From Patescibacteria group bacterium (GTDB lineage: Archaea; Nanobdellota; Nanobdellia; Pacearchaeales; GW2011-AR1): DNA of 45,929 nucleotides. The position numbers and the translations under genes were made by a program. The notes under the pieces are model-generated. The model had not been told where the DNA came from and did no database searches. It worked only from the letters and a program-made list of their open reading frames with translations. How positions within the stretch are numbered: position 1 is the first letter of the stretch; each line of letters opens with the position of its first letter. Shown one piece after another: positions 1 to 45,929 of the stretch. Location: the NCBI GenBank assembly GCA_051269935.1, contig JBNMFJ010000001.1, positions 1 through 45,929 on the forward strand. The letters run 5' to 3'.

Positions 1-161
1 AAAATAATATATTCATGTTTTATTCTCCTCCTTTCAGCTCTTTTTTCATAAAATTATTATGTGTTCGCTGTTTATATGCTTTTCTTGCTATATCTATTTA
101 AGTGGATTATTGATATGCCTTAGATATAGTTAAGAAAGAAACTGATCCGAATGCTAGGACT

Positions 162-584
162 TTGGCTCAGATTGGGAAATATGAGGGTATGGAAAAATAT
201 AGGTTATTAGAAGAAAAGGATACAATTATTTATGAGTTTAATCGGAGACTTGATAATCTGACAGATTATGTATTTACTGAGGGCAATTCTGTTAGAGGAG
301 CAGGTTTTGAAGAATTGGATTCTAATCTGAATATTGCATATGACAGGATATATGATATTAATCCTTATTTGTCAAAGGATGATAAAATTAATTTATTGGA
401 AATAGATCATCGTAAGATTAACTTATATGATCTTGTTGATGTAAGGTTGCATTCTGAGATTGAGGATCTTCTGATTCCTTTGAGGGAAAAACAAGCTGAG
501 AGGAAGAAAGCTATTGTTAATGTTAAAGAAAAAAAGCCAACTTTTGTTGAGTATCAGATGCCGAATGTAGTGGTCTTGGAATAG
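162..584 (+). CDS. hypothetical protein (140 aa)
   Basis: ORF track; TTG start at 162 with in-frame ATGs shortly downstream. No motif recognised. Confidence 0.45.
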   Translation: MAQIGKYEGMEKYRLLEEKDTIIYEFNRRLDNLTDYVFTEGNSVRGAGFEELDSNLNIAYDRIYDINPYLSKDDKINLLEIDHRKINLYDLVDVRLHSEIEDLLIPLREKQAERKKAIVNVKEKKPTFVEYQMPNVVVLE

Positions 585-618
585 GTATTTTTATAATGAG
601 ATATTGTTTTTAGTTTAG

Positions 619-1098
619 ATGGAACGTTTAGTTATTGATAGTGAGACGACTGGGTTATCTCGGAATCAGCATCAGCTGTTATTCAACTCCCTTTTTTCAA
701 AAAGGGGTTGGCCCCAAAAAGGATATTCTTTAAGATCTAAAAAATATAGATTGTTTTGTATTTGGAGAAGTGAATTCTCCATACAAAATTGTAAGGCTGG
801 GTTTGAGATTTATCAGGGGGAAAGTAGATGGAACGTTTAGTGATTGATAGTGAGACGACTGGTCTCTCACGGAATCAACACCAACTATTATTCAACTCCT
901 TTTTTCCAAAAAGGGGTTGGCCCCAAAAAGGATATTTTTTAGATCTTAAAAAATATAGATTGTTTTGTATTTGGAGAAGTGAATTCTCCATACAAAATTG
1001 TAAGGCTGGGTTTGAGATTTATCAGGGGGAAAGTAGATGGAACGTTTAGTGATTGATAGTGAGACGACTGGTCTCTCACGGAATCAACACCAACTATT
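619..1098 (+). repeat. 209-bp tandem repeat, 2.3 copies (619-827, 828-1036, partial 1037-1098). Each unit is the first 62 bp of the exonuclease CDS plus a 147-bp hairpin-rich insert.
   Basis: Direct reading: ATGGAACGTTTAGT...CAGGGGGAAAGTAG recurs with period 209. ORF track shows three ORFs all starting MERLVIDSETTGLSRNQHQLL. Confidence 0.95.
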
Positions 1099-1594
1099 GA
1101 CTTTGGGGATGTTGTTGGTTGATGTTTCGAAGGATCATTTGGAGGTTATTGATTCGAGGCATTTATTTGTTCGGCATGATGAGTATAATGTTGATCGGTT
1201 TGCGACTGCTGTTCATGGGATTAATATTGCTGAACATAATAAGATTGGGATTGATACGAATCAGGCGTGTCGGGCGGTTGAACATTTTATTGATGAACAT
1301 AGCTTGAGAATTACTCCTATTTTGGGGCATAATGTGCATTTTGATGTGGGATTTTTGACTACGTTATTTGAGGAGGAGGGACGGAGTTATCCAATTCATA
1401 CTGAGAAGGATGATACTATGTATATGTGGAGGCGATTGAAGAAGCAGGGGGCTGTGAAGTCATTTGGTGACAGTAAGCTGGGTACTATTGCGAGGTATTT
1501 TGATATTGATTATACGAAGGCTCATGATGCGTTGGCGGATTGTGAGATTACGGCTAAGGTGTTTCATCGGTTGCTTGGGATAAAAAGTGTGTAG
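1037..1594 (+). CDS. DnaQ-like DEDDh 3'-5' exonuclease (DNA pol III epsilon-like fold)
   Basis: Exo I VIDSETTGL, Exo II GHNVHFDVGFL, Exo III HDALADCEITAKVF (H-x4-D). Confidence 0.85.
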   Translation: MERLVIDSETTGLSRNQHQLLTLGMLLVDVSKDHLEVIDSRHLFVRHDEYNVDRFATAVHGINIAEHNKIGIDTNQACRAVEHFIDEHSLRITPILGHNVHFDVGFLTTLFEEEGRSYPIHTEKDDTMYMWRRLKKQGAVKSFGDSKLGTIARYFDIDYTKAHDALADCEITAKVFHRLLGIKSV

Positions 1595-1645
1595 GTTGCT
1601 TTGGTATGTAATTATGCTTATAAAGGATGAATAATTGCTTATTTT

Positions 1646-2662
1646 ATGGCAATCGATAATGATTTGGATGATCTTGCTAATGATACTAGAATTCATTATA
1701 GAAGTATGAATGTCGCAGAGCTTAGAGAGAATAAAAATGAATTGATGTCTGAGATTCGTTCTTCTTTGTTAATGGTTGGAGATGCTCTTTCCAGAATGGA
1801 GATAGATAATGTTTCGGAAGATGAACTTCATAATTTTGCGGGTGCTAGCGAGAATTATAATTTTTGGATGGGGAATGCTGACTTTTTTAATAAAAAGATT
1901 CCAAGTTATGCCTTAGACTTAACAAATATTGATACTCTTTATTCTGCATTTTTTTCTGAATTTACGTCTAGGCTTAGTGGACCTGAAATGTTTGAAAGAT
2001 ATAAAACTATTGTTAAGGGTTATAATCAAACGGATGTTGTTTCTCATGAACTTATACAGGAACTTAAGCATAAAGATATTTTTTATTCAATGATGAGAGG
2101 GAGTAGAGGAATGCCATTGATTACTGAGGGAGCTATTCATGAAGAAAGACATTGTGAAGAATATTGTTTTTATGGTATGGAAACTCATTTGGATAAAATG
2201 AGGAATATGATTGATCGGGAAGATGGAGTAAAGGACTATTTGAAAAGTATGGGTCTTAAAAGAGATGTTCTTGGAAGGAATGTCTTGGCTACTGATTTTC
2301 TTTCTCATGCTACAAATTTTAGAATATATCGTCAAATGCTTTGTTCTTCTTATCATAAGGATACGGATGGATTGGATTCTATGTTAGACAAATTGGAAAA
2401 AAATGATTTTTATTTTTACCGTTCTCGGTTAGCCTTTACTGCTGAATTTTCTGATTCTAAGGAGGTTTCTGAAATGACAATTAATGAGTATTCTACTATG
2501 AAGGCAGCTACTTCTATAGCTGAGGGGAGTACTGTTGTTGGATTTTTGGATAGGTTGGAGAAGGATATGAAAGATAAGTTTGTTTTGTATAGGCAAGAGG
2601 TTAGAAGCTTGAATAGGGATTCTGAATATATTGAAATGCATGGATATGATTATAATTTGTAA
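1646..2662 (+). CDS. hypothetical protein (338 aa), predicted mostly helical
   Basis: Long ORF with clean coding bias. No motif recognised. Confidence 0.6.
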   Translation: MAIDNDLDDLANDTRIHYRSMNVAELRENKNELMSEIRSSLLMVGDALSRMEIDNVSEDELHNFAGASENYNFWMGNADFFNKKIPSYALDLTNIDTLYSAFFSEFTSRLSGPEMFERYKTIVKGYNQTDVVSHELIQELKHKDIFYSMMRGSRGMPLITEGAIHEERHCEEYCFYGMETHLDKMRNMIDREDGVKDYLKSMGLKRDVLGRNVLATDFLSHATNFRIYRQMLCSSYHKDTDGLDSMLDKLEKNDFYFYRSRLAFTAEFSDSKEVSEMTINEYSTMKAATSIAEGSTVVGFLDRLEKDMKDKFVLYRQEVRSLNRDSEYIEMHGYDYNL

Positions 2663-2720
2663 GAGTAAAACTAGCTTAGAGTATACTTATTCTTATAAAG
2701 TTCTATTTTAGTTCTTTCTT

Positions 2721-3647
2721 ATGGCAAATAAAACAAAAAAAGTTAGAGATTTTTCTAATGTAAAATTGGCTACTCGGAGGCCAAAAATTCTTATGGGAAT
2801 GGATAAGGCCTTAGGAGAAATTGAAACTTTACTTACATCTCATGAAACTATTAATCAAGAGTTTAAGGAAACTTTTCATTCTACGAGTGGGGAGTTTGTT
2901 AAACAGCGTGGGTTTGCTTCGGAATTGAATGGAGCGAAGCATCTGTATGATCTTGAGAAGATTGATGTGAAATATTTTGATGATAGATATGAATCGATGA
3001 ATACTCTGTATGAAGAGGTTGTTAATGGGAATGGTACATTAGGATTTGAGGTTGAGATGCGTAATAGTTTGGGATCTACTTTGGAAGAAATCCCTAGATC
3101 TTTGGAAAATGAAAATGAAAATAATTATGTAGGTTTGGAGGCATTAGGATTACTTAAATCACCAATTAAAAAGATGAGGATGTTAGTATGGGGTAATGAA
3201 GAGCCTATTGAAAAAAATCAAAATAAATTTTTGAATCTAAGAGGGAGACGAGGAGTGAATAATTTTTTGAAGCAAAGTGAATTATTTGGTTTTCATCGTT
3301 ATTACTTAGTAGAATCAAATCTCTGCAGGCATATAATTCCTGATGATATTGATGATGATATTATTTATTCGGAAACTCCGATTTTGAAGCCCGAGTTTCA
3401 TGAGAAATTAAAAGGACATGATATTGATTATTATCGTGTTCGCCTGGATTATGTGCTAGAAACATCTATTAGTCCTCATACTCAAGAACGAGCTTTGGAA
3501 GAAATCAAATTTATGGATGAATTTGGTGTATCTCCTGCTTATATTAATTCTGATCATTTTGTTAGAGAGAATGTATTGCCTTTGCTACGAGAAGAAATGG
3601 GGAGACTTTCAACGTTTCCTTATTTGGATGATAAAGATGATGTTTAA
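2721..3647 (+). CDS. hypothetical protein (308 aa)
   Basis: Long ORF. No motif recognised. Confidence 0.6.
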   Translation: MANKTKKVRDFSNVKLATRRPKILMGMDKALGEIETLLTSHETINQEFKETFHSTSGEFVKQRGFASELNGAKHLYDLEKIDVKYFDDRYESMNTLYEEVVNGNGTLGFEVEMRNSLGSTLEEIPRSLENENENNYVGLEALGLLKSPIKKMRMLVWGNEEPIEKNQNKFLNLRGRRGVNNFLKQSELFGFHRYYLVESNLCRHIIPDDIDDDIIYSETPILKPEFHEKLKGHDIDYYRVRLDYVLETSISPHTQERALEEIKFMDEFGVSPAYINSDHFVRENVLPLLREEMGRLSTFPYLDDKDDV

Positions 3648-3830
3648 TTACCAACCTGTTCGTTTGAACTTCTTCTCTAGATCTGCTTTTGTTAACAGTC
3701 AACTTTTCTTTTAAAAAAAGAAAGTTGGCAAAGAAAATATGTTTCTTCTAAAAAGTGGCAAAGCCATTTTTAGAAATAATTTTTACCAACCTGTTCGTTT
3801 GAACTTTTTCTCTAGATCTGCTTTTGTTAA
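3648..3830. repeat. 48-bp direct repeat (3648-3695 and 3783-3830, 1 mismatch) of the mutL 3' end, flanking an 87-bp hairpin-containing insert (3696-3782)
   Basis: TTACCAACCTGTTCGTTTGAACTT[C/T]TTCTCTAGATCTGCTTTTGTTAA occurs twice. The second copy is the genuine mutL end (reverse strand ...LTKADLEKKFKRTGW*). Confidence 0.9.
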
Positions 3831-5612
3831 TTGTATTGTTGTTGGTCGTCCATGTGGACAGGTATAGGGGTTTTCGCAGTTTCCAAGTTTGAGCATTAAG
3901 AAATTCATCTGGGAGAGGGTTATTTCGTCGCCGGCTTTTATGCTTGCTTTGCAGGCGAATCTTATTATCCTGTCTTCTATTTCTTTGTTAATAATTCCTG
4001 GTGTTGCGGTTGTTAATTGATTGATTATGTCTATTAATACGTTGGCGTTTTTGAGGCGGTCGAATACTTGGGGTATTGTTGACACTTTTATTGTATTGTT
4101 GCCGAAGTCTTCGATGTCGAATCCGATATTATTTAGAAATTCTTTTTGTGAAATTGTTTTTAGATATTGTGTTGGGTTGAGTTCAATTACTTGTGGGGTT
4201 ATGAGTGCTTGTTTTTGTAAGGCGTTGTTTTTCCGTTCTTCGACAAATTTTTCGTAGTTTACTCGTTCTTCTGCGGCGTGTTGGTCTATTATGAGCATTC
4301 CGTCTTCGCATTCGGCTAGGATAAACATTTTATTTGTTTGGCCTAGGATGTTTATATTTTCAAAAGGATTGAGTTTTTCTAATTTTTCTAATTCTTCAGG
4401 ATAGGGTTGTAGTTTGGTTTCTGCCATTTCTGCGATGGAATGATCATATACTTTTTTATCTTCTTTTGGGATGGTGTATTCTGATGTTATTTGTGATTGA
4501 TCCAGTGATACTTCTTCATTTGTTGGTTGGGCTGTGAATAGATTACTTTGTGTATGGTCTTGGATTTCATAGGTTTTTTTCTGCTGCTTTACTTCGGTGT
4601 TGTCAAGGTTCACTTCTGGAATTAAGATTTGATTGTCAAATGCTTTTTTGATCGCTAGGTAAAATGCCTCGCATACTTCTTGTTCTTTTTTTAATCTTAC
4701 ATCTAGTTTGTTGGGGTGGATGTTGATGTCAATTTCTTTAGGGTTGATTGTTATGTTTAGTATAAAGATTGGGTGTCTTCCGGTAAAGAGGAGTGTTTTG
4801 TAGGTTGCATAGATTGCTTCGGAGATTACTTTGCTTCTGATGTACCGGCCGTTGATATATAGAGATTGTTCGCTTTTGTTTGCTCTTGTGAGTTGGGGTT
4901 TACTGGTATACCCTTGGATTTTTAGGTTTTGGGTTCTGTAGTCTACTTCTATTAATTGTTTTGCTGTTTCGGTTCCGTAGATATAGATTATATTGTTGAG
5001 TTGGTTGTCTGTTGCTGGGGAGTTGATTATTTCTTTTTTGTTATGGTGAAGGGTGATTGTAGTAGTTCTGTTGATGATGGCATATTTGGTTACTATTTCT
5101 ATTATGTGCGCGAGTTCTACTTCTGGGGTTTTGAGGAATTCTTTTCTTGCTGGGACGTTGTAGAAGAGGTTTGATATTTCGATTATGGTTCCATCTGAGC
5201 ATCCTACTTTTTGGTCATTGAGTTGTATTCCGCCTTCAATTTCTAAGAGATATCCGACTTCGTTGTCTTTTGTTTTTGTCTTTATTTTTATGTTTGAGAC
5301 TTCTGCGATTGAAGCAAGGGCTTCTCCTCTGAATCCTAAGGAATAGATTGCATTAAGATCTTCTTCTGTTTTTATTTTTGAGGTTGCGTGTCTTTTGCAG
5401 GCTAAGTGAAGGTCATCTCGTTCCATTCCGTCTCCGTTATCTGATATTTTTATCTTTGTTATTCCGGCATCTTCAATTTCTATTTTGATTTGGGTTGCGT
5501 TGGCATCTATTGCATTTTCTAAGAGTTCTTTGATGACATTGGCTGGTCGCTCGATTACCTCTCCGGCTGCGATTTTATTGATTAAGTGATTGTCTAATAG
5601 CTTTATTGTCAT
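3783..5612 (-). CDS. mutL: DNA mismatch repair protein MutL
   Basis: N-terminal GHKL ATPase motifs (IAAGEVIERPANVIKELLENAIDA, DNGDGM, GFRGEAL) and a C-terminal dimerisation region. 609 aa. Confidence 0.95.
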   Translation of the reverse strand: MTIKLLDNHLINKIAAGEVIERPANVIKELLENAIDANATQIKIEIEDAGITKIKISDNGDGMERDDLHLACKRHATSKIKTEEDLNAIYSLGFRGEALASIAEVSNIKIKTKTKDNEVGYLLEIEGGIQLNDQKVGCSDGTIIEISNLFYNVPARKEFLKTPEVELAHIIEIVTKYAIINRTTTITLHHNKKEIINSPATDNQLNNIIYIYGTETAKQLIEVDYRTQNLKIQGYTSKPQLTRANKSEQSLYINGRYIRSKVISEAIYATYKTLLFTGRHPIFILNITINPKEIDINIHPNKLDVRLKKEQEVCEAFYLAIKKAFDNQILIPEVNLDNTEVKQQKKTYEIQDHTQSNLFTAQPTNEEVSLDQSQITSEYTIPKEDKKVYDHSIAEMAETKLQPYPEELEKLEKLNPFENINILGQTNKMFILAECEDGMLIIDQHAAEERVNYEKFVEERKNNALQKQALITPQVIELNPTQYLKTISQKEFLNNIGFDIEDFGNNTIKVSTIPQVFDRLKNANVLIDIINQLTTATPGIINKEIEDRIIRFACKASIKAGDEITLSQMNFLMLKLGNCENPYTCPHGRPTTIQLTKADLEKKFKRTGW

Positions 5613-5682
5613 GGCTTTGTTAGGTATTTCTTGTTTAAAAGGAATATTGTGGTATATACTAATGTTTATAATGAGATAGTTA

Positions 5683-6318
5683 TTGAATTTCTTTATGGTA
5701 GATACTTTGGAGGGCTTGGCATTTGAGAGAAATGTTGGTGGAGATTCCTCTGACTTATTATATGTAGTTACTGTTCCTCCTTCAATCTTGGAATTAGAAC
5801 ATGAATCTATTGTTTCGCAGTTTGATGATTTGGTTGATAGTCTTGCTGCTGATATGAAGTCTTATGGGTTTGTAGATCATGTTAGCGTTTTATTTAATGG
5901 CGATTCTATAGGAGCTAAGGAATACTTTATTGGTTCTGTTTCACATTCTTTTGATAACTCTGAAGATTGCCGTTATATATTGAATAAAAGAAAGGATGAA
6001 GAGATTTCATATTTTTTTGTAAAATCTTCGGTAGCTTCAGTAACTATGGGAGTATTGACTTATGCTCTTCTTCCAGTTGGGAAATCTTTAGTTAATTATG
6101 TGTGCCCGGATCTTATTGGGATTTCTCCTATGCCTTTGGATGGTTCTATACTTACTTATGGGGTTCCAGGTATTCTTTCGGCTGCGGTAACTATTGGATT
6201 GTGGTCAGGTCATGAGATTCTTGAGGATAATTTTGTTAGGAATCGTTTGAAGGAGGGAGAGAGGTTCTCTGAATATCAATTATTAGATAAATCCTTTGTG
6301 TATGAAAAATTAGGGTAA
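5683..6318 (+). CDS. hypothetical protein with C-terminal hydrophobic segments
   Basis: ORF track. Hydrophobic stretches VASVTMGVLTYALLPVG and GILSAAVTIGLW. No motif recognised. Confidence 0.45.
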   Translation: MNFFMVDTLEGLAFERNVGGDSSDLLYVVTVPPSILELEHESIVSQFDDLVDSLAADMKSYGFVDHVSVLFNGDSIGAKEYFIGSVSHSFDNSEDCRYILNKRKDEEISYFFVKSSVASVTMGVLTYALLPVGKSLVNYVCPDLIGISPMPLDGSILTYGVPGILSAAVTIGLWSGHEILEDNFVRNRLKEGERFSEYQLLDKSFVYEKLG

Positions 6319-6349
6319 TGTTTATATTGCTTAATTAATGGTTATTATT

Positions 6350-6552
6350 ATGAATATTAAGACATTTCTGAATGGTATGTTGATGGGGAGACTCAACTAT
6401 TCTTTTTCTAAAAAGAAAGTTGGCAAAGAAAAAAATATTCTTCTAAAATGTGGCAAAGCCAATTTTAGAAGTTGTCTATTTGGTATTGTTCGCCCAAGGG
6501 AGGAATCTCTCTATGAATATTAAGACTTTTTTGAATGGTATGTTGATGGGGA
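6350..6552. repeat. 40-bp direct repeat (6350-6389 and 6513-6552, 2 mismatches) of the DUF368 gene 5' end, flanking a 123-bp insert (6390-6512)
   Basis: ATGAATATTAAGAC[A/T]TTT[C/T]TGAATGGTATGTTGATGGGGA occurs twice. The insert shares a core with the 3696-3782 insert. Confidence 0.9.
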
Positions 6553-7349
6553 TTTGTGATTTGGTTCCCGGGATTAGTGGGGGGACTATGGCGTTTGTGT
6601 TGGGGATTTATGAGCGGTTGATTTTGGCTGTTTCTGGGTTGATTAGTTTTACTGCAATTGATGAGGTGTTTTCTGGTATTTTTTCTTGGGATAGGGCTGT
6701 GTTTCGTAAGTATGATTTGGGATTTTTGTTTACTTTGTTGTTTGGGATTTTGACTTCACTTATATTGGGTGCTCGAATTGTTTCGTATTTACTTGAGCAT
6801 TATTTTGTGTATACTATTTCGTTTTTTATTGGGTTGATTTTGTCTTCTGCTTTGTTGATTTTTAGGGCCATTAAGAGTCATACTTTTGGTGATTATATGT
6901 TTGGTGTTTTGGGCTTTGTTTTGGGTGTATTGTTGTTGTTCTTGATTCCGATTAGTGTTGAAGTCTCTGAATTATATATTTTCTTTAGTGGTTTTATTGG
7001 AATTTCTGCTATGTTTTTGCCTGGGATTAGTGGGTCTTATTTATTGTATATTTTAGGGAGTTATGAGACGATGTTGTCGGCTGCGAGTGATCCTGTTGGT
7101 TCGATTGGGATTATTGTTGTTTTTGGCTTAGGAGCTTTGTTAGGGGCTTTATCTATTGCTAAGTTGATTGGGTACTTGTTTAGGCATTATGAGAGTGTTA
7201 CCTTGTATTTCTTGTTTGGGTTTGTTATTGGGTCTTTAGGTGTTCCACTGAGGGATGTGTTGGGGTATAGTTTGGGGTATGTGGAAGTTATGATTGGATT
7301 GGTTCTGTTTCTGGCTGGGATGATAGTTGTGTTGTTAGTTGAGAAGTAA
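6513..7349 (+). CDS. DUF368 family integral membrane protein
   Basis: Duplicated signature DLVPGISGGTMAF and FLPGISGSYLL; multi-pass hydrophobic protein. Start moved to ATG 6513 (GGGAGG 8 nt upstream) because the 6450 start of the ORF track lies inside the inserted element. Confidence 0.8.
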   Translation: MNIKTFLNGMLMGICDLVPGISGGTMAFVLGIYERLILAVSGLISFTAIDEVFSGIFSWDRAVFRKYDLGFLFTLLFGILTSLILGARIVSYLLEHYFVYTISFFIGLILSSALLIFRAIKSHTFGDYMFGVLGFVLGVLLLFLIPISVEVSELYIFFSGFIGISAMFLPGISGSYLLYILGSYETMLSAASDPVGSIGIIVVFGLGALLGALSIAKLIGYLFRHYESVTLYFLFGFVIGSLGVPLRDVLGYSLGYVEVMIGLVLFLAGMIVVLLVEK

Positions 7350-7354
7350 GGTTT

Positions 7355-8350
7355 TTACTTTTTGCAGAAAGCTAATATTTTAGACTTATCTTCAGAGCAA
7401 TGTTGATGTACTTGTCCGAAGTGCATATTGAGGAATGTTAATAATTCACTTTTTTCATATTTATAAGCTACAGCAACAATTATTTTCTCTTCTTTTTTGA
7501 AAAGGATCTTTTTATCTTGAAAGCTAATTTTTTTGTCAGACAATAAAGTAAAATAAATTTCAATTCTTTTATTCCTAAAACGTGCCTGAAATTTTACATC
7601 CTTGGCATCTAATCCAATTTGTAAAGGAATATGAACTAAAAATTTATAAAAATTCTTATTATTTGCATATGATTTTGCTCGTTCGCTCTGTTTATTATCA
7701 TTTATGGCTGCATCAACAATAAAAATATCATTATGTCTCATTGAACTTCGAATTTCATATAAAAATTCATTAATTTCAAAATTACCCAATGTATTACCAA
7801 ATAGTAATATTACATTTTTTTGAAACTTCCCTTTTCGTAACAAGGGTGTGATATTCTCTAAATTCTCAAAATCTGAAATATTATATTGAAATTCAACAAC
7901 TTCTTTTATATCTGCATTAGAGAATGTTTCAATAGCTTTCTCAACCAGGTAACCACTAATGTCAATGGGACAATATCTTATTTTCCCAGGAATTTTACTT
8001 TTAATAAGGTCAATAATTTTTTTACCCTTTATTCCATCACCGCATCCTAGATCGATAATGTTAACATTATCATCCCCAATCATATCTATTAATTCATGAG
8101 CATATTGGGCAACTAAATCTTCATGATGGCGTTGACCTATTTGATTTTTATATTCATTATCCTTATCTAAGTCCAAATATCCCTTCGCTTGCTCAGGCGT
8201 TAAATACCACAATTTCGAATCAGCAATATTCCAAACTTTCTTCCCATCCTCCAAAGCACAGCCACGCTTGATTAGTTCCTTAAAGATTAAGTCATTGATC
8301 CCTGTATTACCAGATTCGGTGGATTGGGTGTCTTTTTTTCCTGTTTCCAT
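7355..8350 (-). CDS. class I SAM-dependent methyltransferase (EgtD/Methyltransf_33-like)
   Basis: IIDLGCGDGIKG (motif I), YCPIDIS, LLFGNTLGNF, as in the EgtD-type histidine N-methyltransferase family. Substrate unknown. Confidence 0.6.
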   Translation of the reverse strand: METGKKDTQSTESGNTGINDLIFKELIKRGCALEDGKKVWNIADSKLWYLTPEQAKGYLDLDKDNEYKNQIGQRHHEDLVAQYAHELIDMIGDDNVNIIDLGCGDGIKGKKIIDLIKSKIPGKIRYCPIDISGYLVEKAIETFSNADIKEVVEFQYNISDFENLENITPLLRKGKFQKNVILLFGNTLGNFEINEFLYEIRSSMRHNDIFIVDAAINDNKQSERAKSYANNKNFYKFLVHIPLQIGLDAKDVKFQARFRNKRIEIYFTLLSDKKISFQDKKILFKKEEKIIVAVAYKYEKSELLTFLNMHFGQVHQHCSEDKSKILAFCKK

Positions 8351-8511
8351 AAAGGGAAAGCGTAATTTTCTTTTTTATGTGTTGTGTTATCATTTAAGGA
8401 TTACTAAGTAGTGACGCCGCTGTAGATAGTTTTATTAAGGCGTGTTTTCTTCTATATTTTGTGCTTTTTGGTGTTATAGATATCTCTATATTTTCTTTCT
8501 TAAATAGCAAC

Positions 8512-8523
8512 CTTTTTAAATTG
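8512..8523 (+). promoter_or_regulatory. TATA-like box upstream of tRNA-Glu(UUC)
   Basis: CTTTTTAAATT centred about 27 nt upstream of the tRNA 5' end. Confidence 0.4.
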
Positions 8524-8544
8524 AAATCTGTGAATATATATTAT

Positions 8545-8617
8545 GCCCTTGTAGTCTAGTGGCCAAGGATGCTGCCCTTTCACGGCGGTGACCCGGGTTC
8601 AAATCCCGGCGGGGGCG
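8545..8617 (+). tRNA. tRNA-Glu (anticodon UUC), intron-less, CCA not encoded
   Basis: Hand-folded cloverleaf: acceptor GCCCTTG/CGGGGGC, anticodon stem CTGCC/GGCGG, loop CTTTCAC, T arm CCGGG-TTCAAAT-CCCGG. Confidence 0.9.
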
Positions 8618-8619
8618 TC

Positions 8620-8630
8620 TTATTTTTTTA
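8620..8630 (+). terminator. T-tract (T7) immediately after tRNA-Glu
   Basis: TATTTTTTTA directly 3' of the discriminator base. Oligo-T tracts act as archaeal terminators. Confidence 0.35.
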
Positions 8631-8732
8631 GATTATTTCTTAGGATATATGTCTAGAGAGTAGATTGGGTTTATTCGGGATTTGGTATGAACACTATATA
8701 CATTTATAACAAAGAGTATTTACTGAAGTACT

Positions 8733-9929
8733 ATGCATGCTAATCAACATAAAATCCACTTTTATTTGAATAGAAATTTGGGGTTGTTATATACATCAAA
8801 TATAATAATAAACGCGGCGAAGGCATTCTTTAGTTTATTTATACCTATTTTCTTGTATAAGGAATTGCTATTTCCATTGTGGTTAGTTATTCTTATTTAT
8901 GGACTTCAGATTTTGTTATATGGATTAAGTATTCATTTTGGCTATAAACTAGCGATTCGTTTTGGAGTTAAAAGAGTATTTGCACTTGGTGTGTTATTCA
9001 ATGCGGTTGCTATAGTTTTTCTATTATTTGCAAAATCTAATCCACTGTATATTATACCTTTTTCTTTTTTTATTATTTTGAATTGGGCACTATATTATCC
9101 TGCTTCTGGTATTGATGAAGTAGTGTTTACTATTAAAAAAGCCCGTGCTAGGGAAGATAGTTTTATACGAGCAATAGGGCTTGGGATTAGTGCTATTATT
9201 CCATTTTTGTCAGGAGTTTTAATCTATTATTTTGGCTTTACTATTCCATTTATTATTGCCATTATATTATCTATTCTGAGTGCTATACCAATTTTATATT
9301 CAAAGGATAAGCATAATATCGGAGCGAATTATTCCCTAAAAAGTAGCCTTGCATTTTTTAGATCTTATAAGAATAAAAAAGAGTTTGTCGCGTATGTTGC
9401 AGATGGATTTAGGACGGGGAATTTGGAATTGTTTTGGCCGCTTTTGATTTTTATATTTATACCTAGTTATGTAGTACTTGGAGGAATTACCACAATTGTT
9501 ATTGCACTAAGCGTAATATTAACTATAGTGATAGGTAAGGTTATTGATAAGAATGGTCCAAATAAATATTTAAAAATTGGGACATATGGTGAATCGGTTA
9601 GTTGGGGATTAAAAGCATATCTTTGGGTGTTAACTGTAGTTACGAGTTTTCATATATTACTTATTAGTATAGTGAATAATATTACAAGTATTTTCTTTGG
9701 AATGAGTATGAATAAAATAGTTCTAGATCATGCAGATAATAAAGATACAATTGTGGAATTTCTTTTTTTACAAAAGTTTGCTCGTCAGATAGGATCTAGT
9801 ATTCCTTTTATTATTTTTGCATTCTTTGCATTTTATATGAAGGATCCTGAACAAATTATTATTATATCATTTATTCTTATGTCCATTGCAACTTTAGCTT
9901 TTCCATATGTATTGGGTAAGGATACATAA
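8733..9929 (+). CDS. multi-pass membrane protein, MFS-like transporter
   Basis: 398 aa, roughly 10-12 hydrophobic helices with a central hydrophilic loop. No diagnostic motif, so the family call is tentative. Confidence 0.5.
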   Translation: MHANQHKIHFYLNRNLGLLYTSNIIINAAKAFFSLFIPIFLYKELLFPLWLVILIYGLQILLYGLSIHFGYKLAIRFGVKRVFALGVLFNAVAIVFLLFAKSNPLYIIPFSFFIILNWALYYPASGIDEVVFTIKKARAREDSFIRAIGLGISAIIPFLSGVLIYYFGFTIPFIIAIILSILSAIPILYSKDKHNIGANYSLKSSLAFFRSYKNKKEFVAYVADGFRTGNLELFWPLLIFIFIPSYVVLGGITTIVIALSVILTIVIGKVIDKNGPNKYLKIGTYGESVSWGLKAYLWVLTVVTSFHILLISIVNNITSIFFGMSMNKIVLDHADNKDTIVEFLFLQKFARQIGSSIPFIIFAFFAFYMKDPEQIIIISFILMSIATLAFPYVLGKDT

Positions 9930-9945
9930 ATTAAGTTGTGGTTAC

Positions 9946-10112
9946 AGTATCTCCGCTGTTTATACATAAACATCGGAGCACTGGGATATTCTTTGGAAAG
10001 AAAAAATATTTTTGCGTTTTCTGCCCCACATGTCATACCAACTAGGCATAAACCAGAAAACGCCTATCTTTCATACTTAACTTAGAAGTAGCATAAACTC
10101 AGCGGAGATACT
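9946..10112 (+). mobile_element. MITE-like element copy 1 (167 bp) with 13-bp perfect terminal inverted repeats AGTATCTCCGCTG / CAGCGGAGATACT
   Basis: About 95 percent identical to 27443-27610. Flanked by GGTTAC / GGTTAT, a possible 5-6 bp target duplication. Intergenic. Confidence 0.7.
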
Positions 10113-10125
10113 CGGTTATCCGTTA

Positions 10126-10356
10126 CTATAATATATTTTTGATTGTTTGATAATATATATTTAATCTTGATATTTCGATTATTGCGGCTGTTGAATATAC
10201 TAGGTATTTTGCGGTGTATTTTGCCATTGTATATTGTATTTTATTTGTTGTATTTTGAGGTTCTATTCTTCCTTCCAAATCTATTTTTCTTGCGAACTTG
10301 ATAACTGACCCTGGTGTTGCTATTGTTTTGATGATATTTCTGGTTGAATCTTCCAT
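10126..10356 (-). CDS. hypothetical small protein (76 aa), doubtful
   Basis: ORF track only; no motif. Confidence 0.3.
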   Translation of the reverse strand: MEDSTRNIIKTIATPGSVIKFARKIDLEGRIEPQNTTNKIQYTMAKYTAKYLVYSTAAIIEISRLNIYYQTIKNIL

Positions 10357-10390
10357 ACTTCTTTATAATTAGGTGAACTAATAAAGAAGT
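10357..10390. promoter_or_regulatory. perfect 10-bp-stem hairpin ACTTCTTTAT-N14-ATAAAGAAGT upstream of the Ubl/E1/JAB operon
   Basis: Read directly. Followed by TGCC, resembling the GAAAGTTGGC end of the hairpin-core inserts. Confidence 0.4.
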
Positions 10391-10457
10391 TGCCTATTAT
10401 TGAAACTGTTTCATTTATGAGGACCTGATTAAAGTATCTTATTTTTATCAATTTAAT

Positions 10458-10712
10458 ATGGGAATAGTAAAAAAACTAACAACTGGATTTGTTGTGTATA
10501 CTGCGGCGGTGTTCGGAGCGGGATATGCTCTGCGTGGTTGCTCTTCGATTGATATTAACTCTAGGATTGATTCATTGCAGGAGAATTATATCCATGATGA
10601 TTATACTGATCCATTTACTTTGAAGACAAAGGCTTTGAGAGATTATGAAGCTTCTTCAGATAGGTTACGAGATAATTATGAAAAGTTTAAGGGAGGGCCT
10701 GTAGATGAGTGA
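10458..10712 (+). CDS. small N-terminally anchored protein (84 aa), lipobox-like LRGC; first gene of the operon
   Basis: Hydrophobic N-terminus FVVYTAAVFGAGYALRGCSS followed by a charged helical tail. Overlaps the next gene by 8 nt. Confidence 0.55.
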   Translation: MGIVKKLTTGFVVYTAAVFGAGYALRGCSSIDINSRIDSLQENYIHDDYTDPFTLKTKALRDYEASSDRLRDNYEKFKGGPVDE

Positions 10713-11802
10713 TGATTTATCTTATGAAGGGTCTATTGATTTAGATAAAAGGATTTCTGATTTGGGATATGAATTAGCTCCTAAAGATACATATGATGTT
10801 GGGGCTCGGAAATCTCCTGATTCTTTTTTGGATAGTTTGAGGCGTTCTAGAAGTGGTGATGGTATTGCACGGGGGCGTTCTGCTCGAAAGTATGGGATGA
10901 ATGATATTAGTAGTATGGTTGAGGAAATTAGCTATAATAATAGGACCATTGAACATGCTGTAAGGCGTGAAGTCCTTGGTACTAAAAATGATTGGAAAAG
11001 TAAGGTTTCTTATGCGTTAACTCATTTTGGGTCTAAATCTGATATGCCTGTTGAAAATATTTTTGAGGAACAAATTGGAAGAGTTCGTTCTGTTGATGAT
11101 ATGCTTTCTTCGTATAATGCTCAGTTAGATCAGCGAATTGATAGATTGCAGAAAAGACATCAAATTTTAGTTGGAGCAGCTGTTGAGAAATATGAGAATA
11201 ACTCTGTATTAAAAACGGGATTGCAAGAGAAGAAGTCTTTGCTTGACGATTTATCTCAAAGTGTTGATGCTTTGGGTAATGATGATTTGGCTATGGCTGA
11301 GAGAATGAAGTATATGGGAATTATGAGAGAATTACGTCGAGACATTTCTCATGGTGTTCATAATGTTAATCGGAATGGAAATTACTTGACTTTGTTACGA
11401 AGAGAGATGCCTATTATTGAGAGTTTAAGTCAGGTTTCTGATGCGTATTCTTTTAGTATGAAGGAAATTAGTGATAATACTGAAATTTTGACAACTCATT
11501 TACAGAGTGTTGTTCCTTTATACTTAGATGTATTACGAAGTGAAGCAGGAGTCGGAAGGCTTCAGGGTGAGGTTCAAAAATTGTTTGGGTATACTTCTAA
11601 TTTAAGTGGGGCAGTTCAGGCGGGTAAGCAACGAATTGTTACTGGTGGTGAAGAGCATGGGCTTGTTCATTTAGAATTTGATCGAATTGAACGGGATTTG
11701 GATGGAGCACTTACTGATGTTGAGGAAGCTACTTTTGGACAGTTAGATAGATTAGAGAATCAATTGTATACTAAGCATACTGATGAAAGGAGGTTGAAAT
11801 AA
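10705..11802 (+). CDS. hypothetical helical/coiled-coil protein (365 aa), operon member
   Basis: ORF track; GGAGGG 7 nt upstream inside the preceding gene. No motif recognised. Confidence 0.65.
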   Translation: MSDDLSYEGSIDLDKRISDLGYELAPKDTYDVGARKSPDSFLDSLRRSRSGDGIARGRSARKYGMNDISSMVEEISYNNRTIEHAVRREVLGTKNDWKSKVSYALTHFGSKSDMPVENIFEEQIGRVRSVDDMLSSYNAQLDQRIDRLQKRHQILVGAAVEKYENNSVLKTGLQEKKSLLDDLSQSVDALGNDDLAMAERMKYMGIMRELRRDISHGVHNVNRNGNYLTLLRREMPIIESLSQVSDAYSFSMKEISDNTEILTTHLQSVVPLYLDVLRSEAGVGRLQGEVQKLFGYTSNLSGAVQAGKQRIVTGGEEHGLVHLEFDRIERDLDGALTDVEEATFGQLDRLENQLYTKHTDERRLK

Positions 11803-11804
11803 AC

Positions 11805-12215
11805 ATGGATTATGATAAACCAATAGTGCGATTACGAAATAATGAGAATGCTAATGGAGGTTTAATGTATAATTTATCTCAGGATCTTGTAGATGGTTCC
11901 TTGAATAATTTAATTGAGTATTCATCGTGTCAAGAAAATTTTAGAGCTCTTGAACCAACAGAGAATTCTGTTGTTAATTATATTAATTCTTCACTTTCTC
12001 GAGGAGTCCCTTATAATATTAGAGCCTTTGAATCACCAGATCGTCTTTCTCCATCTATTAATTTAAGTGATCGTTTAAGTGTAGTTACTCAAAAATATAT
12101 GAGACCCAGTTCTATTCTAAATGATGCTGGAGAAGAAATTAGATTTAATGAGTTGGATTTAGTATTTACTTCCCAAGAAGTGGGTGGATTGTATTTACCA
12201 AATTATTTGTCTTAA
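11805..12215 (+). CDS. candidate ubiquitin-like modifier precursor (136 aa) ending ...LDLVFTSQEVGG-LYLPNYLS
   Basis: Small protein immediately upstream of the E2-like, E1-like and JAB genes. Di-glycine (12183-12188) is followed by an 8-residue tail, and the preceding hydrophobic-alternating strand resembles the ubiquitin ...LHLVLRLRGG end. The fold is not verifiable by eye. Confidence 0.45.
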   Translation: MDYDKPIVRLRNNENANGGLMYNLSQDLVDGSLNNLIEYSSCQENFRALEPTENSVVNYINSSLSRGVPYNIRAFESPDRLSPSINLSDRLSVVTQKYMRPSSILNDAGEEIRFNELDLVFTSQEVGGLYLPNYLS

Positions 12216-12223
12216 TGACATAG

Positions 12224-13669
12224 GTGTTATTTCGTTTTATTATGGCAGATCTTGCGACAAAGAGTAGAGTAGATTATTCGAGGCATACAGATTCTAATCC
12301 TAGAAGTGTTAAAAACATGGATCGTGAATATAAGAGAAATATTCAGATTTTAATGGAATCTCAATCTTTGTCGCAAGACTATTCTTTTGATGAGGTAGCT
12401 TTTACTCCATCATCCTGCGCGTTTGAATCTTTATTACAGAATAGATTTTGTCTTTTTGGACCTCAACATTCTTATGTTTTGTCAAAGGGAAAAAATGAAG
12501 GAGAGAAAATTCCAGTTCTCTATCATGGGACTAGATATTATTTTCAACCATCTCATTCTTATTCTGAGATTGAATCTACCTTAATGGATTCGATGTCTTC
12601 TGATATATCTATGTATAGGGGGAAATGTGTAGATACGTTAAAGAATAAATCTTCTAGTGTTAATGATTTAGTGAATACATATTCAGATAGACTATCTGGG
12701 AAATTTAGTGATATGGAGAATGTGTGTAATTCTTTGTTGTTAATGAATTATGATCAATTTGAAAATGGTATGAATGCTGAACAAAAAAAGATTGTTGCTT
12801 CAATTGCAAAACAATCTGACTTGATTAATTCTCTTTCTTTTGAGTCACAATTTTCTTCTCCTAATATATTGGAGAAATACATCTCATCACATTTACCTAA
12901 TTCTGATGACTTATTGTTGCGTATTGATAATGATTTTTATACCATTTTTTCAGGAAATGAGGTTATTGATTTAAATTCCCTTGCATTTGAGAAAACATTT
13001 ACATATGAAGATTTGCATTCTCATTATTTAAAGGAATTTTCCCGTCTTGTTCACTCAGAGGTCGCTGATTCTTTGAATGATGTTGTTGTAAAACTAGGGG
13101 ATATGGAAAAATCATTTAGCACACTCGATTCATTATCTCGTGAAGCTACGGTAGCGAATAAAAAGTTAGGAGCCTTTGGTTATGAATTACAAAGTGAATC
13201 ATCTGCTTGTATGTTTAAGGATATTGACTCTTATATTATTAAGAAAAAAGGGGATCATTATCTTTTTCCAAAGGCAAGAATTGGAACACAAATTAGAAAA
13301 AATAATGATGGGTCTGCCGCTATCGTTGAGACGCCTCCATATGTAATAGGTCATTATCCACATTCTTTTATGAGAAAAGAATCTTCTGGTAAAAGTTATT
13401 TTTGCTTTGGCGATATAAACTTTGCAAATATTTGTTCTCAAACATATCAACCTTTAGATAGTTCTCATTTTCCTGTATTACATAATGATGCAGTTCTTTC
13501 GATTGGAACGCTAGAAAATGTTTTGAAGTTTGGGTTTCGCGCGGATTATCATCCTCATCGATATCTTAATCCACAAAATTTTGCTACCAATCATATTTCA
13601 CTATCTCGAGTGAATGAATTGTCAACTAAGGGAATTGAAATTTGTGATAATGATAGGAGGGATACATAA
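12224..13669 (+). CDS. large protein (481 aa) with candidate UBC/E2-like C-terminal domain
   Basis: C-terminal segment ETPPYVIGHYPHSFMRKESSGKSYFCFGDINF resembles the UBC core PP-x-V...HPN...G-x-x-C. Candidate catalytic Cys is TGC at 13403-13405. GTG start at 12224, alternative ATG at 12242. N-terminal ~350 aa unknown. Confidence 0.5.
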   Translation: MLFRFIMADLATKSRVDYSRHTDSNPRSVKNMDREYKRNIQILMESQSLSQDYSFDEVAFTPSSCAFESLLQNRFCLFGPQHSYVLSKGKNEGEKIPVLYHGTRYYFQPSHSYSEIESTLMDSMSSDISMYRGKCVDTLKNKSSSVNDLVNTYSDRLSGKFSDMENVCNSLLLMNYDQFENGMNAEQKKIVASIAKQSDLINSLSFESQFSSPNILEKYISSHLPNSDDLLLRIDNDFYTIFSGNEVIDLNSLAFEKTFTYEDLHSHYLKEFSRLVHSEVADSLNDVVVKLGDMEKSFSTLDSLSREATVANKKLGAFGYELQSESSACMFKDIDSYIIKKKGDHYLFPKARIGTQIRKNNDGSAAIVETPPYVIGHYPHSFMRKESSGKSYFCFGDINFANICSQTYQPLDSSHFPVLHNDAVLSIGTLENVLKFGFRADYHPHRYLNPQNFATNHISLSRVNELSTKGIEICDNDRRDT

Positions 13670-15030
13670 TGACTCATATTGAATCTCAGCATGATCGGCA
13701 AAATAGAATTACCGGTTTTGATCAGAATGCAATTTCAAATACTAAAGTGTGTATTTTGGGAAATAATCTTGCTTCTCAATTGGTTCTTGCTAGTAGTGTT
13801 GCTATGGGCTTTGGAGATATCACTCTATTGGATAATCAAAAATCAGCTAAGGGTGATATTGATATATTTTATCCTTCATGGCCGTTTGTTGGACATGATA
13901 GATCACAGACTATTGCTTATAATGCAGGCAAGATAGATGAGAATATTAGCGTAAAAGGATATTCTAGTTTGTTTAATCCACACGATATTGGTGTGATGTA
14001 TGAGAAGCCTGATGTGATTATTGACTTGACTCAAGATAAAAATTTGAAGGAAGAATCTTTAGTATATGCAAGTAGAGAGGGCATATCCTATGTTAGTGGT
14101 TTTATTAATCATTCCCAAGGGCAAGTTTCTGTATATGATTCTAAACGACAAAACTATAATGATATTTTATTGCCTAAGGGAGATTTTGATTCTATTACTG
14201 ATCCGGGTATTATTCCTTCTGGTGTTTCTTCAGGAATTATTATGGATGAGATTCGTAAAAATTTATTTAGATATAATGATTTTGATTTGCCTTTAACTGA
14301 TCCCTTTGTATATAATCTTTTATCTTCATCTCGAAGTTCCCCTGATAATGATGTAGAATTTATTAAAAGTCGATTGGATGAACGAATATTGGTAGCTGGT
14401 GCTGGGGCTATTGGTACTTATGTTGCTCTTGGATTAGCTTATTCTTGTTTTAATAATTTTGATATTCTTGATTGTGATGATGCTGAGAAAACGAATTTGA
14501 ATCGGCAAATTTTGTATTATGATTCTTTGGGTGAACATAAGGCTAAGGCGTTAAGTACAAAACTTGAAGAGTTGACTACTGTAAAACCAAAATTTCATGA
14601 TATGAGAATAGATGAGAATTCTCTTGATTTTATTAGGGATCAAGGGTATACCACTTTATTTGGATGTTTCGATAATATGAATGCACGATTCTATCTCAAT
14701 GATATTGCTAAAGAATTAGGAATTAATTATATTGATGGCGGGAGTAGTCCTCATGGTGGTAAGGTTGTTAATTATATTACTGAAACATATTCATGTGTTG
14801 GTTGTACTAAAAATTTGACATTGGAGGATAAGAGTTATGGTTGTGCGAGAGAGCCAGACGCAAGTATTATTAACTCTAATATGCTTGTAGGAAGTACTAT
14901 GGTTGGAGAACTTTATCATAATAATGGAGAATCCTCTGTTCCGTCTTTATCTTATTCTCAACAGGAAGAGCCAAGGATTAAAGTAAATTTTGAGGTATCT
15001 CCACAAGAAAATTGTGGATGTAAGATATAA
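13669..15030 (+). CDS. E1-like (ThiF/MoeB/UBA superfamily) adenylating enzyme with tandem degenerate + active Rossmann domains
   Basis: C-terminal half: ILVAGAGAIGTYVALGL (GxGxxG, 14398-14415), DILDCDDAEKTNLNRQ (NLNRQ at 14494-14508), FDNMNARFYLN, IDGGSS, CVGC ... CGC. N-terminal half has the same layout but degenerate motifs (KVCILGNNLASQ, LLDNQKSAKGD). TAATG overlap with the upstream gene. Confidence 0.85.
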   Translation: MTHIESQHDRQNRITGFDQNAISNTKVCILGNNLASQLVLASSVAMGFGDITLLDNQKSAKGDIDIFYPSWPFVGHDRSQTIAYNAGKIDENISVKGYSSLFNPHDIGVMYEKPDVIIDLTQDKNLKEESLVYASREGISYVSGFINHSQGQVSVYDSKRQNYNDILLPKGDFDSITDPGIIPSGVSSGIIMDEIRKNLFRYNDFDLPLTDPFVYNLLSSSRSSPDNDVEFIKSRLDERILVAGAGAIGTYVALGLAYSCFNNFDILDCDDAEKTNLNRQILYYDSLGEHKAKALSTKLEELTTVKPKFHDMRIDENSLDFIRDQGYTTLFGCFDNMNARFYLNDIAKELGINYIDGGSSPHGGKVVNYITETYSCVGCTKNLTLEDKSYGCAREPDASIINSNMLVGSTMVGELYHNNGESSVPSLSYSQQEEPRIKVNFEVSPQENCGCKI

Positions 15031-16727
15031 TGGGATTTTTTAATTTTTTTACGGATAAACAGGAATCAGTTTCTACTCCTAATTTTAGTTATTCTTCATC
15101 TTATTTAACTGAGGATGCGCGTAATTTTACTTTTATGGGGACTCGTCCTTATAGTTTGGAAGAGTGTTTACGTCAAAGAGAGACTGTTTTTCCTGATCAT
15201 GTAGTGAGAAAAATTGCTGCTGAGTTTTCTATGACTGATAGAATGCTTTATTTTGAGGGAAAAAATCATGTAATAGATTCTAAAAAATCTCGACATGCAG
15301 TTGTTACTTCAGGAATTAATTCGATATTGGATTCAGATGATAGATACCAGGAATCTGAACGAGAAGCTGATCGTGTCTATAAGTCTAGGATTACATCTTT
15401 ATTACATTCTAGCCATAAGGCTGGTGTTGAAGACTATATATCTAAAAATGTAGAAGCGGTACCTCAGTTACATTCCATTAAGATCACTCAAGAAGCAATG
15501 GATAAGGCGAATTTGATTGCCAAGAGGATGGTTAATGCATCGAAGACTCCTGATGAAATTTATTTTCATATGCTTAGTGGAAAAGATGATACCGATTTTG
15601 TGATTAGAGATATTTATATTCCTCGTCAGGCTGTAACACCATCATTGTGTTCTACTGACCATCAATATTATGGTATGGATGATTTTGAAATAGAGAAGTC
15701 AGGTTATAAAAATATTGCATGGGGACATTCTCATGGACATCATGATGTCTTTTTTTCAGGAACTGATCATACTAATATTAATGCTAATAATGATTTGTAT
15801 CCATCATTTACATTACCTTTTGATTCGTATTCGGGTAAAAATATTAATGTTCATGCTATGCCTTGTTTGGTTTTTAATGCTCTGAATGCCTCTCCTGCTA
15901 AAAGAATTGGAGTTGCCTATACATCTTTATTTGGAGATCTATTTGAACGATATGATAATAAAACTCCCAATCTTGATATTATTTCTGAGTCTAATGGTAT
16001 TGATATGACTATTGATTCTATAGATAAAATGATTTATAATAGAGTTACTACACCTCGTGGTTTTAAGAATAGTTTTGAGGAAAATATGTTTGAGAAGTAT
16101 GGCGAGATAATCCGAGGAGATTCTGGTGCTTATTCTGAAAAAGTTCGAATACAAAGGGAAAATGATGTAGAATACAAGGCCAATCTTTCTCGATTGTTTG
16201 GACAGAAAGTTGTGAATCGTGTAGTACCTCTATCTGAATCGGAAACTCCTGCAGAAGATATAACTCCTGCTCCAACTCAGAATGAATTTGGTGTTGATAC
16301 TTTTTTCTCTTCTAATTATATAGTCAATAATTCTGGGTATCGACATTCAGTAGATTCTAACGGGAATATTGATCTTTCTGATGTTGATATGGGATCTGAT
16401 AAGGTTCAAGTGCGTGGATATTCATATGATAATTTAGAAACCTTTTCGGTTGATACGAATAATGATCCTTATATGCAAAATCGATTTATGGGTTATGATG
16501 CTCCGTTTATTCATGATATAGATTTTGAAAATATGGCTACTGAGGGGACTTCTGAAACAAATGCTATTGATGATTACTTTGTCTCGCGTTCTGAATATAA
16601 TGCTTTACAGGATAGGCATGATGTATTGCGGGAAGAGGTTGATGGGTTAGGTGATCGATTGGGCTCTTTGAAAAAGAGTGTGAAATATCTTGGAGGGTTG
16701 TATAATAAATGGAGAGACAAAGATTAG
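15030..16727 (+). CDS. JAB/MPN+ (JAMM) metallopeptidase domain protein with long N- and C-terminal extensions (565 aa)
   Basis: Exact JAMM signature AWGHSHGHHDVFFSGTD, i.e. H-S-H-x7-S-x-x-D (15726-15767), with an upstream Glu candidate in PDEIYFHML. TAATG overlap with the E1 gene. Confidence 0.85.
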   Translation: MGFFNFFTDKQESVSTPNFSYSSSYLTEDARNFTFMGTRPYSLEECLRQRETVFPDHVVRKIAAEFSMTDRMLYFEGKNHVIDSKKSRHAVVTSGINSILDSDDRYQESEREADRVYKSRITSLLHSSHKAGVEDYISKNVEAVPQLHSIKITQEAMDKANLIAKRMVNASKTPDEIYFHMLSGKDDTDFVIRDIYIPRQAVTPSLCSTDHQYYGMDDFEIEKSGYKNIAWGHSHGHHDVFFSGTDHTNINANNDLYPSFTLPFDSYSGKNINVHAMPCLVFNALNASPAKRIGVAYTSLFGDLFERYDNKTPNLDIISESNGIDMTIDSIDKMIYNRVTTPRGFKNSFEENMFEKYGEIIRGDSGAYSEKVRIQRENDVEYKANLSRLFGQKVVNRVVPLSESETPAEDITPAPTQNEFGVDTFFSSNYIVNNSGYRHSVDSNGNIDLSDVDMGSDKVQVRGYSYDNLETFSVDTNNDPYMQNRFMGYDAPFIHDIDFENMATEGTSETNAIDDYFVSRSEYNALQDRHDVLREEVDGLGDRLGSLKKSVKYLGGLYNKWRDKD

Positions 16728-18106
16728 TTTCTTTAGAATCTGCTGTTGATGGACATTTGTTTAAAGAAGTTGTTTTAGGGGGTGAGTTTGAATCTGAATA
16801 TGCAAGTATGACATCTGAGAATTATGGGTTGAGTGATCTAATGGCTTATTCTTATTTGCAGTCTCATGTCTCACGGGCAAAGTCGTTAAGAGATGAGTCT
16901 GAGTCGGGACCATATAAAGTGGATTTTTCGGATCCTTATGGGACAGCTAAAGAAGTATTATCTCTGTTTGATACTGGAGTTGCTCTTTTGTCTCCTGTCT
17001 CAAGCGCTATGCAGAATATGGCTGTGTCTTCTGCTCAGGAATATATTTCACAGGAAATGCTGTTAGCTATAGATGAGCCCAGTAAAACTTTGGATGATTG
17101 TTGTGTATATGCTCTGATTGATTATTTTTATAGATCTTTGAAACCAGAGAGGCAGGATCATTTCTTGAGAACAGCAAATGGGAGAAATTTAGTTGATAAT
17201 TTGCAGAGGGTTTCTCTTCATCATGTGTATATGTCAGGGGTTAAGGAGTTTGCCAAGAAGAATATAGAATTGGCTGGTTATATTGCTGAATTAAGTAATG
17301 AATCTTATAAGTTTACTTCTAACGAGATTTCTCGGAATTCTTTGTTGGAGACTGAGAATTTGCAAGCTGTTCCAGCTGATATTGATATGTGGTTTAGTGC
17401 CGTGATGTCTGATAGAATTTCTTTGAGGGATGAGTTTCTTTCTAAGCGACATTCTCTATTATCTAATAAGATTGCTAAATATGATGATGATTTTGCTTTG
17501 TATTCTAAGAATTATGATATTGTTTCCCGGAGGGATTTGCCGACTGCAAAGGACATTACTATTTTATCTAGTAATAGTAAGGGTTTAGATGAGGAGGTTA
17601 CATTTTATTCGACATTAGGTGGTTATGATGATAAAATTAGTTCAAGGGCCAAATTACAACAAGGTATTACTTCTCGTTTAACTCAATATGAAATATATAA
17701 GAATAATATTGGGCGTGTTGTTAATTTTGAGAAACTATTAGATGTGAATATTGAGAAAAAAATGTTAGACTCAAAGAATCCTCTTGGTGCTCTTGGTAGT
17801 ATGATTGCTAATGTGAAACAGGAAAGATCTAATCTTTCATCTTTGCGTGTGAATCCTTATTTGAAGGCGGTAATATCTCCATTGGATGAGGCAACATTGA
17901 AATATTATCGAACTAGTGCTCAGGTTGTTGCTGATTTAGCTGTTGCTGTTTCTCAAAAATTTAATGAGGTAACAAATAAATATGAATCATTGCCATTTTA
18001 TAAAAAGCCATTTGGTTATTTTGCATATGATACTCAAAGTAATGAATTGATATCCTCTTTAGAAAGACTTGAAGATTTCTCAGATAAGATTCCCAAGAGC
18101 TTGTAG
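16709..18106 (+). CDS. hypothetical helical protein (465 aa), last tightly coupled operon member
   Basis: 19-nt overlap with the JAB gene; GGAGGG 11 nt upstream. No motif recognised. Confidence 0.65.
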   Translation: MERQRLVSLESAVDGHLFKEVVLGGEFESEYASMTSENYGLSDLMAYSYLQSHVSRAKSLRDESESGPYKVDFSDPYGTAKEVLSLFDTGVALLSPVSSAMQNMAVSSAQEYISQEMLLAIDEPSKTLDDCCVYALIDYFYRSLKPERQDHFLRTANGRNLVDNLQRVSLHHVYMSGVKEFAKKNIELAGYIAELSNESYKFTSNEISRNSLLETENLQAVPADIDMWFSAVMSDRISLRDEFLSKRHSLLSNKIAKYDDDFALYSKNYDIVSRRDLPTAKDITILSSNSKGLDEEVTFYSTLGGYDDKISSRAKLQQGITSRLTQYEIYKNNIGRVVNFEKLLDVNIEKKMLDSKNPLGALGSMIANVKQERSNLSSLRVNPYLKAVISPLDEATLKYYRTSAQVVADLAVAVSQKFNEVTNKYESLPFYKKPFGYFAYDTQSNELISSLERLEDFSDKIPKSL

Positions 18107-18140
18107 ATAAATTTATATATCTCTATTTTAGGATTATTTT

Positions 18141-18422
18141 ATGTTTGATAAATTAGAAAAATCATTAGAGGAAAAGGTTGTTAGTTGGAAGGTTGTTTCA
18201 AAAAATGAAATATATAGAAAGAGTGAAAATGGGAAAAGTACTTATAGAATTTGTTTGCAAAGTGAAGATATCCATATAGATGGAATGATTCGTTATAAGA
18301 AGGTTGATGAAGAGACTTATTCTATAACAAAAGTTCTCTCAATAGTAAATTATACAATGTATTCTAATAATAAAACATCTTGGTTTTTTGATGAAAAAAT
18401 GGCAAGAAAAAATAAAAAATAA
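18141..18422 (+). CDS. hypothetical small protein (93 aa)
   Basis: ORF track, same strand, 35 nt downstream of the operon. No motif. Confidence 0.4.
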   Translation: MFDKLEKSLEEKVVSWKVVSKNEIYRKSENGKSTYRICLQSEDIHIDGMIRYKKVDEETYSITKVLSIVNYTMYSNNKTSWFFDEKMARKNKK

Positions 18423-18446
18423 AAAAAGAGTAAGATCTAAATATTA

Positions 18447-18707
18447 TTAATATTTAGGGTTCTTGGAAGCTTTGAAAGTGAATGCCTTTCGTGCAGATAT
18501 TCTAATCTTAGCACCAGTTGCAGGGTTTACACCATTTCGTGCCTTTTTCTTTACTTCTTTAAAAGTTCCGAATCCGACTAATTGTACGGGTGCTTTCTTA
18601 GCGTTTTTATATACAGTCTTTAAAACTGATTCTAAAACTTCACCAGCTTTTGCCTTAGTTAGGCCTGTGTCTTTTACGACAGCTTCGATTAATTGAGCTT
18701 TATTCAT
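18447..18707 (-). CDS. HU/IHF-family (bacterial-type) DNA-binding protein
   Basis: MNKAQLIEAVV...GFGTFKEVKKKARNGVNPATGAKIRISARKAFTFKAS. Typical HU length (86 aa), with the arm motif R-x-G-x-NP-x-TG. Confidence 0.9.
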   Translation of the reverse strand: MNKAQLIEAVVKDTGLTKAKAGEVLESVLKTVYKNAKKAPVQLVGFGTFKEVKKKARNGVNPATGAKIRISARKAFTFKASKNPKY

Positions 18708-18861
18708 TGTGTGTCATCCTCCCTTCTGAAGCTATAATGAATAAATCTCTTTATAAATATTGCTTACACTTTTGATCAAAATGTCTTTTTATTTGTTGAA
18801 TAATGTTTTTTTGATATTCCTCAAGGGATATACTTATAAATAAATTATCTATCAAAAAAAT

Positions 18862-19518
18862 ATGCCAATACATCAAAATGAAAAATATGCGGTAAAATGT
18901 GTATATAGATTAATTCCAGAGGATGATTCCTTAAGTGGGTTCTTAAAAATTGATACAGAGAAGATAATCCCAGGAAGATCTCAAGTGAGGAAAACACTCG
19001 ATAATGTTTCTTTTCCTATTACGTTACATAGAGAAGGAGGTTTAGAAGTTAATCAAAGTGGGTATTATATCGGGACTTCTGATTCTTTAGTTGAGTATTT
19101 TGAAAGATATACAGCAGCTCAAATAGTTATTGATGGAAATTATAATGGAAGAAATAAGCAAGAAGCTACTTCAAAAAATGGATCTGCAAAATATCTTGTT
19201 CCATTGGAAACATATAAGCTGACGGCAAATAAGGAGTCATTTCTACCTTTTATCTATAATGGATTATTAGAAAAGAGACATACGCTTGATTTGAATTTAA
19301 TGGAATTTACTATTGGATATATGTCTTCTCAACTAGGGGCGAGAATGCTCAATCCATTCCCTTTTACTTTTACAGATGTGGTTAAGGAAAGAGGTTCTTT
19401 TTACGGAGGATCATTTAGATTTATAACATCAGGATCTATGAATTTACCTGAATCAAAAATTTGGGAAATTCCTTTAGATGAGTTGTCTGAAGATATGAAA
19501 GAATATTGGAAAACTTAA
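18862..19518 (+). CDS. hypothetical protein (218 aa)
   Basis: ORF track; no motif recognised. Confidence 0.5.
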   Translation: MPIHQNEKYAVKCVYRLIPEDDSLSGFLKIDTEKIIPGRSQVRKTLDNVSFPITLHREGGLEVNQSGYYIGTSDSLVEYFERYTAAQIVIDGNYNGRNKQEATSKNGSAKYLVPLETYKLTANKESFLPFIYNGLLEKRHTLDLNLMEFTIGYMSSQLGARMLNPFPFTFTDVVKERGSFYGGSFRFITSGSMNLPESKIWEIPLDELSEDMKEYWKT

Positions 19519-19525
19519 CAATGAT

Positions 19526-21112
19526 TTATTTGTTGAATAATGATTTCTTTCGTAATAATCTGTTGTAGGTTATTGCGAATCTGTGGGCTTCGTCTCTAAT
19601 TTGCTGAAGTAAAAGTCTTCCTTTGTTCTTGTCTGAGAGTCGGATTGCTTCTGAACTTCCTGGTACAAATATTTCCTCGAATTGTTTAGCGAGGCTGATT
19701 ATTGGAATTTTTAGGTTAAGTGAGTCCAGAGCTTTGAGGGCTGCGTTGAGTTGGCCGATTCCTCCGTCAATGATTATGAGGTTTGGGAGTGATAGATTTT
19801 CATTTTTAAGTTTGGTATATCTTCTTTTTACGACTTCTTCCATTGATGCGAAGTCGTCGTTTTGGAATACTGTTTTCATCTTGAATCTTCTATAATTGCT
19901 TTTATCGGGTTTTCCGTTTCTGAATTGAACCATTGATGCGACTATGTGAGTTCCTGATAGGTGAGAGATGTCGAAACATTCCATTACGATTGGAAGCTCT
20001 TGGAGGTTTAATCTGTTTTGTAATATTTCTAGTTTTTCTGTTTCAGCAAAGAATGCTATTTCAATGTTCTTTTCAACAAGATCTAATAGGGCCTTTTTTT
20101 CTCCTATTTTGGGAACTATTGTTTCGACTTTTGTTTTGTATTTATGGGTTAGATATTTTGCAATTATCGGACTTACTTGTTTTGGGATAATTATGTATTT
20201 TGCTTGTTTGTCTTTTGGTATTGTTGTTTCTGAATAGTATTGGGCTAGGAAGTCTTCTAAAAAGTTTTCCCTTTCTTCGAATATAAACTCTTGTTTGTTC
20301 TCGAGGGTTCCTCTGTAGATGTTAAATATGAGGAGGTATACCTTTCCTTTTTTGACAATGTAGTTAATTATGTCTTCGTTATATTTTTTGTCTCGTATTA
20401 CGTTTTGTTGTTCGTTGAGATAATCTAAGGAGTTGATTTGGCTTCTATATTGTAGGGCTCTTTCGAAGTCTTGTTTTTTTGATGCTTTTTGCATTTTTTC
20501 TTTTAGCATCTTTATTACATCTGCACTTTTCCCTTTGAGGACTTTTTTGGCGGAATTTACATCTTCATTATAATCTTCTTCTGATATGGCTTTAATGCAT
20601 GGTGCACTGCAGAGATTGATGGCATGTCTGAGGCAGGCTTTCTTGGGCAGTTTTCTACATGTTCGGAGTTTGAAAGCTTTATTGATTACTTGGAGGATAT
20701 CATCTCGTGCTCGTGCTGAGGTGAATGGTCCGAATCTGTATGTGTTTTTTGTGTGTAATCTTGAGATTAGGAATCGTGGGTATTTTTCTTTTGTGAGGTC
20801 TATATATGCATAGGATTTTGAATCTCTTAGGCTGATGTTATATTTTGGTTTATGTTTTTTGATTAATGTGTTTTCGAGCATAAGGGCTTCTATCTCATTT
20901 TTGGTTATCATGAAGTCGACGGATTTTATGTGTCTTACTAAGACTTTTGTTTTTTCGTCATGATCATTTTTGGTGAAGTAGGAAGTTACTCGCTTTTTGA
21001 GGTTTTTGGCTTTTCCTACATAGATTATATTTCCTGAAGAATCTTTGTAGAGGTAGCAGCCTGGCTCTGTTGATACGGTGGTTAGGTCGATTGGGTGGGT
21101 TTTGGCTGCTAT
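19526..21112 (-). CDS. uvrC: excinuclease ABC subunit C (UvrC). GIY-YIG domain lies upstream of the ORF-track ATG, and the start codon is not canonical.
   Basis: ORF track part carries the UvrC core and C-terminal (HhH)2-like end. The same frame stays open to 21124 and encodes EPGCYLYKDSSGNIIYVGKAKNLKKRVTSYF (GIY-YIG). No ATG/GTG/TTG between 20912 and the in-frame stop at 21125-21127, so the 5' end is set provisionally at ATA 21110-21112. Confidence 0.8.
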   Translation of the reverse strand: MAAKTHPIDLTTVSTEPGCYLYKDSSGNIIYVGKAKNLKKRVTSYFTKNDHDEKTKVLVRHIKSVDFMITKNEIEALMLENTLIKKHKPKYNISLRDSKSYAYIDLTKEKYPRFLISRLHTKNTYRFGPFTSARARDDILQVINKAFKLRTCRKLPKKACLRHAINLCSAPCIKAISEEDYNEDVNSAKKVLKGKSADVIKMLKEKMQKASKKQDFERALQYRSQINSLDYLNEQQNVIRDKKYNEDIINYIVKKGKVYLLIFNIYRGTLENKQEFIFEERENFLEDFLAQYYSETTIPKDKQAKYIIIPKQVSPIIAKYLTHKYKTKVETIVPKIGEKKALLDLVEKNIEIAFFAETEKLEILQNRLNLQELPIVMECFDISHLSGTHIVASMVQFRNGKPDKSNYRRFKMKTVFQNDDFASMEEVVKRRYTKLKNENLSLPNLIIIDGGIGQLNAALKALDSLNLKIPIISLAKQFEEIFVPGSSEAIRLSDKNKGRLLLQQIRDEAHRFAITYNRLLRKKSLFNK

Positions 21113-21186
21113 AGAAAGTGAACGCTAGTGAGGTTTTTATGGGTTTAGATGGGAAGATGGGTGCTAAAAAGGTTTTTGAGGGAGTG

Positions 21187-22140
21187 TTATTGTTGCATAA
21201 AATTGTTAGGAAGATATTGTTTTTTATGAACTTTCTCGCTTTTGAACGTCATATAACTTTGGATAGAGAAGTGGGCTCTTATCTCTTTGATTAATTCTAT
21301 TTCTTTGAGATCTTCTATTTTAATCATAACTTGAGATGAACCAATAAGTTTAGTCATTTCTATTATGTTTTTTTGCTCCTTTGCATATTCTATAAATGAT
21401 TCAATTTCTTCAAGTCCACTACTTGAGAATCTCAGAAATACTATATTCCTTCGAATTCCCAATTTATTATGATTAAAAATGGCACCATAACCTTTAATTA
21501 TAAATTTTTTTTCTAAATCCTTAATTATTCTTGTAATGCTCTTTCTATTTATTCCTGTTGTTTCTTCTATCTCATAAGTTTTTTTTACTGGGTCTTTGAT
21601 CAACTCACTAATTATTTTTGATTCATTCTCAGAAATCTTCTTTAAAATTCTATCCCCGGATAATATCTTAGTTTTTATTATTTTCTCCTTTTTTAAATAT
21701 TTTCTAGGAAACTTATATGTTGTTATGATTGGGAAAATAAATACTGTGTTTAGTTGTTCTTTGAATTCATTTAATATTTGCATATGAATTTTGTCTAATC
21801 CAGCTAATGTTTTTGTGCAGAATTCAATAAGTAGGTCAAAACCTTCAGAAGATTCCTCTATTGCGATTACTTCAGGTATACTATCTAGATGACTTAGAAC
21901 TCTCTTTTTTAGGCTTATACTTAATTTGTTATAATTAAACCCAATTATAGTGTTTATGTATCCTAACTTAACCGCGTCAATTATTACAGTTTCCTTTTCA
22001 ATCATTCCCTTTTCCTTTAAAGTGCTTATTAGGTATGAGGCTGATTGCTGTGATGAATATATTCTTTTCCCTAATTCTTTTGTGGTTATTCGGGCATTAC
22101 TAGTATACTCGAATATTAATTTTTTTAACTTTTCTTTCAT
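21187..22140 (-). CDS. transcriptional regulator with two Lrp/AsnC-type winged-HTH modules
   Basis: ARITTKELGKRIYSSQQSASYLISTLKEKGMI and KTYEIEETTGINRKSITRIIKDLEKKFII, each followed by ...KLGY/KLG as in AsnC-type HTH. Divergent from the racemase operon. Confidence 0.55.
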   Translation of the reverse strand: MKEKLKKLIFEYTSNARITTKELGKRIYSSQQSASYLISTLKEKGMIEKETVIIDAVKLGYINTIIGFNYNKLSISLKKRVLSHLDSIPEVIAIEESSEGFDLLIEFCTKTLAGLDKIHMQILNEFKEQLNTVFIFPIITTYKFPRKYLKKEKIIKTKILSGDRILKKISENESKIISELIKDPVKKTYEIEETTGINRKSITRIIKDLEKKFIIKGYGAIFNHNKLGIRRNIVFLRFSSSGLEEIESFIEYAKEQKNIIEMTKLIGSSQVMIKIEDLKEIELIKEIRAHFSIQSYMTFKSEKVHKKQYLPNNFMQQ

Positions 22141-22266
22141 TTTTTGTAGAATGTGTCAATGGTATATAAATATATCGTTTTCTACGGTAATTCTCTTAAA
22201 TTGTTTTAATATATTTTTTTCTTGAAGTAATTATATAATGGTAATAAAATTAATAGGAATAATGAT

Positions 22267-23055
22267 ATGGTACTAGGAATAGTTGGAGGCGTTGGCCCGG
22301 AAGCAACGAATAAGTTCTGTGAAATGATAATTAAGAAGAAAAAAAAGTCATGTGATCAAGATAATATTCCATTTATTCACTTTTGTAATCCTAAGATCCC
22401 GGATAGAACTGAATATATAATGGGAAAGGGAGAAGATCCAGTACCGGAGATTGTTAAAACATGCCATTTGCTGGAATCGATGAATGTGAAGATGTTAGTC
22501 ATTCCTTGTAATACTGCTCATGTTTTCTTTGATAGGATTCAATCTCAAGTATCTACTCCTATTGTAAACATGGTTGATTTACTGATTAAGGAAATAAGAG
22601 GAAAACAACCTCCGATTACAAAAGTTGGAGTTCTGGCTACTTCTGGAAGTATTCATTCAAACCTATTCCGTAACTATTTGTCCAAATCTGGAATTGAAGC
22701 AGTTTATCCTTCTTCTGAAGATCAAGAATCTTTGGTAATGGAAGCAATATATGGTAAGAATGGTATTAAGGCTGGGAAAAAGAGGCTCCCTCAAAAACTA
22801 TTATCTGAGGCGGTTAATAATTTAATTAGTCAAGGTGCCGAAGCAATTATCTTAGGATGTACTGAATTACCGTTAGTTTTGAGAACAAGCCATTTCCCTA
22901 TACCACTATATGATTCAATGGATATAACTGCAAAGAGAATAGTTGAATATTTGGATATTGCTCAAGAAATGATTGAGGAAGAGGCGGAAACTGTTTTTCA
23001 TCAAAATTTTAAGTATGATTATTTCCCAACTAAAATTATTGAGGAAAAAATATGA
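22267..23055 (+). CDS. aspartate/glutamate-type amino-acid racemase
   Basis: GIVGGVGPEAT, IPCNTAH and LGCTELP (the two catalytic Cys motifs of the Asp/Glu/hydantoin racemase family). Confidence 0.8.
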   Translation: MVLGIVGGVGPEATNKFCEMIIKKKKKSCDQDNIPFIHFCNPKIPDRTEYIMGKGEDPVPEIVKTCHLLESMNVKMLVIPCNTAHVFFDRIQSQVSTPIVNMVDLLIKEIRGKQPPITKVGVLATSGSIHSNLFRNYLSKSGIEAVYPSSEDQESLVMEAIYGKNGIKAGKKRLPQKLLSEAVNNLISQGAEAIILGCTELPLVLRTSHFPIPLYDSMDITAKRIVEYLDIAQEMIEEEAETVFHQNFKYDYFPTKIIEEKI

Positions 23056-23939
23056 AAATTGCAATTTTGCATCATGATTTAGAGCATCAAGAAGAATACT
23101 TATCTACTACATTTAAAGAAAATGGCTTTGATGTAACCTTGATGGATGTTCGAGAAATTTCTATTGATGACTTAAGAGGATATGATACAGTTATTAATAG
23201 AGTTTTTGCGAGTGTCGCTAATAGGGATCCCGCTTCAAATAATAAAACAATGATGTTGTTAAAAGAATTTGAAGAAAAAGGTGGAAATGCAATTAACTCT
23301 TACTTTACTACAAAATGTGACTATAGCAAATATCTTTCACAAGAAATAATGAATAATGAAGGAATATTAAATCCGGAAAGTTATTTAGTAAAAACTCAAG
23401 AAGATATTGAAAATTTAAGAGAATTTACTGAAGAAATTGGCTTTCCAATTGTTATTAAGAGAGATATGGGAGGAAGAGCTGTAGAAATATTTAAAGTTGA
23501 CACTATTGCTGAATCTGAGTCTATATTAAAGGATAAGATAAATAACTCTACAAACTATTCCCAAGGATATATTGTCCAAAAGTTTATCCCATCAATATTG
23601 TCTCATGATTATAGGATATCTCTGATAAATGGAGAAATAATATCTGGTTCTACACGTTCATTGATTACAAAGAATGATAATGAGGAGCCTTGGTTTGCAA
23701 GTGTTAGTAGTGGTTCAGTAATTGAACATCTTAACATTATTCCAAAGGAGATTGAAGATATTGCCATTAGATCGACTAAAGCCATTAAGGCAGTTCTTAA
23801 TGAAGTTGATATTATTATGGGAGAAGATGGCCCTGTTATCATAGAGAATAATCCAACTCCTAACTTTACTGCCACATCAAAAGTGAGCCAGGAAAAGAAA
23901 GAATTAATGACAGCTAAATTAATTGAGATGATTGCATAA
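23052..23939 (+). CDS. ATP-grasp ligase (RimK/LysX-like)
   Basis: GFPIVIKRDMGGRAVEIFKV, YIVQKFI, DYRISLINGE, NEVDIIMGEDGPVIIENNPTPNF. ATGA overlap with the racemase gene. Confidence 0.8.
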   Translation: MKIAILHHDLEHQEEYLSTTFKENGFDVTLMDVREISIDDLRGYDTVINRVFASVANRDPASNNKTMMLLKEFEEKGGNAINSYFTTKCDYSKYLSQEIMNNEGILNPESYLVKTQEDIENLREFTEEIGFPIVIKRDMGGRAVEIFKVDTIAESESILKDKINNSTNYSQGYIVQKFIPSILSHDYRISLINGEIISGSTRSLITKNDNEEPWFASVSSGSVIEHLNIIPKEIEDIAIRSTKAIKAVLNEVDIIMGEDGPVIIENNPTPNFTATSKVSQEKKELMTAKLIEMIA

Positions 23940-24918
23940 TATGTATTATCGTCTTGGGCTTGCTGGGAATATTAATGTAGATAAAGGAGAAGTACTAGTT
24001 CCTGATATGCGAAGATTTGCTAATTATACATTGGATCAGGGGCGTAATACCGTAGTTTTTGATTGGAAAAATGTGAATGATGATCTAACTGTTTCGAAGT
24101 ATCTGATTTCTGATGGTAGTACTTTTAATGGTATAAATTCACCAGCTTCTTTAGAAGAATTATGTGATTGCGTATTTTTGAAACAATTAGGAAGCATAGC
24201 TTCTGATTCTCAAAAATTTGTAACTCTTCTTACTAATTTGAGAGATAATTATTCGGGTGTAGTTGTTAATGATCCAGATACATCCCTTGATAACCTTTCT
24301 AAAAAATATTTATTTAGATTAGCTGAAAAAGGGTTTCCTGTTATACCTACATTACATCTTTCCCCTACAGCTAAATATAATGAAATTAGTGGATTGTGTA
24401 AAGATTCTTTAAAAGGTATTAATACAAATGAATATGTTCTAAAAAGTCTTGAATTTGGTGAAGGAGGTAATTCTGTTCGTTTGAATTCAAGTTTTAAAAA
24501 TCAAGATGAGTTCAGTGTTTACCAAGATTTACATTCTCCCTTAATAGCCCAACCAATGATATCTGGAATTTTTGAAGGGGAAGTTTCATTAATATTTTTG
24601 GGAGATGATTATTCACATGCACTTCGTAAAAAGTCGAATGATTTTAGGATAAATGATTCCTTTAGTCCTTCCTATTCTTCATTTAATCCATCTTCTTCAC
24701 TTAAATCTTTGTCTTTAGATGCATTAAAAACATTGTACCCTTCTTATACTAACTCCTTTAGCCGAGTAGATTTAATACCTCATGATGACAATTATTTGAT
24801 TTCTGAAGTTGAAATTGTTAATCCATCATTTTATTTGGATGAATTAAAAAACTGGGAAGAATTTAATACTCTCCTTTTGAATTTTTTGGACTCTGTATAT
24901 GAAGGGGCAACTAAATGA
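23932..24918 (+). CDS. ATP-grasp-like ligase (divergent)
   Basis: NLSKKYLFRLAEKGFPVIPT, YVLKSLEFGEGGNSVRL, IAQPMISG...GEVSLIFLGDDYSHALRK, SRVDLI...YLISEVEIVNPSF. Overlaps the neighbours on both sides. Confidence 0.55.
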   Translation: MHNMYYRLGLAGNINVDKGEVLVPDMRRFANYTLDQGRNTVVFDWKNVNDDLTVSKYLISDGSTFNGINSPASLEELCDCVFLKQLGSIASDSQKFVTLLTNLRDNYSGVVVNDPDTSLDNLSKKYLFRLAEKGFPVIPTLHLSPTAKYNEISGLCKDSLKGINTNEYVLKSLEFGEGGNSVRLNSSFKNQDEFSVYQDLHSPLIAQPMISGIFEGEVSLIFLGDDYSHALRKKSNDFRINDSFSPSYSSFNPSSSLKSLSLDALKTLYPSYTNSFSRVDLIPHDDNYLISEVEIVNPSFYLDELKNWEEFNTLLLNFLDSVYEGATK

Positions 24919-25841
24919 AGACCCTTGTACTAGATACACCTGGATTAATGGATGAATTTTCTTATAGGTATTCTACTTGGTTTGACGTTTTTGGAGAAGT
25001 TGGAATTGTATCTCCTGAAGATCTAGTATCTAGAATCTCAGGTCAAGATAAACTTGATGTTTCTTATGTAGATTCATCTGGAAATATTGTTACTAAATAT
25101 AATGAAGAGTTATCTTGTGATCTTTTTATTGCTAGAGAATTTTCTTATTCATTTGGTGAATTACCAAATTTATCTAGGATTGATAATACTATGACTTATT
25201 TAGAATCATTGCGTGAAGCCGGTAAGATTAATACCTTAATTAATTCTCGTGCTGGGACTATGGCTCAAAAAGATAAACTTACTGATATAGATCTTGTTAA
25301 TTCATTAGATATTAATGCCCCGAATATGTATCATTTTGATACTTATGAAGAACTAGCTTCTTTTATGGGAGGAAATTCAGGAAATTATGTTGTAAAACAT
25401 AGATTTGGTGCTGATAGTTTTGATATCTCTCAATTGAATGAATCGAATTTAGGAAATTATGTGGGTAAGGATTTGAATAATTATGTAGTATGTGATGAGT
25501 TGGATATTAGTTATGAATCACGAATTATTATGTTTAATGGCGAATATTTAGGAGCTCGTCAAATTATAGATCGGACTAGACCCTGGGAAGAAAAAGGAAA
25601 TGGAAGGAAACATGAAGTAAAATCATATACTCCATCTGATAATTTAATTGAGAAAAGTGCTCAGGTAATGAATCGCTCAGATATTGCTTTAGGTTGTGTT
25701 GATTGGGTTGGGGTGGAGGGCACTTCTGATATATTTTATCTTGAGACTAATGGAGCTGCAACAGGGTATGGGTATCCAGGATCCATATATGATTTAAATA
25801 GGAGTGTTGCTTTACATTTGCGTGAATATGCAAAACAATAA
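24915..25841 (+). CDS. ATP-grasp-like ligase (divergent)
   Basis: NYVVKHRFGADSFDISQL, YVVCDELDISYESRIIMFNGEYLGARQI, GCVDWVGV...IFYLETNGA. Confidence 0.6.
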   Translation: MKTLVLDTPGLMDEFSYRYSTWFDVFGEVGIVSPEDLVSRISGQDKLDVSYVDSSGNIVTKYNEELSCDLFIAREFSYSFGELPNLSRIDNTMTYLESLREAGKINTLINSRAGTMAQKDKLTDIDLVNSLDINAPNMYHFDTYEELASFMGGNSGNYVVKHRFGADSFDISQLNESNLGNYVGKDLNNYVVCDELDISYESRIIMFNGEYLGARQIIDRTRPWEEKGNGRKHEVKSYTPSDNLIEKSAQVMNRSDIALGCVDWVGVEGTSDIFYLETNGAATGYGYPGSIYDLNRSVALHLREYAKQ

Positions 25842-26724
25842 AATTGAGATGGATAGAAATCTAAAAAATATTGGTAAAGTAGCCCATTTAGTAACCCTTT
25901 CTGCTGCAATTACTCCTGAGAGATTAGCTATTGCGAGAGACTTAATTACGACTTTGGGAAATGAAGTTGAGTATTCGGATTCTATTTTAGATTCATATTT
26001 GTATTATGCTGGAACTCCAGAAATTAGAGCCGAGAAACTTAATAAAGCATATTCTAGTAATGCTGATTATATTTTTGTTGTTGCAGGGGGGATGGGAGCT
26101 ATTCATTTGTTAGATAAAATTAATTATGATTTGATTAGGGGAAGTGGGAAAGTATTTGCTGGATATAGTGATGTAACTTTATTATTGAATGCTATTTATC
26201 AGAAAACTGGAGAAAGATGTATTCACGGTCCAAATTTTGGAAAGGTCTTTGAAAAGTTTGATCATTATACTTTTAAGTATTTCTTTGATGCCTTGGAGAA
26301 GGTAGATTATTCTATTAGTTTTAAGGACTCTGACATTATGGAGAGTGGGAATGTTATTGCTCCAATTGTTGGTGGTAATTTAAGGCTATTAGTTCGCTCT
26401 CTAGGTACAGGATTTGATATTGAGACGGATGGTAAAATAGTCTTCTTAGAAGCTGTAGACAAGACTGAAACTTGGATTTTTGATATGTTATGGCAAATGA
26501 AACTAGCAGGAAAATTTGATAATGTTAAAGGAATTATATTAGGAAAGTTTAACGATTGTGGTGAAATGGTTGATACATATCTAAAGGAATTTTTCAAGGA
26601 TTTTACTTGTCCTATTATTACAAATCAGAATATAGGTCATAATGAGCCTAATATTTCTATACCAATTGGTGAAAATTGTTTTATCGATACCAAACAGAAT
26701 AAATGGGGCATTAAGTTTTTATAA
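25828..26724 (+). CDS. LD-carboxypeptidase / MccF-like serine peptidase (family S66)
   Basis: GYSDVTLLLNA (nucleophile Ser), VGGNL, FLEAV...E, IGHNEPNISIPIG (His). Start set at ATG 25828 (MQNNKIEM...), overlapping the previous gene's end. Confidence 0.8.
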   Translation: MQNNKIEMDRNLKNIGKVAHLVTLSAAITPERLAIARDLITTLGNEVEYSDSILDSYLYYAGTPEIRAEKLNKAYSSNADYIFVVAGGMGAIHLLDKINYDLIRGSGKVFAGYSDVTLLLNAIYQKTGERCIHGPNFGKVFEKFDHYTFKYFFDALEKVDYSISFKDSDIMESGNVIAPIVGGNLRLLVRSLGTGFDIETDGKIVFLEAVDKTETWIFDMLWQMKLAGKFDNVKGIILGKFNDCGEMVDTYLKEFFKDFTCPIITNQNIGHNEPNISIPIGENCFIDTKQNKWGIKFL

Positions 26725-26729
26725 ATAAC

Positions 26730-27413
26730 TTACCTTCGATCACCGAATAATCGTAGTAGATTAATAAAGATCATTATGAAGTTGATATACATAAATAATG
26801 CACCTAGGACTATGTATCTTTGTTCATCTTCTCTGCTCGCTTGATGATATAATTTCTTGAACATTTGGTTATCGTAGACTGTTAGGCCGGCGAAGACAAA
26901 TACTGCAACTGCTGAAATTAGCATATCGAAGAAGGTATTTTGAAAAAAGATGTTTGCAATTGAAGAGAAGAATACTCCGAGCATTCCGACAAATAAGACT
27001 GTTCCCCAATTGGATAGGTCCTTTTTGGTTGTGTATCCATAAACTGCGAGTCCTAAGAACATAAGGGCTGATGTTGCAAATATGATCATTATTGAATTGA
27101 GTGTGTATATTAGGAATATTCCAGCTAGAACGATACCGTTAATTGCTGCGTAGACTAGGTATAGTATCATGCTTGCTCGTGGGGAGAATGTTTTGATTAA
27201 TAATTGAACTCCGAATAAGATTGCTAATTGAAGTGCGATTAGGCCATAATAATAGAATGAGTTTGAGAATATGATATTTCCTAGACCTTGAAATAGAGTG
27301 AGGTAAGAGAATGCTCCTGAAATTAGGATTCCGACAAACATCCACATGTAGATTGATGAGAAAAATTCTGCTAAGCCTTCTTTTGATTTTTGTTGCATAC
27401 CATTAGATGACAT
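26730..27413 (-). CDS. Bax inhibitor-1/YccA family membrane protein
   Basis: Seven hydrophobic helices and a typical C-terminus ...ALFMYINFIMIFINLLRLFGDRR. Confidence 0.85.
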   Translation of the reverse strand: MSSNGMQQKSKEGLAEFFSSIYMWMFVGILISGAFSYLTLFQGLGNIIFSNSFYYYGLIALQLAILFGVQLLIKTFSPRASMILYLVYAAINGIVLAGIFLIYTLNSIMIIFATSALMFLGLAVYGYTTKKDLSNWGTVLFVGMLGVFFSSIANIFFQNTFFDMLISAVAVFVFAGLTVYDNQMFKKLYHQASREDEQRYIVLGALFMYINFIMIFINLLRLFGDRR

Positions 27414-27442
27414 TTACTATTTTTAAATGTTCTTTCTAGACC

Positions 27443-27610
27443 AGTATCTCCGCTGTTTATAAATGAACATCGGAGCACTGGGATATTTTTTTGGAAAGAA
27501 AAAATATTTTTGCATTTTCTGCTGTACATGTCATACCAACTAGGCATAAACCAGAAAACGCCTATCTTTCATACTTAACTTAGAAGTAGCACAAACTCAG
27601 CGGAGATACT
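27443..27610 (+). mobile_element. MITE-like element copy 2 (168 bp), same orientation as copy 1
   Basis: Same 13-bp terminal inverted repeats. Flanked by CTAGAC on both sides (possible target duplication). Intergenic. Confidence 0.7.
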
Positions 27611-27951
27611 CTAGACTGTATTGTTAAGTAAGCGGGAGCTATTCACTTCAAGTTCCCCCTCCAATAGTCTTAAGTTTTTTTTCTTCAAAAACCTTTAAAT
27701 ACTATTTAATCTATAAAATATTATATGGATACTAAAAATACTAAATCTATAAAAACCACAACAATCAGAATAGAACAAGAAACAAAAGAAAAAATTGAAA
27801 ATCTTGATTTTGTTAGAAAAGACACCTATAATCAAATCAATTAAAGGATTAAAAAGTATCGACAAAACTATTGCATATATTATGAATGAATATTCTAAAT
27901 ATAATGAGTATTTAGCATTCATATACAAAAAAAGAAGGGGAGAAAAAAGAA

Positions 27952-29772
27952 ATGAAAAAAACAATACTAACCTTAGTAATCCTTGCAGGAATAATCCTCG
28001 CAGCGACAAATACCTCCGCTTTAGTCTGGAGAACCAACGGGTTAGATATGATGAATTTAAGTGATAGTGGAAATCTAACACTACTCATAGGAAATGTAAC
28101 GGCACCATTTTACTATGGAAGTGGCAAATACTTAACAAATATTACAGCAGATGTAATCGCAAACAATACAAGAATCGCACATAATGTTACAATCGGAGAA
28201 TGGTTAACTGTTGATGGAAATTTGAATGTTACAGGAACTTCTTATCTTGGAGATACAACAATCACCTCAGATAATATTACAACTAATAATATTATTCCTA
28301 AGGATGGTGGAAATGTAACTATTGATGGCAATTTGACTCTTTCAGACAAAATAACATTTGCTTTGGGAGGGGTTATAGATAATCTTGTTGCTGGGTGGAT
28401 TACTATTACAGGAAATTTGCAAGTAGATGGTGATGTTAATGTTACTGGAAGCTTGAATGTGTCTGAAAATATAACTGCAAGTTCTGTAACTGTTCATGGA
28501 AATTTGAATGTTACAGGAACTTCTTATCTTGGAGATACAACAATCACCTCAGACAATATTACAACTAATAATATTATTCCTAAAGATGGTGAAAATGTGA
28601 CTATTGATGGTAATTTGACTCTTTCAGAAAAAATAACTTTTTCTTTGGGAGAAATTATAGATAATATTGTTGATGGTTGGATTAGAATTACAGGAAGTTT
28701 ACAAGTAGATGGTGATGTTAATGTTACTGGAAGCTTGAATGTGTCAGAAAATATAACAACAGAGTATTATTTTGGTGATGGCTCACAATTAACTGGAATG
28801 GAAACAGTATTTTCTATTACTAATTCAACAACTATTTCAACAACTTCAACGACCGATGCATTAACAGGAATGACTTTAACTCCTGGAGCAGGAAATTATT
28901 CTGTTTTATTTAATTCACAATATGAGATAGAAGCCGGAAATATAACTCAATTAGGAGCTCCGGATTTAACTATTCTATATAACGAACTAATGGCTGTCCC
29001 TGCAACCATAACCAACCACTCGGTTACTTTTGGGTCAGAAACGCTTACACCAGGTGTTTATACTGTTACTGGGGCAAGTAATATAATTGGGACTCTTACT
29101 CTTGATGCACAGAATGATCCTAATGCTATTTTTATTTTTAGATTTGGAGCGGCACTTTCTTCAACTGCTGGTGCGACTATAACTTTAATTAATGGATCAT
29201 CAGCTTCAAACATATTTTTTATAGCAGACGCAGCCATGCCTTTTGGGGCAGGTACTACATTAAAGGGAACTTTTATTTCAAATAATGGAGCTCCAACTTT
29301 GGGTGCAGGGTGTAATCTAGAGGGTAGACTAATGGCCAGAAACGGCATTACATCAACTGACAGCTCAACTGTACAGGCTTCACCTATTAGTTCTTCTTTC
29401 AATTCAGGAGTATTACAGTCGTTTGCAATATTTAATTCTGTGGGTAATCTAGTGAACACAGGTGTATCAATTATTACTGGAGACGTAGGAACTAATTCAG
29501 GGACCATCACAGGGTTCACAACAGGGATGGTAAGTGGTAATATATATTTACCAGGTTCTGTTTCTGATGCTTTAGTTACATTTAGCATTTATCAAAATGG
29601 AGTTTTGATTAACAACTCGATCAGAGAACGAACATTTCAGGTGAATACAGTGGATGTGACACTACAATCAATAGCTACGGTGACAGAAGGACAAACTATT
29701 GATGTTAGGTATAAAATAGATACTGGAGAAGTGGTTTTAGAGAATAGAATTTTAACATTAATCAAAAATTAA
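27952..29772 (+). CDS. secreted, heavily sequon-decorated surface protein with duplicated 94-aa module and C-terminal ice-binding-like (DUF3494) beta-solenoid region
   Basis: Signal peptide MKKTILTLVILAGIILAATNTSA and about 25 N-x-S/T sequons. LTPGVYTVTGASNIIGTLTLDAQNDPNAIFIFRFGAALSSTAGATITLINGSSASNIFF...LEGRLMARNG matches DUF3494. Confidence 0.8.
   Translation: MKKTILTLVILAGIILAATNTSALVWRTNGLDMMNLSDSGNLTLLIGNVTAPFYYGSGKYLTNITADVIANNTRIAHNVTIGEWLTVDGNLNVTGTSYLGDTTITSDNITTNNIIPKDGGNVTIDGNLTLSDKITFALGGVIDNLVAGWITITGNLQVDGDVNVTGSLNVSENITASSVTVHGNLNVTGTSYLGDTTITSDNITTNNIIPKDGENVTIDGNLTLSEKITFSLGEIIDNIVDGWIRITGSLQVDGDVNVTGSLNVSENITTEYYFGDGSQLTGMETVFSITNSTTISTTSTTDALTGMTLTPGAGNYSVLFNSQYEIEAGNITQLGAPDLTILYNELMAVPATITNHSVTFGSETLTPGVYTVTGASNIIGTLTLDAQNDPNAIFIFRFGAALSSTAGATITLINGSSASNIFFIADAAMPFGAGTTLKGTFISNNGAPTLGAGCNLEGRLMARNGITSTDSSTVQASPISSSFNSGVLQSFAIFNSVGNLVNTGVSIITGDVGTNSGTITGFTTGMVSGNIYLPGSVSDALVTFSIYQNGVLINNSIRERTFQVNTVDVTLQSIATVTEGQTIDVRYKIDTGEVVLENRILTLIKN
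28216..28760 (+). repeat. intragenic tandem duplication, period 282 bp (94 aa), about 1.9 copies
   Basis: GGAAATTTGAATGTTACAGGAACTTCTTATCTTGGAGATACAACAATCACCTCAGA... recurs at 28216 and 28498. Confidence 0.9.
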
Positions 29773-29868
29773 AGAAAATGAAGAAAATGTTAAATATGAT
29801 TAAATCAAAAAAAATGTTACTTGGGATTTTCTCAGTTTTGACTTTGCTTTTTTTTTTCTTCTAATGTT

Positions 29869-30366
29869 TTGACAGGTCCAATGTATCAAAGATGTGAACT
29901 AAACACAGATTGCATTATTGCCGAGTATGTTTTTGATAATAGTTATAATCCTTTAACAGACCAAATATGCACAATAAGTATTAGATACCCTAATGAAACT
30001 TTATCTGTTCATGATTATAATGTGACAAATACTTCGTATGGATGGCATCAATATATAGTTAATATTGACTCGCCTCAAGGAATATATCCTTCCGTGATGT
30101 GTTGCAATAATTCAGGGGATTATGCTTGCATAGATAAAACCTTCATACTTGGAGTTTCTTTTGATATAATAAATAATTCTTTAGCTGTTATAGATGAAGG
30201 ATTACCTGGTAAGGAAGTTCCAGAAGGAGAAGTTGAAAAACCAAAAAAAGAAGCTGGAGAAGAAATCGAGATTACTAAGACATTTTCTGATGTTTTTAGC
30301 TATCTCAAAAATAATAAACTCTATGTATTTATCGGATTTGGAGTTTTAATATTTATTTTGTTTTGA
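29869..30366 (+). CDS. Cys-rich protein with C-terminal transmembrane anchor. Its apparent signal peptide is encoded in a different frame (29778-29864).
   Basis: ORF track (TTG start). C-terminal LYVFIGFGVLIFILF. The upstream mini-ORF MKKMLNMIKSKKMLLGIFSVLTLLFFFF* ends just after a T10 run. Confidence 0.5.
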   Translation: MTGPMYQRCELNTDCIIAEYVFDNSYNPLTDQICTISIRYPNETLSVHDYNVTNTSYGWHQYIVNIDSPQGIYPSVMCCNNSGDYACIDKTFILGVSFDIINNSLAVIDEGLPGKEVPEGEVEKPKKEAGEEIEITKTFSDVFSYLKNNKLYVFIGFGVLIFILF

Positions 30367-30401
30367 TTTATATTTTAATTAATATCTAAAAATGTAGTCA
30401 C

Positions 30402-33209
30402 CTATTTGGTGTATTGATTTTTGGCTAATTCTTTTTTTAAGAATTTTCCAGTCCAGGATTTTTTGATCTGGGCTACTTCTTCTGGGGTTCCTGTTGCAAC
30501 AACTTGTCCTCCGCCTTCTCCACCTTCAGGGCCTAGGTCGATAATATGGTCTGCGCATTTTATTACGTCTAAGTTGTGCTCAATAATTACCATTGTGTTT
30601 CCTTTGTCTACTAATGTGTTTAATACTTCGATTAATTTCTTTACATCGTGGAAGTGTAGTCCTGTTGTTGGTTCATCTAATATGTATAATGTTTTTCCGG
30701 TGGATCTTTTAGCTAGTTCTTTTGTTAGTTTTATTCTTTGTGATTCTCCACCTGATAATGTTGTTGAAGATTGGCCTAGTTTGATGTATTCTAATCCGAC
30801 AGCTTTTAGAGTTTCAAGTTTTTTAGCGATTGATGGGATGTTTCTAAATATAGGAATAGCTTCTTCCACTGACATATCTAATACTTCTGCGATTGATTTA
30901 TCTTTTACTTTGATTTGTAAGGTTTCGTCGTTAAATCTTGTTCCTTTACATTCTTCACATTCTACATATACGTCTGGTAGGAAATTCATTTCGATTTTAA
31001 TTGTTCCGTCACCTTGGCATTTTTCACATCTTCCGCCTTTTACATTAAAGGAAAATCGTCCTGGCATGTATCCTCTAATTCTTGATTCTTTTGTTTCGGA
31101 AAATAATCGTCGTACTTCATCGAACATTCCGGTATAGGTTGATGGGTTACTTCGTGGTGTTCGCCCGATAGGTGATTGGTCAATTATGATTACTTTATCT
31201 ATGTTTGAGGCAGTTTGGATTTCGTCATGGTCTCCTGGTTTTTCTTTTGAATCATGTAATTTTTTCATCATTCCTTTGTAGAGAATTTGGTTGATTAATG
31301 TGGATTTTCCGGATCCTGAAACACCCGTTACTAAGGTCATACATCTCGTTGGTATTTCTACGTCAATGTCTTTTAGGTTATTTGCTCGGCATCCTTTTAG
31401 TTTGATTGGTAGCCATTTTCTTCTTTTTTCTTTTGGAATATCAATGAATTCTTTTCCGGCAAGATATTGTCCTGTTAATGAATTTTTGTTTTTTGCTAAT
31501 TCTTTTGGAGTTCCTTCTGCGATAATTTTCCCACCATGTATTCCTGCTCCGGGTCCGATGTCAATTACATAGTCAGCGTGCATTATTGTGTCTTCGTCGT
31601 GTTCTACTACTACCAGTGTGTTTCCTAGGTCTCTAAGTTTATGGAGAGTTTCAATTAACCTATTATTATCTCTTTGATGTAATCCTATTGAGGGTTCGTC
31701 TAGAACGTATAATACTCCGGTTAGGTTTGAGCCTATTTGTGTTGCTAATCTAATTCTTTGTGCTTCTCCACCAGATAGAGTTCCTGCGCTTCTTGATAAT
31801 GATAGATAGGATAATCCGACGTTATTTAAGAAGCTTAATCGTTCACGGATTTCTTTTAAGATTTGATGGGCAATTTTTGTTTGCTTTTCGGTTAGTTCTA
31901 AATTGTTAAAAAATGTTGCTGCTTTATCGATTGACATACTGGTTGTTTCGATGATGTTCTTTTCATTTATTCTTACGGCTAATATTTTATCTTTTAATCG
32001 CTTCCCATGACAAACAGGACAAGGTCTTTTTTGCATATATCTTTCAAGTTCTCGTTTTCGGTAATCTGAGCTGGTATCTCGGTATAATCTTTCTTGTTGA
32101 GGGATTAGGCCTTCCCATCCTTCAGGAAAATGCATTCTTGCTCCGTTACTCCACATACCTTCCATGGATTTATCTGAACCGTATAGTAATGCATGAAAAC
32201 TTTCTGGTTTGAATTTATTTACTGGGACTGTTGTTTTAAATCCACAGTATTTTCCGATGACGCCTAATTGTTGCATTCTCCATGAGTTATCCATTTTTCC
32301 ATAGACTTTTACTGCTCCATCTAATATTGTTAATGATTTATCAGGAATTATTAAATCTGGATCAAATTCTATTTTTTCTCCGAGACCATGACATTCTTCA
32401 CAAGCTCCAAAGGGTGAATTGAAGGAGAACATTCGAGGTTGAAGTTCTTCGAAAGAGATTCCACATTCAGGACAACTCATTTGGGAAGAATATATTTCTT
32501 CTTCTTTGTTGTCTGTTGCCATAATTAATCCATTGGACATATGGCTTGCTTTTTCGATTGCTTCTACTAATCTATTTGGGTCTTCTTTTGGTACTTTGTC
32601 GATTATAACGTCAATGTCATGTTTCTTGTATCGTGATAATTCGACTCGTTCATCGGTTCGATACACCTTTCCATTTACTCTTGCCCTTGTATATCCTGCT
32701 TTATTAAGATCTTTTAGTAATTGTTCGTAGGTCCCCTTTTTTTGTCTAATTACTGGGGACATTATAATTACATCTTCTTTGAATTTTGCTTGGATTCTAT
32801 TTTGAATTTCTTTTGGTGTTTGGGATGAAATTGGAATGTTATGTTCTGGACAGAAAGGTGTTCCGATTCGGGCGAATAATAGTCTGAGGTAATCGTATAT
32901 TTCAGTTACTGTTCCAACGGTTGATCGTGGGTTTTTTGAGGTTGTTTTTTGCTCGATTGAAATTGCTGGCGAGAGGCCTTCTATTGAGTCTACATCGGGC
33001 TTATTCATCACGCCTAGGAATTGTCTTGCGTAGGAAGATAATGACTCTACATACCTTCTTTGGCCTTCTGCGTATAGTGTGTCGAAGGCTAATGAAGATT
33101 TTCCGGATCCGGATAGGCCGGTAATTACTACGAATTTATCTTTTGGGATTGTTACATTTACATCTTTTAGATTATGCTCCCTTGCGCCTTGAATGATTAT
33201 ATCTCCCAT
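30402..33209 (-). CDS. uvrA: excinuclease ABC subunit A (UvrA)
   Basis: 935 aa. Two ABC ATPase modules (GLSGSGKSSLAF, GVSGSGKSTL, LSGGEAQR/LSGGESQR, LYVLDEPS/LYILDEPT) and zinc-finger CxxC pairs. Confidence 0.97.
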   Translation of the reverse strand: MGDIIIQGAREHNLKDVNVTIPKDKFVVITGLSGSGKSSLAFDTLYAEGQRRYVESLSSYARQFLGVMNKPDVDSIEGLSPAISIEQKTTSKNPRSTVGTVTEIYDYLRLLFARIGTPFCPEHNIPISSQTPKEIQNRIQAKFKEDVIIMSPVIRQKKGTYEQLLKDLNKAGYTRARVNGKVYRTDERVELSRYKKHDIDVIIDKVPKEDPNRLVEAIEKASHMSNGLIMATDNKEEEIYSSQMSCPECGISFEELQPRMFSFNSPFGACEECHGLGEKIEFDPDLIIPDKSLTILDGAVKVYGKMDNSWRMQQLGVIGKYCGFKTTVPVNKFKPESFHALLYGSDKSMEGMWSNGARMHFPEGWEGLIPQQERLYRDTSSDYRKRELERYMQKRPCPVCHGKRLKDKILAVRINEKNIIETTSMSIDKAATFFNNLELTEKQTKIAHQILKEIRERLSFLNNVGLSYLSLSRSAGTLSGGEAQRIRLATQIGSNLTGVLYVLDEPSIGLHQRDNNRLIETLHKLRDLGNTLVVVEHDEDTIMHADYVIDIGPGAGIHGGKIIAEGTPKELAKNKNSLTGQYLAGKEFIDIPKEKRRKWLPIKLKGCRANNLKDIDVEIPTRCMTLVTGVSGSGKSTLINQILYKGMMKKLHDSKEKPGDHDEIQTASNIDKVIIIDQSPIGRTPRSNPSTYTGMFDEVRRLFSETKESRIRGYMPGRFSFNVKGGRCEKCQGDGTIKIEMNFLPDVYVECEECKGTRFNDETLQIKVKDKSIAEVLDMSVEEAIPIFRNIPSIAKKLETLKAVGLEYIKLGQSSTTLSGGESQRIKLTKELAKRSTGKTLYILDEPTTGLHFHDVKKLIEVLNTLVDKGNTMVIIEHNLDVIKCADHIIDLGPEGGEGGGQVVATGTPEEVAQIKKSWTGKFLKKELAKNQYTK

Positions 33210-33348
33210 AGGTAGAGTAGAAAAATTAGGTTTAAAAGAGTGTTTATGTAATTGCGGAATGGGTACTAGGAAAATATATAATTGATTTTGAAACTTGCAT
33301 TGCTTAGATTGATGCCAATGACAGAGATTAAGAATAATTGGAGTGATA

Positions 33349-33403
33349 TATGTTATTATATATAGTAATATATCGGAAAGTTTATAAGTATGTTATTATA
33401 TAT
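33349..33403 (+). promoter_or_regulatory. 15-bp direct repeat TATGTTATTATATAT (33349-33363, 33389-33403) upstream of the Doc-like gene. The second copy is part of the imperfect palindrome ATGTTATTATATATGATAACAT.
   Basis: Read directly. Ends 8 nt before ATG 33412. Could be an operator/TATA region, but the DNA is AT-rich so chance is not negligible. Confidence 0.3.
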
Positions 33404-33411
33404 GATAACAT

Positions 33412-34017
33412 ATGGTAGTCAATAATATTAATCAGATGTTTTGTTTTAGGTGTTATCACACATGGATAAAGAGAATAAAGCAAAGAAAGAGTAAGTATTG
33501 TCCTAAATGTAAAAGTCCTTATTGGTATAAACCGAGAAAAAGAATATCAAAGGGGATAATATTAAAAATGCAAGATATGATAATTAATATTCATAATACT
33601 ATCATAAAAATCAGTGGTGGTGAATCAGGAATTAGGGATATTGGTGGAATATATAACTCTACATATAAAATATTGAATTATCAAGGCAAAAATAAGAGAA
33701 AACCTTCTAATATTGGAGCATTTGTTCTTAATGAATTTGCAAAAAGACATTATTTTACTGATGGTAATAAAAGAACGGCATATGCAATGGCTAAGATTTT
33801 TATGCTAATAAATAATAGTCATCTAAAAATAGATTATATTCAAGCAATAGATTTTATTATAAGTGTTGCAGAATATAACAGTAAAAAAACCTTACAAGAA
33901 ATATTACATTGGATAGAAACACATTCAACTGAAATAGAACAAAAAGAATTAGAAAATTATTTAAATAAAACTGCATTATCATTAATGTTAGGAGCTAAAG
34001 AATATGACCAATACTAA
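33412..34017 (+). CDS. Zn-ribbon fused to Fic/Doc-family (death-on-curing-like) domain
   Basis: N-terminal CFRC...CPKC, and the Doc-type motif HYFTDGNKRTAYAMA (H-x-F-x-D-G-N-K-R). Confidence 0.75.
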   Translation: MVVNNINQMFCFRCYHTWIKRIKQRKSKYCPKCKSPYWYKPRKRISKGIILKMQDMIINIHNTIIKISGGESGIRDIGGIYNSTYKILNYQGKNKRKPSNIGAFVLNEFAKRHYFTDGNKRTAYAMAKIFMLINNSHLKIDYIQAIDFIISVAEYNSKKTLQEILHWIETHSTEIEQKELENYLNKTALSLMLGAKEYDQY

Positions 34018-34162
34018 GAAAAAAGAAAAAGAAAAATCAATGAGTCAGGAGACATATATAATCTCTCAAGGAGAGAGGAAATTGCTTGAACTGGTGAATG
34101 TAGCAAAAGAAATAGTTTTTAACGAAGATAAAATTCTTTTTAAGGAATTGGCAAAAAAATAA
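34004..34162 (+). CDS. small ORF (52 aa, MTNTKKKEKEKSMSQETYIISQGERKLLELVNVAKEIVFNEDKILFKELAKK), possible partner of the Doc-like protein
   Basis: Found by hand; overlaps the Doc-like gene end by 14 nt. Not in the ORF track because it is short. No motif. Confidence 0.25.
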   Translation: MTNTKKKEKEKSMSQETYIISQGERKLLELVNVAKEIVFNEDKILFKELAKK

Positions 34163-34250
34163 TTTTTCAATGAATCTTATTTTAAGATTAGGTTAAATGT
34201 ATCTATATAGTCAAATATAAAAAAAATGCCATGGGCCCATGGCATATTAT

Positions 34251-34745
34251 TTATATATCTAAAAGAATAGTTGGTACATCGTTTCGCTTTTTCATTAAGT
34301 TTCGTGAAATTTCCATTGCTATAGGATAAAAACTCTCTGCTTTGTTTTGTGATAATCCAAGGTCTGTCATTACACCAATATAATCTGCTTGACTAATCCG
34401 CTTTCCTTCGTTTACACCAAAGTACAAATGAGTTTGTTTTACCGCACGTTTTTCTTGAATTATTCCTTCTAGTATTGTTCCGTACTTTGGGAATTTTTCA
34501 GCGAAATGATCAACTGCTTGTCTCATTGTTCGAGCTTTATCAGTTTCATGAGTTTCTATTCTGGCGTATACTCTGTCTGATTCATAGGTTGTATCTTTAC
34601 CCATTTCTTCATAAATAGACCCGGCGATTTTTGGTCGCGATCGTTTCATTTTACCGTCGAAACTTGACATTGGTCGATACATTCTATCTGTTGCAATTAA
34701 GTTTACAATGTTTGATTCTACATTTTCCATTTTTTGTGTCTCCAT
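34251..34745 (-). CDS. hypothetical protein (164 aa)
   Basis: ORF track; no motif recognised. Confidence 0.5.
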   Translation of the reverse strand: METQKMENVESNIVNLIATDRMYRPMSSFDGKMKRSRPKIAGSIYEEMGKDTTYESDRVYARIETHETDKARTMRQAVDHFAEKFPKYGTILEGIIQEKRAVKQTHLYFGVNEGKRISQADYIGVMTDLGLSQNKAESFYPIAMEISRNLMKKRNDVPTILLDI

Positions 34746-34841
34746 ATTTAGTTATTATTATAATCCAAATTCTCTTATTAATTTAGTGTGGTGATAAAGA
34801 TCACCCTAAAGACTAATATTTAAAAAGTTCTTACTGTTAGT

Positions 34842-35546
34842 ATGGTTATGATAAATGATCTTTCGGCTGCTGGTTTAAGTAATAATGAATATAAAGTGTA
34901 TAGTGCATTATTGGATTCGGGGCCTTCTTTGGCTGGCGTTATTTCGCGAAAGACTGGCTTGCATCGGCGGACTGTGTATGATACTACTGAGATGTTAATT
35001 AAGAAGGGTTTGGTTGGATATATTTTGAAGAATAATCGGAGAATGTTTGAGGCTTCTAATCCTGAGAGGTTGATGCAGATTGTTGATGAGAAGCGGGAAT
35101 CTATTAATGATGTTTTGCCTAATTTGATGGCTCGATTTGCGACTGAGGGAGAGAAGAATGAGACTAATTTTTATAAGGGGAAGGAAGGGGTTAAATCTGT
35201 GTTTGAGGATCAGTTGAATTATGATGAGGTTCTGATTCTTGGTGCTTCAGCGAAGGCATATGATGTATTGCAGTTTTATTTTAAGTGGTATGATAAAGCC
35301 AGGGTTAAGAAAAAGATCAAGGTTCGAATGATTTCAACGGATCGCGATATGAAGGATTTGCCTTTGGTTGAGGTGAGGTATTTGCCTAAGAAGTATGCTA
35401 ACCCGATGGCGGTTAATATTTATGGGGATAAGACGGCGATTGTATTGTGGATGAAGGAGCCGATTGCGATTGTTATTCGCGAGCAAGAAGTTGCGAATTC
35501 GTATCGGCAGTATTTTGAGCTAATGTGGCATGTTGCGAAGGCTTAA
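34842..35546 (+). CDS. TrmB-family transcriptional regulator
   Basis: N-terminal wHTH LSNNEYKVYSALLDSGPSLAGVISRKTGLHRRTVYDTTEMLIKKGLV followed by a coiled-coil and C-terminal domain, the typical TrmB layout. Confidence 0.8.
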   Translation: MVMINDLSAAGLSNNEYKVYSALLDSGPSLAGVISRKTGLHRRTVYDTTEMLIKKGLVGYILKNNRRMFEASNPERLMQIVDEKRESINDVLPNLMARFATEGEKNETNFYKGKEGVKSVFEDQLNYDEVLILGASAKAYDVLQFYFKWYDKARVKKKIKVRMISTDRDMKDLPLVEVRYLPKKYANPMAVNIYGDKTAIVLWMKEPIAIVIREQEVANSYRQYFELMWHVAKA

Positions 35547-35585
35547 TTTCGGAACTCTTATATATTCTGCTTCTTTGTATATTGT

Positions 35586-36023
35586 ATGATATTTGGTCGT
35601 AAGAAAAAGAGGATGATTGATGTTGGGGAGCTTGTTCGGCGGGGAAGGATGCCCAAGCATGATACTGAAGTTAATCTAAAAGCTAATAGTGATGGGTTTG
35701 TGGAGATTGGTTCTGGTAATAGTATTAAGGCTCAAGAAATTAATCGAGAGGATTCTGTTGATGTTTCTGCTTTATTAGGTGAGAGTGCTCCTGTTGAATC
35801 TTCTGCTATGGATTTTCTTAATATGTCATCAACTCCTTCTTCGCCTTCTCCAACTTTTTCACAAGAGGCTGATGGGTATGATAAGCGAGAGGTTGATGCT
35901 AAGATTTCGCAGTTGGATTCTATGATTTATAAGTTGGAACAGAGGATTGATGTTTTAGAGAGAAAGGCTGGGGTTGGTACGGGAAATAGTAATACTGGCG
36001 CTATGGGTGCTATGGGTTGGTGA
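35586..36023 (+). CDS. hypothetical protein (145 aa) with coiled-coil segment
   Basis: ORF track; no motif. Confidence 0.45.
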   Translation: MIFGRKKKRMIDVGELVRRGRMPKHDTEVNLKANSDGFVEIGSGNSIKAQEINREDSVDVSALLGESAPVESSAMDFLNMSSTPSSPSPTFSQEADGYDKREVDAKISQLDSMIYKLEQRIDVLERKAGVGTGNSNTGAMGAMGW

Positions 36024-36047
36024 GCTTTTGTCTAATGCCTTATTATC

Positions 36048-36123
36048 TCGATGGCGTAATCTTTATCGGGTCACCAGACTAACTTAATTTTACGCTCTCA
36101 ATAGTCTAGTTGCCAAGGATGCC
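36048..36123 (+). pseudogene. decayed duplicate of the tRNA-Glu(CUC) promoter region plus 5' 30 nt of the tRNA (fragment at 36094-36123)
   Basis: TCGATGGCGTAATCTTTAT...GCTCTCA(A)TAGTCTAGT(T/G)GCCAAGGATGCC aligns with 36196-36270. The copy lacks the anticodon arm and 3' half, and its TATA-like box is degraded (TTTATCG vs TTTATAA). Confidence 0.75.
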
Positions 36124-36209
36124 TATTCAAATATCACTCTTTGTTTTGTCTTTTATTTTGCTTTATATAAAGAGCAATATTCTCACCCTCTCACTTCGAT
36201 GGCGTAATC

Positions 36210-36216
36210 TTTATAA
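36210..36216 (+). promoter_or_regulatory. TATA-like box for tRNA-Glu(CUC)
   Basis: TTTATAA centred about 29 nt upstream of the tRNA 5' end. Confidence 0.4.
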
Positions 36217-36241
36217 GGCCACTCGACTAATCTTTTTTTAT

Positions 36242-36416
36242 GCTCTCATAGTCTAGTGGCCAAGGATGCCGCCCTCTCAAGCTGAAGGGATAATCGATGA
36301 GATGAAGCCTTTGCATTCAGAATGAATACGGCAATCTTCGCGACGTGAGGTGATAAAATCTTTCGCGGATTTTGCGGAGAACGGCGGTGACCCGGGTTCA
36401 AATCCCGGTGGGAGCG
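36242..36416 (+). tRNA. tRNA-Glu (anticodon CUC) with a 102-nt intron (36280-36381) at the canonical 37/38 position
   Basis: Exons GCTCTCATAGTCTAGTGGCCAAGGATGCCGCCCTCTCA and CGGCGGTGACCCGGGTTCAAATCCCGGTGGGAGCG fold into a cloverleaf nearly identical to the tRNA at 8545. TCTC (36275-36278) can pair with GAGA (36377-36380) as the central helix of a relaxed bulge-helix-bulge. Confidence 0.85.
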
Positions 36417-36426
36417 TATTTATTTT

Positions 36427-37677
36427 TTATTGATCGACAGATGCTCTTCTCTTTTTTGTTCTGGGAGAAGATTTGGTCTTACCTTTGAATGCTCTTAGTT
36501 TTGTTCTTTTTAGATTTTTATTTGGTACTTTTGCTTTCTTGGCTACTTTTGAATGATATTTGTGTTCTGCCTTATCGATTTTACTTTTTATTTTTCGCTC
36601 TATTTGGTTGAGTAAATTTTTCTCTTTTGCGGAACAGAAGGAATATGCGATTCCTGTTTTTCCTGCTCTTGCGGTCCGGCCTATTCTGTGGATGTAATTT
36701 TCTGCTTCGTGTGGTAGGTCGTAATTTATGACATGGGTTACGTCGTCAATATCAATTCCTCTTGAGGCTATGTCGGTTGCTATGAGTACATGTAATTTCC
36801 CGGACTTGAAATCTTTGAGGGCTTGGTTTCGTTCTTCTTGTGTTCGGTTCGCATGGATTGCGGTTGATGTGATATTATTAACTTTTAGGTATCTTACAAT
36901 TTGGCTTGCTTCTTTTTTAGGACCTATGAATACAATTACTTTTTTCTTTTCAATATTTCCGAGGAGTTCTACTAGGAGTTTGTTTTTATTTTCTTTGTCT
37001 ACATAGAAGATGCATTGATCTATTTTGTTTGATGGTTTGTGCTGTTGAGAGACTTCTAGTCTCGTTGGTTTTTTGAGGTATTGTACTGTTATTTCAGATA
37101 CTTCACTTGATACTGTTGCTGAGAAGAATGCGGTTTGTCTTTGTCGTGGAATTCGACTCATTATTTTATCAACAGAATCACGAAATCCTAGTCCGAGCAT
37201 ATTGTCAACTTCATCTATAATGATTGTTTCGATTTCTTTGAGGTTTACTTTTTTCTTGGAAACTAGCTCTATGAGTCTTCCTGGTGTTGCGACTATAATG
37301 TCTGTATTTTTCTTTAGTTCGGTTATTTGCTTTTCGATATCTACGCCGCCGTAAATTGTAATATGTTTTATTTTGAGATATTTTGCGTATCCTGTAATGT
37401 TATGAGTGATTTGGAGAGCTAGTTCTCTTGTTGGTGCTAATATTAATGCTCTTGGTGCGTTTGACTTTATAGCTGATTTGTCTTGATGGATTTTGTCTAA
37501 AAGGGGTAATACGAATGCTGCAGTTTTTCCGCTTCCGGTTTCTGCTATTCCTAATATGTCTTTGTTCTCTAGGAGTAGAGGTATTGCTTCTTCTTGAATT
37601 TGGGTAGGATTTTTATATCCTTTTTCTTGAATTGCCTTGAGCAAAAGCTCATCTAATTCGAAATCTGTAAATTGCAT
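36427..37677 (-). CDS. DEAD-box ATP-dependent RNA helicase with basic C-terminal tail
   Basis: Q motif, AETGSGKT, PTRELA, DEVD, SAT, HRIGRTARAG. Confidence 0.95.
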   Translation of the reverse strand: MQFTDFELDELLLKAIQEKGYKNPTQIQEEAIPLLLENKDILGIAETGSGKTAAFVLPLLDKIHQDKSAIKSNAPRALILAPTRELALQITHNITGYAKYLKIKHITIYGGVDIEKQITELKKNTDIIVATPGRLIELVSKKKVNLKEIETIIIDEVDNMLGLGFRDSVDKIMSRIPRQRQTAFFSATVSSEVSEITVQYLKKPTRLEVSQQHKPSNKIDQCIFYVDKENKNKLLVELLGNIEKKKVIVFIGPKKEASQIVRYLKVNNITSTAIHANRTQEERNQALKDFKSGKLHVLIATDIASRGIDIDDVTHVINYDLPHEAENYIHRIGRTARAGKTGIAYSFCSAKEKNLLNQIERKIKSKIDKAEHKYHSKVAKKAKVPNKNLKRTKLRAFKGKTKSSPRTKKRRASVDQ

Positions 37678-37758
37678 ACTAAAAGAAGTATTTTACTATA
37701 TATAAAGTGCCTAGATAGGTAGCACAACATCTATAAATTGATTTATTTGGTCAGTTTT

Positions 37759-38739
37759 ATGAGAATTATTTTTGTTAGGCATGGAGAATCGTTGGCTAAT
37801 GAGTCTTGTCAGAATCAAGAGCGAAATGATATTTGGTCTGATACGGTTTTGTCAAAGAGGGGTATATCTCAGGCTAGGCTTTTAGGGGAGCGATTGAGCG
37901 AGGAGTCTATTGATGCTGTGTATTCTTCTGATTATCACCGCTCGAGACAAACTGCGGAGGCGGTTGTTGTACATCATAGTACTGAACTAGAAATTGAACC
38001 TTTGTTTGGGGAGAAGCATAATGGGGAAACTTATGATGAATTTTCTGGGAGGATTAGGGAAGCCTTGACTAAGGTTATGGATAAGCATGATGGGCAGACT
38101 GTTCTTCTTGTGGCTCATGGACATACTAATCGGGAAATTATGAAACAGTTAGGTCTTGAACAATTGGGTAATCATGTAAAATGGATTTCTCAAGGGAATA
38201 CTTGTGTGAATATTTTTGTTAAAAAATATGATGGATTTCAACCGATTATGGTCAATTCCCTTTCACATTTGGAAGAAGAATCTATGGCTGTTGAATTGTA
38301 CCGGCAAGTTCAAAAAATGCCTTTAGGGAATGATGTAGATGGTAAGACGTTTCTACTAAAGGAATTATTAGAGAAGAATGGGTATGGTGTTGACTTAATT
38401 TCTGTTGTTTTTGATTGGAGGGATTTACCTATTCCTGCCCATATTATGGATTTATTGGGAGATTCAACTTTAGCTTTTCATAAGACTTTGTTGGTTCATA
38501 TGTATGGGTCACAGATTTATTTGGATCCTGTTTGGCCTATGGGTTTACTTAAGAAAGGATTTGTTGTAACAGGTACATGGGATGGGAAACGAGACTCTAT
38601 GCAGATAACGAATGGTGATTTGATTTATTATCCTGCATCAGTTGAGAATGATGACATTTATGAGAAACATGGAATTATCCCAAATGGAGAAAGGGATAAG
38701 GCTTTTTTCGAGGCATTAGTGCAGTGGTTGAATGGATGA
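37759..38739 (+). CDS. histidine phosphatase (phosphoglycerate-mutase-like) domain fused to an unknown ~170-aa C-terminal domain
   Basis: MRIIFVRHGESLAN (RHG motif), YSSDYHRSRQTA, LLVAHGHT. Start set at ATG 37759. Confidence 0.75.
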   Translation: MRIIFVRHGESLANESCQNQERNDIWSDTVLSKRGISQARLLGERLSEESIDAVYSSDYHRSRQTAEAVVVHHSTELEIEPLFGEKHNGETYDEFSGRIREALTKVMDKHDGQTVLLVAHGHTNREIMKQLGLEQLGNHVKWISQGNTCVNIFVKKYDGFQPIMVNSLSHLEEESMAVELYRQVQKMPLGNDVDGKTFLLKELLEKNGYGVDLISVVFDWRDLPIPAHIMDLLGDSTLAFHKTLLVHMYGSQIYLDPVWPMGLLKKGFVVTGTWDGKRDSMQITNGDLIYYPASVENDDIYEKHGIIPNGERDKAFFEALVQWLNG

Positions 38740-38780
38740 ACTTTCGTAACCTATATATATTATAGAATATTAAATAGAGT

Positions 38781-39536
38781 ATGATATTTGAGGCATTGGT
38801 GATTTCTTTGGTTTTGCAATTGATATTTTTTATACCTGCCTTTTTATTTAAGACTGATAAGTTTACTGATTTTACCTATGGCTTGACTTTTATCATTCTT
38901 GCTATTCTTTTTTATCTTGAGAGTGTTGGAGATTTATATAGACAATTACTTGCTATCATGATTATTGTATGGGCTTTACGATTGGCAATTTATTTGGTTG
39001 TTAGGATTAGAAAGATTGGGCGTGATTCAAGATTTGATGAGACTAGAGATCATTTCTTTAAGTTCTTGCAGTTTTGGTTGTTGCAAGGTTTTGTTGTTTG
39101 GGTTGTAATGATTCCGGCAATTTACTTTTTTACTTCTTCGTTGAGTGTTAATCCTATCTGGTTTATTGTGGGTTCAGTTCTCTTCTGGAAGGGGTTGCTG
39201 ATTGAGGGGATTGCTGACCAACAAAAATTCTCTTTCAAGAATAATAAAAAGAACGCTGGTAAATGGTGTGATGTTGGCCTTTGGAAGTATTCTCGTCATC
39301 CTAATTATTATGGGGAAATGATGATTTGGGTTGGAATTTATATCGCTGTTGTTACGGGTATTACGCAATATTATATTGCATTACTTGGTCCGTTATTAAT
39401 AATCTTGGTTTTAAGATATGGTTCGGGTGTTCCTCCGTTAGAGAAAAGATATGATAAAAAATATAAGAAAAATAAAAAATATCAGGATTATAAGAGGAAA
39501 ACTAATTTGTTGATTATTGGTCCTCGGAGAAGATGA
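38781..39536 (+). CDS. DUF1295 / steroid-5-alpha-reductase-like membrane protein
   Basis: GLWKYSRHPNYYGEMMIWVGIY and a multi-pass hydrophobic profile. Confidence 0.8.
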   Translation: MIFEALVISLVLQLIFFIPAFLFKTDKFTDFTYGLTFIILAILFYLESVGDLYRQLLAIMIIVWALRLAIYLVVRIRKIGRDSRFDETRDHFFKFLQFWLLQGFVVWVVMIPAIYFFTSSLSVNPIWFIVGSVLFWKGLLIEGIADQQKFSFKNNKKNAGKWCDVGLWKYSRHPNYYGEMMIWVGIYIAVVTGITQYYIALLGPLLIILVLRYGSGVPPLEKRYDKKYKKNKKYQDYKRKTNLLIIGPRRR

Positions 39537-39784
39537 AATATTATATTTTAATTGTTATTTTTATTTATGGTTTGCCAATGTGGAATTTTAGGTATGCCTT
39601 TCGTAGTACTGTGTATCGGGAAAAGGGTTTTATGATTAATATTCGTCCATGGTTTGTGCAGGAGACTTTGGCTTTGTTTAGTAATAGCTACTTTAAGAAT
39701 AAGAAAGAAATTGCTATGGCGAATAAGTATAGATTGTATATGCTTGGATTTGTCTTGCTTTGGACTTGGTTCTTTTTGTCATAG
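39533..39784 (+). CDS. small membrane protein (83 aa)
   Basis: ATGA overlap with the previous gene; hydrophobic N- and C-termini. Confidence 0.4.
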   Translation: MKYYILIVIFIYGLPMWNFRYAFRSTVYREKGFMINIRPWFVQETLALFSNSYFKNKKEIAMANKYRLYMLGFVLLWTWFFLS

Positions 39785-39825
39785 TTATACATAAGGTATA
39801 TAAATAAGATTCTTCTCTCTATATT

Positions 39826-40599
39826 ATGCAAAAGATATTTGGGTGGTTATTGATAGGTTTATTTTTATTATCTTTTACATTTGTGATGGCTGACTCTGAT
39901 AATAATGAATCAGATGACGATGATGATCGTGATGATGATGATCGTGATGATGATGAATCGGATGATGACGACGATGATCGTGATGACGACCGGGAAGAAT
40001 TTAGAAAAGGCTTGAAGGATCTTAAGGGTGAGTTTCGAAATTCCTCTAAAGAATTACATGATGATCGTAAAAAGGATAAGGATGAATTTGAAGCTTCATT
40101 AAAGGAACTTTTTGATGGCGTTGATCGGAGCAACTTAACAGATGAAGAAAAGGAAGAACTAAAGGAAGAGATTGATGCCTTAAAAGAAGAATTTAAGGAG
40201 ACTAAGGAAGAGAATAAAAATAGTTCAAAAGAATTACGTGTTGAATATAGGGGAGCTTTGAAGGATTTAGCAAATGCGACTGGTAATTCTAAGGTTCACT
40301 ATAAATTAGCTAATGGACGTAATGTTACAGTAAGAGTTATGCCTGAAAATGCAAGTGCTCGAGCTCTTGAGAGATTAGGACTGGTTAATTGCTTGGAAGA
40401 AAATAATTGTTCTTTAGAATTAAAGGAAGTTGGTGAAGGTAATAATACAAAATTACGATATGCTTTATCTGCTAAAAAGAAGGCTAGATTTTTAGGTTTA
40501 TTTGCAGTTGATATGGATGTCGAAAGCGAAGTTGATGCTGAGACTGGTGAAGTTGTTTATGCAAGAAAACCTTGGTGGGCTTTTTTAGCTAGTGAATAA
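39826..40599 (+). CDS. secreted protein with an extremely acidic D/E-rich low-complexity segment
   Basis: Signal-like MQKIFGWLLIGLFLLSFTFVMA followed by DSDNNESDDDDDRDDDDRDDDESDDDDDDRDDDREE. Confidence 0.6.
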   Translation: MQKIFGWLLIGLFLLSFTFVMADSDNNESDDDDDRDDDDRDDDESDDDDDDRDDDREEFRKGLKDLKGEFRNSSKELHDDRKKDKDEFEASLKELFDGVDRSNLTDEEKEELKEEIDALKEEFKETKEENKNSSKELRVEYRGALKDLANATGNSKVHYKLANGRNVTVRVMPENASARALERLGLVNCLEENNCSLELKEVGEGNNTKLRYALSAKKKARFLGLFAVDMDVESEVDAETGEVVYARKPWWAFLASE

Positions 40600-40636
40600 T
40601 AATAATCTTTAAATATTATATTTTCTTTTTTGTTAT

Positions 40637-41050
40637 ATGAAATATGAAAATATTGTAGATACTAAGTCATTTGATCGAGCTGTTAAAGATTATATTACTG
40701 TGTATTCGCCGAATGGATTACATGAAGTGTTAAAGAATGACCCAAGAAGACAAAGAAGCTCTCTTGATTCATTTATTACTGGGGTGGGTTCAGTCCTTGA
40801 TTTGTCTGGGACTTCATCTAAAGAAGATCCAGTTTCTACTATCTTAGATACAAGAACTTCAGTATTAAAAATGATGGCTGATATGAAGAGTCCAGAGAGA
40901 ACTTATTTTCTTAGAGCTGTTCATGCTATGAAACAGAGAAATAGGGCACCGAAAATGTCTTCTGACCCTTATGTTTCTCAATTGATAGGAGAGTTGGATT
41001 CAGAATATGTATCTAGGAGAGAACTTTACCTTAAAGAGCATACTAAGTAA
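40637..41050 (+). CDS. hypothetical protein (137 aa)
   Basis: ORF track; no motif. Confidence 0.45.
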   Translation: MKYENIVDTKSFDRAVKDYITVYSPNGLHEVLKNDPRRQRSSLDSFITGVGSVLDLSGTSSKEDPVSTILDTRTSVLKMMADMKSPERTYFLRAVHAMKQRNRAPKMSSDPYVSQLIGELDSEYVSRRELYLKEHTK

Positions 41051-41084
41051 TTATATTTATATATTGTGTTAATTGTTTATATTT

Positions 41085-42242
41085 ATGAACACGAGATTTA
41101 TTATGTTATTACTAGTTCTATTAGTTGCTAGCTACTTAATTTTTCCGTTTTCTAACCCTGCTCAAAAAGATTCTAACTTTCCTGTGGAACAAAATAAGGC
41201 TATTCCTCAAATACCACCTTTTCCTGATAAACCTTCTTATGTCTTGGAGAATCCGCCTCATAAGTTACATGTTCCACATTCGAGTAATAATGATATGTTA
41301 CTTCTTCTCTCAGCTCCATCAATATATAGCCCTTATTATAAACCGGCATTTGATGATATAGTTGAATTCCAAATTAATTATGCTAATGAAATTATGAAAT
41401 ATGAAGATGTGATTATTATGGTTGATTTTGGTACTTTGAAATATTACTCAGATCGTATTCCTGCTGATAATTTATATGTGACTGATTTGTATGATATTTG
41501 GGTAAGAGATTTTACAACCGTTAATCCATATGACCCCATCCAATTTACTTATACTAATGCATCAATGACTTCTTCTGAAGCTAAACAAACTCAATTCATT
41601 TATGATGATTCACTTAATAAAACTGGATTTAAGAGAGAATATACTAATTATCTACTTGATGGAGGAAATGTTGTTGATAATTATGAGGGTAGAGCTGTTG
41701 TTACAACTAGATTTTTAGATGATAATTATTTGACTTATGATGAAGGAAAAAAGGTCTTGAAGGAATTGTTACATTTGGATGAGGTTGCGATTATAATTCC
41801 TGATGAAGATGTTTTGTCTCATTCTGATGGAATGGTTATGTGGATTGATTCAGATACTTTACTTGTTAATGATTATTCTGAATTTGGAGATGAGTTTCGT
41901 TCTGAAGTTTTAATTGAATTAAGAGAATCTTTTCCTACTGTTGAAATAATTGAAATTCCTGTAGAGTATACTGTGAATAAACGAGATGAATGGGTAGGTT
42001 TTTCTTCGGCATGTGGGGTTAATGTAAATTCTGTTTTAACAGAGAAGAATCTATTTGTTCCGGTATTTGGTATGGATCATGATAATGAAGTATTGGATAT
42101 AATCCGGGAACATACGACTAGAAATGTTATTCCTATTAATGCTGAAGGTGTTTGTGCTATGGGTGGAAGTGTGAGATGTCAAACTTGGCAAATGGCTGGG
42201 GAAAATGCGGAAAAAATTAAAGAGGCTGCAAGGAATGGGTAA
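41085..42242 (+). CDS. agmatine deiminase / Porphyromonas-type peptidyl-arginine deiminase family protein with N-terminal membrane anchor
   Basis: DIWVRDF, HSDGMVMWID, and C-terminal MGGSVRCQTWQ (catalytic Cys motif of guanidino-group-modifying enzymes). N-terminal FIMLLLVLLVASYLIF. Confidence 0.7.
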   Translation: MNTRFIMLLLVLLVASYLIFPFSNPAQKDSNFPVEQNKAIPQIPPFPDKPSYVLENPPHKLHVPHSSNNDMLLLLSAPSIYSPYYKPAFDDIVEFQINYANEIMKYEDVIIMVDFGTLKYYSDRIPADNLYVTDLYDIWVRDFTTVNPYDPIQFTYTNASMTSSEAKQTQFIYDDSLNKTGFKREYTNYLLDGGNVVDNYEGRAVVTTRFLDDNYLTYDEGKKVLKELLHLDEVAIIIPDEDVLSHSDGMVMWIDSDTLLVNDYSEFGDEFRSEVLIELRESFPTVEIIEIPVEYTVNKRDEWVGFSSACGVNVNSVLTEKNLFVPVFGMDHDNEVLDIIREHTTRNVIPINAEGVCAMGGSVRCQTWQMAGENAEKIKEAARNG

Positions 42243-42762
42243 GGTTGTTTTGTATATTGCTATGACCTTGGATGGTTACATTGCTTCAGAGAATGGAAGT
42301 ATTGATTGGTTAAAGAAGTATGAGAAAAATACTGACGGTGAAGATTATGGGTATGGAGATATGATTGCTGGTATGGGAAGTGTGATAATGGGAAATTCAA
42401 CATATAAACAGATTCAAACGTTCGGGGAATATCCGTACTCAGATTTTGATTCTTATGTATTTACTCGGAATTTATCATTGGAGAAAGATTCACATGTTAC
42501 TTATGTTCATGATTCAGTAAAAGAATTAATTTCTTCCATTCAAAAAAAATCTGATAAAGATATTTGGCTGATTGGTGGCGGAAAGCTTATTTCTTCTTTC
42601 TTAGAGACTGATTTAATTGATGAGTATATTCTTACTGTTGTTCCTATTCTTTTAGGGAAAGGTATTCCATTGTTCTCTGGGGATTTTGGTGTAAGGAATT
42701 TGAAATTGAATTCTACGAAGGGATATAAATCAGGTTTAATGCAGATGAATTATTCTTGTTAG
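42235..42762 (+). CDS. RibD C-terminal domain / dihydrofolate-reductase-like protein
   Basis: VVLYIAMTLDGYIASENGSIDWL, IWLIGGGKLISSFL, DEYILTVVPILLGKGIPLF. Start set at ATG 42235. Confidence 0.75.
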   Translation: MGKVVLYIAMTLDGYIASENGSIDWLKKYEKNTDGEDYGYGDMIAGMGSVIMGNSTYKQIQTFGEYPYSDFDSYVFTRNLSLEKDSHVTYVHDSVKELISSIQKKSDKDIWLIGGGKLISSFLETDLIDEYILTVVPILLGKGIPLFSGDFGVRNLKLNSTKGYKSGLMQMNYSC

Positions 42763-42796
42763 TATGTTTTATAAATAACTTTCTACTTACATATTT

Positions 42797-43054
42797 ATGA
42801 AGAGATCTGATACTAAATTGTTGCAGTCTATTTTTTATTTAATTATGATTCTTGTTATTGTTTTATTAGTTTTTAATTTTCTCTTACTTACTGATAGGTT
42901 TCAACATAATGCTTTGAGGAATGCTTGTATTGATACTGAAGAAGGGAATAGTTGTTCCTATGTTCTTAGGGGTGAGAGTTATTCTGGAGAATGTCAGCAG
43001 CGAAGAAACTCAGCTCTGTTTTGCTCACAATTCCGTTTGGAGGATAATGATTAG
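42797..43054 (+). CDS. small membrane-anchored Cys-containing protein (85 aa)
   Basis: ORF track. TM segment IFYLIMILVIVLLVFNFLLL, then four Cys. Confidence 0.4.
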   Translation: MKRSDTKLLQSIFYLIMILVIVLLVFNFLLLTDRFQHNALRNACIDTEEGNSCSYVLRGESYSGECQQRRNSALFCSQFRLEDND

Positions 43055-43055
43055 T

Positions 43056-43595
43056 ATGAGAAAAAAAACGTTTATTGTGTTGTCTGTACTTGTAGTAGTT
43101 TCATTGCTTATATTATTGAACTATGCTTATATTGAAAATTATTTTGGTGGATTTTTAGATCAAAATATTGAGAAGTGGGGATATGTAGGTGTATTTGTTT
43201 CAGTATTTTTCTTGGAGATATTTCCTCAGCCGTTTTTGAGTTCTTTGCTTCCTTTGTCTAGCGGATTTTTTTATCAATTTGATTTAGTTACTTTGGTTTT
43301 AGTTGCTATTGTTGCTGCAATGTTGTCCAATTATACGGCTTATTTTATAGGTTTGAAATATGGAAATGAAATTTCTGATTATTTCATTTCTCCTGAGAAC
43401 TTTAAGAAAGCTCAGAAATGGGTTGATTCACACGGAGAAAAGATTTTGATATTAATGGCTATGACTCCTTTACCTTATTTTCCGGTGTTGGGTGGATTGT
43501 TTAAGTTGCCATTTTGGAAATTTACAATGTATGCTATTATACCAAGGGCAATTCATTTTATGATATTCTCGTATATTATTTTTGGAATGTTTTAG
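43056..43595 (+). CDS. DedA/VTT-domain-like membrane protein
   Basis: Start set at ATG 43056 (MRKKTFIVLS...). Hydrophobic profile and ...MTPLPYFPVLGGLFKLPFWKF resemble the DedA/TVP38 family. Tentative. Confidence 0.5.
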   Translation: MRKKTFIVLSVLVVVSLLILLNYAYIENYFGGFLDQNIEKWGYVGVFVSVFFLEIFPQPFLSSLLPLSSGFFYQFDLVTLVLVAIVAAMLSNYTAYFIGLKYGNEISDYFISPENFKKAQKWVDSHGEKILILMAMTPLPYFPVLGGLFKLPFWKFTMYAIIPRAIHFMIFSYIIFGMF

Positions 43596-44320
43596 AGATT
43601 TAATTTGTCGCCGTGTTTGCCTAGCCATTTGACTTTATCTTTGTAATTTGGGTCGGCTTGCTGTACTAATTTCCAGAATCTGTTTGAATGATTTGGCTCG
43701 ATTAAATGTGCTAGTTCGTGAATGATTACATATTCTAGTACTGCTAAGGGTGCTAGGAGTAGTCTTGTTGAGAGTTCTATTTCTTGTGTTTGGTGTTTGC
43801 ATGCACCCCATCTTGAGATGGTATACCTGTATGATATTTTTTGTATGGGTTTATTAAAATGGATTTTATTGAGCCTTCCAACATGATAGTGTAATTCTTG
43901 AAGGTGTTCTTTGGCTAAGAGTTTTCTCGTTATTTTTGAAATTGTTTCTTGTCGTTGTTCTTCTGAGTGATAATCTGGTAATCTGTAATGAAGATAGTCT
44001 CCTTTAATTTTTCCGTAATTTTTTTCTCTTGCTTCAAGGTCTATTTTTATTTGATATGTTTTTGTATGAGTTCTTAGAAACTCGTCATGTCTATATCTTT
44101 TTTGGGTGAGATTTAACTCGGGCTTTTCTTTAATTTTTCCAACTGCCCATACTATTAATTTATGAATTTCTTCTTCCTGATTTCTTTTACTAAGATGTTT
44201 TGGGATTCTAATATTAATGCCTCCTTTTGTTATTGATGCACGCGTGGAATTCCTTCGTTCAATGTATATGTTAATGCTATGATTAATATTACCTACTTTT
44301 ATTGTTCTCTTTTCCACCAT
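43592..44320 (-). CDS. DUF45 / YgjP-like zinc metallopeptidase-fold protein
   Basis: YVIIHELAHLIEPNHSNRFWKLV (HExxH followed by NHS..FW). Confidence 0.8.
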   Translation of the reverse strand: MVEKRTIKVGNINHSINIYIERRNSTRASITKGGINIRIPKHLSKRNQEEEIHKLIVWAVGKIKEKPELNLTQKRYRHDEFLRTHTKTYQIKIDLEAREKNYGKIKGDYLHYRLPDYHSEEQRQETISKITRKLLAKEHLQELHYHVGRLNKIHFNKPIQKISYRYTISRWGACKHQTQEIELSTRLLLAPLAVLEYVIIHELAHLIEPNHSNRFWKLVQQADPNYKDKVKWLGKHGDKLNL

Positions 44321-44350
44321 ATTTGCTTTACTCTAGAAGGGTTTTTATAA

Positions 44351-44605
44351 TTATTGAGCAGCGTCTTTACTTTGAGACATAGAATGATTATTTGAATGTC
44401 TGGTCTTCTTTTTAGGCTCTTCTTTCCTCACTGCATAGAAAATAAATACAAATATTGAGGCGATTGCGTATAGGGCTAGAATTACTGCTGCTAGAATAAG
44501 AAATGGAATTGCTAAACCACCGATTACTACTAGTAAAAAGAATGCTATTGGGATTAATACTATTGCGCCTAAGAGGCCTAAGAAAAATCGTATTGCATTG
44601 TTCAT
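44351..44605 (-). CDS. small two-TM membrane protein (84 aa)
   Basis: ORF track; overlaps the upstream gene end by 4 nt. Hydrophobic. Confidence 0.5.
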   Translation of the reverse strand: MNNAIRFFLGLLGAIVLIPIAFFLLVVIGGLAIPFLILAAVILALYAIASIFVFIFYAVRKEEPKKKTRHSNNHSMSQSKDAAQ

Positions 44606-45288
44606 GATCTACTCGGTTTTGGCATGTATTTATATAATTTCATGGCTAGATTTTTAATTGGCATTGATTGCAGCCATACTTTACCTGGTCCTGTTAATGT
44701 TCCTAGGAATATTCCTTCTCCTCCGAAGAACATGTTTTTGACTCCTTTTATTCTTGTGATGTCAAAGTCTACTGATGGTTCATATGCTCCGATATGTTGT
44801 GGGTCTACTTTTAGGGTTTGTCCTTCTTTTAATGAATACTCTGTGATCTCTCCGGCGAGTTCTAAAAATGCTTTTCCTGGGCCAGTTATTTGTTGTAAGA
44901 AAAATCCTTCTCCTCCAAAGAACCCTGCTCCTAACCTTTTTGTTAGTGTTAGCTTTAGGTCGACACCTTCCTGCGCTACCATAAATGCGTCTCGTTGGCA
45001 GATAATTGATTCTCCTTTTTTGAGGTCAAGTGGGACGATTTTTCCTGGCATTTCTGAGGAGAATGTTATGAGTCCGGTTCCTTCTTCGCATTTATAATCT
45101 ACTAAGAATAAAGATTCACCAGAGAACATTCTTCCGATTCCTTTGAGCAGTCCACCCTTGACGTTTGCATTCATATTTATATTTGGTGTCATCCAACTCA
45201 TACCACCACTTTCTGTAAATACAGCTTCGCCTTTATCTAATTCAATGTCTAATACTTGTAATGTTGTTCCACGGATTTTTGTTTTCAT
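44602..45288 (-). CDS. AIM24 / TIGR00266 (DUF124) family protein
   Basis: Repeated GGEGFFLQQITGPGKAFL and GGEGIFLGTLTGPGKVWL motifs typical of the family. Confidence 0.75.
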   Translation of the reverse strand: MKTKIRGTTLQVLDIELDKGEAVFTESGGMSWMTPNINMNANVKGGLLKGIGRMFSGESLFLVDYKCEEGTGLITFSSEMPGKIVPLDLKKGESIICQRDAFMVAQEGVDLKLTLTKRLGAGFFGGEGFFLQQITGPGKAFLELAGEITEYSLKEGQTLKVDPQHIGAYEPSVDFDITRIKGVKNMFFGGEGIFLGTLTGPGKVWLQSMPIKNLAMKLYKYMPKPSRS

Positions 45289-45477
45289 ATTATTATATGG
45301 ATTTATCTCTTTTTAATACTTTTCTCATTTCCTTATTTGAAACTTTTACTGAGTAGCAACAAATCCATAGCTTTATAAAGGGTAAAAATGATTGAATTAG
45401 TATATTAATGGTTAGAGTCTTTGAGCGAAAAGACTTGCTCAAGATTTAATTCTTGTTATACTATTTTATTACATACA

Positions 45478-45929
45478 ATGGAAGGATTTACAAAAATGGG
45501 CTTAAGCCCTGAACTTTTGAAAAACATAGAGAAAGCCGGTATTAGTGTACCTACTGATATCCAGGCACAAGCAATCCCATTAGCTTTGGAAGGAGCTGAT
45601 ATAATTGGTGGTTCTGCTACTGGTAGTGGAAAGACTCTTGCTTTTAGTGCTGCTATTATTGATAAAATAAAACCAAGTGATGAAGTATCTGCTTTGGTTA
45701 TGTGTCCTACTAGAGAATTGGCTGAACAAGTTTCTAGTGCTATTTCTGCATTTGCGGCTGGTAAGGGATTGAATGTATTGGCTATTTATGGTGGTGTTAG
45801 TATTGATGGGCAAATTCGAAAGATTTCACAGGCTGATATTGTTGTTGGTACTCCAGGTCGAATTATGGATCATATGCAAAGGGGAACGTTACGATTTAAT
45901 GATATTAAGTTTTTGGTTTTAGATGAGGT
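45478..45929 (+). CDS. DEAD-box RNA helicase, 5' partial (runs off the window)
   Basis: Hand translation from ATG 45478: MEGFTKMGLSPELLKNIEKAGISVPTDIQAQAIP...GSATGSGKT...PTRELA...GTPGRI...LVLDE. Confidence 0.9.
   Translation, partial: MEGFTKMGLSPELLKNIEKAGISVPTDIQAQAIPLALEGADIIGGSATGSGKTLAFSAAIIDKIKPSDEVSALVMCPTRELAEQVSSAISAFAAGKGLNVLAIYGGVSIDGQIRKISQADIVVGTPGRIMDHMQRGTLRFNDIKFLVLDE

What the first reader, a model, noticed from the sequence alone, without database searches (positions are those of the whole stretch)
10458..18106. Eight-gene translationally coupled operon: candidate Ubl, E2-like, tandem E1-like, JAMM peptidase plus four unknown proteins in an archaeal-looking genome
Seen: eight same-strand ORFs with overlaps or gaps of 8 nt or less. 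Junctions are an 8-nt overlap at 10705, TAATG overlaps at 13669 and 15030, and a 19-nt overlap at 16709; GGAGG-like sites sit inside the preceding genes. 13669..15030 has a canonical E1/ThiF adenylation core. 15030..16727 has an exact JAMM motif H-S-H-x7-S-x-x-D. 12224..13669 ends in a UBC-like PP-x-V...H-P-H...C segment. 11805..12215 ends ...EVGG plus 8 residues. Established: co-operonic Ubl + E2 + E1 + JAB genes define prokaryotic ubiquitin-like conjugation systems (Bil antiphage operons, CBASS Cap2/Cap3, 6E-type operons, the Caldiarchaeum-type Ub operon). Inference: this is a protein-conjugation system. It stands out in three ways. The genomic context looks archaeal (intron-containing tRNA, TrmB, Lrp). 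The E2-like (481 aa) and JAB (565 aa) proteins are unusually large. Four co-transcribed partners (lipobox-like 84-aa protein, 365-aa and 465-aa helical proteins, ~350-aa N-terminal region of the E2-like protein) have no motif I can place; they are candidates for membrane tether, adaptor/E3-like specificity factor, substrate or effector. No RING, HECT or cyclase gene is present, so it does not fit the architectures I know.
Basis: partly seen in the sequence, partly recalled or inferred. Interest (0 to 1): 0.9.

Follow-up and report, generated by a model that had tools for sequence, protein, structure and literature searches.

The report
Divergent ubiquitin-like tagging operon, DPANN archaea
This is a seven-gene operon, recurring in tiny symbiotic (DPANN) archaea, that combines a ubiquitin-type activating enzyme and an Rpn11-like protease with a Gly-Gly-ended small protein and a Cys-bearing partner that match no known family, so it is most likely a new, very diverged protein-tagging system.

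Summary
The operon is real, but it has seven ORFs (10458-18106), not eight; every stated junction and motif checks out. Two parts are firmly identified. One is a single-chain tandem E1 (inactive plus active adenylation domain, conserved crossover-loop Cys392). The other is an Rpn11-like JAMM peptidase with a complete catalytic motif.

Across 49 non-identical loci, nearly all DPANN archaea or unlabelled metagenome contigs, this E1 travels with the JAMM protein and two further partners. One is a 120-160-aa protein ending ...GG plus 0-10 residues. The other is a 310-630-aa protein with a conserved Y-x-H-P-F...[IL]-C signature (Cys 45/46).

A ubiquitin-like conjugation module is therefore well supported by context. 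However, neither the GG-protein (β-grasp?) nor the Cys-protein (UBC fold?) could be confirmed by AlphaFold/Foldseek, HMM or profile-profile tests. They represent new families or extreme divergence.

Accessory genes vary. The lipobox protein, g2 and g7 occur only in close relatives. Other lineages carry ClpX-like or PAN-like AAA+ unfoldases instead.

The window is archaeal (TATA boxes at -27, intron-containing tRNA) despite its "Patescibacteria" label.

Verdict: new variant of a known kind; interesting; function unproven.

The parts
10458..10712 (+). g1: 84-aa small protein with an N-terminal hydrophobic segment and a lipobox-like G-Y-x-L-x-G-C, followed by a polar or coiled tail. It is the first gene of the operon.
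   Evidence: One search gives the sequence. Positional counterparts with the same MG..hydrophobic..GYxxGGC design occur in L001 (70 aa) and L037 (69 aa). BLAST finds no similarity. The lipoprotein status is inferred.
10705..11802 (+). g2: 365-aa helical or coiled-coil protein of unknown function, always directly upstream of the GG-protein in the closest relatives.
   Evidence: Orthologues occur in L001 (E = 2e-27), L035 (1.7e-42) and L037. There are no Pfam, PADLOC, NCBIfam or PHROG hits, and the PDB profile search finds only coiled-coil noise.
11805..12215 (+). g3: 136-aa candidate modifier precursor. Gly127-Gly128 are encoded at 12183-12188, followed by the 8-residue tail LYLPNYLS (12189-12212).
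   Evidence: The family of about 26 proteins lies next to the E2-like genes and shares aromatic-x-x-φ-[DE]-φ...GG plus a 0-10-residue tail. The AF2 model has pLDDT 67.7 with strand/helix order β-β-α-β-β-β in residues 70-121. Foldseek, PDB, Pfam and hhalign give no match to ubiquitin-like proteins.
12224..13669 (+). g4: 481-aa E2-like candidate carrier or ligase. The conserved Y378-P-H380-S-F382 is encoded at 13355-13369 and Cys394 at 13403-13405. The ~330-aa N-terminal region is unassigned.
   Evidence: Over 46 family members the signature is Cys 45/46, Pro 45/46, His 41/46 and Phe 38/46. The gene is adjacent to the E1 in 17 of 18 well-flanked loci. Only 14 representatives exist in 1.84e9 proteins. 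Foldseek, PDB, Pfam and hhalign against UQ_con (80, 112) find no UBC match.
13669..15030 (+). g5: 453-aa tandem E1.
- Inactive adenylation domain: residues 1-225 (13669-14343).
- Active adenylation domain: residues 226-453.
- GxGxxG: 14398-14415.
- Zn cysteines: C376, C379, C449, C451.
- Crossover-loop Cys392: 14842-14844.
   Evidence: - Pfam ThiF scores 1.5e-36 in two stretches.
- Invariant catalytic residues are listed.
- The N-terminal half matches MoeB at 1.7e-16 but lacks GxGxxG and NLxRQ.
- The best PDB hits for the active domain are SAE2, Uba1 and UBA3, then MoeB.
- The loop between CxxC and the P-S-I helix is about 15 aa, where UBA3 has an ~80-aa Cys domain.
15030..16727 (+). g6: 565-aa Rpn11-like JAMM/MPN+ metallopeptidase. 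Glu176 is encoded at 15555-15557 and H233-S-H...S243..D246 at 15726-15767. It has a long C-terminal extension ending in a coiled coil.
   Evidence: E176, H233, S234, H235, S243 and D246 are invariant across 13 family members. The best PDB profile hit is the Caldiarchaeum Rpn11-like protein 6fjv (8e-9), followed by eukaryotic Rpn11 and BRCC36. Pfam Prok-JAB is only a weak hit.
16709..18106 (+). g7: 465-aa helical protein of unknown function, overlapping the JAB stop by 19 nt. It is the last gene of the operon.
   Evidence: L001 (461 aa) and L037 (447 aa) have mutually homologous proteins at this position (2e-26), but these are not detectably similar to window g7. g7 is absent from L033 and L035. 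No family hits.

Best explanation
The operon encodes a four-part ubiquitin-like protein-conjugation module (g3-g6), with lineage-specific accessory proteins (g1, g2, g7), in a DPANN-type archaeon.

Proposed cycle:
1. The Rpn11-like JAMM peptidase (g6) trims the 8-residue tail of the 136-aa precursor (g3) and exposes Gly-Gly.
2. The single-chain pseudo-dimeric E1 (g5) adenylates that C-terminus in its active C-terminal domain, then takes it as a thioester on the crossover-loop Cys392.
3. The tag passes to Cys394 of the 481-aa protein (g4). Its Y-x-H-P-F...I-C site plays the part of an E2 active site. Its large N-terminal region probably selects targets, because no E3 is encoded.
4. The tag is then joined to target proteins, and the JAMM enzyme can remove it again.

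Status of each step:
- Shown: identity and intact catalytic motifs of the E1 and the JAMM peptidase.
- Shown: conservation of the GG terminus and of the His/Cys signature.
- Shown: strict co-occurrence of the four genes.
- Inferred: processing, thioester transfer, the E2 role of g4, and conjugation itself.

Likely biological role (weaker inference): marking proteins for AAA+ unfoldases or proteolysis, or a Bil-like conflict function. Sister operons carry ClpX-like or PAN-like ATPases. In this clade the small lipobox protein g1 may tether the system near the membrane.
For: E1:
- ThiF scores 1.5e-36 with all catalytic residues invariant.
- The N-terminal half is a degenerate ThiF/MoeB domain, so the enzyme is a tandem IAD-AAD, an architecture otherwise known from eukaryotic E1s and Bil BilD (PMC10557695 read).
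- Cys392 is conserved in the ~15-aa crossover loop.

JAMM peptidase:
- The E...HSH...S..D motif is complete and invariant.
- The nearest structures are the Caldiarchaeum Rpn11-like protein and eukaryotic Rpn11.

GG-protein:
- The C-terminal ...GG plus a 0-10-residue tail is conserved in the gene directly upstream of the E2-like gene across lineages.
- This mirrors the Bil Ubl, which has a conserved Gly plus up to 9 residues that are cleaved by the JAB.

E2-like protein:
- Cys 45/46, His 41/46, Pro 45/46, with His-to-Cys spacing of 10-14 residues.
- The model places this site after a β-meander and before a long helix.

Co-occurrence:
- 49 non-identical loci were found. Of 18 with enough flank, the E2-like protein is in 17, JAB in 16 and both in 15.
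- The genes are translationally coupled.

Unfoldase link:
- A ClpX-like AAA+ lies inside 12 related operons.
- A PAN-like ATPase lies directly upstream of the GG-protein in 3.
- Cdc48 lies next to L001.

No sulfurtransferase or cofactor-biosynthesis genes occur in these neighbourhoods.
Against: - The GG-protein was not recovered as a β-grasp. The model is of moderate confidence, and Foldseek, PDB-HMM, per-member Pfam scans and hhalign against real archaeal ubiquitin are all negative.
- The Cys-protein was not recovered as a UBC fold by Foldseek (PDB, BFVD), PDB-HMM, Pfam, or hhalign against real UQ_con E2s.
- In the window itself the conserved Pro of H-P-F is Ser.
- The E1 has no ubiquitin-fold domain for E2 docking and no Cys domain.
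- By sequence the E1 scores almost as well against MoeB as against SAE2 (113 against 118 bits), and it forms its own clade.
- There is no experimental evidence, and no target is identifiable.
Confidence: 0.62

Rival explanations
1. E2-independent tagging. The E1 alone activates and conjugates the GG-protein, as in archaeal sampylation by UbaA. The 481-aa His/Cys protein is not a carrier but the main substrate, an adaptor, or another enzyme such as a cysteine peptidase or transpeptidase acting on the tag.
For: No UBC fold was detected for g4 by any method. The E1 lacks a UFD and has a ThiF/MoeB/UbaA-type short Cys loop. NCBIfam shows partial similarity to SAMP-activating E1 (3.4e-17). It is established (my knowledge) that Haloferax sampylation needs only the E1 UbaA.
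Against: The near-invariant Cys with an upstream His-Pro-Phe at E2-like spacing is hard to explain for a mere substrate. g4 is the most faithful partner of the E1 (17 of 18 loci). SAMP systems use single-domain homodimeric E1s and ThiS/MoaD-type Pfam-recognisable β-grasp proteins, neither of which is seen here.
Confidence: 0.17
2. Same chemistry, but the biological role is antiviral or anti-MGE defence like Bil. The tag would be conjugated to virus structural proteins, and the variable accessory genes would be sensors or effectors.
For: The four-part architecture parallels Type II Bil (IAD-AAD E1, diverged E2, JAB, Ubl with Gly plus tail). Distribution is sporadic and rare (14 E2-like representatives in 1.84e9 proteins). 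Accessory genes turn over rapidly. L001 is flanked by an IS element and an MmeI-type RM gene.
Against: No PADLOC model matches beyond the generic E1 nucleotide loop. The window's own neighbours are housekeeping or repair genes (MutL, UvrA, UvrC, HU, racemase). No relatives occur on viral contigs. Association with ClpX- or PAN-type unfoldases points at least equally to proteostasis.
Confidence: 0.3
3. Sulfur-carrier or cofactor/tRNA-thiolation system. The GG-protein would be a ThiS/MoaD/Urm1-like thiocarboxylate carrier activated by a MoeB/ThiF-type enzyme.
For: The best NCBIfam hits of the active domain are ThiF and MoeB models, though far below their cut-offs. MoeB scores 1.6e-31 in PDB. The E1 has the ThiF-type tetracysteine Zn site and loop Cys.
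Against: - The tandem IAD-AAD architecture is unknown in sulfur-carrier E1s.
- A JAMM peptidase and a precursor tail are obligate partners.
- No rhodanese, sulfurtransferase, thiamine, Moco or tRNA-thiolation genes occur in 49 neighbourhoods. L004 has a separate classical ThiS-ThiF-PP-loop set elsewhere on its contig.
- The E1 is not nested among sulfur-type E1s.
Confidence: 0.04
4. Peptide or RiPP maturation. A MccB/PaaA-like E1 would modify the C-terminus of a precursor for a secreted product, with the JAB acting as leader or tail peptidase and g1 as a membrane component.
For: The E1 profile hits MccB at 2.8e-26 and PaaA at 8e-17. The precursor has a cleavable tail, and a small membrane-anchored protein is present.
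Against: The precursor is a 120-160-aa folded-looking protein, not a short peptide. No exporter or immunity genes are present. The conserved terminal residue is Gly-Gly, not Asn. The AAA+ unfoldase association does not fit.
Confidence: 0.02

Closest known systems
Type II Bil (BilABCD; '6C/CEHH') bacterial ubiquitination-like antiphage operons (Chambers et al., PMC10557695)
   Same: Both have four parts: a Ubl precursor with a conserved C-terminal Gly followed by up to about 9-10 residues, a highly diverged E2, a JAB/JAMM peptidase, and a single-chain E1 with an inactive N-terminal and an active C-terminal adenylation domain. Neither encodes an E3. Accessory content is variable.
   Different: - The E1 here lacks the ~80-aa mobile CYS domain; its Cys sits in a ~15-aa loop.
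- The E2-like protein has a His-before-Cys Y-x-H-P-F...C signature, not CEHH. It is 310-630 aa with a large N-terminal region.
- The JAB is Rpn11-like and 260-950 aa long.
- The Ubl is not recognisable as a β-grasp.
- The hosts are DPANN archaea, not Rhizobiaceae.
- PADLOC hits only the generic nucleotide-binding loop of CBASS E1-E2 (Cap2) models, and NCBIfam gives no family-level hit; neither lists a Bil model.
Caldiarchaeum-type archaeal 'eukaryote-like' ubiquitin operon (Ub, E1, UBC E2, small RING E3, Rpn11; Nunoura 2011 PMC3082918; Fuchs 2018 PMC6043591). It is also seen here in the Bathyarchaeia loci L019-L029.
   Same: Archaeal host. An Rpn11-like JAMM is the closest structural relative of g6 (6fjv). 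The modifier is made as a GG-plus-tail precursor. E1, carrier, peptidase and modifier are encoded in one operon.
   Different: Those operons have Pfam-recognisable ubiquitin (PF00240) and UQ_con E2, and usually a RING protein. Their E1 has one adenylation domain, with an N-terminal Ubl domain in L019. Here ubiquitin, UQ_con and RING are all undetectable and the E1 is tandem.
Eukaryotic canonical E1s (Uba1; SAE1/SAE2; NAE1/UBA3)
   Same: The pseudo-dimer of an inactive and an active adenylation domain is shared. The active domain's best PDB matches are SAE2, Uba1 and UBA3. The Zn CxxC and CxC positions align with UBA3.
   Different: There is no catalytic-Cys domain, no ubiquitin-fold domain and no FCCH/SCCH insertions. 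The whole enzyme is 453 aa. The family is a separate clade in a simple NJ tree, so the tandem arrangement may be an independent duplication.
Archaeal SAMP/UbaA sampylation and bacterial ThiS-ThiF / MoaD-MoeB sulfur carriers
   Same: A ThiF-fold adenylating enzyme with a tetracysteine Zn site and a crossover-loop Cys. The partner is a small protein with a C-terminal Gly-Gly. A JAMM protease (HvJAMM1) is used in sampylation.
   Different: Those E1s are single-domain homodimers, their carriers are Pfam-recognisable β-grasp proteins without long tails, no E2-like partner exists, and sulfur-transfer genes accompany them. None of this holds here.
Bub ('6E/DUF6527') and CBASS Cap2/Cap3 systems
   Same: Prokaryotic E1 plus E2-like plus peptidase conjugation logic.
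   Different: Bub uses Ubl-E2 or E2-E1 fusions, oxyester (Ser/Tyr) chemistry and a DUF6527 serine protease (PMC11601596). CBASS uses an E1-E2 fusion that conjugates a CD-NTase. Neither the fusions, DUF6527 nor a cyclase is present here, and similarity to BubCD and Cap2 is limited to the generic adenylation core (e-18 and e-15).

Membership tests
Type II Bil (6C/CEHH) operon | Single-chain E1 with N-terminal inactive and C-terminal active adenylation domains | tested here: met
   Two ThiF stretches. The N-terminal half matches MoeB at 1.7e-16 but lacks GxGxxG and the Arg finger.
Type II Bil (6C/CEHH) operon | ~80-aa α-helical CYS domain inserted in the E1 crossover loop, carrying the catalytic Cys | tested here: not met
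   Only about 15 residues lie between CxxC and the P-S-I helix, containing Cys392. UBA3 has residues 199 to 281 at this point.
Type II Bil (6C/CEHH) operon | E2 with the CEHH signature (Cys, then Glu, His, His) on a UBC-like fold | tested here: not met
   The family signature is Y-x-H-P-F-x(3-8)-[IL]-C, with His before Cys. The UBC fold was not recovered.
Type II Bil (6C/CEHH) operon | JAB/JAMM peptidase with an intact metal site | tested here: met
   E176, H233, H235, S243 and D246 are invariant. PDB profile hits to Rpn11-type MPN+.
Type II Bil (6C/CEHH) operon | Ubl with a β-grasp domain and a conserved C-terminal Gly followed by up to ~9 residues | tested here: inconclusive
   The GG-plus-tail feature is met. 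The β-grasp is not confirmed: pLDDT 67.7 and no Foldseek or profile match.
Type II Bil (6C/CEHH) operon | Antiphage activity or defence-island context | not testable with these tools
   The window context is housekeeping. L001 lies near RM and IS genes. No assay is possible.
Caldiarchaeum-type archaeal ubiquitin operon | Ubiquitin-family (PF00240) modifier | tested here: not met
   0 of 26 GG-proteins hit PF00240. hhalign against ubiquitin from L019-L029 gives E = 0.16.
Caldiarchaeum-type archaeal ubiquitin operon | UQ_con (PF00179) E2 | tested here: not met
   0 of 35 E2-like proteins hit PF00179. hhalign against UQ_con from L017-L028 gives E = 0.68.
Caldiarchaeum-type archaeal ubiquitin operon | Small RING-finger E3 | tested here: not met
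   No RING or treble-clef Pfam hit in any of the seven proteins, and no Cys/His-rich small ORF in the operon.
Caldiarchaeum-type archaeal ubiquitin operon | Rpn11-like JAMM peptidase | tested here: met
   The best PDB hit is the Caldiarchaeum Rpn11-like protein 6fjv at 8e-9.
Sulfur-carrier E1 systems (ThiF/MoeB/UbaA) | Single-domain homodimeric E1, with the E1 clustering with MoeB/ThiF | tested here: not met
   The E1 is tandem. In the NJ tree the family is a separate clade, at distance ~0.8 from all other classes.
Sulfur-carrier E1 systems (ThiF/MoeB/UbaA) | ThiS/MoaD-type carrier and sulfurtransferase or biosynthesis genes in the neighbourhood | tested here: not met
   No ThiS or MoaD Pfam hits. 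No such recurrent neighbours.
Bub (6E/DUF6527) | DUF6527 serine protease; Ubl-E2 or E2-E1 fusions; E1 and E2 lacking a catalytic Cys | tested here: not met
   No DUF6527 hit. The genes are separate. Cys is conserved in both the E1 and the E2-like protein.
CBASS type II (Cap2/Cap3) | CD-NTase cyclase plus E1-E2 fusion | tested here: not met
   No cyclase. PADLOC E1-E2 models match only the nucleotide-binding loop, residues 237-303.
UBC-fold E2 superfamily (for g4) | HPN-type His and catalytic Cys about 10 residues apart, after a β-meander and before helix α2 | tested here: inconclusive
   The motif and spacing are met (H to C is 10-14 residues). The secondary-structure order is compatible. The 3D fold was not recovered by Foldseek.

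The most novel reading that the evidence does not exclude
The GG-protein and the His/Cys protein are not diverged ubiquitin and UBC homologues. Instead they are unrelated folds recruited to an E1-JAMM core. This would be an independent invention of a modifier and a carrier/ligase in DPANN archaea, coupled in different lineages to ClpX-, PAN- or Cdc48-type unfoldases as a self-contained degradation-tag system. In that case the tandem E1 would be an archaeal example of the eukaryote-type pseudo-dimeric E1.
Probability: 0.15. Interest if true: 0.88.

Novelty: new variant of a known kind. Interest (0 to 1): 0.7.

Why it matters
Complete E1/E2/Ubl/DUB cascades outside eukaryotes are few: the Caldiarchaeum/Asgard type, Bil, Bub and CBASS. 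Each has changed how the origin of ubiquitin signalling is viewed.

This family adds three things:
- A tandem, pseudo-dimeric E1 in archaea, an architecture so far tied to eukaryotes and bacterial Bil.
- An Rpn11-like peptidase.
- Two core partners that escape every current sequence and fold detector, so annotation pipelines and defence finders miss the system entirely.

It is restricted to genome-reduced DPANN symbionts and repeatedly linked to AAA+ unfoldases. This suggests a compact protein-tagging route that these organisms keep despite extreme gene loss. It gives a tractable four-protein set for biochemical reconstitution.

The analysis also flags a public MAG that is probably filed under the wrong domain.

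Tried and rejected
- Pfam, PADLOC, NCBIfam and PHROGs scans of all operon proteins identified only the E1 and, weakly, the JAB.
- PDB HMM searches with GG-protein, E2-like, g2 and g7-like profiles found nothing meaningful.
- Foldseek found no interpretable match for the GG-protein model (PDB) or the E2-like model (PDB and BFVD).
- hhalign of both families against genuine archaeal ubiquitin and UQ_con from neighbouring-clade operons was negative, with shallow and deeper alignments alike.
- Per-member permissive Pfam scans of 26 GG-proteins and 35 E2-like proteins gave no recurrent weak hits.
- The viral-contig scan for the E1 found none.
- The σ70 promoter and intrinsic-terminator scan was at chance level and is inappropriate for an archaeon.
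- The idea that the JAB C-terminus (...YLGGLY...) is a second processing site was rejected as a family feature because it is not conserved.
- The idea that window g7 is an orthologue of the L001/L037 post-JAB protein is not supported statistically.
- The PRTRC, 6A-MBL, Bub and CBASS assignments were rejected.
- A cluster look-up of housekeeping proteins for an alternative taxon label gave no new information.
- Literature searches for a DPANN or CPR ubiquitin-like system found none in the held library.

Full report
OBSERVATION.

The region 10458-18106 holds seven same-strand ORFs of 84, 365, 136, 481, 453, 565 and 465 aa, not eight. GGAGG-type sites lie 7-10 nt upstream of four internal starts.

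The next ORF (18141-18422) follows a 34-nt gap and has a perfect TTTATATA at -29, so it is its own transcription unit.

The quoted motifs are all present:
- ...EVGG plus 8 residues on the 136-aa protein;
- Cys394 of the 481-aa protein at 13403-13405;
- H-S-H-x7-S-x-x-D in the 565-aa protein;
- a full adenylation core in the 453-aa protein.

HOST.

The identical E1 is deposited as 'Patescibacteria group bacterium', and the window carries MutL, UvrA, UvrC and HU. Even so, several observations point to an archaeon:
- ARAGORN with introns allowed finds a tRNA-Glu(CTC) with a 102-nt intron in the anticodon arm, too short for a bacterial group I intron.
- Matches to the archaeal TATA consensus pile up 26-30 nt upstream of start codons and of both tRNA genes. 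This is the geometry of archaeal promoters with leaderless transcripts.
- Three TrmB/Lrp-type regulators are present.
- Every full-length relative of the E1 found in reference genomes is from DPANN archaea: Nanoarchaeia, Woesearchaeota and AR15.
- Several related loci sit next to aIF2-gamma.

I conclude the window is from a DPANN-type archaeon and that the label is probably wrong.

FIRMLY IDENTIFIED PARTS.

(a) g5 is an E1.
- Pfam ThiF scores 1.5e-36 in two stretches.
- In a 24-member family alignment the GxGxxG, the Asp pair, the NL-R-Q Arg finger, Lys291 and Asp335 are invariant.
- The N-terminal 225 residues alone match MoeB and ThiF at about 1e-16 but have lost the glycine loop and Arg finger. 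The protein is therefore a single-chain inactive-plus-active pseudo-dimer. According to the papers read here, that arrangement is known from eukaryotic E1s and Bil BilD.
- A CxxC...CxC tetracysteine site is present.
- A nearly invariant Cys392 lies in the ~15-residue segment between CxxC and the P-S-I helix. At that point UBA3 carries its ~80-residue catalytic-Cys domain. So the E1 has a minimal Cys loop, no CYS domain and no UFD.
- The active half scores best against SAE2, Uba1 and UBA3 (about 118 bits), narrowly above MoeB (113), and far above BubCD and Cap2.
- In a simple NJ tree the family is its own clade, nested in neither sulfur-carrier nor ubiquitin-operon E1s.

(b) g6 is an MPN+/JAMM peptidase.
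- Glu176, His233, His235, Ser243 and Asp246 are invariant in 13 relatives.
- The family profile's best solved relative is the Caldiarchaeum Rpn11-like protein (6fjv, 8e-9), then eukaryotic Rpn11 and BRCC36.

CONSERVED NEIGHBOURHOOD.

I gathered loci through the look-up of encoding contigs and through genome and metagenome scans. This gave 49 non-identical loci with this tandem E1.

In the 18 loci with enough flanking DNA:
- a homologue of g4 is present in 17;
- a JAMM homologue is present in 16;
- both are present in 15;
- a detectable g3 homologue is present in 13, and a further subclade has a divergent ~125-aa GG-protein.

Gene order varies (the JAB lies before or after the E1, and some loci have two JAB paralogues), but the four genes stay together.

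No relative was found on viral contigs.

THE TWO DARK CORE PARTS.

The g3 family:
- Members align reliably only at the C-terminus, as aromatic-x-x-φ-[DE]-φ-φ-φ-x5-G-G followed by 0-10 residues. The tails are often Leu/aromatic-rich, as in GGLYLPNYLS, GGLYGLLR and GGLEGYLR.
- This is the hallmark of a processed, C-terminally activated modifier. It parallels Bil Ubls, which have a conserved Gly followed by up to nine residues removed by the JAB.
- GG-less paralogues exist in some loci.

The g4 family:
- It has a near-invariant Cys (45/46) preceded by Y-x-H-P-F (His 41/46, Pro 45/46), 10-14 residues upstream, usually as [IL]-C-x-G.
- This has the same shape and spacing as the UBC active-site stretch Y-H-P-N-[IV]...[IV]-C. 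That comparison rests on my knowledge of E2s and on the UQ_con sequences.
- The family is tiny: 14 representatives at E <= 1e-3 among 1.84 billion proteins.

Every homology or fold test was negative or inconclusive:
- The AlphaFold model of g3 (8-sequence MSA) has pLDDT 67.7. Its strand/helix order in residues 70-121 is compatible with a β-grasp behind an N-terminal helical region, but Foldseek finds nothing (best E = 0.95).
- The model of g4 (14-sequence MSA) has pLDDT 74.7. It shows a β-meander, then the His/Cys loop, then a long helix. Foldseek finds no E2 in PDB or BFVD.
- PDB HMM searches and per-member Pfam scans are negative.
- Profile-profile comparisons are also negative. These used genuine archaeal ubiquitin and UQ_con E2 taken from the canonical Rpn11-Ub-E2-E1 operons of Bathyarchaeia, which turned up as the next E1 clade.

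Context and motifs still make them the best functional reading.

ACCESSORY GENES.

- g2 has orthologues in L001, L035 and L037, always just upstream of the GG-protein.
- g1's lipobox-like design (hydrophobic N-terminus, then G-Y-x-x-G-G-C) recurs in L001 and L037.
- A 447-461-aa protein follows the JAB in L001 and L037 and is conserved between them (2e-26). It is not detectably related to window g7.
- None of these proteins has any family or structural match.
- Elsewhere in the family these genes are replaced. Twelve loci carry a ClpX-like AAA+ (AAA_2 plus ClpB_D2-small) inside the operon. Three carry a PAN-like ATPase (proteasomal OB domain plus AAA) directly upstream of the GG-protein. L001 abuts a Cdc48 gene.
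- This recurrent link to unfoldases is the only functional pointer found. It favours tagging for unfolding or degradation, but a Bil-like conflict role cannot be excluded.

MECHANISM (committed reading, about 0.6).

1. The JAMM peptidase trims the tail to expose Gly-Gly.
2. The tandem E1 adenylates the C-terminus and forms a Cys392 thioester.
3. The tag is transferred to Cys394 of g4, whose large N-terminal region substitutes for an E3.
4. The tag is conjugated to targets, and the JAMM peptidase reverses this.

Shown: enzyme identities, intact catalytic residues, motif conservation and gene linkage. Inferred: every chemical step.

The main rival is E2-independent tagging, with g4 as substrate, adaptor or a different enzyme (about 0.17). 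Sulfur-carrier and RiPP readings are unlikely given the tandem E1, the obligate JAMM and the absence of sulfur or export genes.

COMPARISON AND NOVELTY.

The system works like Type II Bil and like the Caldiarchaeum-type operon, but it fails defining features of each:
- Type II Bil: no CYS domain and no CEHH signature.
- Caldiarchaeum type: no PF00240, no UQ_con, no RING.
- Bub: no DUF6527 and no fusions.
- CBASS: no cyclase and no E1-E2 fusion.

No model in Pfam, NCBIfam or PADLOC recognises its modifier or carrier. No paper in the held library describes a DPANN or CPR system of this kind.

I rate it a new variant of a known kind. There is a modest chance (about 0.15) that its modifier and carrier are non-homologous inventions, which would make it considerably more novel.

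Noticed in passing
window 36241-36417 (+): A second tRNA-Glu (anticodon CTC) carries a 102-nt intron after position 40. Default ARAGORN and Rfam missed it. The intron extends the anticodon stem in a BHB-like fashion.
   Followed up: partly
window-wide, e.g. upstream of 18141, 18862, 35586, 38781, 39826, 40637, of 3783-5612(-), 21187-22140(-) and 36427-37677(-), and of both tRNA genes: TTTAWATA-like boxes cluster 26-30 nt upstream of start codons and tRNA 5' ends. This is archaeal promoter geometry with leaderless transcripts. The public record is labelled 'Patescibacteria group bacterium', so the MAG is probably filed under the wrong domain.
   Followed up: partly
L019:7250-11005 (also L020-L029): Bathyarchaeia carry a canonical operon: Rpn11-like JAB (539 aa), ubiquitin (83 aa, ends IIGG plus 0-3), UQ_con E2 (197 aa) and an E1. 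That E1 has an N-terminal ubiquitin-family domain fused to ThiF (PF00240 7.6e-6, residues 8-63).
   Followed up: partly
L069:7679-16771: One metagenomic contig carries two complete tandem-E1 modules side by side (E1 at 9935-11338 and at 15377-16771), each with its own E2-like and JAB genes.
   Followed up: no
L001:4946-5377; L006:13021-13476; L003:441-860: Paralogues of the GG-protein that lack the terminal Gly-Gly sit in the same loci as the GG-bearing copy. They may be non-conjugatable decoys or regulators.
   Followed up: no
window 16680-16724 compared with 12177-12212: The JAB protein's C-terminus (...KYLGGLYNKWRDKD) resembles the modifier's predicted cleavage site (...EVGGLYLPNYLS). The resemblance is not conserved in other JAB family members, so it is probably chance. 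Self-processing in this lineage is not excluded.
   Followed up: partly
L043:2896-4419, L044:4711-6213, L045:5496-7007; L004:12218-13732 and 11 other loci: PAN-like (proteasomal OB plus AAA) and ClpX-like (AAA_2 plus ClpB_D2-small) ATPases are embedded in or abut sister operons. The window's own operon has none.
   Followed up: partly
window 22267-26724 (+): A cluster of Asp/Glu racemase, RimK-type ATP-grasp ligase, two unknown ~310-330-aa ORFs and an LD-carboxypeptidase. These are peptide or murein-like metabolism genes, unusual for an archaeon. A RimK gene also lies just upstream of the related operon in L003.
   Followed up: no
window 27952-29772 (+): A 606-aa protein with an ice-binding-like domain (PF11999, 2.1e-27).
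   Followed up: no
window 18447-18707 (-), 3783-5612 (-), 19526-20911 (-), 30402-33209 (-): Bacterial-type HU, MutL, UvrC and UvrA genes sit in what otherwise looks like an archaeal genome, presumably as horizontally acquired repair and chromatin genes.
   Followed up: no

Follow-up and report, generated by a model that had tools for sequence, protein, structure and literature searches.

A candidate ubiquitin-like conjugation cassette with a sequence-orphan modifier in a small-genome, DPANN-like archaeon

The locus and its host

We analyzed a stretch of 45,929 nt of archaeal DNA (referred to as the window), in which four adjacent genes of the forward strand encode a putative modifier precursor, an E2-like protein, an E1 and a JAMM metallopeptidase (Table 1). 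A preliminary description of the window had reported a 136-aa ORF with a Gly-Gly pair and an eight-residue tail at this site and had placed it directly upstream of E2-like, E1 and JAB genes. Both statements were confirmed: length, Gly-Gly and tail agree with the sequence, the E1 gene matches ThiF (1.5e-36), the JAB gene carries HSHx7SxxD and the E2-like gene has its label from a motif only. The product of the ORF ends in ...LDLVFTSQEVGG followed by LYLPNYLS; its C-terminal sequence reads ...NELDLVFTSQEVGGLYLPNYLS, with ...NELDLVFTSQEVGG standing before the tail, and the ORF is closed by a TAA at 12213–12215. In the frame of the downstream gene a TAG at 12221–12223 blocks any start earlier than the GTG at 12224. 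The Gly-Gly codons lie 35 nt from this GTG and 53 nt from the first ATG at 12242, and because the nearest possible start is 35 nt away they are not the Shine–Dalgarno site of the next gene, in agreement with the preliminary description. The operon has two further C-terminal Gly-Gly pairs, one in the 84-aa protein and one in the JAMM protein. They had been attributed to ribosome-binding sites, and we came to the same result, as their codons read GGAGGG and are located 9 and 12 nt, respectively, before the next ATG.

Table 1. Genes and sequence features of the cassette and its immediate neighbours in the window
Feature	Position	Strand	Remarks
Two co-oriented upstream genes, 84-aa (hydrophobic N-terminus) and 365-aa helical protein	10458..11802	+	Lineage-specific accessories
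Putative modifier precursor, 136 aa	11805..12215	+	ORF; member of a new 'Ubl-like' family, 111–171 aa
Strand-like h-x-h-x-h segment (LDLVF) and 5-residue linker before Gly-Gly	12160..12182	+	
Gly127-Gly128, codons GGT GGA	12183..12188	+	Mature C-terminus and site of adenylation by the E1, both predicted
Tail LYLPNYLS, 8 codons	12189..12212	+	Predicted to be removed; tails variable in homologues
E2-like protein, 475 aa from ATG 12242	12242..13669	+	Alternative start GTG 12224; iterated HMM family, motif
E1, 453 aa	13669..15030	+	Degenerate N-terminal and active C-terminal ThiF adenylation domains; Pfam ThiF 1.5e-36
JAMM/MPN+ metallopeptidase, 565 aa	15030..16727	+	E176 at 15555–15557; H233-S-H235...S243..D246 at 15726–15767
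Downstream gene, 465 aa	16709..18106	+	19-nt overlap with JAMM gene; 0 matches in the contexts

The host assembly comprises 656 kb (0.66 Mb) at 77% completeness. It contains a gene for a two-repeat TBP, sigma-70 is absent, and no rRNA was found in it. Because of the TBP, the missing sigma-70 and the small genome the host is, judged by gene content, an archaeon and DPANN-like in genome size. Bacterial-looking HU, UvrA/UvrC and MutL genes are encoded in the window, and a CPR bacterium was considered as host on their account; this candidate is ruled out by the presence of TBP and the absence of sigma-70. The bacterial-type HU protein (18447–18707, minus strand; Bac_DNA_binding, 1.7e-23) is thus found in a genome with TBP and without sigma-70. 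A compositionally foreign origin of the cassette was rejected as well, since the GC content is uniform (0.32–0.35) across the whole window. The cassette E1 is the sole ThiF-family gene of the assembly, and a search of the same assembly for ThiS/MoaD genes gave no match above cut-off.

The putative modifier family and its C-terminus

We searched for relatives of the modifier in several collections. A phmmer scan of 1.84 billion representative proteins yielded one true homologue, P0003 (134 aa, 33% identity, E 4e-5), with the C-terminus ...IDLELEVNQVGG-YY, and two further matches that are low-complexity false hits. The contig of P0003 (L003) encodes a tandem paralogue of the modifier that ends in ...KGG-YQIV; this contig stops 200 nt past the modifier gene, so that downstream enzymes would lie beyond its end. 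When the modifier and the E2-like protein served as queries in a word-index search of 5.8 billion proteins, only the proteins of the window itself came back, and genome, metagenome and viral contigs searched with P0003 or small alignments contained no related loci (this collection apparently lacks the G096 and G254 genomes named below). With a profile of three sequences (window, P0003 and its paralogue) we found matches in 22 of 400 genomes of the phylum, all of them from the same class, and none in the 27 genomes of the host's own family within this sample. When a profile of 24 sequences was applied to 400 genomes of the class, nine more genomes were found, including one from the host's own family, which had 76 genomes in this class-level sample. 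In 60 close relatives a search for the E2-like protein gave no match. As the modifier occurs in few genomes (22, then nine more), the cassette is sporadic and present in about 4–5% of the genomes searched. Altogether the profile searches of about 770 related genomes and one metagenome contig gave 32 homologues; with the window protein the family comprises 33 proteins from 30 sources. By sequence, the modifier represents a protein family not catalogued before, the members of which are spread over small-genome archaea of a single class.

The conservation in this family covers the entire length of about 130 residues. It had been proposed that the 136-aa protein could hold a second beta-grasp or an N-terminal extension; our data support neither the former nor an extension that is separable, since the N- and C-terminal halves show no profile similarity to each other and the conservation spans the full length; an internal repeat was rejected on the same comparison of the halves. 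The modifier is duplicated in tandem in two cases (L003 9556–9999 and 10001–10405; L035 of genome G429, 8918–9349 and 9503–9901), and G618 has a second modifier locus (contigs C28 and C2). One copy of a duplicate pair often has a degenerate end, as in G429b (...QKYVVG*) and G618b (...LICG*).

For the C-terminus we aligned the 33 proteins with MAFFT L-INS-i and observed Gly in the final Gly column in 29 of 33 sequences, the preceding column holding G in 23 and V in 6. In a register set by eye the terminal Gly is found in all 33, preceded by G in 22, by V in 6 and by A, S, P, L and C once each. Alignment of homologues had been named beforehand as a check of the precursor proposal; it was run, Gly or Gly-Gly is kept (29–33 of 33), the tail is unconserved, and the contrary outcome of a non-conserved Gly-Gly did not occur. 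The family thus carries a C-terminal Gly, usually Gly-Gly, that is either free or followed by a short tail. The tails comprise 0–15 residues of unrelated sequence, examples being K (in G061), NVD, LKKD, LKWQAYKV, YTLNIVDYLK, IQGKDMYRQRD and TYLDNCIQENDQYIA; the tail of G199, LYNLLRYS, recalls the LYLPNYLS of the window. Five members terminate at the conserved Gly, two of them in Gly-Gly (G357, ...DIAGG*; G267, ...FGAGG*). In most members the distance from the h-x-h-x-h segment to the Gly is nearly constant and usually five residues, as in IDLEL-EVNQV-GG, LELVL-LNDIA-GG and INLVM-DYTPA-GG. One weak family match, G572, is without a C-terminal Gly.

In regard to the fold of the modifier, comparisons with known proteins gave no relatives. 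The 24 family members had no match in Pfam, NCBIfam or the PDB sequences, the modifier had none in PADLOC, the family profile found nothing meaningful among PDB sequences, and hhalign of the modifier profile with ubiquitin returned a probability of 0.1%. AF2 models of the modifier reached a mean pLDDT of 31.7 from the single sequence and 40.0 from an alignment of three sequences (window, P0003 and its paralogue), and Foldseek with the low-confidence model against the PDB gave a best E-value of 0.8, nothing meaningful. The secondary structure in this low-confidence model runs strand, strand, helices, strand, helix, strand, strand, an order that would be compatible with a beta-grasp carrying extra helices.

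The cassette enzymes and their genomic context

The E2-like proteins form a family of about 310–500 aa. The 475-aa window member has no match in Pfam, NCBIfam, PADLOC or the PDB sequences, and we call the family E2-like on the basis of one short motif and the gene position. The canonical UBC motif is HPN-x7-C with an Ile before the Cys, the catalytic Cys of the UBC fold standing about 8–10 residues behind an HPN-like motif. The motif of the present family is Y-x-H-P-F-V-x(3-8)-I-C with typically 10 positions from His to Cys, and its part H-P-F-V-x(3-8)-I-C has an order and spacing that we take to be those of the canonical motif. Y340, Y372, H374, F376 and C388 are shared without exception by the 15 sequences compared; in the window His374 is encoded at 13361–13363 and Cys388 at 13403–13405.

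The E1 scores 126 bits against Pfam ThiF (cut-off 28.1), with 33.9 and 94.8 bits for its two halves, and carries the GxGxxG motif and the ATP-Mg site of the ThiF/E1 family; by its domain features it is an inactive-plus-active tandem of adenylation domains. All 18 sequences compared have GxGxxG, D268, D270, N276, R279, Q280, K291 and D335, and 17 of them have C392. The best matches among PDB sequences are the SUMO E1 UBA2 (1e-9) and the NEDD8 E1 (UBA3), ahead of PaaA and MccB, and the best NCBIfam scores belong to ThiF and MoeB models, all of them far below cut-offs.

The JAMM protein has the zinc-site motif E-x(n)-H-x-H-x7-S-x2-D, and all 17 sequences compared share E176, H233, H235, S243 and D246, in a family that ranges from 224 to 1033 aa. 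Its match to Pfam Prok-JAB (E 0.0095) is below cut-off, and the best PDB match, a weak one, is AMSH/STAMBP. The C-terminus of the window protein (16688–16727) reads ...YLGGLYNKWRDKD and repeats the GGLY of the predicted cleavage site of the modifier, between VGG and LYLPNYLS. The Gly-Gly in it is explained as a ribosome-binding site because of its codons and their distance to the next ATG (see above); that the GGLY acts as a pseudo-substrate is conceivable.

To evaluate the gene context we scanned 20 regions of about 10–18 kb each around modifier homologues with iterated HMMs. In 17 of the 20 contexts the E2-like, E1 and JAMM genes have the modifier close by, mostly just upstream of them; counted by family, 16 contexts contain the E2-like protein, 17 the E1 and 13–14 the JAMM protein. 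The usual gene order is modifier, E2-like, E1, JAMM (UBL-E2L-E1-JAB) or a close variant, and in the 17 contexts with a ThiF E1 this gene lies on the same strand within a few kb of the modifier. No E1 was found within 18 kb in three contexts (G096, G254 and G267): in G096 two E2-like paralogues of 42% identity flank the modifier (L024 6763–8049 and 8616–9866), with no E1 or JAMM gene in the 18 kb fetched, and in G254 and G267 no cassette enzymes are found near the modifier. In G108 two JAMM genes flank the E1 (L026 10257–11303 and 12711–13877). Modifier, E2-like, E1 and JAMM are the only gene families common to the loci.

The 84-aa and 365-aa proteins encoded upstream of the modifier have no relatives in the other 20 contexts, and the sole homologue of the 365-aa protein lies on the P0003 contig (L003 8171–9556, E 8.9e-15), where the gene before it encodes a 70-aa protein whose N-terminus is likewise hydrophobic and similar. 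The hydrophobic N-termini of the two small proteins (window 10458–10712 and L003 7972–8184) end in G-C (LRGC and AGGC, respectively) and are lipobox-like. There are thus hints, from sequence features, that the 84-aa-type proteins and the helical 365/461-aa proteins may form a membrane-associated accessory pair. Two Ser/Thr protein-kinase genes are located upstream of the modifier genes on L003 (1320–2666 and 6000–7142). Beside the cassette of three genomes we observed transglutaminase-like proteins (L024 6104–6778; L040 10536–11330; L041 241–1356 and 2294–3196) with a Cys-His-Asp core of the form ...EGVCGEMAYLY...HAC...DPAY..., which could be an extra peptidase or ligase of the system.

Proposed function, alternative readings and known systems

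Since the C-proximal Gly is conserved, the tail is variable and the gene lies upstream of those for E2-like, E1 and JAMM proteins, we consider it likely that the 136-aa protein is the precursor of a conjugated modifier, serving as E1 substrate of a four-gene cassette. For modifier, E2-like, E1 and JAMM the anatomy, the linkage and the intact catalytic motifs are established, and the conjugation steps that we infer would be as follows. The modifier would be made as a precursor, and the JAMM metallopeptidase would cut after Gly128 and release LYLPNYLS; this removal of the tail by the co-encoded enzyme is proposed by analogy with Caldiarchaeum Ub and BilA. In the Caldiarchaeum system CsRpn11 trims nine residues after Gly-Gly from the Ub precursor (PMC6043591), and in the bacterial system BilC pre-processes BilA, the homologues of which have up to nine residues past the conserved Gly (10.1101/2023.09.26.559546). 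The tandem-domain E1 would then adenylate the exposed Gly carboxylate, and a thioester would form on a cysteine, probably Cys392 of the E1, and then on Cys388 of the E2-like protein. From there the modifier would be transferred to an amine of a target, and the same JAMM enzyme could also undo the linkage. The preliminary description had called the protein a ubiquitin-like precursor; of this, the conserved C-proximal Gly, the variable tail and the linkage to the enzymes (17 of 20 contexts) stood up, and similarity to a beta-grasp was not found.

The protein might instead be an accessory subunit, an adaptor or a target of the E1, E2-like and JAMM proteins that is not itself conjugated, its Gly-Gly being a Shine–Dalgarno by-product of the coupled gene. 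This is suggested by the two other genes of the window operon that end in an in-frame GGAGGG serving as ribosome-binding site, and by about 15 of 27 loci in which the end of the Gly-Gly codons and the next start are roughly −8 to 11 nt apart, often as GGAGG or GGTGG (GGAGGN or GGTGGN); in those loci the codons may double as ribosome-binding site. It also fits that a C-proximal Gly-Gly is about 2.5 times commoner in coupled genes than in others (counted over the last 12 residues, 4.7% of 317 ORFs from the neighbourhood that are not family members, and 12% where translation is coupled, n = 98). However, 22 of the 33 family members (67%) have Gly-Gly within the last 17 residues, tails included, compared to the 12% in coupled genes, and for the window and 12 further loci 19–187 nt separate the Gly codons from the next start. 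Moreover, the conserved site is read as Gly in every case, at a fixed distance from the strand-like segment, the six 'VG' members have the codons GTNGGN, which do not resemble a Shine–Dalgarno sequence, and no alternative conserved gene would fit as the E1 substrate. Given the frequency of 67% versus 12%, the constant Gly frame, the VG codons and the distant loci, a constraint at the protein level is the better explanation for the Gly, and we regard the accessory reading as unlikely.

A C-terminal Gly-Gly together with a ThiF-family E1 is also the classical sulfur-carrier pair, and the best NCBIfam scores of the E1 (ThiF and MoeB, far below cut-offs) point in the same direction. Accordingly the protein could be a carrier of the ThiS/MoaD/Urm1 type, on which the E1 would form a C-terminal thiocarboxylate for cofactor or tRNA thiolation. 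Yet no modifier member matches ThiS/MoaD (PF02597-type), the conserved neighbours include no rhodanese, thiamine, molybdopterin or tRNA-thiolation genes, and an E2-like protein with invariant Cys (16 of 20 contexts) and a JAMM protein (13–14 of 20) are co-encoded. The sporadic distribution, with about 4–5% of genomes and 1 of 76 in the host's own family, is also unlike that of a housekeeping pathway, and altogether we assign very little probability to a sulfur carrier. Matches of the E1 to PaaA (6.7e-8) and MccB (1.7e-5) among the PDB sequences could further point to a ribosomal natural product, with the protein as its precursor and an adenylating enzyme of the MccB/PaaA kind modifying the C-terminus. 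We hold this to be extremely improbable: eukaryotic E1s outscore PaaA and MccB, the modifier is conserved over all of its about 130 residues, unlike leader-plus-core peptides, and the conserved neighbours comprise neither exporter nor immunity genes.

Outside eukaryotes, complete cascades of Ubl, E2, E1 and deubiquitinase have been described for a few families of bacterial operons (Bil, Bub and type II CBASS), for Caldiarchaeum and for Asgard archaea. We compared the cassette, read as encoding a conjugated modifier, with these systems. The Bil system (BilA Ubl, BilB E2, BilC JAMM, BilD E1) likewise is a compact, sporadic operon of the same four component types (10.1101/2023.09.26.559546; PMC11601603; PMC11354881). 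Like the cassette, it has an E1 whose N-terminal adenylation domain is inactive and whose C-terminal one is active; its Ubl carries a conserved Gly and up to nine residues behind it that the JAMM enzyme removes, as is predicted for the tail in the cassette. We found the four-gene Bil-type set of putative Ubl, E2, JAMM and tandem-domain E1 in the cassette, with the E2 recognized from motif and position only. In contrast to Bil the host is archaeal and the gene order is Ubl-E2-E1-JAB, the modifier of about 130 aa has no recognizable beta-grasp, and the E2-like and JAMM proteins carry large extra regions. The catalytic motif of BilB is Cys...Glu..His....His (CEHH), with the Cys first (PMC11354881), whereas in the H-P-F-V-x-I-C of the cassette E2-like protein the His precedes the Cys, so that it lacks the BilB motif. 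In PADLOC the Bil and ISG15-like profile models gave no match for modifier, E2-like and JAMM proteins, and the E1 matched only partially, to Cap2. The Pfam and NCBIfam models of Ubl, E2 or JAB proteins likewise gave none, apart from the weak Prok-JAB score below cut-off.

The operon of Caldiarchaeum subterraneum and Asgard archaea (Ub, E1, E2, a small RING E3 and Rpn11) likewise combines an archaeal modifier with E1, E2 and JAMM (PMC6043591; PMC5654768), and its nine-residue Ub tail after Gly-Gly is removed by the JAMM enzyme of the operon (PMC6043591). Its Ub and E2 can be recognized as ubiquitin and UBC, whereas the cassette modifier and E2-like protein cannot; furthermore, no RING protein is found among the conserved cassette neighbours, and the present host is small-genome and DPANN-like. 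The order of His before Cys in the E2-like motif resembles canonical UBC, and the best solved relatives of the E1 are the eukaryotic UBA2 and UBA3. SAMP/UbaA/HvJAMM1 is also archaeal and comprises a C-terminal Gly-Gly modifier, activation by a ThiF-type E1 and removal by a JAMM enzyme (PMC4443979). SAMPylation proceeds without E2, and its modifiers are of the ThiS/MoaD family, whereas the cassette has an E2-like protein and a modifier without ThiS/MoaD match. In type II CBASS, Cap2/Cap3 provide E1, E2 and JAMM activities that act on the C-terminus of a non-beta-grasp protein, and the window E1 matches the PADLOC Cap2 'E1-E2' models (4e-14) over the nucleotide-binding region. The cassette differs in that it has no CD-NTase or effector, E1 and E2-like protein are separate genes and the substrate would be small and dedicated.

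From these comparisons the cassette appears as a sequence-orphan variant of the Ubl-E2-E1-JAMM conjugation system, which by sequence belongs neither to the Bil nor to the Caldiarchaeum Ub operons. A more far-reaching reading is that the modifier is a new non-beta-grasp fold recruited as E1/E2 substrate, comparable to the CD-NTase of type II CBASS, and the cassette a third independent archaeal ubiquitination-like lineage, confined to DPANN-type archaea. It builds on a non-beta-grasp modifier, the E2-like motif with His before Cys and the fact that the solved structures nearest to the E1 are eukaryotic; we offer it tentatively, as rather doubtful. A literature search of limited scope found no description of such an operon in DPANN archaea. 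Non-eukaryotic cascades are central to the debate on the origin of ubiquitination, and the cassette, as a putative conjugation system, would add a lineage in small-genome, DPANN-like archaea with a modifier and an E2-like protein that are invisible to current profile libraries. It carries what appear to be the hallmarks of a working cascade, namely a conserved C-proximal Gly, a variable tail, invariant His and Cys, an E1 of tandem layout and a JAMM site that is intact. Its sporadic distribution points to an accessory role of the cassette, e.g. in defence or stress response, and almost no biology of this sort is known for the host organisms.

Elsewhere in the window we observed a gene for a 606-aa protein (27952–29772, plus strand). 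It has an ice-binding-like domain (PF11999, 2.1e-27), perhaps a sign that the habitat is cold.

What the first reader, a model, noticed from the sequence alone, without database searches (positions are those of the whole stretch)
12224..13669. Oversized E2 candidate: UBC-like catalytic segment at the end of a 481-aa protein
Seen: ...FPKARIGTQIRKNNDGSAAIVETPPYVIGHYPHSFMRKESSGKSYFCFGDINFANIC... near the C-terminus. Established: canonical UBC domains read ...F-x-x-x-YP-x-x-PP-x-V-x-F...HPN(I/V)-x3-4-G-x-IC-x-D. Here the PP-x-V, H-P-H and G-x-x-x-x-C elements appear in the same order with a slightly longer HP-to-Cys spacer (Cys codon 13403-13405). Inference: an E2-like thioester carrier fused to a ~350-aa N-terminal region of unknown function, possibly substrate recognition that would replace an E3.
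Basis: partly seen in the sequence, partly recalled or inferred. Interest (0 to 1): 0.6.

Follow-up and report, generated by a model that had tools for sequence, protein, structure and literature searches.

The report
Divergent E2-like enzyme, archaeal ubiquitin-like operon
This gene from a tiny-genome (DPANN) archaeon most likely encodes the carrier (E2-type) enzyme of an undescribed ubiquitin-like protein-tagging operon, but its link to known E2 enzymes rests on a weak sequence-profile signal and conserved His/Cys residues, not on a confirmed fold.

Summary
The quoted peptide and the Cys codon (13403-13405, C394) are in the sequence. The ORF is 481 aa from GTG 12224, or 475 aa from ATG 12242. 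It lies between a 136-aa GG-tailed Ubl-like gene and a two-domain ThiF-type E1 followed by a JAMM peptidase. The same neighbourhood recurs in DPANN archaea (Woesearchaeota, Nanoarchaeia, Aenigmatarchaeota).

In 48 homologues Y378 and H380 are invariant and C394 is kept in 47. It is the only invariant Cys in the aligned cassette families outside E1.

Pfam, NCBIfam, PADLOC, PHROGs and PDB sequence searches gave no meaningful match. Foldseek with two confident AlphaFold models found no E2 in the 50 best hits shown and no significant hit at all.

A profile-profile comparison with canonical E2s does align the HP motif, the Cys and the long helix in register; the Pro after the helix aligns only in lower-confidence, looser runs. 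Its score (21.5-26.5) exceeds all 300 shuffles. It lies just below UFC1, a true divergent E2 (28-30).

My verdict is an E2-type carrier of an undescribed archaeal Ubl cascade (about 0.7), possibly a very divergent UBC core (about 0.5). The roughly 300-residue N-terminal part has no assigned role. This scan has met the same operon type before on other DNA.

The parts
12224..13669 (+). E2-like ORF. 481 aa from GTG 12224; the probable start is ATG 12242 (475 aa). The TAA stop overlaps the ATG of the E1 gene.
12242..13144 (+). N-terminal region (about residues 7-307). It has a conserved SRIxxLLE-type motif and two beta-hairpin-plus-long-helix modules that weakly match each other. Its function is unknown.
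   Evidence: AF2 secondary structure; alignment A1; weak internal HMM matches
13145..13666 (+). C-terminal domain (residues 308-481): beta-meander, Y-x-H-P-F motif, Cys, long helix, conserved Pro, short helix. This is the candidate catalytic core.
13355..13369 (+). Y378-P-H380-S-F382, the family motif Y-x-H-P-F. Y and H are invariant in 48/48 homologues.
13403..13405 (+). C394, the candidate thioester cysteine. Kept in 47/48 homologues; the exception is a second paralogue in locus L039.
13553..13555 (+). P444, a conserved Pro after the long helix (38/48). In the lower-confidence part of the first hhalign run and in a looser (mact 0.1) run it aligns with a Pro of the E2 P-N-P-D-D-P segment after helix alpha2; the better-scoring run with the larger E2 profile ends before it.
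11805..12215 (+). 136-aa Ubl-like precursor. GG lies at residues 127-128 (12183-12188), followed by the tail LYLPNYLS.
   Evidence: Alignment A3: G127 invariant, G128 in at least 90%, tails of 1-12 residues. 17-18 of 21 in the larger set.
13669..15030 (+). Two-domain ThiF-type E1 (N-terminal half about 17-174, active half about 236-417). Zn cysteines C376/C379 (14794-14805) and C449/C451 (15013-15021). Invariant crossover-loop C392 (14842-14844).
15030..16727 (+). 565-aa JAMM/MPN+ peptidase. HSHGHHDVFFSGTD at 15726-15767. E176, H233, H235, S243 and D246 are invariant among 7 orthologues.
10705..11802 (+). 365-aa accessory protein, kept with the cassette only in the closest relatives. It has no conserved Cys.
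10458..10712 (+). 84-aa protein with a hydrophobic N-terminus. First gene of the cassette; poorly conserved.
16709..18106 (+). 465-aa accessory protein and last gene of the cassette. It has no family match and no conserved Cys.

Best explanation
The protein is the E2-type carrier of a ubiquitin-like conjugation cassette found in DPANN archaea.

Proposed path:
1. The JAMM peptidase trims the 8-residue tail of the 136-aa Ubl precursor to expose Gly-Gly.
2. The two-domain E1 adenylates that C-terminus and takes it onto its crossover-loop Cys (C392).
3. The Ubl is passed to C394 of this protein. C394 lies 14 residues after the invariant Y378-x-H380-P-F motif in the C-terminal domain.
4. From C394 the Ubl is transferred to target lysines.

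The roughly 300-residue N-terminal part (helical and beta-hairpin modules) would serve oligomerisation or target choice.

The catalytic core may be a very divergent UBC-type core: an extended beta-sheet, Phe instead of the HPN Asn, and an insertion-prone loop after the Cys.

Shown here: gene order, conservation, the E1 and JAMM motifs, and the sub-threshold profile similarity. Inferred: every chemical step, the targets and the fold class.

I give about 0.7 to the E2 role and about 0.5 to true UBC homology.
For: Context:
- Ubl-like gene with a conserved GG plus tail directly upstream.
- ThiF E1 directly downstream (Pfam 1.5e-36, two ThiF halves), with an invariant Zn Cys4 and crossover Cys.
- JAMM peptidase with an intact E...HxH...S..D motif.
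- The same neighbourhood in 9 of the 11 metagenomic homologue contigs examined (ThiF is confirmed on six, and several contigs end inside or before the next gene).
- The family sits beside the E1 in 14 of 20 named archaeal tandem-E1 loci by HMM, plus 3 by motif.

Residues:
- Y378 and H380 in 48/48, C394 in 47/48.
- No other aligned cassette family has an invariant Cys, apart from E1 and one nearly invariant Cys in the JAMM protein; the Ubl-like protein's cysteines were not tabulated.
- The His-to-Cys spacing is 9-19, and 8 members have the canonical 10. One example is L035 HPFVYSNGTIC against UBE2D2 HPNINSNGSIC.

Profile-profile (hhalign):
- The family against 13 E2/UEV sequences scores 25.4 (P 0.0016).
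- H380 falls on the HPN His, C394 on the catalytic Cys and the long helix on alpha2; P444 falls on a post-alpha2 Pro only in low-confidence or looser alignments.
- 0 of 150 column shuffles and 0 of 150 block shuffles reach it (maxima 20.7 and 19.3). The reversed profile scores 12.2 and five unrelated cassette families score 12.6-15.5.
- UFC1, a true HPN-less E2, scores 27.9-30.1 against the same profile.

The AF2 secondary-structure order from the PPxV strand onwards matches UBC.
Against: - Foldseek with the full model (pLDDT 78) and the domain model (pLDDT 80, core above 90) gave no E2/UBC/UEV/RWD among the 50 best hits shown in PDB or BFVD, and no hit better than E 0.02. A real UBC fold is usually found easily.
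- No Pfam, NCBIfam, PADLOC, PHROGs or PDB sequence match of any meaning.
- The hhalign probability is only 6-21%, and the score fell from 25.4 to 21.5 when the family profile grew from 30 to 48 sequences.
- The model has about seven strands before the His motif, against four in UBC.
- The HPN Asn is absent.
UBE2D2, UFC1 and TSG101 were verified; the others were not.
- There is no biochemical evidence.
Confidence: 0.6

Rival explanations
1. The role is the same (Ubl thioester carrier or ligase), but the fold is new and unrelated to UBC. The HP...C resemblance to E2s would then be convergent or accidental.
For: Foldseek found no E2 and nothing significant with two confident models. No HMM matches. 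The beta-sheet is larger than in UBC. The hhalign signal is sub-threshold and does not grow with more sequences. A sister cassette (L034) carries a different Cys family with H-x7-C in the same slot, so the slot tolerates unrelated carriers.
Against: In the hhalign alignments the PPxV strand, the HP motif, the Cys and the long helix fall in the E2 order and register, and in the looser runs so does the Pro after the helix. The score is above all 300 shuffles and near that of UFC1. The minimal His-Cys spacing equals the canonical 10.
Confidence: 0.2
2. The protein is not a carrier. It would be an adaptor, scaffold or dedicated substrate of the cascade, with the conserved His and Cys acting as structural or metal-binding residues. 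The E1 would then conjugate directly, as in E2-independent archaeal sampylation.
For: Archaeal SAMP/UbaA systems work without an E2 (established knowledge; PMC2948915 reviews archaeal Ubl genes). The long helical, coiled-coil-like N-terminal half looks like a scaffold. No catalytic Asn is present.
Against: A single invariant Cys with an invariant His 9-19 residues upstream, in nearly every member across very divergent sequences of about 20% identity, is typical of an active site. Two ligands are too few for a metal site. The E1 is the two-domain conjugation type, and its best PDB matches are UBA2 and UBA3.
Confidence: 0.1
3. The protein is a Cys/His hydrolase (a second deconjugase), or a persulfide/sulfur-transfer protein in a Ubl-type sulfur-carrier pathway of the CysO/Mec+ or QbsE/QbsD kind.
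For: His plus Cys could form a dyad. JAMM-trimmed Ubl carriers with ThiF enzymes exist in sulfur-transfer pathways (established knowledge).
Against: No desulfurase, radical-SAM, CysM, MoaE or ThiG gene appears in the window cassette or in the related loci whose neighbours were scanned. The E1 has no rhodanese domain. A His-to-Cys spacing of 9-19 fits none of the Cys-peptidase clans I considered, and no peptidase appears in the Foldseek or Pfam output. A JAMM peptidase is already present.
Confidence: 0.07

Closest known systems
Bacterial Bil (BilABCD, Type I/II) ubiquitination-like antiphage operons (PMC10557695)
   Same: One operon holds a Ubl precursor trimmed by a JAMM peptidase, a Cys protein in the E2 slot, and an E1 with an inactive plus an active adenylation domain. 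The E1 has a Zn site made of two crossover-loop Cys and a C-terminal CxC, and there is no E3.
   Different: The host is archaeal (DPANN). The E1 has no inserted helical CYS domain; its Cys lies 13 residues after the CxxC. The E2-like protein is 475-481 aa and matches no UBC model. Its order is His then Cys, whereas BilB has Cys138 then His151. Extra accessory proteins of 84, 365 and 465 aa are present. The function is untested.
Canonical UBC-fold E2 enzymes (e.g. UBE2D2; Pfam UQ_con PF00179)
   Same: The order is PPxV strand, (Y)HP motif, Cys 10 or more residues later preceded by Ile/Leu, an aromatic residue after the Cys, a long helix, then a conserved Pro. There is a weak but above-null profile similarity in that register.
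   Different: There is no HMM match and no Foldseek match. Phe replaces the HPN Asn. The predicted beta-sheet is larger, there is no clear alpha1, and a 300-aa N-terminal extension is attached.
UFC1, the HPN-less E2 of the UFM1 pathway
   Same: It is an E2 that lacks HPN and is only weakly similar to the UBC profile (hhalign 28-30, against 21.5-26.5 for this family with the same template).
   Different: UFC1 has a solved UBC fold and is about 167 aa, a single domain. The fold of this family is unconfirmed.
Eukaryote-like archaeal ubiquitin operons (Caldiarchaeum subterraneum, Asgard; PMC5654768)
   Same: An archaeal operon with a Ub-like modifier, an E1, an E2 and a JAMM (Rpn11-like) peptidase.
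   Different: Those E2s are recognisable UBC proteins and come with a RING E3 and true ubiquitin. Here neither the modifier nor the E2-like protein matches any model, and no RING is present.

Membership tests
UBC/E2 superfamily (Pfam UQ_con, Prok-E2_A-E, UEV, RWD) | Significant match to a UBC-type sequence model | tested here: not met
   There was no UBC-type hit for the window protein or for any of 19 full-length or 12 domain-only homologues at E up to 1-10. PDB profile searches were empty of E2s. PF00179 was not found in the genome.
UBC/E2 superfamily (Pfam UQ_con, Prok-E2_A-E, UEV, RWD) | UBC alpha/beta fold (alpha1, four-stranded meander, crossover helix alpha2, alpha3/4) | tested here: inconclusive
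   The AF2 secondary-structure order from the PPxV strand onwards agrees with UBC. Foldseek against PDB and BFVD lists no E2 among the 50 best hits shown and nothing significant. Model coordinates could not be inspected.
UBC/E2 superfamily (Pfam UQ_con, Prok-E2_A-E, UEV, RWD) | Conserved Cys about 10 residues after a conserved His-Pro that follows the last sheet strand | tested here: met
   H380 is in 48/48, Pro after it in 46/48 and C394 in 47/48. The spacing is 9-19, and 8 members have 10.
UBC/E2 superfamily (Pfam UQ_con, Prok-E2_A-E, UEV, RWD) | Asn of the HPN triad | tested here: not met
   Position 382 is Phe in 38/48 and otherwise A, L, S, H or G. It is never Asn in the sequences listed.
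UBC/E2 superfamily (Pfam UQ_con, Prok-E2_A-E, UEV, RWD) | Profile-profile similarity with hallmark residues in register | tested here: inconclusive
   hhalign scores are 21.5-26.5 (P 0.001-0.007, probability 6-21%). This is above 300 shuffles and 5 decoy families. UFC1 as a control scores 28-30 and the TSG101 UEV domain 38-40.
UBC/E2 superfamily (Pfam UQ_con, Prok-E2_A-E, UEV, RWD) | Forms a Ubl thioester received from an E1 | not testable with these tools
   This needs biochemistry.
Bil (BilABCD) systems | Operon of Ubl, E2, JAMM DUB and a two-domain (IAD+AAD) E1 | tested here: met
   Gene order and motifs. Both halves of the E1 match ThiF.
Bil (BilABCD) systems | E1 catalytic Cys on a mobile alpha-helical CYS-domain insertion | tested here: not met
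   The invariant C392 lies 13 residues after C379 of the CxxC, and only 57 residues precede the C-terminal CxC. There is no room for an inserted domain (feature taken from PMC10557695).
Bil (BilABCD) systems | BilB-type E2: small UBC fold with Cys followed by a conserved His (CEHH in Type II) | tested here: not met
   The order here is His then Cys. The protein is 475-481 aa and has no UBC hit. PADLOC gave no E2-type or defence-system match, only one weak JetC/MukB-like coiled-coil hit (E 0.0066).
Bil (BilABCD) systems | Antiphage function | not tested
   Only a patchy distribution was seen: 45 of 400 genomes of the phylum, 0 of 27 in the window's own family, several copies in some genomes. 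This is compatible with an accessory system but does not show defence.
E2-independent archaeal sampylation / Ubl sulfur-carrier pathways | Single-domain MoeB/UbaA-type E1 and sulfur-related biosynthetic partner genes, with no E2-slot protein | tested here: not met
   The E1 has two ThiF halves. No sulfur-pathway genes occur in the cassette or in the related loci whose neighbours were scanned. A conserved Cys protein is present.
Eukaryote-like archaeal Ub operons (Caldiarchaeum/Asgard) | Recognisable ubiquitin, UQ_con E2 and RING E3 | tested here: not met
   No Pfam match for the modifier or the E2-like protein, and no RING in the cassette. The A3 profile has no PDB hit.

The most novel reading that the evidence does not exclude
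This family is a previously uncatalogued, deeply divergent branch of the E2 superfamily, so far seen almost only in DPANN-type archaeal MAGs. Its catalytic core is permanently fused to a large target-recognition or oligomerisation module (an E2/E3 hybrid). It would drive a mobile, possibly antiviral, ubiquitin-like tagging system in organisms with genomes of about 1 Mb.
Probability: 0.3. Interest if true: 0.75.

Novelty: new variant of a known kind. Interest (0 to 1): 0.6.

Why it matters
Complete Ubl-E1-E2-peptidase cascades outside eukaryotes are known from a few bacterial defence systems (Bil, CBASS Cap2, Bub) and from a few eukaryote-like archaeal operons. A further cascade in DPANN archaea would widen the known range of ubiquitin-type chemistry. 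Its modifier and its E2-slot enzyme both escape every database model, while its E1 has the eukaryote-style two-domain layout. It would also give a compact, testable system in which target choice may be built into the E2 itself. In the full-text library I could search, I found no paper that describes it.

Tried and rejected
- The word-indexed homologue search found only the protein itself, and the profile version found one more. Exhaustive HMMER was needed to reach 18 homologues.
- The search for related loci with the domain alignment failed because no stretch was conserved enough. The E1 alignment was used instead.
- The last homologue search, with UBE2D2, returned only near-identical UBE2D proteins and gave no diverse E2 profile.
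- Foldseek of the whole model and of the domain model returned only insignificant beta-meander matches: Whirly, NDM-type beta-lactamases, DUF1089.
- A Ubl profile against ubiquitin-family sequences gave no signal (score 11.9). The beta-grasp nature of the 136-aa protein therefore rests on the GG tail and the sequence pattern only.
- I considered YkuD-type L,D-transpeptidase (His 16-21 residues before Cys), sortase and caspase-type His/Cys enzymes. I rejected them because the motif context and spacing differ and there is no Pfam or Foldseek support.
- A tRNA-linked integration was not shown. Relatives carry other genes between UvrC and the methyltransferase, so only 'variable region' can be said.

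Full report
**Observation.** The ORF at 12224-13669 (+) is real and contains the quoted peptide. Three small corrections apply. The 'H-P-H' is H377-Y378-P379-H380, not a contiguous triplet. The public gene call starts at ATG 12242 and gives 475 aa. About 85 residues follow the Cys, so the segment is not at the very end.

**Surroundings.** The gene is the fourth of seven tightly packed genes on one strand (10458-18106).
- The next gene (13669-15030) is a ThiF-type E1 (Pfam 1.5e-36; PADLOC 'E1-E2' 4e-14). Both of its halves match ThiF.
- Six orthologues share invariant C376/C379 and C449/C451, a Zn site of the kind described for BilD. They also share an invariant crossover-loop C392 (PMC10557695 read).
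- By sequence, the closest solved E1s are the conjugation-type UBA2 and UBA3.
- The following gene (15030-16727) carries HSHGHHDVFFSGTD. Its E176, H233, H235, S243 and D246 are invariant in 7 orthologues, so it is an intact JAMM peptidase.
- The gene just upstream (11805-12215, 136 aa) belongs to a family in which a Gly-Gly near the C-terminus is conserved and followed by a tail of 1-12 residues. In the window it reads ...QEVGG|LYLPNYLS. That is the signature of a Ubl precursor.
- None of the other aligned cassette families has an invariant Cys.
- The assembly (0.66 Mb, 77% complete) holds no other ThiF E1, no second copy of the family and no UQ_con match.

**Family and distribution.** No Pfam, NCBIfam, PADLOC, PHROGs or PDB sequence model gives a meaningful match.
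- Exhaustive HMMER over 1.8 billion representatives found 18 distant homologues, at E from 1e-20 to 5e-4 and about 20% identity.
- I examined 11 homologue contigs. In 9 the homologue lies next to a gene for a protein of about 135-141 aa upstream and a ThiF E1 (ThiF confirmed on six contigs), or an unsearched ORF cut off by the contig end, downstream. The other two contigs are too short, or carry different neighbours.
- A domain profile found the family in 45 of 400 sampled genomes of the phylum, in 44 of 280 genera. Some genomes hold several copies. It was not found in 27 genomes of the window's own family in that search, nor in 24 same-genus genomes searched with the full-length protein.
- Named records are Woesearchaeota, Nanoarchaeia/Nanoarchaeota and Aenigmatarchaeota MAGs, plus a few MAGs labelled Euryarchaeota or Methanosarcinales.
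- Of 20 loci with a full-length two-domain E1, 14 carry the family beside the E1 by HMM, and 3 more by the motif Y-x-H-P...IC.
- In two same-genus genomes the stretch between UvrC and the methyltransferase holds other genes, so the cassette is accessory here.

**Conservation.** In 48 family members Y378 and H380 are invariant. The residue after His is Pro in 46, F348 is kept in 46 and C394 in 47. The one exception is the second of two paralogues in locus L039. The His-to-Cys distance is 9-19, most often 14, and eight members have exactly the canonical UBC distance of 10. One example is HPFVYSNGTIC in L035 against HPNINSNGSIC in UBE2D2. The Asn of HPN is never present in the sequences listed; Phe dominates.

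**Fold test.** AlphaFold2 gave confident models with the 19-sequence alignment (pLDDT 78) and with a 12-sequence domain alignment (pLDDT 80, core above 90).
- The C-terminal domain is predicted as about seven beta-strands, the His motif, a short hairpin ending at the Cys, a variable loop, a 25-residue helix, the conserved P444 and a short helix.
- From the PPxV strand onwards this order is that of a UBC domain. The sheet, however, is larger than the four strands of UBC.
- Foldseek against PDB (both models) and BFVD (domain model) gave no hit better than E 0.02 and no E2, UEV or RWD among the 50 best hits shown.
Because nothing significant was found at all, the result is 'no recognised fold' rather than 'a different known fold'. 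I could not inspect the coordinates.

**Profile-profile test.** I compared the family profile with 13 canonical E2/UEV sequences using hhalign. UBE2D2 was confirmed by 100%-identical database hits, and UFC1 and TSG101 by PDB.
- The family aligned over 44-84 columns with score 25.4 (P 0.0016). H380 fell on the HPN histidine, C394 on the catalytic cysteine and the long helix on alpha2. P444 fell on a Pro of the PNPDDP segment only in the low-confidence tail of the first run and in a looser (mact 0.1) run.
- No column shuffle (150) or block shuffle (150) reached the score (maxima 20.7 and 19.3). The reversed profile gave 12.2, and five unrelated cassette families gave 12.6-15.5.
- With the same template, UFC1, a genuine E2 without HPN, scored 27.9-30.1, and the TSG101 UEV domain scored 38-40.
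- Three caveats apply. The hhalign probability is only 6-21%. The score fell to 21.5-22.8 with 48 sequences. The window sequence alone scores at null level, 14.7.

**Reading.** Context and conservation make an E2-type carrier role the best explanation; I put it at about 0.7. Whether the domain is a true, very divergent UBC core remains open, at about 0.5. The profile signal and motif geometry speak for it, and the Foldseek result and the larger sheet speak against. The rivals are a carrier on a new fold, a non-catalytic adaptor or substrate, and a hydrolase or sulfur-transfer protein. The last is weak because no sulfur-pathway genes accompany this subfamily.

The N-terminal 300 residues consist of a conserved SRIxxLLE-type motif and two beta-hairpin-plus-long-helix modules that weakly match each other. 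That they replace an E3 is only a conjecture.

**Comparison with known systems.** The closest known system is the bacterial Bil operon. Both have a Ubl precursor, a JAMM peptidase, a two-domain E1 with the same Zn arrangement, and no E3. The differences are the archaeal host, an E1 without the inserted CYS domain, a large and unrecognisable E2-slot protein with His before Cys, and extra accessory genes. It is neither a SAMP/UbaA system nor a Caldiarchaeum-type ubiquitin operon.

I found no paper describing it in the searchable library. Earlier reports of this same scan describe the same type of DPANN operon on other genomes. One of them covers what appears to be the same E2-slot family and also failed to place it among E2s. 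Those notes are leads and not evidence; what I tested here agrees with them and adds the calibrated profile signal.

Noticed in passing
L005:8001-10052 and L005:12931-14073: In a related contig, the N-terminus of the E2-like protein and the N-terminus of a downstream Peptidase_C13 (legumain-like) protein share a repeated peptide (RRKKSRIEILLERQ...). It corresponds to the conserved SRIxxLLE motif of the family (window residues about 36-48). It may be a shared docking peptide.
   Followed up: no
L039:2604-3197 versus L039:5701-6336: One locus holds two paralogues of the domain. One keeps ...EIC. The other reads ...TIDFSC, without the Cys at the aligned position, which may be a UEV-like inactive copy.
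   Followed up: partly
L034:5282-6996 and L034:8404-9264: A sister cassette (Ubl, JAMM, two-domain E1) lacks this family. It has instead three paralogous proteins of about 280-300 aa with a conserved H-x7-C (for example YRHAMDTTTDC) in the E2 slot. This resembles a helical Cys/His family that earlier notes of the scan describe.
   Followed up: partly
L045:6965-8302, L048:6956-8317: Divergent two-domain E1s have lost the CxxC and CxC zinc cysteines but keep the crossover-loop Cys (ASCAWERNPS). This fits a catalytic role for that Cys. Their E2-slot proteins read YKHPHVW...EICYG.
   Followed up: partly
window 8350-19526: The stretch between the methyltransferase (7355-8350) and UvrC (19526-20911) holds tRNA-Glu (8544-8619), an MFS transporter, the cassette and a 218-aa ORF. 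Two same-genus genomes have the same two flanking genes 3.7 and 8 kb apart with different genes between them, so this is a variable region.
   Followed up: partly
window 1-45929: GC skew is positive in every 2-kb window on the + strand (0.05-0.36), at about 33% GC.
   Followed up: no
window 12242-13144: The N-terminal half of the protein seems to contain an internal duplication: beta-strands followed by a long helix at about residues 75-159 and again at 230-306. The domain HMM's helix region weakly matches the N-terminal module in many homologues.
   Followed up: partly
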